Shown: positions 1 through 64,000 of the stretch, piece by piece
Numbering within the stretch: position 1 is the first letter of the stretch
Layout: each line of letters opens with the position of its first letter
Source: Strigamia acuminata
Lineage: Eukaryota
Direction of reading: 5' to 3'
DNA: 64,000 nt
Assembly (NCBI GenBank): GCA_949358305.1
Contig: OX442314.1
Coordinates: forward strand, 28,086,001-28,150,000
Position numbers and translations under genes: made by a program
The notes under the pieces: generated by a model
Databases searched by the model: none
Told to the model about the DNA's origin: nothing
The model's input: the letters and a program-made list of their open reading frames with translations, nothing else

Positions 1-349
1 ATTAAGGGTATTTTGGTGTGGGACCTTATTAGATTCGACACAGCTCTTCGGGCATTCCGTCCACCGCTGTGTTTGTATTTTGTGACAAGGCTGAGCCCTG
101 CGCCACCTAGCATTCCCGTGATCCCAGGTGGTCGTAAAGGACGCTAGGGGGACACTTGTCACAAGCTATCAGCTGATTGTAGCATCAGCTCCCCGTTGAA
201 GGTTTCCGCCTCGAAAGTGTGTGTGAAGTGCTTCAGTTCAGTGCTCCGAAACGAAGTCAACGTTCTGTGCAGTGCCATTCTCCATTTTCTACCGTACCAT
301 TCCTTGAGTCAGTGTATTTGTCGCGTTGTGTCGAGTTTTCCACTCCGCA

Positions 350-3300
350 ATGAAGAAAGCGTCGGAATTATCGGGCGGAACGGTTCCCGTACTCACCGTT
401 GGGAACTATGAATCCTGGCAGCGCTTGATGCGCATGCTTCTAAAATCCGAAGGTTTATGGAGACACGTGACCGAGGAAAAGGAGGCCGAGCACCTTGCAA
501 CTTTAAATGAAAAGGAAAAGGATCGTTATGCTGTGAAAAAGGACAAAGCACTTGGTCACATATATATTCACGTCAGTGAAGCGAAACGATCGGCCCTTGA
601 TGCTTGCAATACACCTAAGCAAGCATGGGACAAGTTGGCCACCATTTATGCACCGAGTTCCAGGGCCAGACGAGCGGCCATGAGATGGGAATTTTTGAGC
701 CTCCAACTCAAACCTGGTGAAGACATGCCTGATTTCATCGGCCGTATGGACCATTTTGTTCAACAATTAAAAGACGTTGGTGAAAATGTCTCAGAAGAAC
801 ATCATTCTTTCCAATATCTCAAGGGTTTACCACCGGAATATTCCCAGGCCACGTTTGCAGTATACCACTGGCCCGACGCGAACTTTACTCCAACCAAAGT
901 GGCGGAACAGTTATTGTCCGAGCAGATGCGTTTAAAGGCAATGGGATTGACTAACCAACCGTCTGCACATACCTCGAAAGGACAGTTTCGCCAGCGTAAT
1001 CAATCTCGCGGACCTCGCGATTTGTCTAAAATCAAGTGTTTTAACTGTGATCAAATGGGTCACTACGCTAATCGTTGCCCTCAACCACCACGTAGAGACA
1101 GGAATCAGTCCACAGCTTCTGTTCAGCGTTCGTCGCGAAGTAAAAGTCGCAGACGTAATAAAAATGCCGCTGCCAAAGTTGAAGACAATCGTCCACGCGG
1201 AAGTTCACGTCCGAAGCGAGAGGGGACATTCTTTTGCAGTGCTCCGCAGATTATTGAGCGTCCTACGGTCCATTTCATGCAATCCAATGAATGGATCGTG
1301 GATTGCGGGGCAACAGATCACGTTTCTCACGTGCGTGACTGGTTTACAGACTTTTCGAATGTCCAGCCATTTGATATTGCGTTAGGCCAAGGCAAATCAC
1401 AGGTGACAGGACGAGGGACAGTTCAATTGCTCACGTCGGTCGACGGCGCGGATTGCACCATCAATTTGAAGAACGTTCTCTTTGCGCCGAATTTCGAAGC
1501 CAATTTGATTTCGGTGTCAAAGATTGATAAGACAAATCATCATGTGCATTTCTTCAATGGAGAGGTGAATGTTTATCAAACAGACTTCCGTTCACCTATT
1601 ATTCGTGCGAGAGAACGCGGTGGATTATATTATTTGGACGGTTTATGCTCAACGCATCTTGTGACGCCAATTGTTTCAACAATTAATCAACCGCCAGTCC
1701 AAATAACACTCCAACCTGTGCAAACACTTGTCACATCGGAAGTAGATTTCGACAACGTGCCAAAGCCAAAGAGGGGGAAGCAAAAGCAGCGGGAAATTTC
1801 AGACTTTCGCATAACTTTGCCCGCTATCGAACCAGCGAAGCAAATGCCAGTTCAACAAATTCCTAACCCTCCTTTACCTGCACAAGTTATCGTTCCTCCA
1901 CCTACCCAGAAAAATCCTGATATCCAATCCTATGTTGACATTCTAAAATCCTTGCCACATGCCTTCCTACCTAGCGAAACCTCTAATCCAAAACAGAAGG
2001 TTGTTGCTAATCCCACCACAGTGAAAGATGCGACTGGTTTGTGGCACAGTCGTCTTGGTCACCTTCATACCAATGCCATGAAGTTGCTAGCGGCCAATGA
2101 ACAAGTCCATGGAATGGAGCCAGCAGAAGTCCGTCAGGAGTTAGCCTGCAATGACTGTCGGATTGCTAAATCTACGAGAGCTTCTCACAAGCCGGACCCT
2201 CATCCCATCACAACAAAACCATTAGATCTTTTACACATGGATCTGTGGGGACCAGCCCCTGTCACTTCTTTGGGCGGCTCGGATTATGTATTCACCATTA
2301 TAGACGATGCAACACGCTACACCTGGATAATACCATTGGCGCAAAAATCTCAAACTTTTGCTGCGTTTAAAGACTTCGTCGCCAGAGTTGAACGGATTCA
2401 GAACACTACCGTAAAGGCCATCAGATCCGATAGGGGCGGCGAATTCATGTCGAATGAATTCCTGCATTATCTGCAGGAAAAGGGTATCCAGGGGCAGCGA
2501 ACAAACCCCGCATCTCCTCAAATGAACGGGACGGCAGAGAGGATAAACCGAACAATGATCGACAACGTCCGTGCGATAATCTCAGAAACTAAACTTCCCG
2601 ATGGACGCTGGGCCGAGTTGGCCGTTACCTTCGCATATATAAAGAATAGGAGTCCACATTCCAGACTGAAGAATCAAGTCCCATACATTCTTTGGCGACA
2701 AAGAGATTTGTCATTGCGTCATCTACGTAAAGTAGGATCCAAATGTTGGGTGCATTACACCGCACCAGGACGCAAGAAACTTGAAGCGCGTGCCTGGGAA
2801 GGATATCTTGTTGGCTATGCCACCGGCACTTGAGGCTACAGAATCTGGAATCCGGTCGAAGACAGAGTTTATGAATCCATTCATGTAAAAATCGACGAGC
2901 ATCAATCATATCGCAAATCCTTGCGTAATTCGTCACAACGGCCGGATGAAACATTTGTCGAAGACAACACCGGACAGCAAGCAGTCTCCTTTAATGACAA
3001 TGTACGATATCATCGTTGGCCCAAGGGATCCGATTCCGATCGTTCTGACAATTCGGACAATGACGCCGATGATGATGATGGACATGCCAGTGCGTCAGCC
3101 ACTTCTACATCAACGCCTGTCCTCATACCGATTGTACACTTGCCGCCGCCGACAACACCGGAACAACAGCTATTAGATGCATGTGCGCTGCAATTACCGG
3201 GTTCAGCGAGTTCAGGACATTCACAGTCCTACCCAGTACTTTATCAAGGTGATACCGATGACGATGTCGAACCCATAGAAGGACACGAAGAACGTGACGA

Positions 3301-5314
3301 CATCTCACTTTATCCAAATACGTCTGAGTTTACTGGCACATCAGCCGAACAGTCGCCTCGTCAATCTCCACCAGGTTCACCAGCACGATATATCACATAT
3401 CGCCGTAAAGGGCGTGGAGCGGACTCAGGTAGTCACACTGTACCAGAGTTCGATGACACTCCGAGGTCTCCTACACCGATTCCCCCTATTACGGGAACTG
3501 AAGTTCCAGCAGCAACCGAGCGTCATACAGCACATATGTGGCGACTCGTCGGCGGGGATTCTGAATGCAGTGATTGGAGACGTGAAGAGCATCTTAGGAA
3601 AGATCAAGTACCTGGGAAGATTAGGACCGACGTTTACTATTTTCCAATGCCTGGAATCAGGCTCAGATCACCGAAAGACATTGAAGAATATTGCATGCTT
3701 AACAACATAGACTATGAACCTGAACTTTTCACATTCCGCAATATTGAATACACGTTGCCAATTATCCCGGGACCTCATCATGCAGCCCACCTTTGTCGAA
3801 CGGAACCGGCCTTTTATGCCGAAATACCCAAATTCACGGATGCTCCGAAATGGCGCGAAGCCATCGATGAGGAGCTGGGAACGTTCGTCGAGAGAGGGGT
3901 CTATGTAGAAGTCCCTAGACCACCTAACACTACCATCTTGGGCTGCAAGTGGATCTTCAAATTGAAGACGGATTTAACCGGCACCATCACACGATACAGG
4001 GCCCGTCTAGTCGCGCAGGGATTTCGTCAAACCCTGGGCGTGGATTATGACGAAGTTTTCAGCCCAGTGGTGAATTTTGTTTTAATTCGCCTATTCTTCT
4101 GTCTCCTGGTTGTGTTGCGTGGTTGGAAGGACGCCCATCTTGACGTTAAATGTGCGTACCTGTATGGTGAGTTAAAACACAAGGTTTACATGAGGATCCC
4201 TGCAGGTGCCACATGCTCCGACCCCAACAACGTTTGGCAACTCGTAAAATCGCTCTACAGACTGCACCAATCAGGAAGGCAGTGGTTTGAAAAGCTGGAT
4301 GAAGCCCTGCGAGATCTGGGATTTAAGAAGATGCCGGCATGTAACTGTGTCTACACTTTTGGAAATTCCGCCGTAATGCTGATTTACGTCGATGACATTG
4401 TTCTCTTTTATGTATCAGACAGCATTCTCAGCCAGTTGCTTGCCCTCATCAGCTCGAAGTTCCAGATAGTTAACCTTGGTCCAATCACGAGGCTACTGGG
4501 CGTTGAGTTCATCCGTGACGCAGGGCGCACGTTCATCACACAACGTGCATACATCGCAAAACTTGTGAAGAAGTTTGACATTGCAATCAACAATCGCGTC
4601 AAGGTTCCCGTGACTCCCGGAACTACACTCGTGAGAGGGTCAACCGACTTTCCCTACAGGTCGCTCATTGGATCATTATTATTCCTGGCGTCAAGAACGC
4701 GCCCTGACATTCTCTACTCAGTGATTGCTCTGGCGCAATTCAATACGTGCTATAATCAAACACACATCCGTGCATTGCTACAGGTCATGCAATACGTTGC
4801 CAACACTGCAGACTTGTGCATTGAATTGTCCGGTTGCACATCATCACAACTGTGGGCATTCACTGACGCGTCGTGGGCAAGCGATCCAGAAACATCCTTG
4901 AGCTTCGGTGGCTACATCACCTATGTTGGAAACGTACCGATCGGCTGGTCTTGCCGAAAACAGTCAACCGTGGCATGCTCAACAATGGAGGCGGAGTTTA
5001 TCGCCCTTGTTGAGTGTGTCAAGGAGCTGTATTGGTTGAATCACGTGTACACCCAGTTTCCAGCTTTAAATCGTCTATCTCGACCCGTCGTCTATTCTGA
5101 CGCCCTGGCCAGCATACAGTTTACCTCAAATGACGTGGAGAACTCGAAGACTCGACATATCCGCGTGCGTTATCATTGGCTCAGGGAGTGGTTCACGGCG
5201 GGACGTTTCGATCTCCGAAAAGTGGACGGTGAATTAAATGTTGCAGACATTTTTACAAAATGGCTCAGTTCGGAGCGTCTACGATCGCTGATTGCCAACA
5301 TCTTCAGGTCATAG
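350..5314 (+). pseudogene. Copia A gag-pol polyprotein with one in-frame premature stop (TGA 2831-2833)
   Basis: CCHC knuckle CFNCDQMGHYANRC, protease WIVDCGATDH, integrase HHCC (WHSRLGH...CNDC) and D,D,E (HMDLWG, RSDRGGEF, NGTAER), RT YVDD, RNaseH FTDASW...ADIFTK. ORFs 326-2833 and 2921-5314 share a frame; GYATGT*GYRIW versus GYATGTRGYRIW in B. Confidence 0.95.
3560..3740 (+). other. MBD-like domain in Copia A
   Basis: WRREEHLRKDQVPGKIRTDVYYFPMPGIRLRSPKDIEEYC matches the MBD core W.R....R......K.DVYY..P.G..LRS......Y. Confidence 0.85.
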
Positions 5315-5535
5315 AACTGCACTACCTTCAATAATGACATTCCTAAGTTATTTTTCCCAAAGTTGAGGATAATCAAGTTCAGTGGGAATTCTCGGGCTTC
5401 CTTAGTGAAGAGTTCTTCAATATCAGTACCCGGCTTGATTATTCGCCCATATTATTTATCTTTCTGAATGTAATACACTGTAATTCCAGTATTTGTTAGT
5501 AGTTTTCCCCTACATTTGTCATCGAAAAGGGGATT

Positions 5536-6053
5536 TGTTGGTCAAAAGACCACTTATTTATCGATAACAAATGTTATTTACATTATTTCTTTGTTTAGTT
5601 TGATGTATTAATTACATTTATCGCTCATGTGTTAAATACGACATTCATTTCGTATTCCATGCTGTCACATACGTAATTCCGTTTGATTTGTATCTTTATA
5701 TATGAGATTTATTCTTTTGTTAACTTTAATGTTAGTTTTTGGCACCAGAGTGCCATTCTGTACACTTTGCAATTTCCAAGATGGATGCCACCACAGGTTT
5801 TGTGCTGCTCCATCTCAATTCATTCTTTTTGGACACATTATGTGAGTTATTATTTTATTAAAAGATAGTATTTTGTTTAACAAGTGTTATTGTTTGTTCT
5901 GCACGGAATTATAAGTGCAGAACACGTCGTTTCGTGCAGAAACGACTCGTTACGTCGTCGATACGTTCGCGTGTGAAACGCGACGCCATTCCGGCAATTT
6001 GCCGCACGCTTCCTGGCGATATTTCGCCAATATCTGCGCCCCTCTGTCCTACA
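5536..6053 (+). repeat. Copia A 3' LTR (518 bp)
   Basis: TG...CA termini, follows the PPT, both ends match the Copia D 5' LTR. Confidence 0.9.
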
Positions 6054-6600
6054 GGTGTGGGGCAGGATCCACATCGATTTCGCAGGCCCATTCCACAACA
6101 AGATGTTCCTGCTAGCCATCGATGCGAAATCAAAATGGTGCGAGATTCGCGCCATGTCAACAACAACAGCTGCAGCCACAGTCGCAGTGTTGAAGGAGTG
6201 GTTCAGCTAACACGGCCTGCCGATCCACGTCCACTCGGACAACGGGCCACAATTCACAGCGTCCGAGTTTCAGCAGTTTTTGGCGGAAAATGGCGTCCGC
6301 CACACGTTTTCCCCACCGTACCATCCAGCAACAAACGGCGCGGTCGAGGGATTCGTCAAGACGTTTAAAAATCAAATGGACAAATTAATCAAACTAAAAT
6401 TTTCGCTTATTGAATCCCTTTTGCAGTTTCTGTTCTCGTATCGCTCGACGCCACATGCGACTCTGCGGAAATCACCGGCTGAAGTCTTCCTACAGCGCCA
6501 GCTGCGCTCTCGACTTCACCTCCTCAATCCATGCCTGCTCCCGGACATCACAGTTGCGGACACCGCCAGGAACTTTGAGGCAGGGGACCCAGTTTACGTG
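6054..6600 (+). pseudogene. Ty3/gypsy integrase fragment; insertion target of Copia A
   Basis: Reads VWGRIHIDFAGPF..MFLLAIDAKSKW...WFS*HGLPIHVHSDNGPQFTASEFQQFLAENGVRHTFSPPYHPATNGAVE...YRSTPHAT; one stop codon. Confidence 0.88.
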
Positions 6601-6958
6601 TTGCCATTACTATTTTCCTATCATGTAACAAGTTAGAATTAAAACTTGAAAACCAATCTTCTTTCAAGTAATCTTTTCAGTAAGAGATACATTTTTTTAA
6701 GAACAGTTTTAGACTAATTAGATGGTGCTCTACAATTTTTTATTTCACTTTTTCTCTCTACTGTATCTGTCACGGTTCTCGAGTTACAATACGAATGACC
6801 TTGAAGATGACCTCTGAGGTCAAATTGGATGTCATAATTGAATTTCCCCCAATATACTACCCTGACAGTCATTTTGCTAAATCAACATCTAAAACAGTTT
6901 GGGAATTATTCACTGTAAACCATACTTTTTGTCCACCCTGTATATCCGATCTCTAATA

Positions 6959-7200
6959 CCGTATTTTACCGAATAAGAGTCGCCCTCGAATTGTAGCCGC
7001 GGCCGAGATAGGCGACTTGATATAAGAGCCGCCCTCGAATAGTAGCCGCGGCTATATACGTTCAATGAACGTAATAGTACGACATTGGCCACTATTTAAA
7101 ATAAGAGCCGCCCCCGAATTGGAGCCGCCCCCGAATTAAAGCCGCAGCTCAAAGTGGCAGTTTTCAATAAGAGCCGCAGCTCTTATTTGGTAAACTACGG
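6959..7200. mobile_element. Non-autonomous Tc1/mariner-superfamily (Tc2/pogo-like) MITE
   Basis: TIRs CCGTATTTTACCGAATAAGAG / CTCTTATTTGGTAAACTACGG, flanking TA, internal GAGCCGCCC(T/C)CGAAT repeats. Confidence 0.75.
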
Positions 7201-7259
7201 TAATAACCAAAAGGCAAATACAAAATATAAAGATCCGTAAAATCATACGGTTTTCACAG

Positions 7260-7790
7260 TCATGAACACTCATTACAATTCTCAGAAACCTCATGAATTT
7301 TTTAAACAGTAATTACCATTTAGTAGGAGTTGTGGTCGTCACCGCCACAAGGTAAGTCACGAACCAGTCATTATACTAAGTGCTTCTCAGAAATTTCATA
7401 AATTTTTAAAATAGTAATTATTTGTTAACGTTCACAAAACATCAATATAGCTGCAATGCGGTGTTTTTGAGTGGATCGACTGCCACGTTTTCACCCAAAT
7501 GGACTTTAAAACCGTATGTATTTTTTCGTGTCTTCATTCAATTCATTATGTGCTTATTGAAGAGCTATTCAATCATGTTCGAGTTTTGCAAATCCGGATG
7601 AAATCGCAGTAAAAATCCACTGGATTTGCAAAATAACAATCAAATTGATGTGAATGCCACTTTCTCAATACCATCAATCTCGTAGTCAGTATTTCAACAA
7701 AGAATCTAATTATCACATGGTTTTAAATTCTGTTTTTTTTTTTAATGAAAGACGTCAGTTGTATTATTTGCGAATTGCTGTGACAACTGA
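7260..7790 (+). repeat. Interspersed repeat of unknown class, homologous to about 15030-15730
   Basis: Shared blocks such as CTCATTACAATTCTCAGAAA, CATCAATATA.CTGCAATGCGGTGTTTTTGAGTGGATC and GAAAGACGTCAGTTGTA. Confidence 0.7.
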
Positions 7791-8022
7791 CAACTGACAA
7801 CTGACAACTGCCATCGAGGCAAACCCACACTATTTTATCAAAATTTCGAATACATTAAGGAGCTGTATCATGGCGATGTCGATTTTCCAAAAATATCGCT
7901 GTAACAAAATTCACACTAGCACCGTAATTTGCAATTTGTTGGCACACAATTACTTGGTAACCGGTGAATTGTCGCCCTGATGAGTTGGTCATGCGATTAA
8001 TTTTCACGGGATTACATGCCCG

Positions 8023-8160
8023 CGCGATGACATGTCCATGCGATGACTTGTCCATGCGATGACTTGTCTGCGCGATGACTTGTCCGCGCGATTACTTAGC
8101 CGCGATGAATGGTCGCGCGATTACTTAGCCGCGATGAATAATCACGCTATGAAAAGCCGT
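8023..8160 (+). repeat. Degenerate 14-16 bp tandem repeat (CGCGATGACTTGTCC-like), probably the subterminal array of a non-autonomous DNA transposon
   Basis: About 9 imperfect units read directly. Confidence 0.6.
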
Positions 8161-8663
8161 GGATTCAAATTCTCGATCAATAATTCTTAATAGAAACCAT
8201 GGTCTGGTGGTGCAGGTAGGTCTAAATGCTTTAAATTCTTCTACTTATTTTAATTACATTAAATATCGCATCGCGTGTCGAATCTAATAGCTAAATGGAT
8301 TTTAAGGTTCTTTCTTAACCTCAGAGCGTCACACCATACTTGACACGTGATGTATCGACTGCCGATGCAAGTAAACAGGAATCAAGTCCTAGGCAACGAT
8401 TTCTAAAGCGAACAAAAGCCCAAGCACAACAACAACAACACTTTAAGAAAGTCGTTCAAATCTTGTGGTCATGCTCTCTTTCTAACGAAGAATGAGCCTA
8501 AATCTAATGTCAGACGAGAACCACTAATCAGTCGGGCATCTTTATGTGAGCAGTGTTAAGTGTGCAGTATCAGGTTTGATCGTGTTTAAGCGATTGAAGG
8601 ATACAACAAGACAATAGAAACAAAGAACAAAATAGAAGTTTAGGTTTTCGCCATACTTGTAAG

Positions 8664-11600
8664 ATGAACACGCTGAGAATATTTTTCTTTTACCTATTAT
8701 CTGGAGCCATAAACATTTCTAACAGTAATAGTTTGATAAGTATGTTTAATTTCAAAATTCTAAAATTACTAAAATTTTGAAAAATTGATGAAATCAAAGC
8801 AAATGTATATTTGTCGATTGTCTATTCCGTAGCACGAGAAAACAATTTATCAAACAATTTACCTTTTTCTGACTGTAATTATCAGCTCCATTTTCAAATA
8901 TCAAATATTGTGGCAATCACAAATACAAGAAGAATACTCATCATTAATCAGGATGATTATAGTTACTAAATCAAACATTAAAATTGTTTATTATATGTCT
9001 AAATACCGTATTTTATCGATCAAGAGCCGCGGCTCTTATTTAAAACTGCCATTTTTGTCAGCAATTACAATTTCAGTTTTTTGTTTGTTACATTTGTTTA
9101 ATGTAACTAACCCAGAACAGTTAGTTACATTTGTTTAATGTAACTAACTCAGAACAGTTAGTTACATTTGTTTAATGTAACTAACCCAGAACAGTTAGTT
9201 ACATTTGTTTAATGTAACTAACCCAGAACAGTTAGTTACATTTGTTTAATGTAACTAATCCAGAACAGTTAGTTACATTTGTTTAATGTAACTAACCCAG
9301 AACAGTTAGTTACATTTGTTTAATGTAACTAACCCAGAACAGTTAGTTACATTTGTTTAATGTAACTAACCCAGAACAGTTAGTTACATTTGTTTAATGT
9401 AACTAACGAAGTCTGAACGTCACGAACGAAGCGTACATTCGGACAGGGACCAAATGGCCTACTTGCAACAAAATTAAATCGCCCGCGCATTTGGTCCCAC
9501 CCGGTATATTCATTGTTCGTAAGATTAAATACAAAAACAATACCGTACTTTTGCAAAAATACGGTGTTCTTGGTGTCTCCACTGCGGCTAGAATTCGAGG
9601 GCAGCTAGAATTTGAGGGCGACTCTTAATTGGTAAAATACGGTAGAAACTTTTTAATTGCAGTACCAAACTGTTTGTTGAAATTGATTCATTTCGATTGG
9701 ATTGAAAAAATTCAAATATCGGCACGACGATTCACTAATACATCGCTAGATTTGAATTATACTCCTTTTCAAATGATATTGATTTGGATAGAAAATCTTG
9801 AGCAGGTAGAATAATCTAATCATGCTTCTAGATTGACAAACAATTGGTCAATAGGCCCTAGAGTTATTCAGTTATCCATCTGTTTGATATTGCAGTGTAA
9901 GCTGAGTAGCCTGGGCATAGGACAGATCCCAGAAACTTGTCCGGGCTAGGAAATGTCCGGATGGAAGAGGCGATTTAATATTGCTGGGGGTATAGAGTGG
10001 GACCAAATCAGTTCCTCTAAACTGTCCGGACCACACAGCAGTCCGGACGGTGCTATGTCCGGTCTACACAGCTTATACTAGTAAAAGTAATGCCAGCCTG
10101 AAGACACAATGCCTGTTGATCTAATTATACCAGGTGGCCCAAATCAAAGCGGCCCAACAACAAAAGGAGGGTCACTAAGGGTGTCTCAAAAAAATGTATA
10201 TATTGTTCAATTCAATATATCGTAATTATTTTAGTTGTGGGCAGTGCTGTTTGGTGTTTAGTTTTTGACGATCCGAGCTTTCGTTCTGCAGTTATTTACA
10301 CTTTTAATCAATTTTTTTCCCAATGCACCAAGTTTGATTGTACTAGTACCATACTAGGTTACGATATTGGCAGAAAACTGAATTTTTTTTATAACTTTTT
10401 CTTTTTCAAAAATTCAGTTTTGTGTCCATATCTCTGCAACGGTGCCAGATATGCAAATTCCAACCAGGGGAATCGATTATTTGGGTCATTTTACGTCCAA
10501 TCAGCACGTTTTTGACACTTTTTCAATGTTGGCCTTTGACTTGTGTCTACTTTAGAAAATGAAATTTTCTTAATAATTTTTAGTAGAAAAAATCTGAGGA
10601 CTAGTCATGTTTAGACTAAATAAATGTTGCTCTACAAGTTTACAATTGGAAATTTTTGTCTATCTCTAACGGTTTCCGAGATAATTTCCCAATGATCTTG
10701 AAGGAACATCCCAAGGTCAAATTTCAGGTCACCAAAAGATTGCCCCGCCCAACTTTAATACTTTGCCATCATTAGATTAGATGCATTGTCAGCACTTTCA
10801 GAAATATTTAGTAGAGAACCAGACTTTTTGTTCACCCTGTATTGAACAATTTATAAACTTTTATTCAGACACCCTGTATTGTCGGGCAGGTTTTATTTGA
10901 GCTACCCGGACGCATTTGTTTGTTATTTTAAATTTAAGTATTATAAAGAATAACTACATTTAAAATTAAATCTGAATTCCAGCTTGAGCATTACACTTTC
11001 ATGCCAGTTAAAAACAAAATTGTTGTTTTTGTGATCAATGAAACACGAAAAATTGGAAATCTTAAGAGTGATCTAGATCTGCACTTATTTCACGATCTCA
11101 TCGTATGGAGACAAAATAAAGTTTACTTACTGATACATTCTAATCACAATACTGTACGAGTGAATAGTCTAAAAATATGCAAAGAATGTTTATCTTGTTA
11201 TGAATTAACACAATAATGCTTACACTATAGTGGATGGCAGACTCAGTAAACATTTTGGCAAATTCGTCCTGATCACATGGGTCCAGTAATCTGTTAGAAC
11301 ATAAACAAAACCTGTGATGACGATAAATAATTCCACAAATACTTTAAACTAAAAATATATTATTTTAATTTCTAACAAGATTATAACATTCAGTATATTT
11401 GATCTTCATACTTTTAGTATATTAAAAATAAAATCACAGCCACTTTATTTTTATTTTATATCACAGAATTCAGGCTTAATTGCATTGGAATACCGATTTG
11501 ATGAGCACATATTCTTAAAAACAAACATAGCCATTAAATGCATAGAACAAGTAAAATGTCAATTTGAAATAATTTCGCAGACAACATTATTGTTGAAAAA

Positions 11601-13838
11601 AGACAATTTCACTGTAGGAGAGGTGAATTTGATCATGTTATACCCTAGTACAGTCGGACCCGAGAATTTTTAAGTAAATGTTCGTTATAACAAAAAACAT
11701 TGACCGAAAAAAAAATCAAGTTTGATTATGAAAAACAAAATTTACTCATACACATACAGTAGTAATTTTGTGTCTGAACTGAAGTTTAGACAGTAATTTA
11801 ATATTTTTTAAATATAAAATTTAATTAAAACTTCTATAATTTTTAAAAAGCATTTCCACTTATCATAAACAGAAATTGCATTCCCCTTAGCAGTCATTTT
11901 AAAATGGAAAATTTCACCAATACGAATTATTTTCCTCTCATATTCTAAATAAGGACATCAGTTGTGAGTCATGTGATCAATTTTCAAAATTCATTATAAC
12001 GGGCTTGTTGGTATTAGTGTTCCCAGAAACTGGATTTTAAATAACGAATAATTCGTAAAATTAAAATTTGTTATATCAAATTATTTAACATGGTCTTCTA
12101 TGCTGACCAACCAAATAATTTTTAACTATTCGTTATATAAAAAATTCGTTAAAACGCGTTGGTTATAAACGAGGTTCGACTGTACCAGTACTGCATTACC
12201 ATTCTGCAATTGTTAACATTTTTCTAATGCGTAGATCGAAGACAAAATAAAAATCAAATTAAGTCCACTTTACTATGAACTCCTAGAGGATGTTCTGAAT
12301 ACAATGAATAACTTGTGGTAAACAAAGTTTATTATAAACCACTTTTCACTAAACTGACCAAACTTTAATATTTTTGCAGCTCAAAAGTCATTCTTATAGA
12401 AAAGAAAGTTGGAAATATAATAAGAAATCTGAAAAAAAATGTACATCAAATTAAATTACAAATCAAAAAGTTATGATATAGGCTACTAGTATAACGGTGC
12501 ATTATCTCTATTATTTATTAGACATACGATGTCAACACACTCGGGTTTTTAATCACTCCAGAACGTACGTTCATTTTTGACTTCATAGTCCTTCCTGTCA
12601 GATCAGTCACATTTGGATTAGTCATGCGACAAAACAGCAACATCAGAGATTATTTGTGGATGACATTTTTCAAACCATTTCCCTTGTCTGTTTGGTTATG
12701 TATTTCAGTTACATGGGTGTTCATTGAACTCTCCCTGGCTTTGATAAGCAAATACTACAAACACCCAGCTTCAACTTCAGGTAATAACGCTTCAATAGGA
12801 TTGATAATCAATTCACAAGTCATTTTTTTTTAATTTCTAAAGTTTATACAATTACTGGAACGAGAAACTTCTTTCTTTTGCTAATTATGGCAAGCTACAG
12901 TGTGGTATTGTACGCATCACTCACTATTACAACATCAGGGCTTCAATACAACAACATACAAGACGTATTATTGGAAGACAAAATAAACTTGTACGCTTAT
13001 GGAAGTTATGGTCCTTACACGGTTATCAAGGTAATGCAGTAAAATAACGAGATGACAAATTCTTGTTAGTAATTAAGACATGGCAACATAACATCATGAG
13101 AATAATGAGATTCTACTCGACATCAACAAGTCCTGCGGTTGAAACGTTTTAAGTGTTGCATAAAAAGACTATCTGTTTTCTTCATCTACAAAGTGCATTA
13201 TTTCAGAAATTAATCATTTAGTAACGTCCATTGCCAGAAAAGATGCCTGCATATTGAACCAACCTTCTAATGAATTTTTATTTCATTGGCAGAAAGCAAA
13301 AACAAACCTTACACGGGATATGTGGCACAAGATGGAAAAAAACTCCAGAAAAGGAAACATTTCGACGGAGGAAGCTCCTCAACTGCTTTTACATAATTAC
13401 AATGCCATCATTCATTCGTACGACGATCTTAAAAATAAATACGGATTAAACTGCACGTTCAGTTTTATAAAAATCCCGATCGCCGCGGCTTCTTACTACA
13501 TGTTTAATAAAAAATCAAAATATGTAGACTTATTTAATCAGAAGTAAGTATTGGCACCAGCAAATTTACAACGATTTTAAAATTAAACTCCCATAATTCA
13601 TTTCAGTATTTTGAAGTTAAAAGAAACAGGAATAAAAAAGAAACTTACCGATAAGTACAAAACAACAACCATCTGCGAAACAGCAAATTATGACCAAAAA
13701 CCCATCTCTATTTATCACACTATCACGGCATTTTTGATTCTCAGTGGAGGAGTTTTCGGGTCCGTCATGGCATTACTCGTTGAATTTCTTTTTAAGACCA
13801 AGTTTCAATGTGGCGGCTGTGTAAACAAAACCATATAA
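8664..13838 (+). CDS. Divergent ionotropic receptor (iGluR/IR family), about 546 aa. Predicted exons: 8664-8739, 8833-8961, 9663-9805, 10983-11120, 11467-11550, 12235-12314, 12380-12440, 12522-12780, 12843-13030, 13293-13543, 13607-13838
   Basis: All introns are GT-AG with consistent phases, giving one open frame of 1641 nt. Signal-peptide-like N-terminus; S1 motif ITPERTFIFDF; pre-M1/M1 FFKPFPLSVWLCI; M3-like MASYSVVLYASLT (cf. SYTANLAAFLT); S2 end ILKLKETGIKKKLTDKY; M4 AFLILSGGVFGSVMALLVEF. Confidence 0.8.
9006..9642. mobile_element. Tc2/pogo-like MITE of the same family as 6959-7200, inverted, in intron 2 of the IR gene
   Basis: CCGTATTTTA...TAAAATACGG TIRs with flanking TA; absent from the matching intron of the paralogue (18439-18497). 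Confidence 0.8.
9087..9407. repeat. 37-bp tandem repeat, about 8.7 copies, each with a 12-bp palindrome
   Basis: Unit GTTAGTTACATT-TGTTT-AATGTAACTAAC-CCAGAACA. Confidence 0.95.
9893..10080. mobile_element. Small MITE-like element with imperfect TIRs of about 28 bp
   Basis: CAGTGTAAGCTGAGTAGCCTGGGCATAG versus reverse complement of the right end TAGTATAAGCTGTGTAGACCGGACATAG; internal TGTCCGG repeats. Confidence 0.5.
10175..10878. mobile_element. Degenerate Tc1/mariner-type non-autonomous element(s); related fragment at about 6700-6942
   Basis: AGGGTGTCTCAAAAAA start, CACCCTGTA ends near 10840 and 10878, shared TGCTCTACAA...CTTGAAG...GGTCAAAT block. Confidence 0.5.
11651..12182. mobile_element. 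pogo/Tigger-like MITE in an IR intron
   Basis: TA|CAGTCGGACC...GAGGTTCGACTG|TA termini; TTCGTTATA subterminal motifs. Confidence 0.6.
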
Positions 13839-15030
13839 TCAGCATTGTAGTACACAACAAGGTCCAGCATTGAAATGATCTTTACAACATGAAAATTCAA
13901 AAGTGTTTATTTACGGTTCCTAACCGTCACACATTTACCGATTTACCATTGACTCGCACCCTACTAACACTATTGTTCTGCTGCCAAGAACGAATAAAAT
14001 TGAGACACAAACCAATTTACTTACGAATTACGGTTCTCCTTTGCTTTTCATCCAAACGGCCAAAATCGTGGTGTCTTTGATATATTTCTCTCTCGCACGT
14101 TCACGTTTCCCGCTTGATACCGGTAATAAATTAAATTAAGTGCGACTGTGTTTCTGTAATTTAAATATCGTAATTTAATATTCTTGAATTAAAATGGGAA
14201 TTTACCAAAATGTTACCGGACTGTGTTGTTTTTTGTCCTGACGATAAACCACTGATCATTTTTCTTCTTCGCTATTTTACGGCGAGCGCTGTGATTTATT
14301 AATTTGTGGCGAACGGTTGACTTGGTTGACTCAATTATATTGATGGTTTGATTTTGTTCCAGCTGCAGCATGTTTGAGGTCCGTCAAAGAGTTTTTTAAT
14401 CTTGAAAAATTAAACGAAATAAAAAACAAACACGTACAATTTACTTCCGGCTGGTCGAAGTCCGCCATTTTCAAATGAGCACTGTGCTGTGGCTAGAAAC
14501 CTTGAGACTTACGTATGGACACCTTTGACGATTATAGCGCCAGCTGTGGATCTTGAACCTACTAAACAAATATCAATATCAATATCAATATGAATATGAA
14601 TATGTACTTTATTTTCTTGCTTGTCAAGTGCAAAAATAAATTACAGACTAAGAAAATTGCATAAATCAACATTAATAGTTGCTAAACAAACATTTGTATT
14701 GGGAAAAAGGCAAAATAAAATGCAAAAATAACAATAAAAACGGCATTATAGTAAAAAGCAGTGTAGAAGTTAAAAATGAAACCCTGAATCAAGCAAGAAT
14801 ACATTCCGATACTCACTCAAATGGAAAATAATAGATTAAATATCTACACAAAAAATTATAGAATAGAAATTATAGAAATTGACTTGGATTCAAAAAAAAC
14901 ATTTTAATAGGCGTGCTCGTGTAGGTAGACGCAGCTTGTGTCTGACCCGAGTGCATGTGTGGCACCACGTTTTTTAGCATACTCAACAATTGTACAATCT
15001 AATGTGATGGGAATTCGAGTATTTCGCGAC

Positions 15031-15386
15031 TTCACAAAATAAAATTTCACATTTGTGATATATACGGTAGGTCACAAACCACTCATTACAATTCTCAGAA
15101 ATCTCATGAATTATTTAAAATACAGAGTAATAATTACTTGTCAACTTTCACAAAATAAAATTTTACATTTGCGATATATACGGTAAGTCACGAACTACTC
15201 ATTACAATTCTCAGAAATCTCATGAATTATTTAAAATACAGAGTAATAATTACTTGTCAACTTTCACAAAATGAAATTTTACATTTGCGATATATACGGT
15301 AAGTCACGAACTACTCATTACAATTCTCAGAAATCTCATGAATTATTTAAAATACAGAGTAGTAATTACTTGTCAACTTTCACAAA
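15031..15386 (+). repeat. 116-bp tandem repeat, 3 copies
   Basis: TTCACAAA recurs at 15031, 15147, 15263 and 15379 with near-identical units between. Confidence 0.85.
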
Positions 15387-15805
15387 TCATCAATATACCT
15401 GCAATGCGGTGTTTTTGAGTGGATCAAGTGCCACGTTTTCACCTGACTGGACTTTAAAACCGTACGTATTTTTTCGTGTCTTTATTAAATTCAATACGTG
15501 CTTATTGGAGAGTTATTCAATCATATTCGAGTTTTGCAAATCCGGATCAAATCGCAGTAAAAATGCACTGGATTTGCAAAATAACATTTAAATTTATGCG
15601 AATGCCACTCTCTCAATACTACCAACAGTCAGAATTTCAACAAAGTATGCAATTATCACATGGTTTTAAATTCTGTTTATTACCTAACGAAAGACGTCAG
15701 TTGTAATATTTGTGGATTGCTGTGACAACCGAAGTTACGACATTTGTCCAAACTCCGAATGCACAGGAATGTGTTTTGGAAGGTTTCTGAATAAACCCAT
15801 CAGAA

Positions 15806-16270
15806 GGGTACCCGTTCCAACGGCGAATCACCTAATGGCGAATTTTGAAAATTCGCCATTGGAAAGGTATTTTGACGTTCCAATGGCGAATCTGGGCAAA
15901 TTCGCCATTGGAAACGTGTGTATTGAAATTCGCCATTGGAAACGTTATTTGCGTTTCCAATGGCGAATCTGTGGGCGTCATCTACCGCGACTCCCAATTC
16001 CTAAGAAGGGCTAACCCCCCGCGAACCTAACCTTACTGGTTTTTTTATCCAAAACCTTTTTTTTGCGTCGGCTTGTCGCGGCAGATTCATGTCGCGCTCC
16101 TGTGGCTAATTTCTACTAATTCGCCATTAGAAAGGTCCAAATACGTTCCCAATGGCGAATTGGGAGAAATTTGCCATTGGGACTGCTTTTGGACAGAATA
16201 AGGTCGAAATTCGCCATTCGTCCGAATGGCCAGATTCGCCCTTAGATGATTCGCCGTTGGAACGGCACCC
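15806..16270. mobile_element. Mutator(MULE)-like non-autonomous element
   Basis: TIRs GGGT(AC/G)CCGTTCCAACGGCGAATCA; 9-bp TSD CCATCAGAA at 15797-15805 and 16271-16279; internal AATGGCGAAT/ATTCGCCATT repeats. Confidence 0.8.
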
Positions 16271-17139
16271 CCATCAGAACCAGCGGTGTAGCGTGGGTTG
16301 CCAGCAACCAGAGCAAAATTAGTATTGTGCTTCCCTACCCAGTCAGTATTCCCTTCCACTTTGGCAGAAGAGGCGTCCCCTTAGGACTCTGATTTTCATG
16401 GGTCCCAAATTCTAAAAATAAAAGTTTAAGCAACTACAAAGGGGCACAGTCCATACTGTGCCGCAACGTAGAACTACGAGTACCTCCGGAGTGAGATAAA
16501 TTAATGTTTGGTTTGTTTATTTAGATGAGGTAGTTCGAGTTGAGACTGAGGTTATGTTGTTGTTTATATTTGCTGTGAGTATTGGTTTGTGTTGTGTATT
16601 TAAAACTACTTAATTGTTTATTATACAATGTTTGATGGCTTGTATCCAAATGTCTTGTTTGCTAGTAGTTACTAACATAAACCTCGTTCGGTGTGGCAAA
16701 GTAAATGGATTTCAGGCACAAGTGACGACATTCGTGCAGGATGTTAAGTAAATCAACTCGCGCATTGTTTTACATTGATCAATTGACGAGACACTTTTTG
16801 GCGCCAAGCAGAGGATGCGAGCGCACTCTCCTTTAGATAAGACGCTTTACTTTGGCAAAGCCGTGACTTTCACTTTTTCCCCCAAAAAAACTACACACAA
16901 AAATAAATAAAAACAATAAAATATAAACAAAACCGTGCTAAAAACATCAAAAATAATTTAAAACGTCCTAAGAAATGTCGAAAATGATTAAAATCGCGTA
17001 AAAATGTGTTTTTGATCAATTTTGAACTTCTTGGATCAAATCTCGTTTTTGATCTCGGTCTCGTACGAGATCTCGTCTCGGGACGAGTGCATCTCGTCTC
17101 GGAAATACGAGATTTTGAAATGGCCGTGAATCTGAAAGT

Positions 17140-17305
17140 TGGGATTATTCGAATCAGATGGGATTATTCAAATGAAATGGGATTATTCAAATGAAATGGG
17201 ATTATTCTACCCAGAGTGGAATTATTCTACCCAGAGTGGAATTATTCTACCCAGAGTGGAATTATTCTACCCAGAGTGGAATTATTCTAACCAAGTGGGA
17301 TTATT
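17140..17305 (+). repeat. 19-20 bp minisatellite (GGAATTATTCTACCCAGAGT and variants), about 8 units
   Basis: Read directly. Confidence 0.85.
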
Positions 17306-18156
17306 GGAACCAAATGAAATTGAACCAAATGAAAAATAACAAACCAAATCAAACCAAAGCAAACTAAATCAAAGAAAATTGTGGCTGGTATGGGTTGCTG
17401 TGTTAATGCAAACTAAATGTTCTTCAGCAATTAATTTGTGTATATACCAAATCAGGTACCGCCGATCTTATTAATTGTCGTTAGTGTGGTACGTAGATCA
17501 TGCTGGTAGTACATATCGTCATTAATTAATGTGGTAATTATAAGTCAAACACACGTTACATTGATACGTGACCAACAACATGCTGACCAATTTTATTTTT
17601 GTAATATATTCCAAAGCTTAGAATTTGAGATACGGTGGTTTTAGTGATTTTGAGTTGAATTTTTGATATTTTTTTTAGATATAGCTGTTGCAGTGTCCTG
17701 GACGTGATCTGGATAAATTGGTAGATCACAACAGAGAACAAGCCCACGTGCCACTTATTTTAGTTACTTTAACTATCGCGTGTCAAATCTAATAAGAAAA
17801 TGGATTTTACATTCTTAATCTCAGAGCGTCACGACATATTTGGCACATATTGTATCGAATGCCGATACATGTAAAAGGTAAACAAGTTGACTTGGCAACA
17901 ATTTCTAAAGCCAACAACAACCGAACAATAACAAACTCAGTCTAAGGAAGGCATTCAAATCTTGTGGTCATGAAGTTCTCCTTCTGATGTCAAATAAATA
18001 CCACTAATCAGTCTGGCATCTTAATGTGACTAGCATTAGATGAAGTTTGATCGTGTTCAGGCTATTGAAGGATATAACACAACCGTCATAGCAAGACAAC
18101 AGAAACAAAAAACGGAGTAGAATATTTTGGTATTCGCTACACTTCTCTGTTGCAGG

Positions 18157-18640
18157 ATGAACATTCTGGTAATGTTTTTCTTTTACCTGTTATCTGGATG
18201 CATAAACATTTCAAAAAGCAATCGCTCGACAGGTATGCTTTACTACAAAATTCTGAATTGTTAATAGCAGCAAGTTAAAGTAGACGTACATTTTTATCTT
18301 TTCTTTAAGCATTGGAAGATAATTTTCCAGAAAAAGTTTCCTTTTCTGACTGTAATAAGCAACTCAATTTTCAACTATCTAATATTGTACAAATCATGAA
18401 TTCAAGACAAATACTCATCATTTATCAGGATGATTATTGTTGATAAATCATACATTTAATTCTTTCTTATATTTCTAAAACCATTTTTTAATTGCAGTAC
18501 CAAACTGTTTGTCCAAATTAATCCATTTCAATTGGATTGGAAAAATTCAAATATCAGCACAACGATTCACCAATACATCGCTAGATTTCATTTATACTCC
18601 CGTTCAAATGATACTGATTTGGATAGACAATTCTGAGCAG
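18157..18640 (+). CDS. Second IR paralogue, exons 1-3 only (18157-18232, 18310-18438, 18498-18640); remainder not found in the window
   Basis: Exon lengths (76/129/143) and phases identical to the first copy, open frame MNILVMFFFYLLSGCINIS...PNCLSKLIHFNWIGKIQISAQRFTNTSLD; about 400 bp upstream is also homologous (17750-18150 versus 8240-8660). Confidence 0.75.
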
Positions 18641-18706
18641 GTAAAGACGATCTAATCATGCTCTTATACCTTGTTCGCACCAGACAGTTTGGGCTAGCCT
18701 AAAGTT

Positions 18707-19211
18707 TGTGACCGTCAGGCCACCTGGGTGACCTGCGGCACTGCCACACACCACCACACGGCCCCAAAGGTCAACCCCTCTGTGGGTGATTGACCTAGCC
18801 CGGGGACGAGGGAGTGGAGTGGTGTGGTGAGGAGGGAGTGGAGTGAGAGAGGAGAGTTGAGTGTTGGACACGGCCTGAGAAGGACGTGTCTGCAACAGCT
18901 CCCAGAGAGGAGAAGTAGTCATCGAGAGGGACGAGAAGTGTCCCAGGTTGAACCCCACACTCCTCACCATTCACCACGTTGATCCTCAGTGCTATGGTGG
19001 AGTCCGTAGTGCAGCCTCCATGAGCGGATACGCGGGTCGCAGGTAAGCGCGACATGAATGTTAAGTCGAACCGACCTCGTCACACATTGGACTTCTGCCC
19101 AGTGTGTGACGGGTCGGTTGCCGGTGCGGCGCGCCTTCGTGGCGCCCCTGCAACGGGTATTATTACGTGAAGTATGCGTCCCTACCCAGTGTTATTAGTC
19201 CCCTAGTTACA
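18707..19211 (+). repeat. Putative gypsy-type 5' LTR with no partner in the window
   Basis: Sharp GC shift; TGTGAC...GTTACA termini followed by PBS-like TTGGCGAG; hairpin of about 21 bp at 19069-19119. Confidence 0.5.
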
Positions 19212-21494
19212 TTGGCGAGACCATACCAGTCACAATTGAGGGCCCTGTCCGAGATCTGAACTTGGAAAGTTTTTTTTTTGATCTGCCATTTTGTTTTGCT
19301 TTGTGCTCAACCCTTTGTTACATTGTGGTTAGCTTTTTGTCTCAATTTTATCGTTGTCACGTATTGTTTTACTATTTGTTTCAGGTCTTGCCGCATTTTG
19401 CTTTATTTTTTGGCGGGGGTCAATTGTATTGTTTTTCATTTTTCTTTGTTTTGGACTTGGGTTAATTGCTTTTTTATGACCGGAATTGAAGGGGTGTTCT
19501 GTTTACCACTTTGGGTCCTGGTGGGTTTAGTTGTGGGAGGCGGGGTGCTTTTTCATTTGAAGGTTGTTAAATTGTATTTTTCTCAGTGCTGGTGTGGTTG
19601 GGGCTCTGAAATTAATTTTTTCAGACGCACTGCAACCAACCAAAACATTGTGATATGTGTTTCTCTAATTGGCTTTGGGAGATTTGCTCACCCCTCGGTC
19701 AGTCACAGGGGTGCATGGCATGGTGTCTTATCTTTTGTGTTTTTCTCCCCTTGTACTGACTTGACCTCGCAGTGCTTTTGTCTTTATTTTTCAATTGCAC
19801 TGTGTGTCTATTTTGGTGCCGGGTTGGGAAACATTTGTTTTTCTTCTGCCACATTTTTCCCTTGGTTTGAGCTGGGTATTGCTTGAATTTTTGGGGGATG
19901 TGTGCAATTTTCTTTTATTTTATGGTAATTTTTCTTTTTGTTGGTCTGGCTAGGATTTGATTGACTTGTTTTTTTTTTTGCTTGTTCTAATTGAGGTCCG
20001 CTTTACAATGACAGTAGCCGACCAACACATTAGTCTAATGCCATTTTTATTTTTATTTTTTAGGTATGTTTTGTTTATGTGCTTGGTTTTGGCTTGAGTC
20101 AACCTGGATGTTTCCTTTAATCGTCTTGGGGCGACAATGGCCAACCAACACATGAGCTTGATACCATTTTTTATTATTTTATAATTTTTCATTTCTTGGT
20201 GTGCAACCTATACGGGGAGGAACCAGTTGGGGGTGCTCAGTTTTTGTGGTTTGGGGTGTTGGAATAGATCTGTTTCATCATCTCAAGGGCAATTGAGAGT
20301 GGCTGTTGAGTGTCTTAGAGGGTCGGCACCACACCGGACAATTGGTGGATTTGGTTCCTTGATTTCTCTCTCAGGGTCGGGCGATTTGGTGCTTTTTCCG
20401 AGTGTGTTCTTTTGGCGGGAAATGTAATTGTGGTGTTGTTGTGGTGGGCAGGCATGCTGCTGGAGTCCCGTAAGACCCAGTTCAGCCCTGTGCATGTCCG
20501 GACAACAATGAACTATGTTTGGTACAAACTAGGGGAGCTCTGTTCATTACTGGCCAGAGGTACATTCCTGGTTTCAGCGGTTTGAGTAATCTTTTGAATC
20601 ACAGGCGCACGTACTTCCTTGGAGCACACGGAGACTGGGTTTCCAACCCTGTCCCGGGCACTGGTGGAAGCAGTTTGGCATGATTTTGGCTTTTTTGTGT
20701 TTTTGTGGCCACTTATGGCACATTTTTGTCAATTTCACTGCCGTTCTGTCGAAATTGGGTCTCGGATAGCGGGGAAGGCGGCCCTTGCAGGGGACTGCTT
20801 GGGTGTCGAGCCTAACGGTGTTTGCCCTCGGACCGCGCGTGGGATGTTTGCAAACACAAATTGGGTGGCTAACGGCTTTGAAAAGAGACTGTGAATCCAG
20901 CCCAACATCTTTTTTTTAATCTTTGTTTTCAATGTGCTGTGTGTGGATCATTTTGTGATACACGCCACATTTTTCTCCAAACCTTTCTCTTATACTATTT
21001 CTACTCTATTTTCATATCCGGATTAGATTGGGAAGTGACGCCACTGGGGATCGGACCTAACTTTCCCTGGCATTGGACCGTGTCCGAACGCTGTCTGCCC
21101 GGTCTAGTCCAGATTCAGTCGCCAATTTCTCTTCACTCTTTGTCTGAAGTGACTGAGTCGATTTTTGCCTCATCAGGGTTATCGCAACCTTGATGGTGTT
21201 TTGGGTGTGAATTTGGTGCTTGAGCTAGCTATGCCAAAGGAAGCCTAAAATACGCAATTTTAGCGTTTTCAGCAGGGGTTAAAACTGGTGGCAGACGTAT
21301 ACACCAGCACAAAGGAAAACGTACGACCTTAGCATCGAAGCTGTGGGGCGCGATGAGAAAATGCCACGAAAAAACGATATACGCAGTTTTTTCTACTTGG
21401 TTCTGGCGCGAATAATTTAGAACACGAAGGGAAAGACGAACCATGCATTGTGTTTGTTAGTTTGGGAGTGTCAGTAAACTTCCAGTCGCCCATT

Positions 21495-21730
21495 TCTATC
21501 TTCTGGGGCGTGGATAAATGCCGGAAAGGTGTTCGCCAGTTTCTATCTTCTGGGGCGTGGATAAGTACCAGAAAGGTGTTCGCTAATTTTTTATTTTTTG
21601 GGGCGTGGATTAAAAATACCAAAAAGTGTTCGCTAATTTTTTATTTTGGGGCGTGGATTAAAAATACCAAAGTTTATATTTTATAAGTTTAAGTTTAAGT
21701 TTAAGTTTAAGTTTATATTTTGGGGCGCAG
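21495..21730 (+). repeat. Imperfect tandem repeats (T(T/C)TGGGGCGTGGAT, 4-5 copies) plus an (AAGTTT)n run
   Basis: Read directly. Confidence 0.6.
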
Positions 21731-21810
21731 AGAAGAGCCAAAATTTGTTGTTTTTATTGTTGTTCAATAATTAAACTATCTCGTAATAATTTATTATGTT
21801 TTATTCTTTA

Positions 21811-23430
21811 CTAGTGGAAAGCATAGGTTTGGAAACATCAATAATTCCAAAAAATATTTTTTCTTTCACCTTTGTTGTGTGGAAATAAATGATTGACAAA
21901 TATGACGAGTTACTACACATTGTTGCCCTTTTATTCAGCTTCAAAACAAAGTGTTTGAACTTAAAAAAAAATAAAAAATGACAGAGATATGATGATTTTT
22001 CTTCATCTGTTCCGAAGCAAAAATATGGAAATATGTGTTCCCTGTTGCAAAAGTTTAGAAACTTGACGATTACACATGATTTAGAAGCATTTACACAGTC
22101 AAATCAGATAACTAATCACGTGATTGCAACATAAAATCACTTAAGATCAAACATGGTGTTAAGTGCGGATGAAAAACAAATTTTAGTGAACATGCGAGCT
22201 AAGAAGAAAACTCGTGACTGAAATTGCTACCTTTTTGAAGATGTCCCCATCATGCATCAACAAATGCTTGTAAATGTGTAAAAGAAGATGGTGGAAAGGT
22301 CAAATCGGCTAGAAAACGTTCTGGAAGACCCCTAAAATCTACAGAATGCAAGATTCAGATCCTCAAAACACTTGTCAGGAATCAACCAAAGCTCTCTGCC
22401 AATGAATAACACATTAAATGGCAACTTGAACCAGGTATAACAGTCCCAAAAGACATTGTTCTATGGAAACTTAAAAGTATGGGCTACAGATCTGAATTTC
22501 CAGGATGCAAATCATACATGAACAACAAACAAATCCGTAAGTGGCATGCACGAGCCACGGAAATGTGGAATTCGGTTATTTTCTTCGATAATTTTAAGTC
22601 CTACTTGTCATTTGGGGATCAGGGAGTCCATGTTTAACGATGAAAAGGCAAAGAAAATAATCCAAAATGTCCGAACACTGCTGTGAAGTACCCCCTCAGC
22701 CTAATGATCTGTGTTTGCATATCCTCCAATGGCCCAGGACAGTTAACATTCATAGAAGGAACAGTGAATGCTGGGAAATATTAACAGATTCTCAAGGAAA
22801 GTCTATTGCCATCAAAGAGAGTTTTATTTGGGCCAACAAGTAACCTTCATGCAAGATGTAGCACCCTTTCATATGGCCAAGACCATAATGAAATGGTTTT
22901 AAACAAAAAAAATCACTTTTACCTTGGTCAGGTAACTCACCAGATATGAATCCGATGGAAAATATTTAGCTGCTGATGAAGAAAGAATTAAGAGCTCACA
23001 AACCCAGAAATGAAAGCTGCAATAACACAAGCGTGGGAATCAATCACCCCAGAGGATGACAAAAACTGACATCATCAATGGCGAGAAGGATTACTGCAGT
23101 GATCAGGAGAAAGCGCCATCCTACCAAATACTGAGGTAAAAGTCATTTATAATGGTGGTTTTAATTTTTTTACTTCAAGTTTCTAAACTTTTGCAACAGG
23201 GAACAAATATTTCCATACTTTTGCTTCGGAACAGATGAAGAAAAATCATCATTTCTCTCTCATTTTTTATTTTTTTTTAAGTTCAAACACTTTGTTTTGA
23301 AGCTGAATAAAAGGGCAACAATGTGTAGTAACTCGTCATATTTGTCAATCATTTATTTCCACACAACAAAGGTGGAAAAAAAAATATTTTTTGGAATCAT
23401 TCATGTTTCCAAACTTATGCTTTCCACTAG
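21811..23430 (+). mobile_element. Tc1-family DNA transposon with TIRs of about 255 bp (IR/DR type)
   Basis: TIRs 21811-22066 and 23175-23430; TA at both flanks; A(A/G)GTTT(A/G)GAAAC repeated at both ends of each TIR. Confidence 0.92.
22153..23133 (+). pseudogene. Decayed Tc1 DD34E transposase
   Basis: Fragments RSGRPLKS, WNSVIFFD, MQDVAPFH, SPDMNPMENI and PTKY*, with several stops and frameshifts. Confidence 0.85.
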
Positions 23431-25311
23431 TAGAGTACATTTTAAAACAGTAGCAGATTTGCATGACGCGGTCAGGGTATTGAACCATTGACCTCGCAGT
23501 TCTTCTGTTCAATCGACTTTTAACCCTGAGAGCATGAACTCTGATGAAAGAACAGGATAACACCCACAGTGCATACCTTTTGTCTTCACCAGATGCTTCA
23601 TTGCCAAATTACTAAAAAAAGCCTTGTAGATCTTTGAAGCACCGTAAAGGCGCCCGAAGGTCCAACACATGGCCGGTGGTTGGACATTCCATCTGAAGGG
23701 GAGCTGGAACCTTTTTGCAAATTACGGTTGACCTAGTTGTAGGCGGCAGTGATTGGTTAAGGTGACCCTGACGTTTGTTTGTTTATAGGAAGTGGAGAAG
23801 TTTTCGAATAATTCCCCACTCCTAGCTTGTGCGTGGTCTTGACCACACTCACAGGATACCACTGACAAGAATCGGAAAAAGAATGGCAAGCACGGAACTT
23901 GATCCGACTTGGGCCAGAGAACTGGCCATTCTGTGCGACGTTTATCCATGCGAGGTGAAGACTCAGGGTGACGTCGTGAGAATCATTAAAAAATGTCAAC
24001 GCGACAGGCGGCAGGCAGTGCTTGGCGCCGCCGCTGCCCGTAGCAGCGCGCGTTGGTCCAACTTTGCAGCGAAGCAGGCGCATAAAGCAGCCGCTCGCGC
24101 TCAGAAGGAAGTTACCGGAATGGTGGAAGCTTGGGCAAGATCCACCGCTTCACTCCGAAACGATTTTTCAAAACGCATCTTTGAGTTGTCCAGGAGAGCG
24201 GCTGTTACTCAAGCCGCTGCTCAGGACGACTCGGATGTCGAAGGTGAGCAGGAAGGAGCGCCAGATTTGATCGCGGGGAACGACGTGGTTGACCCCACCG
24301 AACTCTACAACCGGATCTCGCCCTTCCAAGCTCTAAGAACGACTGAAGCAGACGAAGGCGTCGTAACAGACGGCTCGTCGCCCGGTCAGGTATGTTTCGT
24401 CGGCTTAGCCGTTGGTGCGGTCTGGGATACAGTGAACGTGGCCGGACTGGGAAAGGATCTACCTCTTCCGTTCGTTGACATTCATTTTTCCGACCACAGC
24501 ACGGTGGCTCTCATGGATTCTGGTGCTTCTGGGCAGTATATGAGTAGTGCCGCGGCCGAGGAAGACGGACTAACTGTAGACAGAGAATGCGCAAAATATC
24601 GGTTATCACCGATTGGAAGCGTGTTTGGAGCCGCGCTACACGCGCGGACGGCGGCGATACGATCCGTATCGCTTGCAAACAAAGTGCGCGACGTAAGGTC
24701 GCTTATACGCACTGTGGGCTGCTCTAAAGCAATGAATAGACCCAACACAATGTCAAAAATATATAAAACACTTTATAAAACGAAATATACATTACAAAAC
24801 AGGTGGAAAATATCCAAGGAGCTGGAATCAAAGGATCGCGCCATCTTGGATTTATGGATACAGTGATAATGGCACCCTGGTGCCGGAAATTAACATTAGG
24901 TGTGAACAAATCATTGAATTGGAGAACAAATCATAGTCTAAAAGGTACAGGAGTATGGAATTACATACGGGACAGCGCAAAAAGAATAGTAACATCGAAA
25001 TCAATCAAATAATGACAAGAATACGCTGTATACCTAAACATAATGGGAAATCTAGGAAATAACGAATATATTCATCGATACAAATTGGTCTTTTGACCAA
25101 CAAATCCCCTCTTCGATGGAAATATTTATCAGGGGACAAGATGAACGTAGACTGGAATTACAGTTGATAATTGACGAGAAAAGAAAATAATAAAGTCGAA
25201 TCATCGGGCCGGGTACTGTCGTGGTTATCACTTAACTAAGCTCGGTATTCCCACAGAAACCCGATGATCCTCGAAACTGTGATAAACAAAAATAGGAATG
25301 TCACGGTCTGT

Positions 25312-28300
25312 TCATACTCGGAAGATCCTCGAAATCAATGATCGTAAACGTTCCGAAGATAGCCACTTTGTGAATATGTCGGCGGTATTAACTTCGCCGG
25401 CTACCTTTCGAAGATCGAAGACTCCCGCAGTAAACCACTCCCTGAGCCAGTGAAACTTCACGCGAATATGTTTCGTCTTCGCGTTCTCGATGTCATTGGA
25501 CGTAAATTGAATCGAGGCCAGGGCGTCGGAATACACGATAGGTCGGGATAGACGATTGAGTATCGGGAATTCGGTGTACACGCTGTCGAGCCAGAAAATC
25601 TCCTTCACGCACTCAACCAGGGCGATGAATTCGGCTTCCATGGTTGAGCACGCTACGGTCGACTGTTTACGACAGGACCAGCCAATGGGGACATTTCCAA
25701 CGTATACGATGTATCCGCCGAAGCTCAACGATGTCTCCGGATCGCTTGCCCACGACGCGTCGGTGAATGCAGATAGTTGACTAGAAGAGCAACCGGATAA
25801 TTCGATGCAAAGTTCTGCAGTGTTTGCTACGTACTGCAAAACCTGCAACAAGGCGCGGATGTGGGTTCGATTATAGCACGTGTTGTACTGTGCCAAAGCA
25901 ATGACGGAATAGAGTATGTCGGGACGAGTTCTCGATGCCAAAAACAGAAGTGAACCGATTAGAGATCGGTATGGAAAATCTTCCAAGTTTTCGGTCGATC
26001 CTCTAACGAGTGTCGTTCCCGGTGTCACTGGTGTCTTGACGAGATTATTGGTCGACGCCCCGAATTTCTTAACCAGTTTGGCGATATAAGCACGTTGCGT
26101 TATGAACGTGCGTCCAGCGTCGCGGATAAACTCGACGCCTAATAACTTCGTGATCGGTCCGAGGTTGACTATATCGAATTTCGAAGAGATGAGACGGATT
26201 AGCTGTTTGAAAACGCTGTCGGACGCGTAAAACACGACGATGTCGTCCACGTAGACCAGCATAACAGCTGTATTCCCGAACACGTAAACACAATTACATG
26301 CTGGCAGTCTTCGAAATCCGAGGGCCCGAAGCGTCTCGTCGAGTTTCTCGAACCATTGTCTCCCGGATTGGTGGAGGCCGTAAAGTGATTTGAGAAGAAG
26401 CCACACATTGTTTGGATCGGTGCATGTGGCACCTGCAGGGATTCTCATGTATACGTTATGCTTTAATTCCCCGTACAGGTACGCACCTTTCACGTCGAGG
26501 TGGGCGTCCTGCCAACCACGCAATACGACGAGAAGACAGAAAAACAGACGGATCAATATGAAGTTCACGACTGGGCTAAACACCTCATCAAAATCGACTC
26601 CGAGGGTTTGATAAAAACCTTGTGCTACTAAGCGTGCTCGGTATCGGGTGACGGTTCCGGCTGCATCAGTTTTGAGTTTAAAAATCCACTTGCAGCCAAG
26701 AATAGTGGTGTCGGGTGGTCGGGGAACTTCTTTATAGATTTCTCGCTCTTTAAACATATCGAGCTCCTCTCCAATCGCTTCACGCCATTTCGGAGCGTCG
26801 TTAAACTTGGGAATTTCGGCGAATGAAGCCGGCTCGGTTCGGCATAGATGAGCCGCATGACGAACACCCGGAAGAGTTGGTAACTTATGTTCGAGATTAC
26901 CGAAGAAAAACAGTTCGGGGTCGTAATCAATATTGTTCAACATACAATACTCCTCGATGTCGTGATAAGATCTTAGACGGATCTTCGGAGTTGGAAAATA
27001 ATAGACATCGATTAAAATCTTCCCGGGCTTTTGATCCTTTCTCAGGTGTTCCTCGCGTACCCATTCACGGCACTCGCCATCTCCACCGACGAATCGCCAC
27101 TTATGAGTAGTGTGGCGCGCAGTCGCTGGTGAATTGGGATCGGGGTCGAAAATTTGCAGCCCTTGCGCAGCTTGATCATCAACACGTTGCTGACGACGTG
27201 TCGTGATAAATCTCGGCGTCGGTACCGGTGTTTCACGGGGAAGAGAAGGCGCTGCCGATCGCTGAGGTGATGGCGGAGCGGATGTACGAGGAGTCGTCGG
27301 AGGCGATGGTCGTGCCGATTGTTCCGCTGACGCATCAACGTGTTCGGATGTTTCAGGATAAATCGACAATTCGTCCATCTCTCGGATGTCATGGTCGGTG
27401 TCGCGTTCTTCTTCGTACGAAATGTGATGGGATTGACGAAGAGACGCAGAACCTGGAGGTAATGTCGCACATAAATCCAGCAATGCCCGTTCCGGAGTTG
27501 TCGGTGGTGGTATGTGGATGTGCGGAAAAGCCAGAGGCGTGTGCATCGAAGCGGATGCCGTCGACACACGTTCGGAATCGTTCGCAGAATGTTCTGACGC
27601 CTCGGAATCAGATCCCTTCGGCCACTGATGGTAATGTAGGGTATCATCAAATGTAACGGTTTGTTGTCCGGGACCAGTAAATGACTGTTGTGGCTGCTGC
27701 GTCGAAATTTTGATGGATTTCCGATACGACTGCCGCTCATCGATCTTAACGTGAATAGATTCGTAAACCTTGTTGTCGGTTGGGTTCCAAATCCTGTATC
27801 CACGGGTCCCTGTGGCGTAGCCGACTAAATATCCCTCCCAGGCCCGCGGATCCAGCTTCTTGCGGCCTGGTGCGGTGTAGTGCACCCAGCACTTGGAACC
27901 GACTTTTCGTAAATGTCGTAACGAAAGGGCTCTCTGTCGCCACAGGATGTACGGGACCTGATTATTAAGTCGAGAATGAGGGCTCCGATTCTTGATGTAG
28001 GCAAACGTGACTGAGAGCTCGGCCCAGAGCGCCTCCGGCAACTTGGTTTCGGATAAGACTGCCCGAAAGTTGTCAGCCATTGTCCGGTTTATGCGCTCGG
28101 CCGTGCCGTTCATCTGTGGTGATGACGGATTTGTTCGCTGACCCTGGATGCCCTTGTCTTGTAGATATCGGAGAAACTCGTTTGACATAAATTCTCCGCC
28201 TCGATCAGTCCGAATTGCTTTTATTTGCGTGTCCTGGATTCTCTCAACTCGAGCGACGAAGTCCTTAAAGGTTGAGAAAACCTGCGATTTCTGGGCTAGC

Positions 28301-30333
28301 GGTATAATCCAGCAATAGCGTGTCGCGTCGTCAATGACGGTAAGGACGAAGCGCGCTCCTCCAAATGATGGGACAGGGGCTGGCCCCCAAATATCCATGT
28401 GGAGAAGGTCCAAAGGCTTCGTAGTCGAGGGATTCGGATCAGGCTTATGAGAAGCTTTTGTCGATTTGGCTATTCTGCAGTCGTTGCAGGCCAATTCCCT
28501 GCTCACTTCCCCTGGTGACATTCCGTAAACTTGGTCGTTTGCGGCCAACAGCTTCATTCCATTCGTATGAAGGTGGCCAAGACGGCTATGCCATAAGCCG
28601 GTGGCGTCCTTGACGGAAGCTGGATTGGCGATGACCTTCTTTCTCGGTTGAGACGGATTGCCGAGGGGTGGAAAGGAATTTGCGTTGTGAATCGCAGGAG
28701 GAATTAGGGCTGGAACGGTTGTCGGGATCGACTGCAAAGCACTCGCATAGGAAGGAGGAACGGTCAGGTCATTGTGGATTTGCGTGGGGATAGGAGGAGG
28801 TATCGGATTGGTCGGAATAGGAGCTTGTTGGTTCAGAATTTGCTTCGAAGTCTCAACAATCGGCATTTCTATTCGAAAATCCGTGATCTCTCGCTGTTGG
28901 CCCTTTCCCCTTTTCGGTTTGGGGATTTTAATGAAATCCTCCTCGGTCGTTACGTACATTTGCGCAGGTGGCGATGGAGTCGTCGGTTGTACGGTGGGAG
29001 AAACCGTCGTCGCAAATGTCGGTGTAGTACACAAACCGTCCACATAATATAACCCGCCCCTCTCCTTTGCACGGATGAGTGGGCTGCGAATGTCCGATTG
29101 ATAAACATGTATCTCACTGTTGAAAATGTGGATGTGATGTCGTGCCTTGTCTATCTTCGAGACCGAAATCAAGTTTGCCTCGAAATTCGGCGCGTAAAGG
29201 ACATTGGTCAAATTCACGGTGCATCGGGTCTTATCGATCGCCAGAAGAAGTCGAACTGTTCCTTTGCCCGTGACTTGGGACTTTCCCTGTCCCAACTCGA
29301 TGTCGAATGGAATGACATCGGTAAACTCAGTGAAACCTGCACGCACGTGAGAAACGTGATCTGTAGCGCCGCAATCCAGAATCCACTCATTGGATTGCAT
29401 AAAATGAGCGACTGGACGTTGGATAAGCTGCGGCGCATTGACGAAAAATGTCCCCTCTCGGTGTGGATGCGAGCTTTCTCGGGGACGCGCGTTGTTGGCC
29501 TTCGCGGCAGCGTTCTTGTTGCGCCTGCGACTCTTGCTGCGTGACGATCGGTGCTGCAGTGAAGCCGCTGGTTGACCCTGTTGTTGACGGGGCGGACGTG
29601 GACATCGGTTCGCGTAATGTCCGAGCTGATCACAATTGAAACATTTCACCGTCGAAATATCGCGAGGTCCGGATTTATTTCGGGGTCGGAATTGTCCTTT
29701 CATAGACGCGTGAGCTGATGATTGGCTCGTTCCGAGTAACCCGATGGATTTGAGCCGCATGTGCTCGGAAATCAATTGTTCGGCGACATCCTTCGGCGTA
29801 AACTGAGGGTCTGGCCAATGGTATATTGCGAAGGTCGCCTGAGCATATTCGGGCGGCAGACACTTCAGATACTGGTACGCGTGGTGAACCGGGCTAATAA
29901 TCTCGTTGACATCGCTTAGTTGCCGCACGTAATTATCGACGCGGGCAATGAAGTCCGGCATATCTTCGCCAGGTTGGAGTTGGAGGCTGAGAAACTCCCA
30001 GCGCATCGCCGCTTGACGGGCTCTAGAGCTGGGCGCGTAGGTTTTCGCCAACTTGTCCCACGCCTCCTTTGGCGTGTTACAGGTTTCCAAAACAGTACGC
30101 TTGGCGGGGCTCACATGGATGTAGATGTGCCCTAACGCTTTATCTTTCTTGATCATGAATCTGTCCAATTCCTTGGGCGTTAACGTGGCAATATGTTCCG
30201 CTTCCTTGTCCTCCGTCACGTGCCTCCAGAGCCCTTCCGATTTCAAAAGAAATTGCATCGACAATCGCCATTGTTCATAATTGTCGACACCGAGAACCGG
30301 AATTAAGCTGTTCGAGTTGGCCGCTTTCTGCAT
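25312..30333 (-). CDS. Copia B gag-pol polyprotein, 1673 aa (Gag-CCHC, PR, INT, MBD, RT, RNaseH)
   Basis: Uninterrupted ORF with all catalytic motifs; MBD WVREEHLRKDQKPGKILIDVYYFPTPKIRLRSYHDIEEYC at about 26900-27080. Confidence 0.96.
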   Translation of the reverse strand: MQKAANSNSLIPVLGVDNYEQWRLSMQFLLKSEGLWRHVTEDKEAEHIATLTPKELDRFMIKKDKALGHIYIHVSPAKRTVLETCNTPKEAWDKLAKTYAPSSRARQAAMRWEFLSLQLQPGEDMPDFIARVDNYVRQLSDVNEIISPVHHAYQYLKCLPPEYAQATFAIYHWPDPQFTPKDVAEQLISEHMRLKSIGLLGTSQSSAHASMKGQFRPRNKSGPRDISTVKCFNCDQLGHYANRCPRPPRQQQGQPAASLQHRSSRSKSRRRNKNAAAKANNARPRESSHPHREGTFFVNAPQLIQRPVAHFMQSNEWILDCGATDHVSHVRAGFTEFTDVIPFDIELGQGKSQVTGKGTVRLLLAIDKTRCTVNLTNVLYAPNFEANLISVSKIDKARHHIHIFNSEIHVYQSDIRSPLIRAKERGGLYYVDGLCTTPTFATTVSPTVQPTTPSPPAQMYVTTEEDFIKIPKPKRGKGQQREITDFRIEMPIVETSKQILNQQAPIPTNPIPPPIPTQIHNDLTVPPSYASALQSIPTTVPALIPPAIHNANSFPPLGNPSQPRKKVIANPASVKDATGLWHSRLGHLHTNGMKLLAANDQVYGMSPGEVSRELACNDCRIAKSTKASHKPDPNPSTTKPLDLLHMDIWGPAPVPSFGGARFVLTVIDDATRYCWIIPLAQKSQVFSTFKDFVARVERIQDTQIKAIRTDRGGEFMSNEFLRYLQDKGIQGQRTNPSSPQMNGTAERINRTMADNFRAVLSETKLPEALWAELSVTFAYIKNRSPHSRLNNQVPYILWRQRALSLRHLRKVGSKCWVHYTAPGRKKLDPRAWEGYLVGYATGTRGYRIWNPTDNKVYESIHVKIDERQSYRKSIKISTQQPQQSFTGPGQQTVTFDDTLHYHQWPKGSDSEASEHSANDSERVSTASASMHTPLAFPHIHIPPPTTPERALLDLCATLPPGSASLRQSHHISYEEERDTDHDIREMDELSIYPETSEHVDASAEQSARPSPPTTPRTSAPPSPQRSAAPSLPRETPVPTPRFITTRRQQRVDDQAAQGLQIFDPDPNSPATARHTTHKWRFVGGDGECREWVREEHLRKDQKPGKILIDVYYFPTPKIRLRSYHDIEEYCMLNNIDYDPELFFFGNLEHKLPTLPGVRHAAHLCRTEPASFAEIPKFNDAPKWREAIGEELDMFKEREIYKEVPRPPDTTILGCKWIFKLKTDAAGTVTRYRARLVAQGFYQTLGVDFDEVFSPVVNFILIRLFFCLLVVLRGWQDAHLDVKGAYLYGELKHNVYMRIPAGATCTDPNNVWLLLKSLYGLHQSGRQWFEKLDETLRALGFRRLPACNCVYVFGNTAVMLVYVDDIVVFYASDSVFKQLIRLISSKFDIVNLGPITKLLGVEFIRDAGRTFITQRAYIAKLVKKFGASTNNLVKTPVTPGTTLVRGSTENLEDFPYRSLIGSLLFLASRTRPDILYSVIALAQYNTCYNRTHIRALLQVLQYVANTAELCIELSGCSSSQLSAFTDASWASDPETSLSFGGYIVYVGNVPIGWSCRKQSTVACSTMEAEFIALVECVKEIFWLDSVYTEFPILNRLSRPIVYSDALASIQFTSNDIENAKTKHIRVKFHWLREWFTAGVFDLRKVAGEVNTADIFTKWLSSERLRSLISRIFRV

Positions 30334-31214
30334 CGTAGATCGATTCGCGAAGAGCGTAACACAACGCGAAAATCACACAGGCTCAGAGAGAGGCACTGAA
30401 ATGTCGCACGAGATTGGAGCACTTTTCACAATTCGGAGCACTTCACTGCACGATTCCCTCGGTGTTCGATGCGAAAAACCACAAATTGGGCAATTCCTTC
30501 TGAAGGAATCAAATAACCTCCGGTTGCCAGTCTGAGAGGGTCCGATCGGCTTCCTGGAGCCGCGGGAAACCTCACTTGTACCACGACAAGCACAACCGGA
30601 GAATACGTGTAAGCTTGACCGGACTCGATCCAAGGGCAAACACGATTCTAAAGGAACCCCCAAAAGCCTTAATAATATCTTAAAATTAACAATAGTATTT
30701 CGACAGAAGGAGAAATAGGTGAATCGATCGCGGTTGCGATCCTCGTGCAAATGAAGGCACGGCGCAGTTTTCTCGAAAAACTGGAAAAAGCGCAAATTCG
30801 GATTGAAAAATCCGAATTTCTTCTCGATAAATCGAGGCTCTTCGTCCGGAAAATAATAGATCGACGATACTGTGCATACGCCGGGGTATACACAGCGGAA
30901 TTCGATCCGTTTCTCGTTGAAAAGTGTCACTTCGACACTGGCGAAAGGAAAATCGACAAATAATCTGAAAATATAAAATATTTCTCTCGAAATTCGCGAA
31001 TCCCGCGTAATTTCGGAGAAAATTAGACAAATAATGGTGTGATTGACGACCCTGGTCGTCTGTGAACGTCGGTAAAACGTCGGCGTCGCAGGCGAGACGA
31101 AAATCGAGACAAAATGGCCGCCGAAAATCTGAAAATAAAAATATCGGCGCAAATTCGCGAATTTTGCGAAAAAGCGTCGAAAAATTAGGTAAATAGAACG
31201 GTTGTTCACTGAAC

Positions 31215-31232
31215 AACCATCCTCTGCTACCA
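31215..31232 (-). promoter_or_regulatory. Primer-binding site complementary to the 3' end of initiator tRNA-Met
   Basis: TGGTAGCAGAGGATGGTT next to the 5' LTR; same PBS type at 36984 (C), 48283 (D) and 51891 (E). Confidence 0.9.
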
Positions 31233-34200
31233 ATGTAGACAGAGAATGCGCAAAATATCGGTTATCACCGATTGGAAGCGTGTTTGGAGCCGCGCTACAC
31301 GCGCGGACGGCGGCGATACGATCCGTATCGCTTGCAAACAAAGTGCGCGACGTAAGGTCGCTTATACGCACTGTGGGCTGCTCTAAAGCAATGAATAGAC
31401 CCAACACAATGTCAAAAATATATAAAACACTTTATAAAACGAAATATACATTACAAAACAGGTGGAAAATATCCAAGGAGCTGGAATCAAAGGATCGCGC
31501 CATCTTGGATTTATGGATACAGTGATAATGGCACCCTGGTGCCGGAAATTAACATTAGGTGTGAACAAATCATTGAATTGGAGAACAAATCATAGTCTAA
31601 AAGGTACAGGAGTATGGAATTACATACGGGACAGCGCAAAAAGAATAGTAACATCGAAATCAATCAAATAATGACAAGAATACGCTGTATACCTAAACAT
31701 AATGGGAAATCTAGGAAATAACGAATATATTCATCGATACAAATTGGTCTTTTGACCAACACTAACAGCCTCGATTGAACCCTGCGATGATTTTGTTAGG
31801 GTTATGACGGGCGGTAGAGTCACCAGTCCCGTTGGGACGGTGAACGTGCATGTCAGCTGGCAGACGGGAGCTGGTTGGTTACGGTTTGCAGTGCTACCTT
31901 CCGCGTCTAACTTCATCCTTCTCGGGTGCAGTTGGCTCGGTGAGAATGGCATTGTGATTCGCATCGCCCGGAATGATTGGTATCATATCGACAATCCGGG
32001 AGTGACGTTTCCTTTCGCCCCTCAGCGTGATCAGTTGGACGGAAAAGGCGCGGATGTTGACAAGTGGGCAAGGGTCACGCTGGAACACGGCGTTGATGCG
32101 GCCGCACTGTCGATGTCATCCAATCAATTAGATCTATTGGAAGCCTGTAAAATAGAAGACATGCGGAAAGTGAGACTGACTCGTATTCTTGACGAGTTTG
32201 GCTTGTCTGGAGGGGAGTATATTTTTTTCGACGTTAGATCTGGCGATGGGGTGTTTCCAATTACGGATTGCGCCGCTCGACAGACCTAAAACAGCATTCT
32301 ATACACCCCTTGGTACTTTTCAATTCGTGAAGTTACCTTACGGTTTGTTGAATACTCCTATGGCGTTTCAACGACTGATGGACAAAGTACTCGGCGAGGC
32401 GAAGTTTAAGTGGGCATTGCCCTACCTGAACTCGATCGTCGTGTTCAGCAAAACATTCGAAGAACATTTAACGCACTTGTCAGATGTGCTAGGCAGGTTG
32501 AGCAAGCATTGTTTGACCGCCAGCCCGTCTGGTTCGTGTATTTTATCAACCTCTTGGGATTTTCTGGGCTATTCGATGACTCGGTACGGGTTCCGGCCGA
32601 ACGAACGCCGCGTTCAGGCGATTGTGGATTACCCACAACCGAGGAATGTCGCTCAGCTGCGACGTTTCCTTGGCATGTTCGGCGGGGACACACCGGCGAT
32701 CGAAGGTCTGGAACATCTCTCGAATCCACTGGAAGCGCTGCTTAATGACGGCGTTGCGTGGAATTGGTCTACAGAGTGTCAGGGAGTGTTCCAGCTCTTC
32801 AAGGATCATCTTGCGCGTGGGAGCGTGCTTCCTATGCCTGAGTTCAACAGAACTTTTGTCACCCAGGCTGCCGCAAGTAGAGTTGGGCTCGGAGCAGTCC
32901 TCAAACAGATGGATCATCAAGGAGTCAAAAGGCCCGTTGCCTATGCGAGTCGTGCGCTGCAAGGCGCCGAGACAGCGTTCAGCTTATCAGAGTTGGAATG
33001 TCTGGCGGTTCTGCAGGCAGTCGCTTCCTTTCGACCATTCATCGCGTACTCGAAGTTCGTCATCGAAACAGGTTGTATGGCGTTGCTCTGGCTTTTATCA
33101 TCGACGAGCGCGTCAGGTCGCCTGGTGCGGTGGGCGATGCAACTGCAACAGGTGAGATTTTCGCTTAAGTTTAACAAGCGTGCGGACGACAGGATCGCGG
33201 TCGCTCTTTCGAAGGTAGGCCTAGATGACGTAGAAACGACATCGGCGGCCACACCCGAGGAAGAAGCTGCGATCATGTTTGCTCACGCGCTCGTTACGGA
33301 GAGCCTCGCTGGTACGATCATGTCTTTCGACGAGGTTAGACAGATCCAGCGGGATGACCCGGACTGTAGCGCTGTCATGAAATGGTTAGATGAAGGGCAA
33401 AGAGACGACCATCTTTTGTCTCAACTCCCACCATCCATGGCGCAGTACAAACCAGATTTCGTGTTCGGTGGGTACGGAGAGTTGTGCGTCAATACCCCGT
33501 TCTCACCCAACACGCGGCTAAGCAGAGCGGAGCACGGCTCGGACGTAAAAATCTTGATGCCTGCACCACTGCTTGATCGCTGCTTTGACGTCATTCGACT
33601 GCATCCTCGCTATGCGCAGGATAACGCAGCCGACATGGTGAAAAGGTTGCGGCGAATATTTTTCTGGCCAGGAACGTAGTTTTCCTTGTTCCGGTCGAAT
33701 TCAAAACTGATGAAACGTTTATCAGGCGTAGACACGACGATGCTCTCGTTACTGCCACGCCGACGAACATAATTTCGGAGTAATAAATTGCCCTGGAACG
33801 GTGACTAATTTGTAATGGTTGTATGTTTTTTTTTAAATTACACTCACCCATGTTCAAACACGCCACCTGTTGCTCGGCGAAACCGGTGTGTCAATCGGGA
33901 GGTCCGTGACTAGTCGCAGTGGCCGCCGATCGATCGGTACCAGTCACAAGCATGTGATGCTGCCAAAGTAGGTAGAAAAAATTGCTAAAATTGGTCGGAA
34001 AAGTTGATTTAATTACCGACTTCCCGAGGCCAGTTTCAGCAGTCACGTGCAATCTTCACCGATGAGCTCGCGACGCTCTTATGACGTCACGAATATCATG
34101 GCAGATTGTAGCCATGGCGACGGTCTTGACAACACAGCCGCGATTTTGGAGCGTGTTTTCGTTCACTGCCCGGAAATCGTGGGAATTTTTTCGCTAAAAA

Positions 34201-37200
34201 ATTCGAGAAGATGCTGTGGTTGTAAAACAATTTTTTTTAAACTTTTATGGTGTTTTTCTCCACATCTGTTGCAAGGGATCGTCTTTCAACTAGGGGATTG
34301 TTTATTTCACCAATTAGAGGGGTGAGGGTGTCGTGAGACCCAATCACAGGTCACGGGTCGGGGATTGTTCTATGTTTAGACAAAGTTTCTTGTTTCTGGA
34401 CATAACCCCGTGTGTCACTTGTTTTCGTGAGAGCGAGCTGACAACATCAGTTTACTGTTCTTGTCTGTTTTTCTTTCGAGGCGTTTTTCGTGTGTTTTCT
34501 GATCGATGAAGGTAAGCTGCAATTTTGATAAGACTTAGTCCATTTTTTTACATCATTTGCTGTGCTCTTCTCTCGATCTACGCCCGTGACCGATTGTTTT
34601 CTCACACCCTGACCCCGATCTTGTATAAACTAGCGCACGGGCTGGCAGCCTTCGGCCGCCGCTCACCGCTAGAGATGCTGGCGAATTGAATCGTTCTTCG
34701 ACTCGCCGCATCCGAATATCTTCACTGAAACACGGTTGATTACGATCAACATGTGTTCGGCGAGTATTTCAAAGCAACTTTTGTGTGAGGAAACCTGATA
34801 ATTTTTGCTGTTCCCTCTCACAAAACACTTCGTAACAATTTCTTTTTACATTGGTTTCGATTTACCATTCCATGGTTTCCCTGATTTTCTATCACTTCTG
34901 TTTCATTTTCTTGCTTTGTTTTCTTCCGATGTTCCTGTAAAAGTTTTTTTTATTTTTTTAATTAATCATTTCTAATTTTTTTTTGCACTTTATTCTTTTT
35001 TTTTGTTGCTCTTATCTTTTTTTTTGCCTCCATTCGCCGTGTCCCCGGTTTTTTCTGTGAAACAGGTGGGTATCGGCGACAGATTCACGAGTAGAGTGGC
35101 AAAGGTTAATTTTTTTTTGACCCGCGCCTAACCCCTCGGAATCTGTGCATCCCCATTTCTATTGTCCCTAATTGAGGTCAAAGACCTGCAGCTGGTCACT
35201 TGAGTCATCAGCGGCTTGATCAGAGACCGTCAGTCTAGGGGAACAATAGCATGTGGCGAGGGGTCGACGCCGCGGTAAAAGGAGCCGGGAAGTTCGCTTT
35301 CCGACTCACTCGTCACTGCGGCGCGACTCGAAGAAATCAAAATCCGCATCCATTTGGAGCTTTTCGTTCTTTTCTTTATTCTTCGACCCCTTCTTTGCTT
35401 ATTTTGCCCCGAACTCGAGTTTTTCGCTCTCGTTCGGTTTGGTTTTGTTTTTTGTTCATGTTTAGATTAAAGTTTTATTATTTCTTTTCTCTTTTCGCTC
35501 GCTCCGGGTAGAAAAGGTGTCTTTTCACTTTTTCACCCGCTCGCGTGCTTTCATTAATGTAATCCTCTTTGTCATCATCGATGCTCTGCTCGTGTGCTCG
35601 CGACTTGACTGGGTCTTGGTGCCGACGCCAAGGACTACCGGCATGCCGGCCCGTTGTGCAGAACGGTCCGCCATGTTGGTTGCGATTTACGTTGGAGTCA
35701 CCATCCCTTGCCTTGTCGTGTCGTGTTTGGAACTCGAGCAACCATCGTACCGTTAACCAAGCTCTAAGCTTTGGTCAGGATTCTATCATAACCCTGGTTC
35801 AATTTTCTTGAATCCAGGAAGGACTTTCGCTCACGTCATCGGGACGCCGAAGCTAGGCTTCCGCCAGCTCAGTGTTCTCGACGGTTGTGTAGCATCCGGT
35901 TATGTCACGCGCTTTGCGCATGATCAGGCACTTAGCATCGGGAGGCTGAATTTGTCGCCCCGCGTGCCGAGTTTTGTCCCCATTATTTCCCCATATCACA
36001 CTCTTCGTTTTACGCTATTTTTTCTATTCTTTTTTTTCTTCTTCAATCCCATGCGTTTTCGGTGGTTTTGACCAATTTATTGATTGTTTTATTTTCTATT
36101 TATCCTTTAGAAATCAGGAGATTCTGGTGATGATGGAGCGAACCAGTGGCGCATCTGCCCTGTTTGCCTCGGCGAACGGTGTCAGGTCGCGGCCAGCGGC
36201 TGGGAGTCCCCTTGCGGGAATTGTTTGGGACACGGATTAGTTCACTTCTCCGTGCCCAGACAGAGGTGGTTTGTGCGGCATTTGTCGAGGCAGGGTGGAG
36301 ATCGCCATCACACCCGCCCAACAACGACGTGGATGCAGGTGGATTCCTGGGAGTCCAGGACGCAGACGTTGGTGAGAAACGGGTTCGCGCTTCTCCCGCG
36401 TTGGCTTTGTTGGTCCTTGAAACCACTTCGGACGTTTATTTAACACTTTTTCGATGCGTAATGACGCTACCTGGACTTTTTCACATCATTGGTTATTATA
36501 TTTTTCTTTCCCCAAATGATTTAGTGTTTATTTCCTACTTAACTGGTTGTTACCAGTATATTTCCGTATATTTACTTTATATTGTAAGGGAAATGCATGG
36601 TGCCTGCATTAACTGTGTCTTAACACACTGGGCATCATGCATCGCCTATCTGTTTATACCTGTGTGTCGCTCGCTTCTGTCACCAGAGCGCACTGCCTTT
36701 TATTCCAAGATGGCGACGCACACTGCTAAGTGTGCTCCTGTGCATTTCAATCCTGTTTTCGTAAGTTTTAGGTTAATAAATCGTTTATTTTGTTTATAAA
36801 TATTTTGTTTCTCGTGTCTGCACGTAGATAAGTGCAGACACCACGCAAATTCGACCAGAACCGGCTCGAATTCGCGTACACGACGCGCCGCACGTCTCGT
36901 GCGTGCTATATCGTACGTGTTGGCTTATTTTTAAGCGTTTCCACTGCCTAGTCTGTGCTGTTTTTGCAGCATACCACCACAATTGGTAGCAGAGGACTGG
37001 AAAGACACCAGGGCCTCGCTTTTTTCCTTAATTTTCCACAATTTTCGCGATTTTTTCGCGAATTTTGCGGAAATTTTCTATATTTTCAGATTTTTCGCCG
37101 ATTTACAACGTTTTTTCGACATGCGACGACGTCTACACGACGTTACCATCGAGAAACGGGTGTAACCCGCTGTTTAGCACCCCGGAGTGCGACAGTATCG

Positions 37201-39825
37201 ACGATTTTCGTTTATTTTTCGCGATTTTTCGGTTAAAATCGCACATATCCGTGTTTTTCACACGAGGATCGCGTGTTGCGACGTGCACCGCGACTGATTC
37301 GTCAATTTCGCCTTATTTTGCCTTTCAGAGTCGAATTACCTTTGTTCCCGGATCTAAACCACAACAGATCCAGATGTATTCCAACGTCCTATCATCTCCT
37401 CCGCCTCCCGTTGCCACGACTAAGGCAGTCCCACCTCCTAAAAAGGTTATAACGCCGGCTGCGAACGTTGCGGATGCCACGGGATTATGGCATGCCAGGT
37501 TGGGCCATCTCCACACCAAAGCCATGCGGACTTTGGCGAACAATTCCCAAGTTTATGGACTCGATCCGGCTGCGGTTCGACAAGAACTTTCCTGCAACTC
37601 ATGTCGCATTGCCAAGTCCACACGCGCCTCGCATAAACCGATTCCCACACCTTCGACGACCAAACCGTTGGAGTTGCTGCACATGGACGTCTGGGGCCCG
37701 TCAAGACTGACTTCGATTGGCGGTGCTGATTATGCCTTCTCCATTGTTGACGACGCGACCCGATATTCGTGGATTTTTCCGATTGCACGCAAATCCGACG
37801 TCTTCACAACTTTCAAAGACTTTGTTTCTCGCGTTGAACGCATTACGGATTCCCGCGTCAAATCAATTCGCACGGATCGCGGCGGGGAATTTATTTCTAA
37901 GACTTTTGACCGTTACCTCGCTGACAAGGGCATTGTCGCACAACGGACCAATCCCGGAAGCCCACAAATGAACGGGGTCGCCGAACGCCTAAACCGGACG
38001 ATGGGCGACTATCTTCGCTCTATTACCTCCGAAACCGGTCTTCCGCACACACTTTGGGCTGAACTCGCTGTGACATTTTCGTACGTTAAAAATCGCAGCC
38101 CGCATTCGAAGCTTAACGACGAAGTTCCATATGTGTTGTGGCGCCAGCGTGCCCTCTCCGTCAAACATTTCCGAAAAATTGGTTCTAAATGCTGGGTGCA
38201 TTTCACCGCACCCGGGCGCAACAAAATGGATCCACGGGCGTGGGAAGGATTTCTAGTCGGTTACGCCTCCAACACTCGCGGTTATCGAGTTTGGAATCCG
38301 GCTACGAACACCGTCACGGAATCCGTTCACGTTCAAATCGATGAACGCCAGAATTTCAAATGCTCGCCGTTTTACGTTCCGGATCCGTACGAAAATGCTC
38401 CATTCATGGAGGAGCCTTCTCGCGTCACTACACCGTCTCGTGTCACTTTTGACGATGGCGCTTTCCCATCTGTCCCCTGGTCACGTCGACGTCGTGATTC
38501 CGACGATGAATCGTCTAATGACGATGATGAATTCCGCCATCGGGCTCCGTCAAGCGCTTCATCAGTCGCTTCATATCGCTCCGTCCTTGAGGAGGTCGAA
38601 GAGGACATTGCTGATGAATTGCCTCCTCCTATTCTGTTTGCGGACGATGTACCGGAGGACATCGGTTTGGACGTCACGCCTGACCCACCACTTCCGCTTT
38701 ACCGTCCTCGGAGGAGATTACGTCCCGACGCTTTGGCTCGTCAACCTCACACCCCTGAGGCCAGCGATAGTGAACTCGACGTTGATCACGATATCGAACA
38801 ATTTTTCGAACGCTATCCCGAACGTGATTCCGAGCACGACCCCGAAGATGATCCACTTGATAATCTCCTCGATGATCTCCTCGATAAGGCAGCCGCCTTA
38901 CCAGCGGCCGCTGCAACGCCTGCACCGCCCCTCGCTCCGTTACGCGCTCTTCACTGCCCCTATCGTTTTATTGGTGGAGATACGCCCTTCAGCGGATGGA
39001 GGAGGGAAGAGCATCTCCGGAAAGAACAAGCGCCTGGCAAAATCAAGGTCGACGTTTATTACTATCCGGAGCACGGTGTCCGCTTAAGGTCGAGAGGGGA
39101 CATCGAAAGATATTGCGTCGCTCACCAACTTCCGTATGAGGAGGACATTTTCTTTTTCGGCAACCTCGAACATCAATTGCAGGACGAGCAACCTGTTCAT
39201 CGCGTCCTTATGTGTTTTCGAGAGCCGTCCACGTACGCCGAAGCTGTTAAGCTACCCGAGGCACCGAAGTGGACCGAGGCAATCGATGAGGAGCTCACGA
39301 CTTTCAAGGAACGCGAAGTTTATAAGGAAGTTCCACGACCCCCGGACAAGACAATCCTCGGGTGTAAATGGATTTTTCGGTTGAAATCGGATGCCACCGG
39401 GAAAATTCACCGCTACCGTGCTCGACTTGTCGCACAAGGTTTCCGCCAAACAATGGGCGTTGATTTCGATGAAGTTTTTGTTGAATAGTGTTGCAAACTT
39501 CTGCAAATAGTGACAAATGTAGTGGATTGGAAAAACACATCAGGTGAAAGAAAGAGACATCATGTTAACAGGTGAGAACCAAAACATCAAGTGATCTTTA
39601 TTGATTGGTCACATGACCTCAATGCAAAAAGCGCCACCTGTAGGCAGCATACAGACACTGTATGTAAACAAACATTGCGATCACTCGCGTTGGCCAAACA
39701 CATACACTAACACTTAGTTACATGATAATACGTAAAGATATATATACACACATGTTGTAAAAGTGATTGCTTACCAATATACATTATATCTTAACATTCG
39801 GCCCCCCGTATTATCTCATTTCTTA

Positions 39826-42800
39826 TTAAGCCCGCAAAAAGCTCAAATCAACTAAGAAGCGATCGCAAAACTTTACCAAGTCAGCTTTGTCAACTGACTT
39901 TGTAAAAGTGTCGGCATGATTGGACTTTGTGCCTACGTGAACGATTAGAAGATTATCTCTTTTAACAAGTTCTCTTATAAAATGGTAACGGATGTCAATG
40001 TGCTTTGTTTTTCTATTCTCAACACAAGATTTTGTGAAGTCCACTGCTGATATGTTGTCGCACATGACATAATGAGAGAATCTTCCAGCCAATTCAGGGG
40101 ATATTTCGTGCAGAACACGAACAATCCAAATATAGTCCTTAACAGTTTCTGTAAGGGCTACGTACTCCGCCTCCATTGTTGACAGTGTCACGTTCCGTTG
40201 TTTGAAGGTCCGCCAGTAGATGGGTGTGCTACCCAAAGTCACTAGTGTTCCTCCAACGGAAATTCGGTCGTCTCTGTTGTTCGCATAATCGGAGTCGCTG
40301 TATCCGATTACCTCGATCCGATCATTCGGGAACAACATTAATCCGTGGTTTCTTGTTGTTCTCAGATAACTGAGTAAGTCGAGTAGCGCAACCCAGTGGT
40401 CCCACCCTGCATTTGATTGAAATTGGCTCAGGATGTTCACTGCATAAGTCATGTCGGGCCTTGTTCTCGACGCGATGAATGCTAAACATCCAAGTAAACT
40501 TCTATATGGAATTACTTCCATGACTTTGAATTCATCAATTGTGTCCGGACAATCTCGTTTCGTGAGAACAGTTGCTTTCGTCATCGGTTGAGATCGAATC
40601 TTCACATGTTCCAAGTGATTTTTGAACTTCAACAACACTTTGTTCACGTACGATCTTTGATGTAGAACCAATTGTTGTTTGTGCGAGTGAAATTCGACTC
40701 CTAGCAACTTCTTCGTTTGTCCGAGAATCACTAAATCGAATTGCGTTCCAATCATGTTGAGTATTTTCATCGCATCTTCGTACTGCTTTCCGAAGACAAC
40801 GATATCGTCAACGTAGACGATTAGATACGCAATGTCTCCGTATTTATAAACGCAATTGCACCAATTGACGTGTTCTAGTCCTAATTTCAATAAAGTCTCC
40901 TCCAGTTCTATTCCCCATTCTCTTCCAGACTGGTGCAAGCCATAGATGGCTCGGAGGAGCCTGCAGACATAGTTCTCCTTGCCTTCAATGATGAAACCTT
41001 TTGGCTGGCGCATGTAGACTGTTTTATGCAATTTTGCATAAAGGTATGCACACTTGACGTCTGCCTGAATGTATGACCATTTGAGCATACAGACGAGTAG
41101 CGTGAACATAAAGCGCACGATTGAAAAGTCTACCACGGGTGAGAATGTCTCCTCATAGGATTCGCCGTAGACTTGGGAAAACCCTTGCGCGACAAGTCTC
41201 GCCTTATAACGTGCAATTTCTCCCTCTTCGTTCTGTTTGGTCGTATAAATCCATCTGCAACCCACTATCTTAGTGTTGGGCGGCGGTGGAACAAGTTCCC
41301 AAACCTCGCGCTCATGCATGGTGTCAATTTCATCGTTCATCGCTTGGCGCCATTCATCCTTTTCGGGTAAAGTCGCAATTTCCTCATAACGTACGGGTAA
41401 GTGGACCTCTAGATGATTGGCTTCGAAGTTGATATTGATATCGTCAAAGTCCACGTCAAGACTATCTGTCGTCGTGTTTGATTCTGAGGGCTTTTTCTTT
41501 CTTTTGTCCTCAAACAGATGCTCTGGTACGCGAAGATTGTGGTCAGTACAGTAACGCTTCACCTCGGGTATCGAGCGTAACTTGGGTTTGTCGTAGCCCT
41601 CGATTGTGTACTCGACATCTCTCTGTCCAGTCGGTCTGACTTTCTCCGTTTTCTTCCAAACTAATGCTGGAATGGTTGGAACTGGATTCAAAAGTCCTTG
41701 TCCGGGTTGTGGCGAAGTGCCCTGCAACTTCACTTCTGGTAAATTATGATGCAACTTGTCATCTGGCAGTCTAAATTTCAATTTAACTGGGGGCAATTCC
41801 AGTTGTGGATCTTCCTTCTTCTTAACTGGTACTGGCGGGGGTAGCGGCGGCCTGACATCTTCATCCGAATAATATTGGCGCTCATTGTCAATGTCCAAAT
41901 TGTCGTCCAAATTATCGATGTATGTCGTGTATTTTTCTGGTAGGCCCAGCACGCCTTCAACACCGCGCCTGCTCTCCACGAACTTCACGTCGTTGGTTTC
42001 AATTACTTTGGAAAACTCCGGCAGCCACACTCTATATCCTTTTGTGATTCTTGAATACCCGAGCATAATGCCATGCAGACTCTTGTTGTCGATTTTGCCA
42101 TCTCGAATTCTTTTCTGCACAAAGCATAAGCTCCCGAATTTTCTCAAATGTCTAAGTGATGGTTTCCGTCCGTAATACAATTCCATCGGCGTCTTGTCCG
42201 AATTCAGCTTTGCGATCCTGTTCCTGAGATAGTTGAAAGTCAGGATGGCCTCTCCCCAGAATCGATGTTCCAAGCCGGCATCGTACACAAGCGCTCGCAT
42301 TCCATTTGCTAATGTCTGGTTGAGTCTCTCGGAAACGCCATTTTAGACTGGAGTGTACGCGTTAGTCCTCTCGTGGGCGATTCCTAGTCCTTGGAGGTAC
42401 TCTCCAAACTTGTTTGAGCAGAACTCCATCCCGTTATCTGTACGAATTGCGAGAACCAATTTCCCAAGCAATCGTTCTATTCGTTTCACGTGTTTTTGGA
42501 AAATGTCAAATACTTCGTCCTTCTTCTTCATTAAGTACACTGTCGAATAACGAGAGAAGTCATCCGTGATAGTTAAGAAGTATATGTTTCCCGAGAGTGT
42601 TGGTGTACTAAATGCTCCACACACATCCATGTGTAGCAATTGGAGTGGCTCTGTCGATCTAATTCCTGGCAACGACTTATGAGGAATCGCCTTCTTCTTG
42701 GCCAATGTGCAAACGTCGCATTGTGTAATTGGCACGTCCAAAATTGGCAACCCAATTACTGCACCTCCTTTGCTCATTGCTTGGACGCTTGGAAAATAGA

Positions 42801-44294
42801 TGTGTCCGAGCCGCTCATGCCAGAGTCTTGCTTCCTCAGGATTAGACGCACTCTTCGTTGTACTTTGTGTTGAAATAGTTAGCTCTTGTCTCTTCTGTTC
42901 ACCAACATTCGCTTTGTTATTCGCTTTCTGTCTTAGTTTTCAAAGTCGGGCTTCTGGTCGCTCAGTTTGATATAATATAGACGATCCTTTTTCACGCCTT
43001 CCATCAGTTGTCTCTTCCACTGAGGATCGTATATCTTGACCAGTCCAGAGCCAACGGCGACTTTGCATCGTGCTTCGTCAATGCACGGTCCCGACAATAA
43101 GTTTCTTCGCATGTCCGGCGCATAATAAACTTTCTTAAGCGTAATCGGAATTGTCTCGTTTCCGACTAAACTCATCACGCAGACGTCCCCGACGCCCTGG
43201 ATTTGAATTAAAGTTTTCTTGTCCGCCTGACTTATTGTCCCTGTCGTTTCCTTGAAGTTGAAGAACTGGTTCCTATCTTTACAAAAATGTCCAGTGGCCC
43301 CAGTGTCGTAGATCCAACAGTTGTTGGCTGCGCTGCACTGTAACATCTCTTCCTCGCTCAACTCGGTGAGAAAACCGACATCGAACATGTTTGTGTCCAA
43401 TTCTTCCGCTGTATTCGTGTTTTGGCTGTTGTTTGACGGTAATTGTGCCGTGCAATCCCTCGCCCAGTGCCCTGGTTGATTGCACCGAAAACACGGCCCC
43501 CGTCCTGGTGATCCCGTCGTGTTTCCTCGAAAATTCCGCGAATTTTTACCGCCTCGATAATTCGATTTGCCACCCCTTTGTCCGCCTCGGTTGTTTTGGC
43601 TGCTGTTTCCTTGCTGTTGTTGGGATTTAGACGAATTATCATTGTTCTTTGTGCTTGTTCCCATGTTGAAAGCGTCCGTAATTGGCGCTTGGCCCGAATG
43701 TCTGCGTTGTTGCGCGAGTCTGCCCTCCTCAGCGACCAATTCCGCTTCAACCTTTTCCAGTGTGAAATCCTTATCGTCCCATCGATAAATACTCTGCACA
43801 ATTGACTGGTATTCTTGTGGCAGGTATCGGATGAGCTGGAATGCCTGATACAAATTGTCCAAATCGTGTTTGACGTCGGCTAATCGCTTCGCCGCATTGC
43901 GTATCTTCGCCGCGAATACGCCGATCGCCTCCGTCGCTGGGTCGTACTTCAGATTGAAGAATTCGTCCAACAGACGTATTATTCTCGCCCTCGAGACCGG
44001 TTCGAAGTTTGTCTTAAGCGTGTCCCACGCTGTTTTCGCGTCCTCGGTCCCGCTGAGCAATTCGTGGTATTGCTCCTCAATGGCGTAGTAGATTAGGCTG
44101 AAAGCCCGCCCCTTTCGCAGTTGAAAGTCCGAGCGATCTCGCCAAGACGCTCCCGGTGCCAGGGCTTCTTGTGTTCCATCGGTGAAGGCCCAACATCAGT
44201 GGTGCATCAACAGCACTTTGATTTGCTGTTTCCACGTATCATAGTTCGTCCTATTCAAAAGTGTAATCTTCCGGTCGAGTTTTTCCGTGTCCAT
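39826..44294 (-). pseudogene. Copia G gag-pol with two in-frame stops (44196-44198, 42343-42345) and a frameshift near 42935
   Basis: CFRCNQPGHWARDC, WIYDTGATGH, WHERLGH...CDVC, HMDVCG, RTDNGMEF, YVDD, YSDSDY, ADTFTK; divergent MBD-like WKKTEKVRPTGQRDVEYTIEGYDKPKLRSIPEVKRYC at about 41540-41665. Confidence 0.92.
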
Positions 44295-45055
44295 TGTGAA
44301 TTTAGTGTCCAACACACCAGAAACACAGCAAAAACACACACAAGATTGCTCAAAAACACTTTGAAATACTGTTAATCGCAACTGGGTGCAGTGTTGCGAT
44401 GTTAGTTCGCTCTTAATACTATGTTAGTGTATCCTAGTAACAACACTAAGCTAATAATGGTATTCGAAAATAATAACGAAATAAACGAAATAAATTGTTC
44501 ATCTGTGATGTCTTCCTGCTGCAGATTCACCACTTGTATTGTGTCGACAGCTTCGAATCACACTTCACGTGTGGTTGAGAAAAATCGTCGTATTGTTGAT
44601 TTTTCCTCGTTTTTCCGTCTCTCGTCTCGAAAAAAAACCAGTTCCTTCGAGAATCTTCTCGTTTTTGGCAATTCCCTGCTCGTTCACACTTCCCGTGTGG
44701 TTGTCGAGCGTCGTCGTCCTCGCGTATTCGTCGTCGAGTTGTTTTCTCGGCGAAAATTAACGCCACGTCGACGTTACGTATCGCGCCTCGCGATATTCGG
44801 AGAAATCGTCCGAAAATGGCCAAAATAAACGTATTAAATAAATGTTCTATAATGTTCGAACCCAATTAATGATCCTGTGCCGCTTGATGACCAATAATCG
44901 CTTGTAGAACCGTGGATCCTTGGCCTAAGCACAGGTTGATTCCATTCCTCATGGACGCCGCCATCTTGGATTTTGAGGAGAAACGCCCACTTTTTCACCT
45001 GTGGTTGACTTGAGGTATTTCTCTTCACTCTGCCTGTTTTTCCCACGTTGTTTGT

Positions 45056-45066
45056 GGCCCATAACC
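45056..45066 (-). promoter_or_regulatory. PBS complementary to the anticodon arm of initiator tRNA-Met (half-tRNA priming type)
   Basis: GGTTATGGGCC one base inside the 5' LTR; same type as Drosophila copia. Confidence 0.8.
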
Positions 45067-47714
45067 TTGTTGAATAGTGTTGCAAACTTCTGCAAATAGT
45101 GACAAATGTAGTGGATTGGAAAAACACATCAGGTGAAAGAAAGAGACATCATGTTAACAGGTGAGAACCAAAACATCAAGTGATCTTTATTGATTGGTCA
45201 CATGACCTCAATGCAAAAAGCGCCACCTGTAGGCAGCATACAGACACTGTATGTAAACAAACATTGCGATCACTCGCGTTGGCCAAACACATACACTAAC
45301 ACTTAGTTACATGATAATACGTAAAGATATATATACACACATGTTGTAAAAGTGATTGCTTACCAATATACATTATATCTTAACAGTTTTTAGTCCGGTG
45401 GTTAACTTCGTGCTCATCCGATTCTTTTTCTGCCTCCTAGTCGTTTTACTAGGATGGAGGGATCTCCACCTCGACGTCAAGTGTGCCTACCTTTACGGCG
45501 ACCTCGACCACGAAATTTACATGCGGATTCCCGCCGGCGCCACATGCACCTCACCCGACAACGTCTGGTTGTTAACCAAGTCACTTTATGGTCTTCACCA
45601 GTCGGGGCGCATGTGGTACCAGAAGCTCAACGAGACGTTAACCGACCTCGGATTCCAGAAATTTCCCGCTTGTAATTGCGTTTACGCATTTGGACATTCG
45701 GCTGTTATGTTAGTCTACGTGGACGATATCGTCGTATTTTACGCGTCGGAGAGTATCCGAGACCGTATTTTGGCGCTGATTTCCAGCAAATTCGACATCG
45801 TCAACCTCGGACCGATAACCAAATTACTCGGGGTAGAATTCGTGCGTCGCGATGGGAAAGTTTTCATGTCCCAACGCTCTTACATCGACAAACTTCTTAA
45901 AAAGTTCAATGTTTCGCCTGATGCACTCATTAAAGTGCCTGTCACACCGGGAACCACGCTCGTCAAAGGCTCGTTGGATAATCTCCCGGACTTTCCGTAC
46001 CGATCGCTCATCGGATCGTTATTATTCCTCGCTTCTCGCACTCGTCCCGACATATTATATTCGGTCATCGCTTTATCGCAGTATAATAACTGCTACGACC
46101 ACCGCCACATCAAGTGTTTGCTCCAAGTTCTCAAATACGTGGCGAACACGAGCGATTTCTCGATCGAACTCTCGGGGTGTAATTCCAGTCAGCTGTGGGG
46201 ATACACAGATGCGTCGTGGGCGAGCGACATTGCGACATCGAGAAGCTTCGGAGGATACATCATTTATATCGGTTGTGTGCCAATTGGCTGGAGCTGCAAA
46301 AAGCAGACCAGCGTCGCCTGTTCCACCATGGAAGCCGAGTTTGTGGCACTAGTCGAAATCGCTAAAGAGTTATACTGGTTGGACAGTATCTATCGAGTCT
46401 TTCCACCGTTAAACCGATTATCGAAACCGATTATTTTCTCCGATGCCCTCGCCTCGATCCAATTCACGAACAACGACATCAAGAACTCGAAAACCAAACA
46501 CATTCGAGTAAAGTTCCATTGGCTTCGAGAGTGGCATATTGCCGGATGCTTCGAACTCCGCAAAATTCCGGGTGAAATAAATGTTTCGGATATTTTCACG
46601 AAATGGCTTAGTTCCGAACGCCTCCGAAATTTGTTGTCCCGGATCTTCATCTCGAAATAATTTCATCGAACTGTTAATATCGACATTGCACATCGAAGGA
46701 GGGAATTGTTGGTCCTTGAAACCACTTCGGACGTTTATTTAACACTTTTTCGATGCGTAATGACGCTACCTGGACTTTTTCACATCATTGGTTATTATAT
46801 TTTTCTTTCCCCAAATGATTTAGTGTTTATTTCCTACTTAACTGGTTGTTACCAGTATATTTCCGTATATTTACTTTATATTGTAAGGGAAATGCATGGT
46901 GCCTGCATTAACTGTGTCTTAACACACTGGGCATCATGCATCGCCTATCTGTTTATACCTGTGTGTCGCTCGCTTCTGTCACCAGAGCGCACTGCCTTTT
47001 ATTCCAAGATGGCGACGCACACTGCTAAGTGTGCTCCTGTGCATTTCAATCCTGTTTTCGTAAGTTTTAGGTTAATAAATCGTTTATTTTGTTTATAAAT
47101 ATTTTGTTTCTCGTGTCTGCACGTAGATAAGTGCAGACACCACGCAAATTCGACCAGAACCGGCTCGAATTCGCGTACACGACGCGCCGCACGTCTCGTG
47201 CGTGCTATATCGTACGTGTTGGCTTATTTTTAAGCGTTTCCACTGCCTAGTCTGTGCTGTTTTTGCAGCATACCACCACAGGCTTACGGTCGAGGCGGTG
47301 AGGATTCGGGAACAGTTGACTGCCCCGTCGAGCATCCCGCAACCAGGGCGCCAGGTTCAGGCTGGACGAGCAGCGTCTGCAGAGGCGCCAGCCCAGCCGA
47401 GCCCGAAGCGCCAAAGGCAGGAGCCACCGCCCTCCACTTGGACGGAGGAGATGACCGTGCGGCACGCGGCCGCGATGGTGGATTGGCGTGCCACTCACCC
47501 CAAGGCCACGCTGTTCCAGGTGGAGTGCGAAGAGAAGCGTCTGCGTCGCCGCTTCAAGGAGGTGGCGAGAAGGGCGCGTGCCGACGCCGTACGGGCGAAG
47601 GCGTTGGAAGAGGCCGAAGCTGCCGCCGTGCCGGCAGCGACCCAATCGGTCGAGGAACCTGGAGACAGCGAACAAGCCGCACAGGCTGTGTCCGTTGCTC
47701 TGGATCGCCCTGAC

Positions 47715-50700
47715 TGTTGGTCAAAAGACCATTTATTTATCGATATCAAATGTCGTTCATGTTATTTAGTTCTTAGCTCGATGTAATTCGATGTATTAAT
47801 TGCGTTTTATCACTTATATATGTCTAATACGGCATTTATTTATGCTTTTGTGCTGTCACATACGTAATTCCGTATGATTTGTATTGTTATCTATGAGATT
47901 CATTCTTTTCTTAACTTTAATGTTGTTTTCCGGCACCAGAGTGCCCACGTTGTATTCAATCTGTATCCAAGATGGCAGACATCTCAGTTAGAGCTTTCCT
48001 GCCAATTTTCTCTCCAATATGTAAGTTTATTTTGTTTTCAATGATTAAATAGAATTATATTTTGTTTTAACTCGTTTTACACGTTTGTATAAGTGTAAAA
48101 CACTTCTTTGCATTGTATTTCGGCGCCGCATTTCACGATACGGATGCGTATCGTTCGTCGCTCATTTGCGAACATCGGCGACGCCATTTCCGTTATCGGA
48201 ATTAACCGTCGCATATTTGCGACGCCATTTGCACGCTTCCCGGCGATATTTCGCCAATATCTGCGCCCCTCTGTCCTACATTTGGTAGCAGAGGATGGTT
48301 GTCTGCTAGAACAACCATTTCTCGATTAATTTTCGACCCATATTTCGTGAAAACGATTTGTGCGCCGAAAAGTTGTTTATTTTCAGATTTCACGAATCCA
48401 CACGGCGCCATTTTGTTTCCTGGACGTCGCCGACGTTTCCACGACGTTACCGATAGCCAGGGCTATCGATTTCAACGATATTCGTTTAATTTTGTCCAAT
48501 TTCTCGCGGGTTTCGCGGATTTTGAGGCAAATTTCTTTTATTTTTGCAGATTTTTCGACAAAACTGGATTTTCGACACTGCTTAGCACGAAGCGGCAGTT
48601 CCAACGAGAACCGAACACTAGATTGTTCGCCGCTTAGTTCCCCGGTGAACGGCGGTTATCACCGATCTGTACAAGTGGACGAAGAGCCTCGATTTATTCG
48701 AGAAGATTTCGGATTTCACATCCGAAATAGCGCTTTCTCCAGCTTTTCGAGAAAGCTGCGCCGTGCCTTCATTTGCACGAGGATCGCATCCGCGATTGAT
48801 TCGTCTATTTCTCCTTCTTTCGACTTTACCTTTGTTAGAATTAAGGGTATTTTGGTGTGGGACCTTATTAGATTCGACACAGCTCTTCGGGCATTCCGTC
48901 CACCGCTGTGTTTGTATTTTGTGACAAGGCTGAGCCCTGCGCCACCTAGCATTCCCGTGACCCCAGGTGGTCGTAAAGGACGCTAGGGAGACACTTGTCA
49001 CAAGCTATCAGCTGATTGTAGCATCAGCTCCCCGTTGAAGGTTTCCGCCTCGAAAGTGTGTGTGAAGTGCTTCAGTTCAGTGCTCCGAATCGAAGTCAGC
49101 ATTTGTGCAGTGCTCCAGTATTTAACGTACCATTCCTTGAGTCAGTGTGTTCGTCGCGTTGTGTCGAGTTTTCCACTCCGCAATGAAGAAAGCGTCGGAA
49201 TTATCGGGCGGAACGGTTCCCGTACTCACCGTTGGGAACTATGAATCCTGGCAGCGCTCGATGCGCATGCTTCTAAAATCCGAAGGTTTATGGAGACACG
49301 TGACCGAGGAAAAGGAGGCCGAGCACCTTGCAACTTTAAATGAAAAGGAAAAGGACCGTTATGCTGTGAAAAAGGACAAAGCACTTGGTCACATATATAT
49401 TCACGTCAGTGAAGCGAAACGATCGGCCCTCGACGCTTGCAATACACCTAAGCAAGCATGGGACAAGTTGGCCACCATTTATGCACCGAGTTCCAGGGCC
49501 AGGCGAGCGGCCATGAGATGGGAATTTTTGAGCCTCCAACTCAAACCTGGTGAAGACATGCCTGATTTCATCGGTCGTGTGGACCATTTTGTTCAACAAT
49601 TAAAAGACGTTGGTGAAAATGTCTCAGAAGAACAACACTCTTTCCAATATCTCAAGGGTTTACCACCGGAATATGCCCAGGCCACGTTTGCAGTTTACCA
49701 CTGGCCCGATCCGAACTTTACTCCAACCAAAGTGGCGGAACAGTTATTGTCCGAGCAGATGCGTTTAAAGGCTATGGGATTGACTAGCCAACAGTCTGCA
49801 CATACCTCAAAAGGACAGTTTCGCCAGCGTAATCAATCTCGTGGACCGCGGGATTTATCTAAAATCAAGTGTTTCAACTGTGATCAAATGGGTCACTACG
49901 CTAATCGTTGCCCTCAATCACCACGTGGAGACAGGAATCAGTCCACAGCCTCAGTACAGCGTTCGTCGCGAAGTAAAAGCCGCAGACGTAATAAAAATGC
50001 CGCTGCCAAAGTTGAAGACAATCGTCCACGTGGAAGTTCACGTCCGAAGCGAGAGGGGACATTCTTTTGCAGTGCTCCACAGATTATTGAGCGTCCTACG
50101 GTCCATTTTATGCAATCCAATGAATGGATCGTGGATTGCGGTGCAACGAATCACGTTTCTCACGTGCGTGACTGGTTTACAGACTTTTCAAATATCCAGC
50201 CATTTGATATTGCGTTAGGCCAAGGCAAATCACAGGTGACAGGACGAGGGACAGTTCAATTGCTCACGTCGGTCGACGGCGCGGATTGCACCATCAATTT
50301 GAAGAACGTTCTCTTTGCGCCGAATTTCGAAGCCAATTTGATTTCGGTGTCAAAGATTGACAAGACCAATCACCATGTGCATTTCTTTAATAGAGAGGTG
50401 AATGTTTATCAAACAGACTTCCGTTCACCTATTATTCGTGCGAGAGAACGCGGTGGATTATACTATTTGGACGGTTTATGCTCAACGCATCTTGTAACGC
50501 CAACTGTTTCAACAATTACTCAACCGCCAGTCCAAATAACACTCCAACCTGTGCAAACACTAGTCACAACCGAAGTAGATTTCGATAATGTGCCAAAGCC
50601 AAAAAAGGGCAAATCAAAACAAAGGGAAATTTCAGACTTTCGCATAACTTTGCCTGCTATCGAACCAGCGAAGCAAATGCCAGTTCAGCAAATTCCTAAC

Positions 50701-50720
50701 CCTCCTTTACCTGCACAAGT
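47715..50720 (+). mobile_element. Copia D: 5' part (LTR 47715-48280, PBS 48283-48300, leader, gag-PR) of a close relative of Copia A, interrupted by Copia F
   Basis: 48840-50720 aligns almost base for base with 1-1888; TG...CA LTR of 566 bp. Confidence 0.93.
49183..50720 (+). pseudogene. Copia D Gag-protease, broken before the integrase
   Basis: MKKASELSGG... nearly identical to Copia A up to PPLPAQV. Confidence 0.9.
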
Positions 50721-51386
50721 TAAAGCGATTTCCTGGCCAAAACATCGGTTAGAAAGGAGTTGACGAGTGTCTAAACAGGTGCGCGACACCGACATGCGTG
50801 CGCCATGTTTAATATCACATAAAAGTGTACACGCTTCGAGGCTAACAACTGCACTCGGAAAAATAGGATAAATCATTGTTGGATTTCAATGATTTGTCCT
50901 TTACATTATAAAATAAAAGCAATGACATTCATAATCGATAACTAAGCAATAATAACAATACAGGACTCGCTCTTTTGAGCAGACGATGTTATCAGCGCAT
51001 GCTGCTAAATGGAAACGTTCAACCGCGGTACAGAACCAGCATTAATAAAAATCGAGATCGATTGAACGCGACATCGAGACATTAAATAGCAGCACATTCA
51101 TTACACATATCCGGAAAGTGTGTAATGTAAATATTCACAAACTATACAATATGGCGACAAACAACCAAACACACAATATTTCCACCACAACTCAATATAT
51201 CCCCCTTTGTTTGGTTATTTGCGCCTTACAAATAAATGCTCACACAAGGTGTTAAGTCTGGGCTTGGGTAACCATTTGGTCATCACATCGGCGACATTCA
51301 GGGCCCCTGGAATATGCTTAATAGCAAACGTTCCGCGCTCAAACCAGTCCCTGAGGAAATGAAGCTTTACGTCGATATGTTTATTC

Positions 51387-54300
51387 TGTAGATCAAGAGA
51401 TCATTTATTATTTCACAATTACAGAGTTTTTCCTTTATTTATTTATAATGTATATGTTTTGTTTTCCCCACTTATGTATCTAGTTTTGATACATATCGTA
51501 TTTTAAGCATTGAGCACCATGCGCCCTTTATCATTTTCTTTAATTTTCACTTAATGTGAAATATTGTCGCTTAGTAAAGTGAGCACCAGATGGTGTCTTA
51601 TCGTTTTTGCTTTTGTTATCCAACATGGCGTCTCCCGCACAGGACGGTCGCCTTTATGTATTCTCTTCATTTATAGCAGTATGTAAGTGTATATTTTCAT
51701 TAAACCGTTTTATTTAGGCTTTTTTATTAAGCTTTTGTTCTTTGTTTGCCACGTTTGATAAGTGGCAAACACACACGTTTTCACGAGGCCGTGCGGAGAA
51801 GCGCGCCCGTGCCACGTCGTCATTATTACGCTCATTTCGGCCATTAATAGCTTCCACTGGCCCGTTTTATTTTTTTCACCACGCTACAAGTGGTAGCAGA
51901 GAGCTGGGGACGACCCATCGTGTTATTTATTGCTAATTATCGACGCCATTTTCGCGAAATTCGCGAAAATTCGCGCCGAGTTTGTGTATTTTCAGATTTT
52001 CACCCGACGGCCGCCATTTTCGACGATTTTCATCATTTTCAACCGATTTTTCGACGATTTTGGAATTTTCCCACGTGCAGTGCACCTTGTACGGCGTGTC
52101 GGTACCTGAGTTACACAGATTTTCGACGATTTTTCCAGGATTTACGACGATTTTTGAAGTTTTCGCGACGATTTTCGCGTTCTGATGTAAATCGACGAGT
52201 TTTGATGCAAACCGACGATTTTCGACGTGATAACTCGCCGTCGTCGCTCATCTCATCTCAACATATCACTAATCATTCTCTCCCTACAGTAGTCGCAATA
52301 TACTTTGTTAATTTTAAGATAGGTTTAAGTTTTTGGGGGTCAATTAGATTCGGCTTCACCCTTCGTCCATTCGGGCACGTGAAGCTAGTATTCTTGGGCA
52401 AGGCTATCCCTGCGCCACCTAACACTCCCGTGGCCCCAGGTGGCTTGCAAAGGACGTTAGGGGGATACTTGCCTAAGGTTTTTAAACCGATTGTAGCATC
52501 GGTTCCCCATCGTGGTTTCCGCCTTGACAGTGCTCCGATTCTCAGTGCGACGTTTTGTGCTTCGAGACGTCCAGTCTCAGTGCTTCAATCAAATTTAGTC
52601 ATTCCCTGTGTCAGTGCTTCTTTTCACGATGTCCAAGTCTTCAGACGCGTCGGTCGGCAAAATTCCGATTTTGTCAATCGGAAATTATGAATCATGGCGC
52701 AGATCGATGCGCATGTATTTGAAGTCAGAAGGATTGTGGCATCACGTCACGGAAGACACCGAGGAAGCCGACCTTAAGACATTTAATGACAAGGAATTGA
52801 AAAAGTACAAGAAAAGAAAGGACCGTGCATTGGGTTTAATTTACTGCCAAGTGAGCGAGGCGAAACGATCCGTCTTAGATCCCTGCAATACACCAAAGGA
52901 GTCATGGGACGCCCTCGCAAAAGTGTATGCACCATCTTCTCGTGCTCGCAAGGCCGCTATGCGCCGCGAGTTTCTTGGTCTTCATCTCTTACCTGGCGAA
53001 GAGATGGTAGATTTCATCGGCAGAGTGGACGATCACGTCCGAAAATTGACTGATGTGAAAGAAACAATATCAGATGACCATAAAGCTTATCAGTATTTGG
53101 ACATGTTGCCCAGCGAATATTCCCAAGTTTCTTTTGCAATATATCATTGGCCAGACGACGACTTCAAGCCGATTAAAGTAGCTGACCAATTACTTTCGGA
53201 ATATCTCCGGCTCAAATCCATTTCTTCCCGGGATAATCCGAATTCGTCATCTCAAGCTTTTGCCAATGAACGTCGTGGACGGGACCAATCGCGCCCTTCA
53301 CGACCATTAACTCAAATTCAGTGTTATAACTGCGGGGACATGGGCCATTATGCGAATCGCTGTCCACATCCTCCGAATCCAAATAGAATTGACAAAAATC
53401 GCCCAACTGCCACTTTTCAACGCAAATCACGCAGTTCCAGCCGTAAACGCAAGCAGAAGGCAAATCAACAAGATAATTCGAAACCAAGGGGGAATTCTCA
53501 AGTTCGAAGAGAGTCCAACTTCTTTTTGAATGCGCCACCACAAGTTGAGGTCCCAATTGCACACTTCATGCAAAATTCGGAATGGATCGTCGATTGTGGG
53601 GCAACGGACCATGTTTCTCACGTCAAGGCTTGGTTTTCGGATTTTCAACCAGTTACACCTTTTGACATTGAGTTAGGCCAAGGCCATTCACAGGTTACTG
53701 GAAAAGGAACTGTGCGAATTCAGACCTTTATTGACAATTGCGAATGTGTGGTGAATCTACACGAAGTCTTGTATGCTCCGAACTTCGAGGCGAACCTCAT
53801 CTCGGTATCGCGGATAGACAATAATAAACACCACATCCACATATTTAATTCCGAAATAAATGTGTATGAAACCGATATTAGACACAGCGTCCTCCGCGCG
53901 AGACAAAAGGGAGGATTGTATTACGTCGATGGATTGCGTCCGCCCACGACAGTTACTGTGAACAATCCTCAAGTTCAAAATGAGGTTTTGCCATCTACAA
54001 ATCCCAAAACTATGGTTACGATTGAGGAAGATTTTCCAAAAATTAAGAAAGCATCCAAGAAGTCGAAGACAAGAGACATTACTGATTTTCGCATCGAGTT
54101 GCCAAATCCAGTGCCTAAAAATCTCCTTCCTCAGACTTTCCATCCTCCTCCCGTACCTACACCTGTCCTTACCAATTCCAACCCCATTGTCCCGTCCTAT
54201 GCTACGGCCCTGAATAGCATTCCTCCCAAATCCAATCCAGGCAAGCAGATTAAGCAGAATGGTCAAAAACCAATTGCTACTGCAACGTCAAAGAAGGACA

Positions 54301-57300
54301 GTACGGGACTTTGGCACAGCCGGTTAGGGCATTTACACGCCAATGCCATTAGACTTTTGGCCAACAACCCACAAGTTTATGGTTTTACACCGGAAGAAGT
54401 TCGCCAAGAGCTCGCCTGCAATCATTGCCGAATCGCTAAATCAATTCGAGCGTCGCATAAACCAGATCCACATCCAATTACCACTAAGGCATTAGATCTG
54501 ATGCATATGGATCTTTGGGGGCCAGCACCTGCGACATCATTCGGCGGTGCTCGCTACGTTCTAACAATTATTGACGACGCCACTCGTTATACTTGGATAA
54601 TTCCCATCGCCCAGAAATCACAAACTTTTCAGTGTTTTAAAGACTTTGTCTCCCGTGTCGAGCGAGTAGCAAATACTCGAATCAAAGCCATACGGACTGA
54701 TCGAGGCGGGGAATTTATTTCCAACGAATTTACCAAATATCTCAACGATTCTGGAATTCAAGCGCAGAGGACTAACCCTGCATCCCCTCAGATGAATGGA
54801 ACGGCCGAACGAATAAATAGGACGATGGCCGACCATTTTCGTGCAATTTTGGATGAAACTCAACTTCCTCTTGAGCTTTGGGCCGAGATTGCCGTCAATT
54901 TTGCATACGTCAAGAACAGAAGTCCCCATTCCAGATTGAACAATGAGGTCCCTTACATTCTCTGGCGCCAACGAGCTCTTTCTCTCCGACACCTTCGCAA
55001 GATTGGATCTAAATGCTGGGTCCACTACACAGCCCCTGGTAGAAGCAAATTCGAATCACGAGCTTGGGAAGGGTTTCTCGTTGGTTATGCGACAGGAACC
55101 AGAGGATATCGTGTCTGGAACCCCATTGATGATAAAGTAATCGAAACAATTCATGTACAGATTGATGAAAAACAGTCTTTTCGACGATCGAGTCACAATT
55201 CTCGACGACAAACGTCATTGGCTGAAGATCTTAATGCCCAGTCTGTTCCTACGACGACGTCAAGGGTGAATTTTGACGACAACGTTGGTTATTCTGATTG
55301 GCCAGCCAGAATGTCGGACTCGGAAGACCAGAACACGTCGAGTGATTATGATTCGGACGATTCAACACCCCAAGGTGCCGTGGGAGGTATTTCTCCACCG
55401 CCTTCTCCACCAGTTCGGGTTCCAACTCCGAAACCGTCTCCTGTTTTGACTCCGACAGTGTCACCTTTTCATACCCCGGACAATTCACCTCCGGGTTCAC
55501 CTAATCCTTTCGTAACGGCACGTCGGGGCTCTGGACCAACGCATCGTCCGCCACCAGCGCCGACTGAAACTCACACTGTTGTTCCAACAATCATCCCTAC
55601 AGCCACTACATCTTATAAATGGCGTTACGTAGGTGGCACCGGTCCTTGTAGCCACTGGAAACGGGAGGAACATCTGAGGAAAGATCAATTCCCCGGACAA
55701 ATAAAGATAGATGTGTACTACTTCCCGAAACCAGGCTTACGGCTGCGCTCAAAACCGAACATTCGAGAGTATTGTGATAAAGAGGGCATTATCTACGATG
55801 ATGACCTTTTCTTCTTCGGCAACATGGAACACCAATTGCCTGAGGTTCCTCCAATTCGACCCATTATCCATTTATGCCGCCGTGAACCGTCCAGTTATTC
55901 CGAAGCTGGGAAATTCCCTGATGCACCAAAATGGCGTGAAGCCATCGATGAGGAGCTCGGAACCTTCAAGAAAAGGGAGGTGTATCAGGAAGTGCCTAAA
56001 CCGCCAAATACAACAATACTGGGCTGTAAATGGATTTTTAAATTAAAAACGGACGCGACCGGAAAGATCAATCGTTACCGTGCGAGATTAGTAGCGCAAG
56101 GCTTTCGCCAAACCATTGGGATTGACTTCGACGAAGTTTTCAGCCCAGTTGTAAATTTCGTGCTTATCCGTTTCTTCTTTTGCCTCCTCGTGGTCCTCAA
56201 AGGATGGCAAGACACTCACCTCGACATAAAATGCGCCTACTTATATGGAGAGCTTAAACATCGAATTTATATGAGAATTCCTGCAGGCGCAATGTGTGAT
56301 GATCCGGAAAATGTTTGGTTGCTCACGAAATCGTTATACGGGTTACACCAGTCCGGTCGTGAATGGTATCAAAAATTGGACGAGACTCTCAAAGAGTTAG
56401 GTTTTCGCAAGATGCCCGCCTGCAACTGTGTCTACGTTTTCGGCAAATCAGCGGTCATGCTCGTCTACGTGGACGATATAGTTCTATTTTATTCGTCTAA
56501 GAGCATTTTGACCCAAGTACTCCAACTGATCAGCAGTAAATTCGAGATTGTGGACTTGGGACCAATAACCAAACTGCTGGGAGTCGAATTCGTGCGACAT
56601 ATGGGCCAAACTTTCATGATTCAAAGCGTATTCATCGAGAAACTGTTAAAGAAGTTTGGCATAACGGCAGACAACGTCATTAAAGTGCCTGTCACACCTG
56701 GAACAACTTTAGTCAAGGGACCAAAAGAAAATTTGGCAGATTTCCCATACAGATCGCTGATTGGATCCCTTCTGTTCTTGGCATCTCGAACCCGACCGGA
56801 TATATTATATTCCGTGATTACTCTGTCTCAGTACAACAATTGTTATACCGCGGCACACATCAAAGCATTGCTTCAAGTCCTACGTTACGTAGCTAACACC
56901 GCGAATTATTGTATTGAACTGTCTAACTGCACATCGGGACAACTCTGGGCCTACACGGACGCATCGTGGGCCAGCGATGTGGCTACTTCCCTGAGTTTTG
57001 GTGGATATATTGCGTTCATTGGGAACACACCGATTGGATGGTCATGTAAAAAACAGACCAGCGTCGCAGCTTCGACAATGGAAGCGGAGTTTGTAGCATT
57101 AATGGAGGTCGTCAAAGAGCTTTATTGGCTTGACCACATTTACTCCGAGCTTCCATTGCTCAATCGTGTTTCCAAGCCCATCATATTTTCGGACGCATTG
57201 GCATCCATCCAGTTCTCGACCAATGACGTGGAAAATTCACGCACGAAGTACATCCGTGTGAAGTTCCACTGGCTCAGGGAGTGGCATTCCGAGGGACGTT

Positions 57301-58135
57301 TCGAACTGAGGAAAATACCCGGGAGCATAAACGTCTCTGACATATTCACCAAGTGGTTAAGTGCGGACCGGCTTAATCTACTGATTGCGAACATTTTTGA
57401 TTTTCATCGGATACGTCATTCCTAATTTATTTATCCAGAATTTGAGAATTACTGAGCATTAGATTGGGAATTGTGTTTATAAGTGCCCTAAAAGTACCCG
57501 GCTCGGTAATTCGCTTTCTTTAGTTATAATTATTGTATACGACATTGGAATCATGTCTTTTCCGGGGTTACAGTCTCGACTTTCTTATTTCATTTGTTAT
57601 TTGTTCATCCCTGTGATTGTGAAAAGGGGGAATTTGTAGATCAAGAGATCATTTATTATTTCACAATTACAGAGTTTTTCCTTTATTTATTTATAATGTA
57701 TATGTTTTGTTTTCCCCACTTATGTATCTAGTTTTGATACATATCGTATTTTAAGCATTGAGCACCATGCGCCCTTTATCATTTTCTTTAATTTTCACTT
57801 AATGTGAAATATTGTCGCTTAGTAAAGTGAGCACCAGATGGTGTCTTATCGTTTTTGCTTTTGTTATCCAACATGGCGTCTCCCGCACAGGACGGTCGCC
57901 TTTATGTATTCTCTTCATTTATAGCAGTATGTAAGTGTATATTTTCATTAAACCGTTTTATTTAGGCTTTTTATTAAGCTTTTGTTCTTTGTTTGCCACG
58001 TTTGATAAGTGGCAAACACACACGTTTTCACGAGGCCGTGCGGAGAAGCGCGCCCGTGCCACGTCGTCATTATTACGCTCATTTCGGCCATTAATAGCTT
58101 CCACTGGCCCGTTTTATTTTTTTCACCACGCTACA
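51387..58135 (+). mobile_element. Copia E: full-length, apparently intact CopiaMBD element
   Basis: LTRs 51387-51888 and 57635-58135 (only a one-T homopolymer difference seen); TSD TATTC; PBS TGGTAGCAGAG at 51891; PPT GAAAAGGGGGAA. Confidence 0.97.
52629..57425 (+). CDS. Copia E gag-pol polyprotein, about 1598 aa
   Basis: Uninterrupted ORF with all catalytic motifs; MBD WKREEHLRKDQFPGQIKIDVYYFPKPGLRLRSKPNIREYC at about 55640-55820. Confidence 0.96.
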   Translation: MSKSSDASVGKIPILSIGNYESWRRSMRMYLKSEGLWHHVTEDTEEADLKTFNDKELKKYKKRKDRALGLIYCQVSEAKRSVLDPCNTPKESWDALAKVYAPSSRARKAAMRREFLGLHLLPGEEMVDFIGRVDDHVRKLTDVKETISDDHKAYQYLDMLPSEYSQVSFAIYHWPDDDFKPIKVADQLLSEYLRLKSISSRDNPNSSSQAFANERRGRDQSRPSRPLTQIQCYNCGDMGHYANRCPHPPNPNRIDKNRPTATFQRKSRSSSRKRKQKANQQDNSKPRGNSQVRRESNFFLNAPPQVEVPIAHFMQNSEWIVDCGATDHVSHVKAWFSDFQPVTPFDIELGQGHSQVTGKGTVRIQTFIDNCECVVNLHEVLYAPNFEANLISVSRIDNNKHHIHIFNSEINVYETDIRHSVLRARQKGGLYYVDGLRPPTTVTVNNPQVQNEVLPSTNPKTMVTIEEDFPKIKKASKKSKTRDITDFRIELPNPVPKNLLPQTFHPPPVPTPVLTNSNPIVPSYATALNSIPPKSNPGKQIKQNGQKPIATATSKKDSTGLWHSRLGHLHANAIRLLANNPQVYGFTPEEVRQELACNHCRIAKSIRASHKPDPHPITTKALDLMHMDLWGPAPATSFGGARYVLTIIDDATRYTWIIPIAQKSQTFQCFKDFVSRVERVANTRIKAIRTDRGGEFISNEFTKYLNDSGIQAQRTNPASPQMNGTAERINRTMADHFRAILDETQLPLELWAEIAVNFAYVKNRSPHSRLNNEVPYILWRQRALSLRHLRKIGSKCWVHYTAPGRSKFESRAWEGFLVGYATGTRGYRVWNPIDDKVIETIHVQIDEKQSFRRSSHNSRRQTSLAEDLNAQSVPTTTSRVNFDDNVGYSDWPARMSDSEDQNTSSDYDSDDSTPQGAVGGISPPPSPPVRVPTPKPSPVLTPTVSPFHTPDNSPPGSPNPFVTARRGSGPTHRPPPAPTETHTVVPTIIPTATTSYKWRYVGGTGPCSHWKREEHLRKDQFPGQIKIDVYYFPKPGLRLRSKPNIREYCDKEGIIYDDDLFFFGNMEHQLPEVPPIRPIIHLCRREPSSYSEAGKFPDAPKWREAIDEELGTFKKREVYQEVPKPPNTTILGCKWIFKLKTDATGKINRYRARLVAQGFRQTIGIDFDEVFSPVVNFVLIRFFFCLLVVLKGWQDTHLDIKCAYLYGELKHRIYMRIPAGAMCDDPENVWLLTKSLYGLHQSGREWYQKLDETLKELGFRKMPACNCVYVFGKSAVMLVYVDDIVLFYSSKSILTQVLQLISSKFEIVDLGPITKLLGVEFVRHMGQTFMIQSVFIEKLLKKFGITADNVIKVPVTPGTTLVKGPKENLADFPYRSLIGSLLFLASRTRPDILYSVITLSQYNNCYTAAHIKALLQVLRYVANTANYCIELSNCTSGQLWAYTDASWASDVATSLSFGGYIAFIGNTPIGWSCKKQTSVAASTMEAEFVALMEVVKELYWLDHIYSELPLLNRVSKPIIFSDALASIQFSTNDVENSRTKYIRVKFHWLREWHSEGRFELRKIPGSINVSDIFTKWLSADRLNLLIANIFDFHRIRHS

Positions 58136-59561
58136 TATTCGCCCTATTCTCTATTCGGTTTTTGGCGTATTGTATCGCGGGCATACTGTCCGCGTACACG
58201 CATGGGGTGTTCCGATTGATGCTGAACATGATGTCGGCATCGTAAAGCCTCTCTAGCCATATAATCTCCTTTACGCCATCGACCACGGCCAGAAATTCAC
58301 TCTCCATGATCGATAACGCAGTCATTGACTGCTTATGGCAGTTCCACATGATCGGAACGCCACCCAAATAGACTATGTGACCCCCGAAGCTTCTCCTTTT
58401 GTCTGCATCGAGGGCAAACGACGCGTCGGTATACACAGTTAGATTATCATTTCGGCAATTGGAAAGATTAATCATATAATCCGACGTATTTGCCAGATAT
58501 CGCAAAATTTGCAATAACATACTAATGTGACGCGTCGAATGTTTCTCATTGTATTGTGAGAGGACAATGACCGAGAACAGGATGTCTGGCCTTGTCCTGC
58601 TCGCCAAGAACAAGAGACTTCCCACTAAGTTGCGATAGGGGAAAGTGGAATCAACCCGCTCCTTTTCCGTCACGCCCTGAATAATCGTTCCTGGCGTCCC
58701 AGGTACTCTAATCCGAAGGCATGAGTCGACCCCATACAACTTACAAAGTTTTTCTATGTATGCCCTTTGATGGATCCTAATTTGGCCCCCAGACCTATCA
58801 AAGGCTATGCCTAACAAGAGGGTCACGGGACCCAAATCAACCGTGTCAAAGGATTCCCTAATCCATCGAACAACGCATTCCTCGACGTAGTCATCCTTGG
58901 AGAAGAGAACTATGTCGTCCACGTAAAAGATAAGAATTGCGTCGTTGTCTAACGCATAAACACAGTTAAGACCCAACAAGGGCACAAATCCCAGTTGGAG
59001 TAGACGGTCGTGGAGGGCTTGGTACCACATCCGTCCACTCTGATGTAGTCCATATAATGACTTCAACAGCATCCAACACTTATGTTGGTTTTCGGCTGTT
59101 CTGTAGCCCTTGGGAATCTCCATGAATTGGACCTTATCAAGGTCCCCGTACAAGTACGCGGCCTTGATGTCAAGGTGGACATCTCTCCAACCTTTCAGTA
59201 TCACCAAGGTACAGAAAAACACTATAACGAGGACGAAATTGACTACGGGGGAAAATACCTCCGTAAAGTCAATGCCCGGCCTCTGTTTGAAGCCTTGTGC
59301 TACCAAGCGAGCCCGGTAGCGCGCGACTGCACCCGACTGGTCCCTTTTCATTTTATAAATCCATTTTGATCCCAAAAGCAACTCTCCTTCGGGCTTATCA
59401 ATTTCTTTATAGACAGTTCGATCGTCGAAGATATCTGTCTCTTCTTTCATCGCCTTTTCCCAGTCCCGTTTGTTGGTGTGCCTCATTGCCTCCTCGTAGG
59501 TATCAGGCTCTACGGCACAGAAACCGGCAAAAGGGAGTTCGGGTTCTTCACCCTCTAAGGT

Positions 59562-59750
59562 TTTGAAGTCAAAAAGATCTGGGTCGTAGTGGTAACCCTC
59601 TGCGTCGCACCATCGCGCAACGTCAGTCCGACTTCTAAGTTTGTCTTCATTGGGCGAGAAATAAACCACATCAATTTTCCCAGCCGTTGCCCCGGCTTTC
59701 CGGACAGACTGGACCCGTCTCCACTTAGTCATATCCAGCGGCAGCGACAA
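59562..59750 (-). other. Near-canonical MBD domain in Copia F
   Basis: LPLDMTKWRRVQSVRKAGATAGKIDVVYFSPNEDKLRSRTDVARWC...DPDLFDF closely parallels host MBD2/MeCP2-type LP.GW.....RKSG.SAGK.DVYY.SP.GKKFRSK...FDF. Confidence 0.92.
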
Positions 59751-62700
59751 AGGATCTTTGACCTTCTTTCCCTTTTTGCCCGAACCACGACGAGCTTGTA
59801 TCGTAGGAGGAAGATCAACCTCCTCATCGTCGTCAGGATAAACATTGAAGTAATTCTCGCCATCGCCGTTATCCCCCTTCGCCCCACCAATTTCTTCAAC
59901 TGGATTATCCCCAGCACCAGCATCCCCAACCAAGTCACCTTCAACAGTTTCTATCGCAGGCTGTTGCATCGCTTGTTTTACAAGCGGCCTCAATTCAGGT
60001 CTGAAAACAGGCTTTGGGGTTGTGGGTAAAGGAGGCTTCTCCTTCGGAACCGGGGGTTCAACAGGGGGCGGAATAGGAGGTGGTAGTGCCTCTTGCACTT
60101 CCTCAACAATTTCAGGGATAGGGGCAACGGAATCATCATCATCTCCCTCGGTGTCCGAGGAAGAATCCCCAAAATGTTTGAATTGGCCACCCTGCGGTTG
60201 CTTGATGGGCTGTTGTAGCCGTTTGCCAATCTCATACCAATATGAGTCTTCGAAAATTCGGACATGTTTGGACGCAAAAACTTGATTCCGTACAGGATCC
60301 CAAACCCTGTAGCCCCTAGTTGATATTGCGTATCCAATGAGTGCTCCCGCCCAAGCCCTTCCTTCCAGTTTGCCCTTTCTGACCTGGGACGGGATATGTA
60401 CAAATGTCTTCGACCCAATACACCTGATGTGTCGCAAAGACAATTTCTTGCCGAAAAACACGGTATAGGGCACTTTTCCTCCAAGCCCTTCATGGGGGAA
60501 TCGGTTCTTTAAGTAAACTATGGTCGTCGCTAATTCAGCCCAAAGGGGATAGGGGAAATCATTTTCCAACATTAAAGCTCTGACGCCACCGACAATGGTA
60601 CGGTTTGCACGTTCTGCAACAGAATTCATTTCCGGGCTATATGTATTCGTACGAATACATTTCAAACCAATTTTGGATGCATAATCATCCCAATTCCGCG
60701 AAATAAATTCTCCTCCATTATCAGTTTTAATGCATTTCACTTTCCGTGATGTCGTTCTTTCGACTTCCGTCAACCAACGTTTAAAATGGCCCAAAACTTC
60801 CCCTTTGGTCTTCATCGTTATGATCCACATATAACGTGAATAATCATCAACCAATATAAAGTAAAAATTAGCCCCACCCAAGGAAGTAGCTTGTGATGCC
60901 CCCCAAACATCCATGTGCACTAAATCTAATACTCCCTTAGTGGAAATGGTAATTATCGGGGGAAAACTCGCCCTAGTGCTCTTAGCACGGGCACATGCGT
61001 CACAAGTGGATAATTCTTTGTTAGACAAATTGATCCCAAAAACGTCCTCGGATTCGGTTAATTTAATAATGCCTTTAGCATTATGGTGGCCCATTCTGGA
61101 ATGCCACGTGTCCATACTCTGGGATATTTCTTTCTTTCTCATTTTGATCCCAGTATCCCCGCTTTTGTTAACTTTCGCAGTCGCATTAGCTTCGGGAACA
61201 ATAGCAGGAGGTGTCTGAACCTCATTCACTGTTTTCTGTAAATTAATCGCCGCAGGCGCATTCGCTTTGGTTGGCTCGCTTACTTGCGTACTCAAATTAG
61301 ATGCGGATTTTCCCATATCCGGCTTACAGAAACTTTTTAGTAAAGCTGACTTAAAATCTAAAATGGTTAGTAGCGGTTGTACAAATTTTTCATCCTTCAC
61401 GGATGATTTGATTAAATCGAGGACAGCAGCTGTATCCTGTTGCGCAGTTAATGCAGCTGTGTTTACAGAATTAACCTCGACCCGGCAGTTGACTTTGTAC
61501 AGCCTGTCGCTAGTCCGAACTGCCGAAATCAATGGTTCCTCGATTTTATCTTTGAAAATACTCATCTTCCCATCTTTAACAATTGTGCACAACCCAGCCT
61601 CATCGGTGCGCCCGAGCGAAATAAGGTTTTTCCGAAAATTCGGTGCGAAGAATACATTCGTCAAAGTTATTTTCCTCGTTCTTTGTCCATAGAGCGAAGT
61701 GAGGACGATGTTGCCCACACCTTCAATCTTCGATTTTCCTTCTCCTTGTAGAACGCTGAAGTTAGACAACGGTTTGAAGTTTGAAAACCAATTCCGGTTG
61801 AAGGAAAAGTGGTCGGTCGCTCCCGTGTCCACGTACCACTGTGAATCGTAGTTTCCGTGCGACACAAGAGATAAGGGCACTGTGGGCTTCTCTTCCGACA
61901 CCGCAGAATACAAAGTGTAGGGCTCATCTGTATAGGGGTCCAGTTGTGTGAGATTTGCTCTCTGTGGACCCCTTCTGCCTCGTCCTTTGCCACGGGTGCC
62001 TCCACGATTCAATTGGGCTGGCGAGCCAGCGCTGGCGGGGAAAGTCCCTTGCTGTTTCGGCGGCGATGGGCACTCCCTGGCGAAGTGTCCCGACCCACCG
62101 CAAGTAAAACATGTTCCACGCGAAGTTCCGGGGGAATTTGGGGTTTTTCCACGAGGTTTCCATTTCCCTTTAGTATAGAAAGCGGTAGTATTGTCTGCCA
62201 ATACAGGTGGGACGCCAAATTCATTGGTCTGTTCATAAAGGCGATTGTACTCGCCAAGTAAACGTTCTTTAACGTTTTTCGCTGTGAATTCCGTATCCGA
62301 CCAGTGATACGCGGTCTGTTTCACAGCCTCGTATTGTGGGGGCAGAAGATCTAAATATTGGAATGCCTGGAATTCATCGGTGACCTCAATTTTAACGTCC
62401 TTCAGTTCGACGATTTTGCGGTCGACCCGCCCGGTGAAAACTAGCATTTCCTCATTATCTCGAAGTTTCATGTTGAGGAATTCACGTCGCAACCGAGCAC
62501 GACGTGCCCTCGTCGTCGGTTGATAAGCGTCCTTTAGGGCTTCCCAAACTTTCGCAGCGGTGGGGCAGGCAACAGCTATCACTTGCTGCGGCTCAGCGCA
62601 ACTCATGCAGATAGTGGACATTGCCTTGTCCTCTCGAGCGTTAAACTCTCGCTTCTCTTTTGCAGTGGCTGTTGCAGCCAGTGGTGGCTCAGAGCCACTA

Positions 62701-64000
62701 ACATGTCCCCAAACGCCGTTGTATTTGAGCAATAACTGGACCTGCACGGACCAGGTGGCATAGTTCGTGCCATCGAGCTTTTTAATATCCTTGTAATCGT
62801 CGTGCTTTGAAGCCATCACGACGACACCAGGAAAATGCACAATAATAATTGGTTATGCACAGAGAGAACACAATTTCGGAATTTATTCCGCACACACACT
62901 TCACAGGAGCACTTAATCACACAATGCACAATTGTCTCTAGTCCCAAAAACCAAAAAGGAAGGCGAAAATACAGTTTCAACCCGGGGAATCTCAATAAGT
63001 GAGATTGGAAAACCTTGACTGGCAATCCACCAACTCTTCCGTCCGACCTCCTGGGGTCGCGGGATGGTTGGGGGCCCTGGATAAGCCCAGCCAAGAATAC
63101 AGTGCTACGTGCCCGACTGGACGTAGGGTAGCACCGAATCTAACAAGGGACCAACAACAAAAACTTAAAACTATACAGAGTTTCACGAAAGTATGCAAAT
63201 AAATCAAAACAGTCTAGATGTGAAGTTGGCCAATTACAGGATCCTTGCGCCGTAATCGGTTCCCACGATGTGTTCAACGTCGGCTTCACGTGTCGAATTA
63301 ACTCACACGCACGCCGGGGTGCTAATGTGAGGAGAAACCCTCTCAACTGGTGCACCCTGCGTGCAAAACCAGGGTTTCCTCTTGAAATCGTCGTTGCGCA
63401 CGTCCGCGCCTTCGTAATTCCACGTCGGGTGGAAATCACGGCTCTTCGTGCTAAATATGGCTGTGTACGTGGACTTACACGTAAACACAGCTCCAAAACG
63501 AATATTCACCGTCGATGGCGATGAAAAACGATCAAAATGGTCGCCACAGAACAAATCTTCGTCCTCGACGATCCTACGACAAATATCGGTCGTTTTGCGT
63601 CGAAACTCCGTCGTGTCGACGTGAATGGGCGTCGTCTCGCTGGCAATACTGATTGCCTCGGCAAAATAACGTCGTATTGGCGTGTATCGGTTCAGATGCA
63701 CGTCTGGGCTGCGATTCGCTTCACGGCCGAATCCAAAATGGCCGCCGCAGGAAAATTTCACAACGACGTCGGAAAAAGTGCTTATTTCGCACAGAAAAAT
63801 TTCGAAATAAAGCTGCTTACACACTAAAATGTCCGTAGTAATGTCCGCACACGTTGCCGATCGTTTCCAATCGATTTGGCGAAGAAAATCCGTCTGCGTC
63901 GGTCGGTTCGCGTTTGCGGCGAAGTCGGGCGACGTCTTGGCTTCGTCTCGCGTCCAAAAAGGTCGGAAATCCTTTACAAACTGGTCAGGCCGTCGAGAAC

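Follow-up and report, generated by a model that had tools for sequence, protein, structure and literature searches.

The question raised by this locus is whether the pairing segments that recur in the 5' leaders of several Copia elements form a selected RNA, and what such an RNA would do. The window, by which the whole 64,000-nt stretch of analysed DNA is meant, is a nest of LTR retrotransposons, among them the related Copia elements A to F, which carry an MBD between integrase and RT. The Copia domain order gag-PR-IN-RT with RVT_2 was found in the host elements. The MBD profile (PF01429) scored above its cut-off in A, C, E and F, whereas B gave 15.7 bits, below the cut-off of 21, and D is truncated before the MBD position. 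By predicted domain order and the MBD, A to F match the CopiaMBD family as set out in the main text of de Mendoza et al. 2019 (PMC6673714), where the subject is the MBD and integration. That main text makes no mention of a leader, secondary structure or primer binding, and two of the three supplements held no match to the anchor word TTAGA(T/A)TCG of the motif described below. In a literature search conducted mostly without subscription journals, the name CopiaMBD was found in that paper only.

In a tree that did not include the published CopiaMBD sequences, A, B, C, E and F grouped with MBD-bearing database proteins with moderate support. The RTs of A and B are 88% identical, and those of E and C are 75-78% identical to the rest of that group. 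The closest named gag relatives were Strigamia maritima entries, and an MBD match was obtained in 7 of 10 tested database protein relatives. Gag relatives also included pseudoscorpion (Cordylochernes) entries (P0039, P0041, P0048), and an MBD match was obtained in proteins from Logan, ENA and other sources (P0043, P0045, P0046, P0052, P0054, P0057, P0069, P0079). CopiaMBD-like elements may have a wider host range than the 2019 paper names.

The element chosen for the coordinates below is E, which is delimited as follows.

51387..51888, + strand: 5' LTR of E, 99.8% identical to the 3' LTR (57635-58135), with the TSD TATTC
51891..51901, + strand: primer-binding site (PBS) of E for the 3' end of the initiator tRNA, 11 nt in E and 18 nt in B and D
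52629..57425, + strand: single intact gag-pol ORF of E, 1598 aa (gag, CCHC, PR, IN, MBD, RT)

A PBS for the initiator tRNA 3' end is present in B, C, D and E, and the tRNAiMet reverse primer found in the accessible part of PMC5087684 matches these sites. Elements A and D share 95.9% identity across 1889 nt, so that the independent families carrying the motif number four, not five. The internal regions of A and D have 96% identity and the 3' ends of their LTRs are almost the same, whereas the U3 of the A 3' LTR (5536-6060) and that of the D 5' LTR (47715-48281) are only 78% identical; these LTRs are possibly recombinant.

Two further elements lack the motif. Element C (36408-47280) has identical LTRs (575 of 575 bases), a TSD and stop-free pol pieces; its upstream leader is kept, and the RNA motif, gag and the protease are lost to a deletion that starts at about 37345, just short of the motif position, and reaches into pol. 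Nested in the RT of C is G (39478-45385, - strand), a distant Copia (RT 40-44% identical) with identical LTRs, an MBD-like stretch without a Pfam match (PF01429 gave none in the tested segment) and a different PBS, which we take to be of the internal initiator-tRNA type.

Outside these elements, the window contains a 37-nt unit, partly palindromic and tandemly repeated about 12 times (9009-9452), three 116-nt tandem copies (15031-15386) and, in its AT-rich middle, several duplicated non-coding blocks, 70-90% identical (7258-9826 and 15186-18662). A 261-nt inverted repeat (21806-22066 and 23175-23435), 96% identical and 1.1 kb apart, resembles a MITE or DNA transposon, and degenerate Gypsy-like protease/RT/RNase H frames (23883-24574 and 31762-33679) are split by the insertion of B.

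Between the PBS and gag, the leader holds a three-hairpin RNA (P1-P2-P3) of about 160 nt, whose parts in E and whose other copies are listed here.

52344..52352, + strand: anchor word TTAGA(T/A)TCG, invariant and single-stranded
52352..52386, + strand: P1 hairpin (outer helix 52352-52359/52379-52386; inner helix 52365-52368/52373-52376)
52388..52392, + strand: invariant linker GTATT, whose last U pairs with G and closes P2 in 5/5 copies
52392..52478, + strand: P2 long stem (base 52392-52402/52468-52478; mid-stem 52418-52423/52456-52461)
52426..52454, + strand: top of P2 (TCC/GGA 52426-52428/52452-52454; apical helix 52431-52435/52442-52446; hexaloop CCAGG(T/A) 52436-52441)
52410..52418, + strand: side-bulge word of P2, 9 nt complementary to the 5' strand of the initiator tRNA
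52485..52504, + strand: P3, a 7-bp Watson-Crick hairpin, 5-7 nt after P2
29..190, + strand: copy in A (P1-P2-P3)
30493..30651, - strand: copy in B (P1-P2-P3), with an extra side hairpin in P2
48868..49029, + strand: copy in D (P1-P2-P3)
62988..63143, - strand: copy in F (P1-P2-P3)

An earlier, sequence-only reading had located five copies of the motif, and the anchor was indeed found at 29 (+), 30651 (-), 48868 (+), 52344 (+) and 63143 (-). All the arms it quoted for P1, inner P1, P2 base, mid-stem and apical stem are in the sequence, and its estimate of about 150-200 nt to the gag ATG agrees with the 151-197 nt measured from the 3' end of P2. The two hairpins that it described, P1 and P2, are part of the element, but it missed P3 farther 3', and the inner P1 arms that it saw as flipped in E and F, although present, amount to two ordinary compensated pairs. 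A model search of the window, C and G included, found no further copies. The motif also persists, as that reading had pointed out, in the diverged element F, with an RT identity of 53-55% and a Gag 35% identical to that of E. The anchor lies 285-327 nt from the gag ATG; the spacing to the PBS is loose (453, 581, 585 and >857 nt).

The unpaired words TTAGA-TC, the P1 internal loop, GTATT, CG and CCAGG are fixed across families. In E, a 5x2 internal loop separates the outer and inner helices of P1, and six of the eight pairs of the outer helix show a double change. P3 is a perfect 7-bp hairpin in 5/5 copies. B, F and the A/D/E group have P3 sequences that bear no relation to one another, and within that group A/D differ from E by compensated changes; each P3 was matched by 20-33 of 5000 shuffles, and such a hairpin occurred in 15 of 295 background leader windows. 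The bulge word of P2 is identical in A, D and E and absent from B and F (present in 2/4 families). A closing helix (P0) was rejected, as its partners differ between copies. Three pairs between the (C/U)CU of the P1 internal loop and the apical AGG are possible in 4/4 families with no covariation, and a pseudoknot between the two would be a lead only.

Covariation was counted on D, B, E and F; A, being almost a duplicate of D, was excluded. The helices were placed mainly from the conserved single-stranded landmarks, the mid-stem stayed outside this count, and for the 3' limit of the P2 base we used a short pattern whose choice was guided by knowledge of the stems. By this count, 118 of 124 helix cells were paired, and 18 of 31 pairs showed a compensatory change among the four families. 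Double changes between two sequences were canonical in both in 72 of 77 cases, and 14 of 26 one-sided changes kept the pairing. Permutations, which ignore phylogeny, gave a mean of 91.5 and a maximum of 108, and none of 200,000 reached 118. The earlier claim of covariation in five elements therefore holds for the pairing, with n = 4 independent families.

The leaders were also aligned by sequence only (MAFFT, five copies), a check that the sequence-only reading had proposed. The RNAalifold structure of this alignment was 89% paired, with a double change in 21 of 38 pairs; none of 500 shuffles reached the observed values and slid alignments gave 36-45% pairing, in controls that again ignore phylogeny. 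A model-fitted alignment, of a kind that leans to structure, gave a double change in 23 of 38 pairs. The evidence base is four families from one window, and four sequences are too few for per-pair significance of the R-scape kind.

Folding of single sequences was modest (z -1.7 to -2.4), and better folding was obtained for other stretches of the B, D and F leaders than for the motif. The shared fold costs 0-0.3 kcal/mol in B, D and F, and 0.2 and 1.8 kcal/mol in A and E, where the minimum free energy structure has an alternative P2 top; the apical stem of E has a U-U at its base. The anchor word is not rare alone (28 matches at one mismatch, 35 expected), and a sixth exact match at 8279-8287 has no structure. 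A compound apical pattern, derived from these same copies, gave five matches against 0.00 in 100 shuffles.

Similarity between motif copies (D-B 0.54, D-E 0.72, E-F 0.71, with a shuffled baseline of 0.50) departs from the RT tree, and B and D are the closest pair upstream of the motif (0.70-0.79). Two explanations are offered: a B copy whose sequence was replaced while its structure remained under constraint, or a module that spreads by recombination. As judged from covariation, the motif is a real, selected RNA fold, apparently undescribed, and the claim of a selected cis-acting RNA thus stands; of the three roles that had been offered with it (packaging/dimerisation, translation and ribozyme), a ribozyme is disfavoured, and translation by way of an IRES is weakened by the depletion of AUGs described below.

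The view that this RNA had not been described was borne out by the searches. Rfam 15 gave one weak match elsewhere in the whole window (E 0.3), and four permissive local scans gave nothing better than E 5.7. A literature search, with most subscription papers outside it, found no description of such a leader RNA and no covariation-defined cis RNA structure for animal Copia. Collections of contigs were scanned for outside homologous leaders, and none was found. Among viral contigs, protein scans confirmed 0/61, 0/153, 0/277 and 0/21 candidates, and patterns gave 0 and 1 match. Metagenome contigs yielded 0/118 confirmed protein candidates and 4 pattern matches, and genome contigs 0/101 and then 1/71. 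This last contig (L006, 1-3930) encodes a eukaryote-type Copia pol, 33% identical, and the match starts at base 1, so that it has no leader; its place on an Acidobacteria MAG contig is probably contamination. As motif homologues, L001-L006 scored at most 16 bits against 111-151 for the five copies on which the model was trained; they were regarded as chance matches and entered none of the counts. L002-L005 have no similarity to the window, and L004 and L005 resemble bacterial coding DNA.

The context of the fold was then considered along the leader, with the following features.

51625..51688, + strand: LTR AUG of E in strong context, then a GTAAGT donor-like site (putative exon 1)
51990..51995, + strand: putative acceptor-like TTTCAG of E, about 100 nt 3' of the PBS and common to B, C and D
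52515..52628, + strand: spacer to gag in E, with no AUG and with repeated AGTG(C/T) words
30376..31128, - strand: stop-free frame of B
48351..48983, + strand: stop-free frame of D
51998..52690, + strand: stop-free frame of E
63303..63998, - strand: stop-free frame of F

Sense AUGs between the PBS and gag numbered 1, 0, 2 and 0 in B, D, E and F against 9.9, 9.4, 7.5 and 17.0 expected, and 0, 0, 4 and 0 of 500 dinucleotide shuffles of the whole leader were as low. The part upstream of the motif contained 1, 0, 2 and 0 AUGs, with 4.5, 5.0, 4.4 and 10.8 expected; B and D have one extra AUG inside the PBS. This upstream depletion fits scanning through the element, for which an IRES is not needed. 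The spacer behind the fold is free of AUGs in 5/5 copies, and AGTG(C/T) occurs in it 2-5 times per 114-156 nt (five copies) against 1.9 per kb in the window.

Each leader also has a long stop-free frame (279, 211, 239 and 231 codons in B, D, E and F), of a length reached by 0, 1, 0 and 3 of 500 shuffles; in the leader of G, the frame has 112 codons and was equalled in 45 of 500. The frame of E crosses the RNA element, passes the gag AUG and has no Pfam match. As a conserved protein, the leader frames were rejected (no Pfam match at E below 0.2; 19-33% mutual identity in a gappy alignment), and no homologue of the B frame was found among 230 candidates.

A strong-context AUG followed by a donor-like site is present in the LTRs of B, C, D and E, the donor being weak in B. 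Together with the acceptor-like site behind the PBS, these motifs suggest a putative intron whose removal would take away U5 and the PBS. In the LTRs, the AUG lies in a CAA(G/C)ATGG word, a CACCAG(A/G) word stands 25-37 nt upstream and the donor-like site 49-58 nt after the AUG (51621-51688, 47968-48026, 36706-36766 and, on the - strand, 31449-31507); we take the two words to be YY1/TISU-like and CTCF-like, respectively. Series of short, stable hairpins precede the motif (D 48670-48810, B 30715-30850 on the - strand, F 63200-63480 on the - strand, C 37120-37345); they reach a local z of -5.2 and are largely absent from E; a candidate second domain there has strong local folding in B, D and F and a weak consensus (-6.6 kcal/mol).

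With something short of even confidence, we favour the reading, drawn by analogy, that the fold is a Psi-like, Gag-bound packaging/dimerisation element of CopiaMBD retrotransposons. It is favoured because of the position of the element between the PBS and gag, the AUG-poor and apparently scanned leader, the CCHC knuckle in Gag and the G-rich spacer. The helices would act as a scaffold presenting the fixed unpaired words, and 40S subunits would scan the leader to reach gag. As Gag accumulated, its CCHC nucleocapsid domain would bind the element together with the G-rich AGUGC/GUG spacer that follows. This binding would withdraw the RNA from translation and promote a loop-loop contact maturing into a dimer, two genomes thus pairing before particle assembly. 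Two CCAGG loops could form four G-C pairs around an A-A mismatch, and the 5' strand of the primer tRNA, once freed, might be held by the P2 bulge of A, D and E.

For two apical hairpins joined in an extended duplex, the calculation gave -14 to -21 kcal/mol, compared with a monomer value of -2 to -6; a gain of this kind is possible for any hairpin. Among different invariant unpaired segments, none share at least four complementary bases in 4/4 families. The loops themselves offer only two contiguous loop-loop pairs and are neither palindromic nor complementary, and the element is therefore not filed as a member of the Psi/DIS class. Several points tell against packaging. The spacing is tight to the AUG and loose to the PBS; if the splice-like sites are used, a spliced RNA without a PBS still carries the element; and if C moved without the motif, the element is dispensable, although C is recent and its counter-evidence ambiguous. 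Moreover, the unpaired words are fixed though the Gags are 35% identical, which makes a conserved host ligand as plausible as Gag.

A bolder reading, a ribosome-gated packaging switch, is improbable. The splice would remove U5 and the PBS, leaving an RNA that cannot be packaged, and would join the LTR AUG to the long non-conserved stop-free frame, by which 80S ribosomes would be driven through the fold; on unspliced RNA, the same AUG would stop after 23-30 codons and the fold would survive for Gag. With chosen donors and acceptors, B, D and E fit this scheme (frames to -42, -199 and +59 from the gag AUG), whereas F does not, its long frame stopping some 160 nt short of the motif.

Control of translation is the chief rival of the packaging/dimerisation reading and somewhat less probable than it. 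In this case, the fold would bind 40S, eIF3 or a host protein and bring ribosomes to the gag AUG, as an IRES, a shunt or a reinitiation enhancer, the need being created by the strong LTR AUG that opens an upstream frame. That AUG in B, C, D and E, the fixed spacing to the gag AUG across an AUG-free spacer and the pyrimidine-rich tract ahead of the element all fit, and loops invariant across very different Gags suggest a host ligand. However, AUGs are depleted over the whole leader upstream, which internal entry would not require, the leader of G is AUG-poor without the motif (4 against 11.0 expected), so that leaders appear to be scanned, and no Rfam IRES fold matched the motif.

An element for nuclear export, splicing or stability, letting unspliced genomic RNA escape processing as the retroviral constitutive transport element does, is improbable to the same degree as the switch. 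The PBS of B, C, D and E stands between a donor-like and an acceptor-like site, so that RNA left unspliced would need to be licensed, and a long stem with invariant internal loops would be suited to binding by a host protein. On the other side, splicing is suggested by motifs only, Rfam gave no match, and the element lies 3' of the putative introns, so that it would not mark unspliced RNA.

A role in reverse transcription, whether by giving the primer tRNA a second dock, by binding Pol or by pairing in cyclisation, has a still smaller chance. It draws on the P2 bulge, which in A, D and E complements 9 nt of the 5' strand of tRNAiMet, and extra tRNA contacts are used by Ty1 and Ty3, according to the accessible parts of PMC4974528 and PMC11381356. 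The 9-nt complement is, however, absent from B and F, a chance 9-mer tRNA match within 140 nt is estimated at roughly 4-10%, and B and E, the two elements that are complete, contain no perfect complement of at least 10 nt elsewhere.

A new self-cleaving ribozyme or other catalytic RNA is very improbable. Many invariant unpaired bases on a covarying scaffold are the usual signature of a tertiary fold, but a cut between the PBS and gag would destroy the template of reverse transcription, and no ribozyme was matched. In agreement with the earlier failure to recognise a hammerhead, HDV or twister core, Rfam ribozymes gave no match at E up to 10 and neither strand had a hammerhead core; a loose HDV-like descriptor had no matches in E and F and unrelated ones in A, B and D, that is, no shared topology. 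That there is no RNA element at all, and that DNA hairpins, protein-coding constraint or chance explain the motif, is hardly credible: the antisense strand folds with similar energy (lower in A and D) and in B, D and E a long open frame runs through the motif, but conserved G-U pairs and the one-sided changes that stay paired favour a sense RNA, the frame differs between B and D/E with peptides not conserved, and the permutation and slide controls fall below the observed values.

The fold belongs to the structured 5' cis elements of LTR retroelements, whose RNA structures have been detailed mostly from yeast Ty1 and Ty3. It is compact, has fixed loop bases and is kept across RTs 53-55% and Gags 35% identical. 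It is a candidate new Rfam family and bears on how one transcript is split between translation and packaging.

Its top, with a 5-bp apical helix, a 6-nt loop, an internal loop and a long stem, is like that of the IRE, HIV-1 TAR and HBV epsilon. As in those hairpins (PMC3884659 and PMC8466369, as far as accessible), a C1-G5 pair across the hexaloop is possible, here in 5/5 copies; the sixth base is U in A/D/E and A in B/F. With respect to the IRE, the 5-bp upper helix is present, but the triplet is CAG and not AGU and there is no single bulged C (accessible part of PMC8466369). The pseudotriloop rules given in the accessible part of PMC3884659 comprise a cross-loop C-G pair, a G-C closing pair and a 3' pyrimidine bulge, and a C-G closing pair switches the pseudotriloop to a TAR-like hexaloop; the closing pair of this fold is C-G (U-A in B), and the fold does not follow the pseudotriloop rules.

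The packaging analogy was drawn with Ty1 (PMC5454406, PMC4974528), Ty3 (PMC11381356) and BARE (PMC3735527), each as far as the accessible text describes it. According to these texts, the 5' end is well structured in Ty1, Ty3 and HIV-1, the Ty3 dimer site is a short hairpin tip (PMC11381356), and the TIPIRT of Ty1, with kissing loops, is a packaging/dimerisation region (PMC5454406). The CopiaMBD fold may be likened to Ty1 and Ty3 as a structured 5' region of a tRNAiMet-primed LTR retrotransposon; in both yeast elements, hairpin loops are the dimer contacts. It is unlike Ty1, where a long-range pseudoknot and complementary 7-nt loop motifs are described within the first 326 nt (accessible part of PMC5454406), and unlike Ty3 with its 6-nt palindrome (accessible part of PMC11381356), having neither a palindrome nor a complementary loop pair. 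Three nested hairpins in a non-coding leader of 0.7-1.2 kb also set CopiaMBD apart from Ty1 and Ty3.

Retroviral Psi/DIS regions have a self-complementary hexamer and a GACG loop, both absent from the CopiaMBD fold, which lies 450 to >850 nt after the PBS and 3' of the putative intron, not inside it. These regions also consist of a stem-loop cluster between the PBS and gag, with a G-rich unpaired spacer and a CCHC nucleocapsid partner, and in these three features the CopiaMBD fold resembles them.
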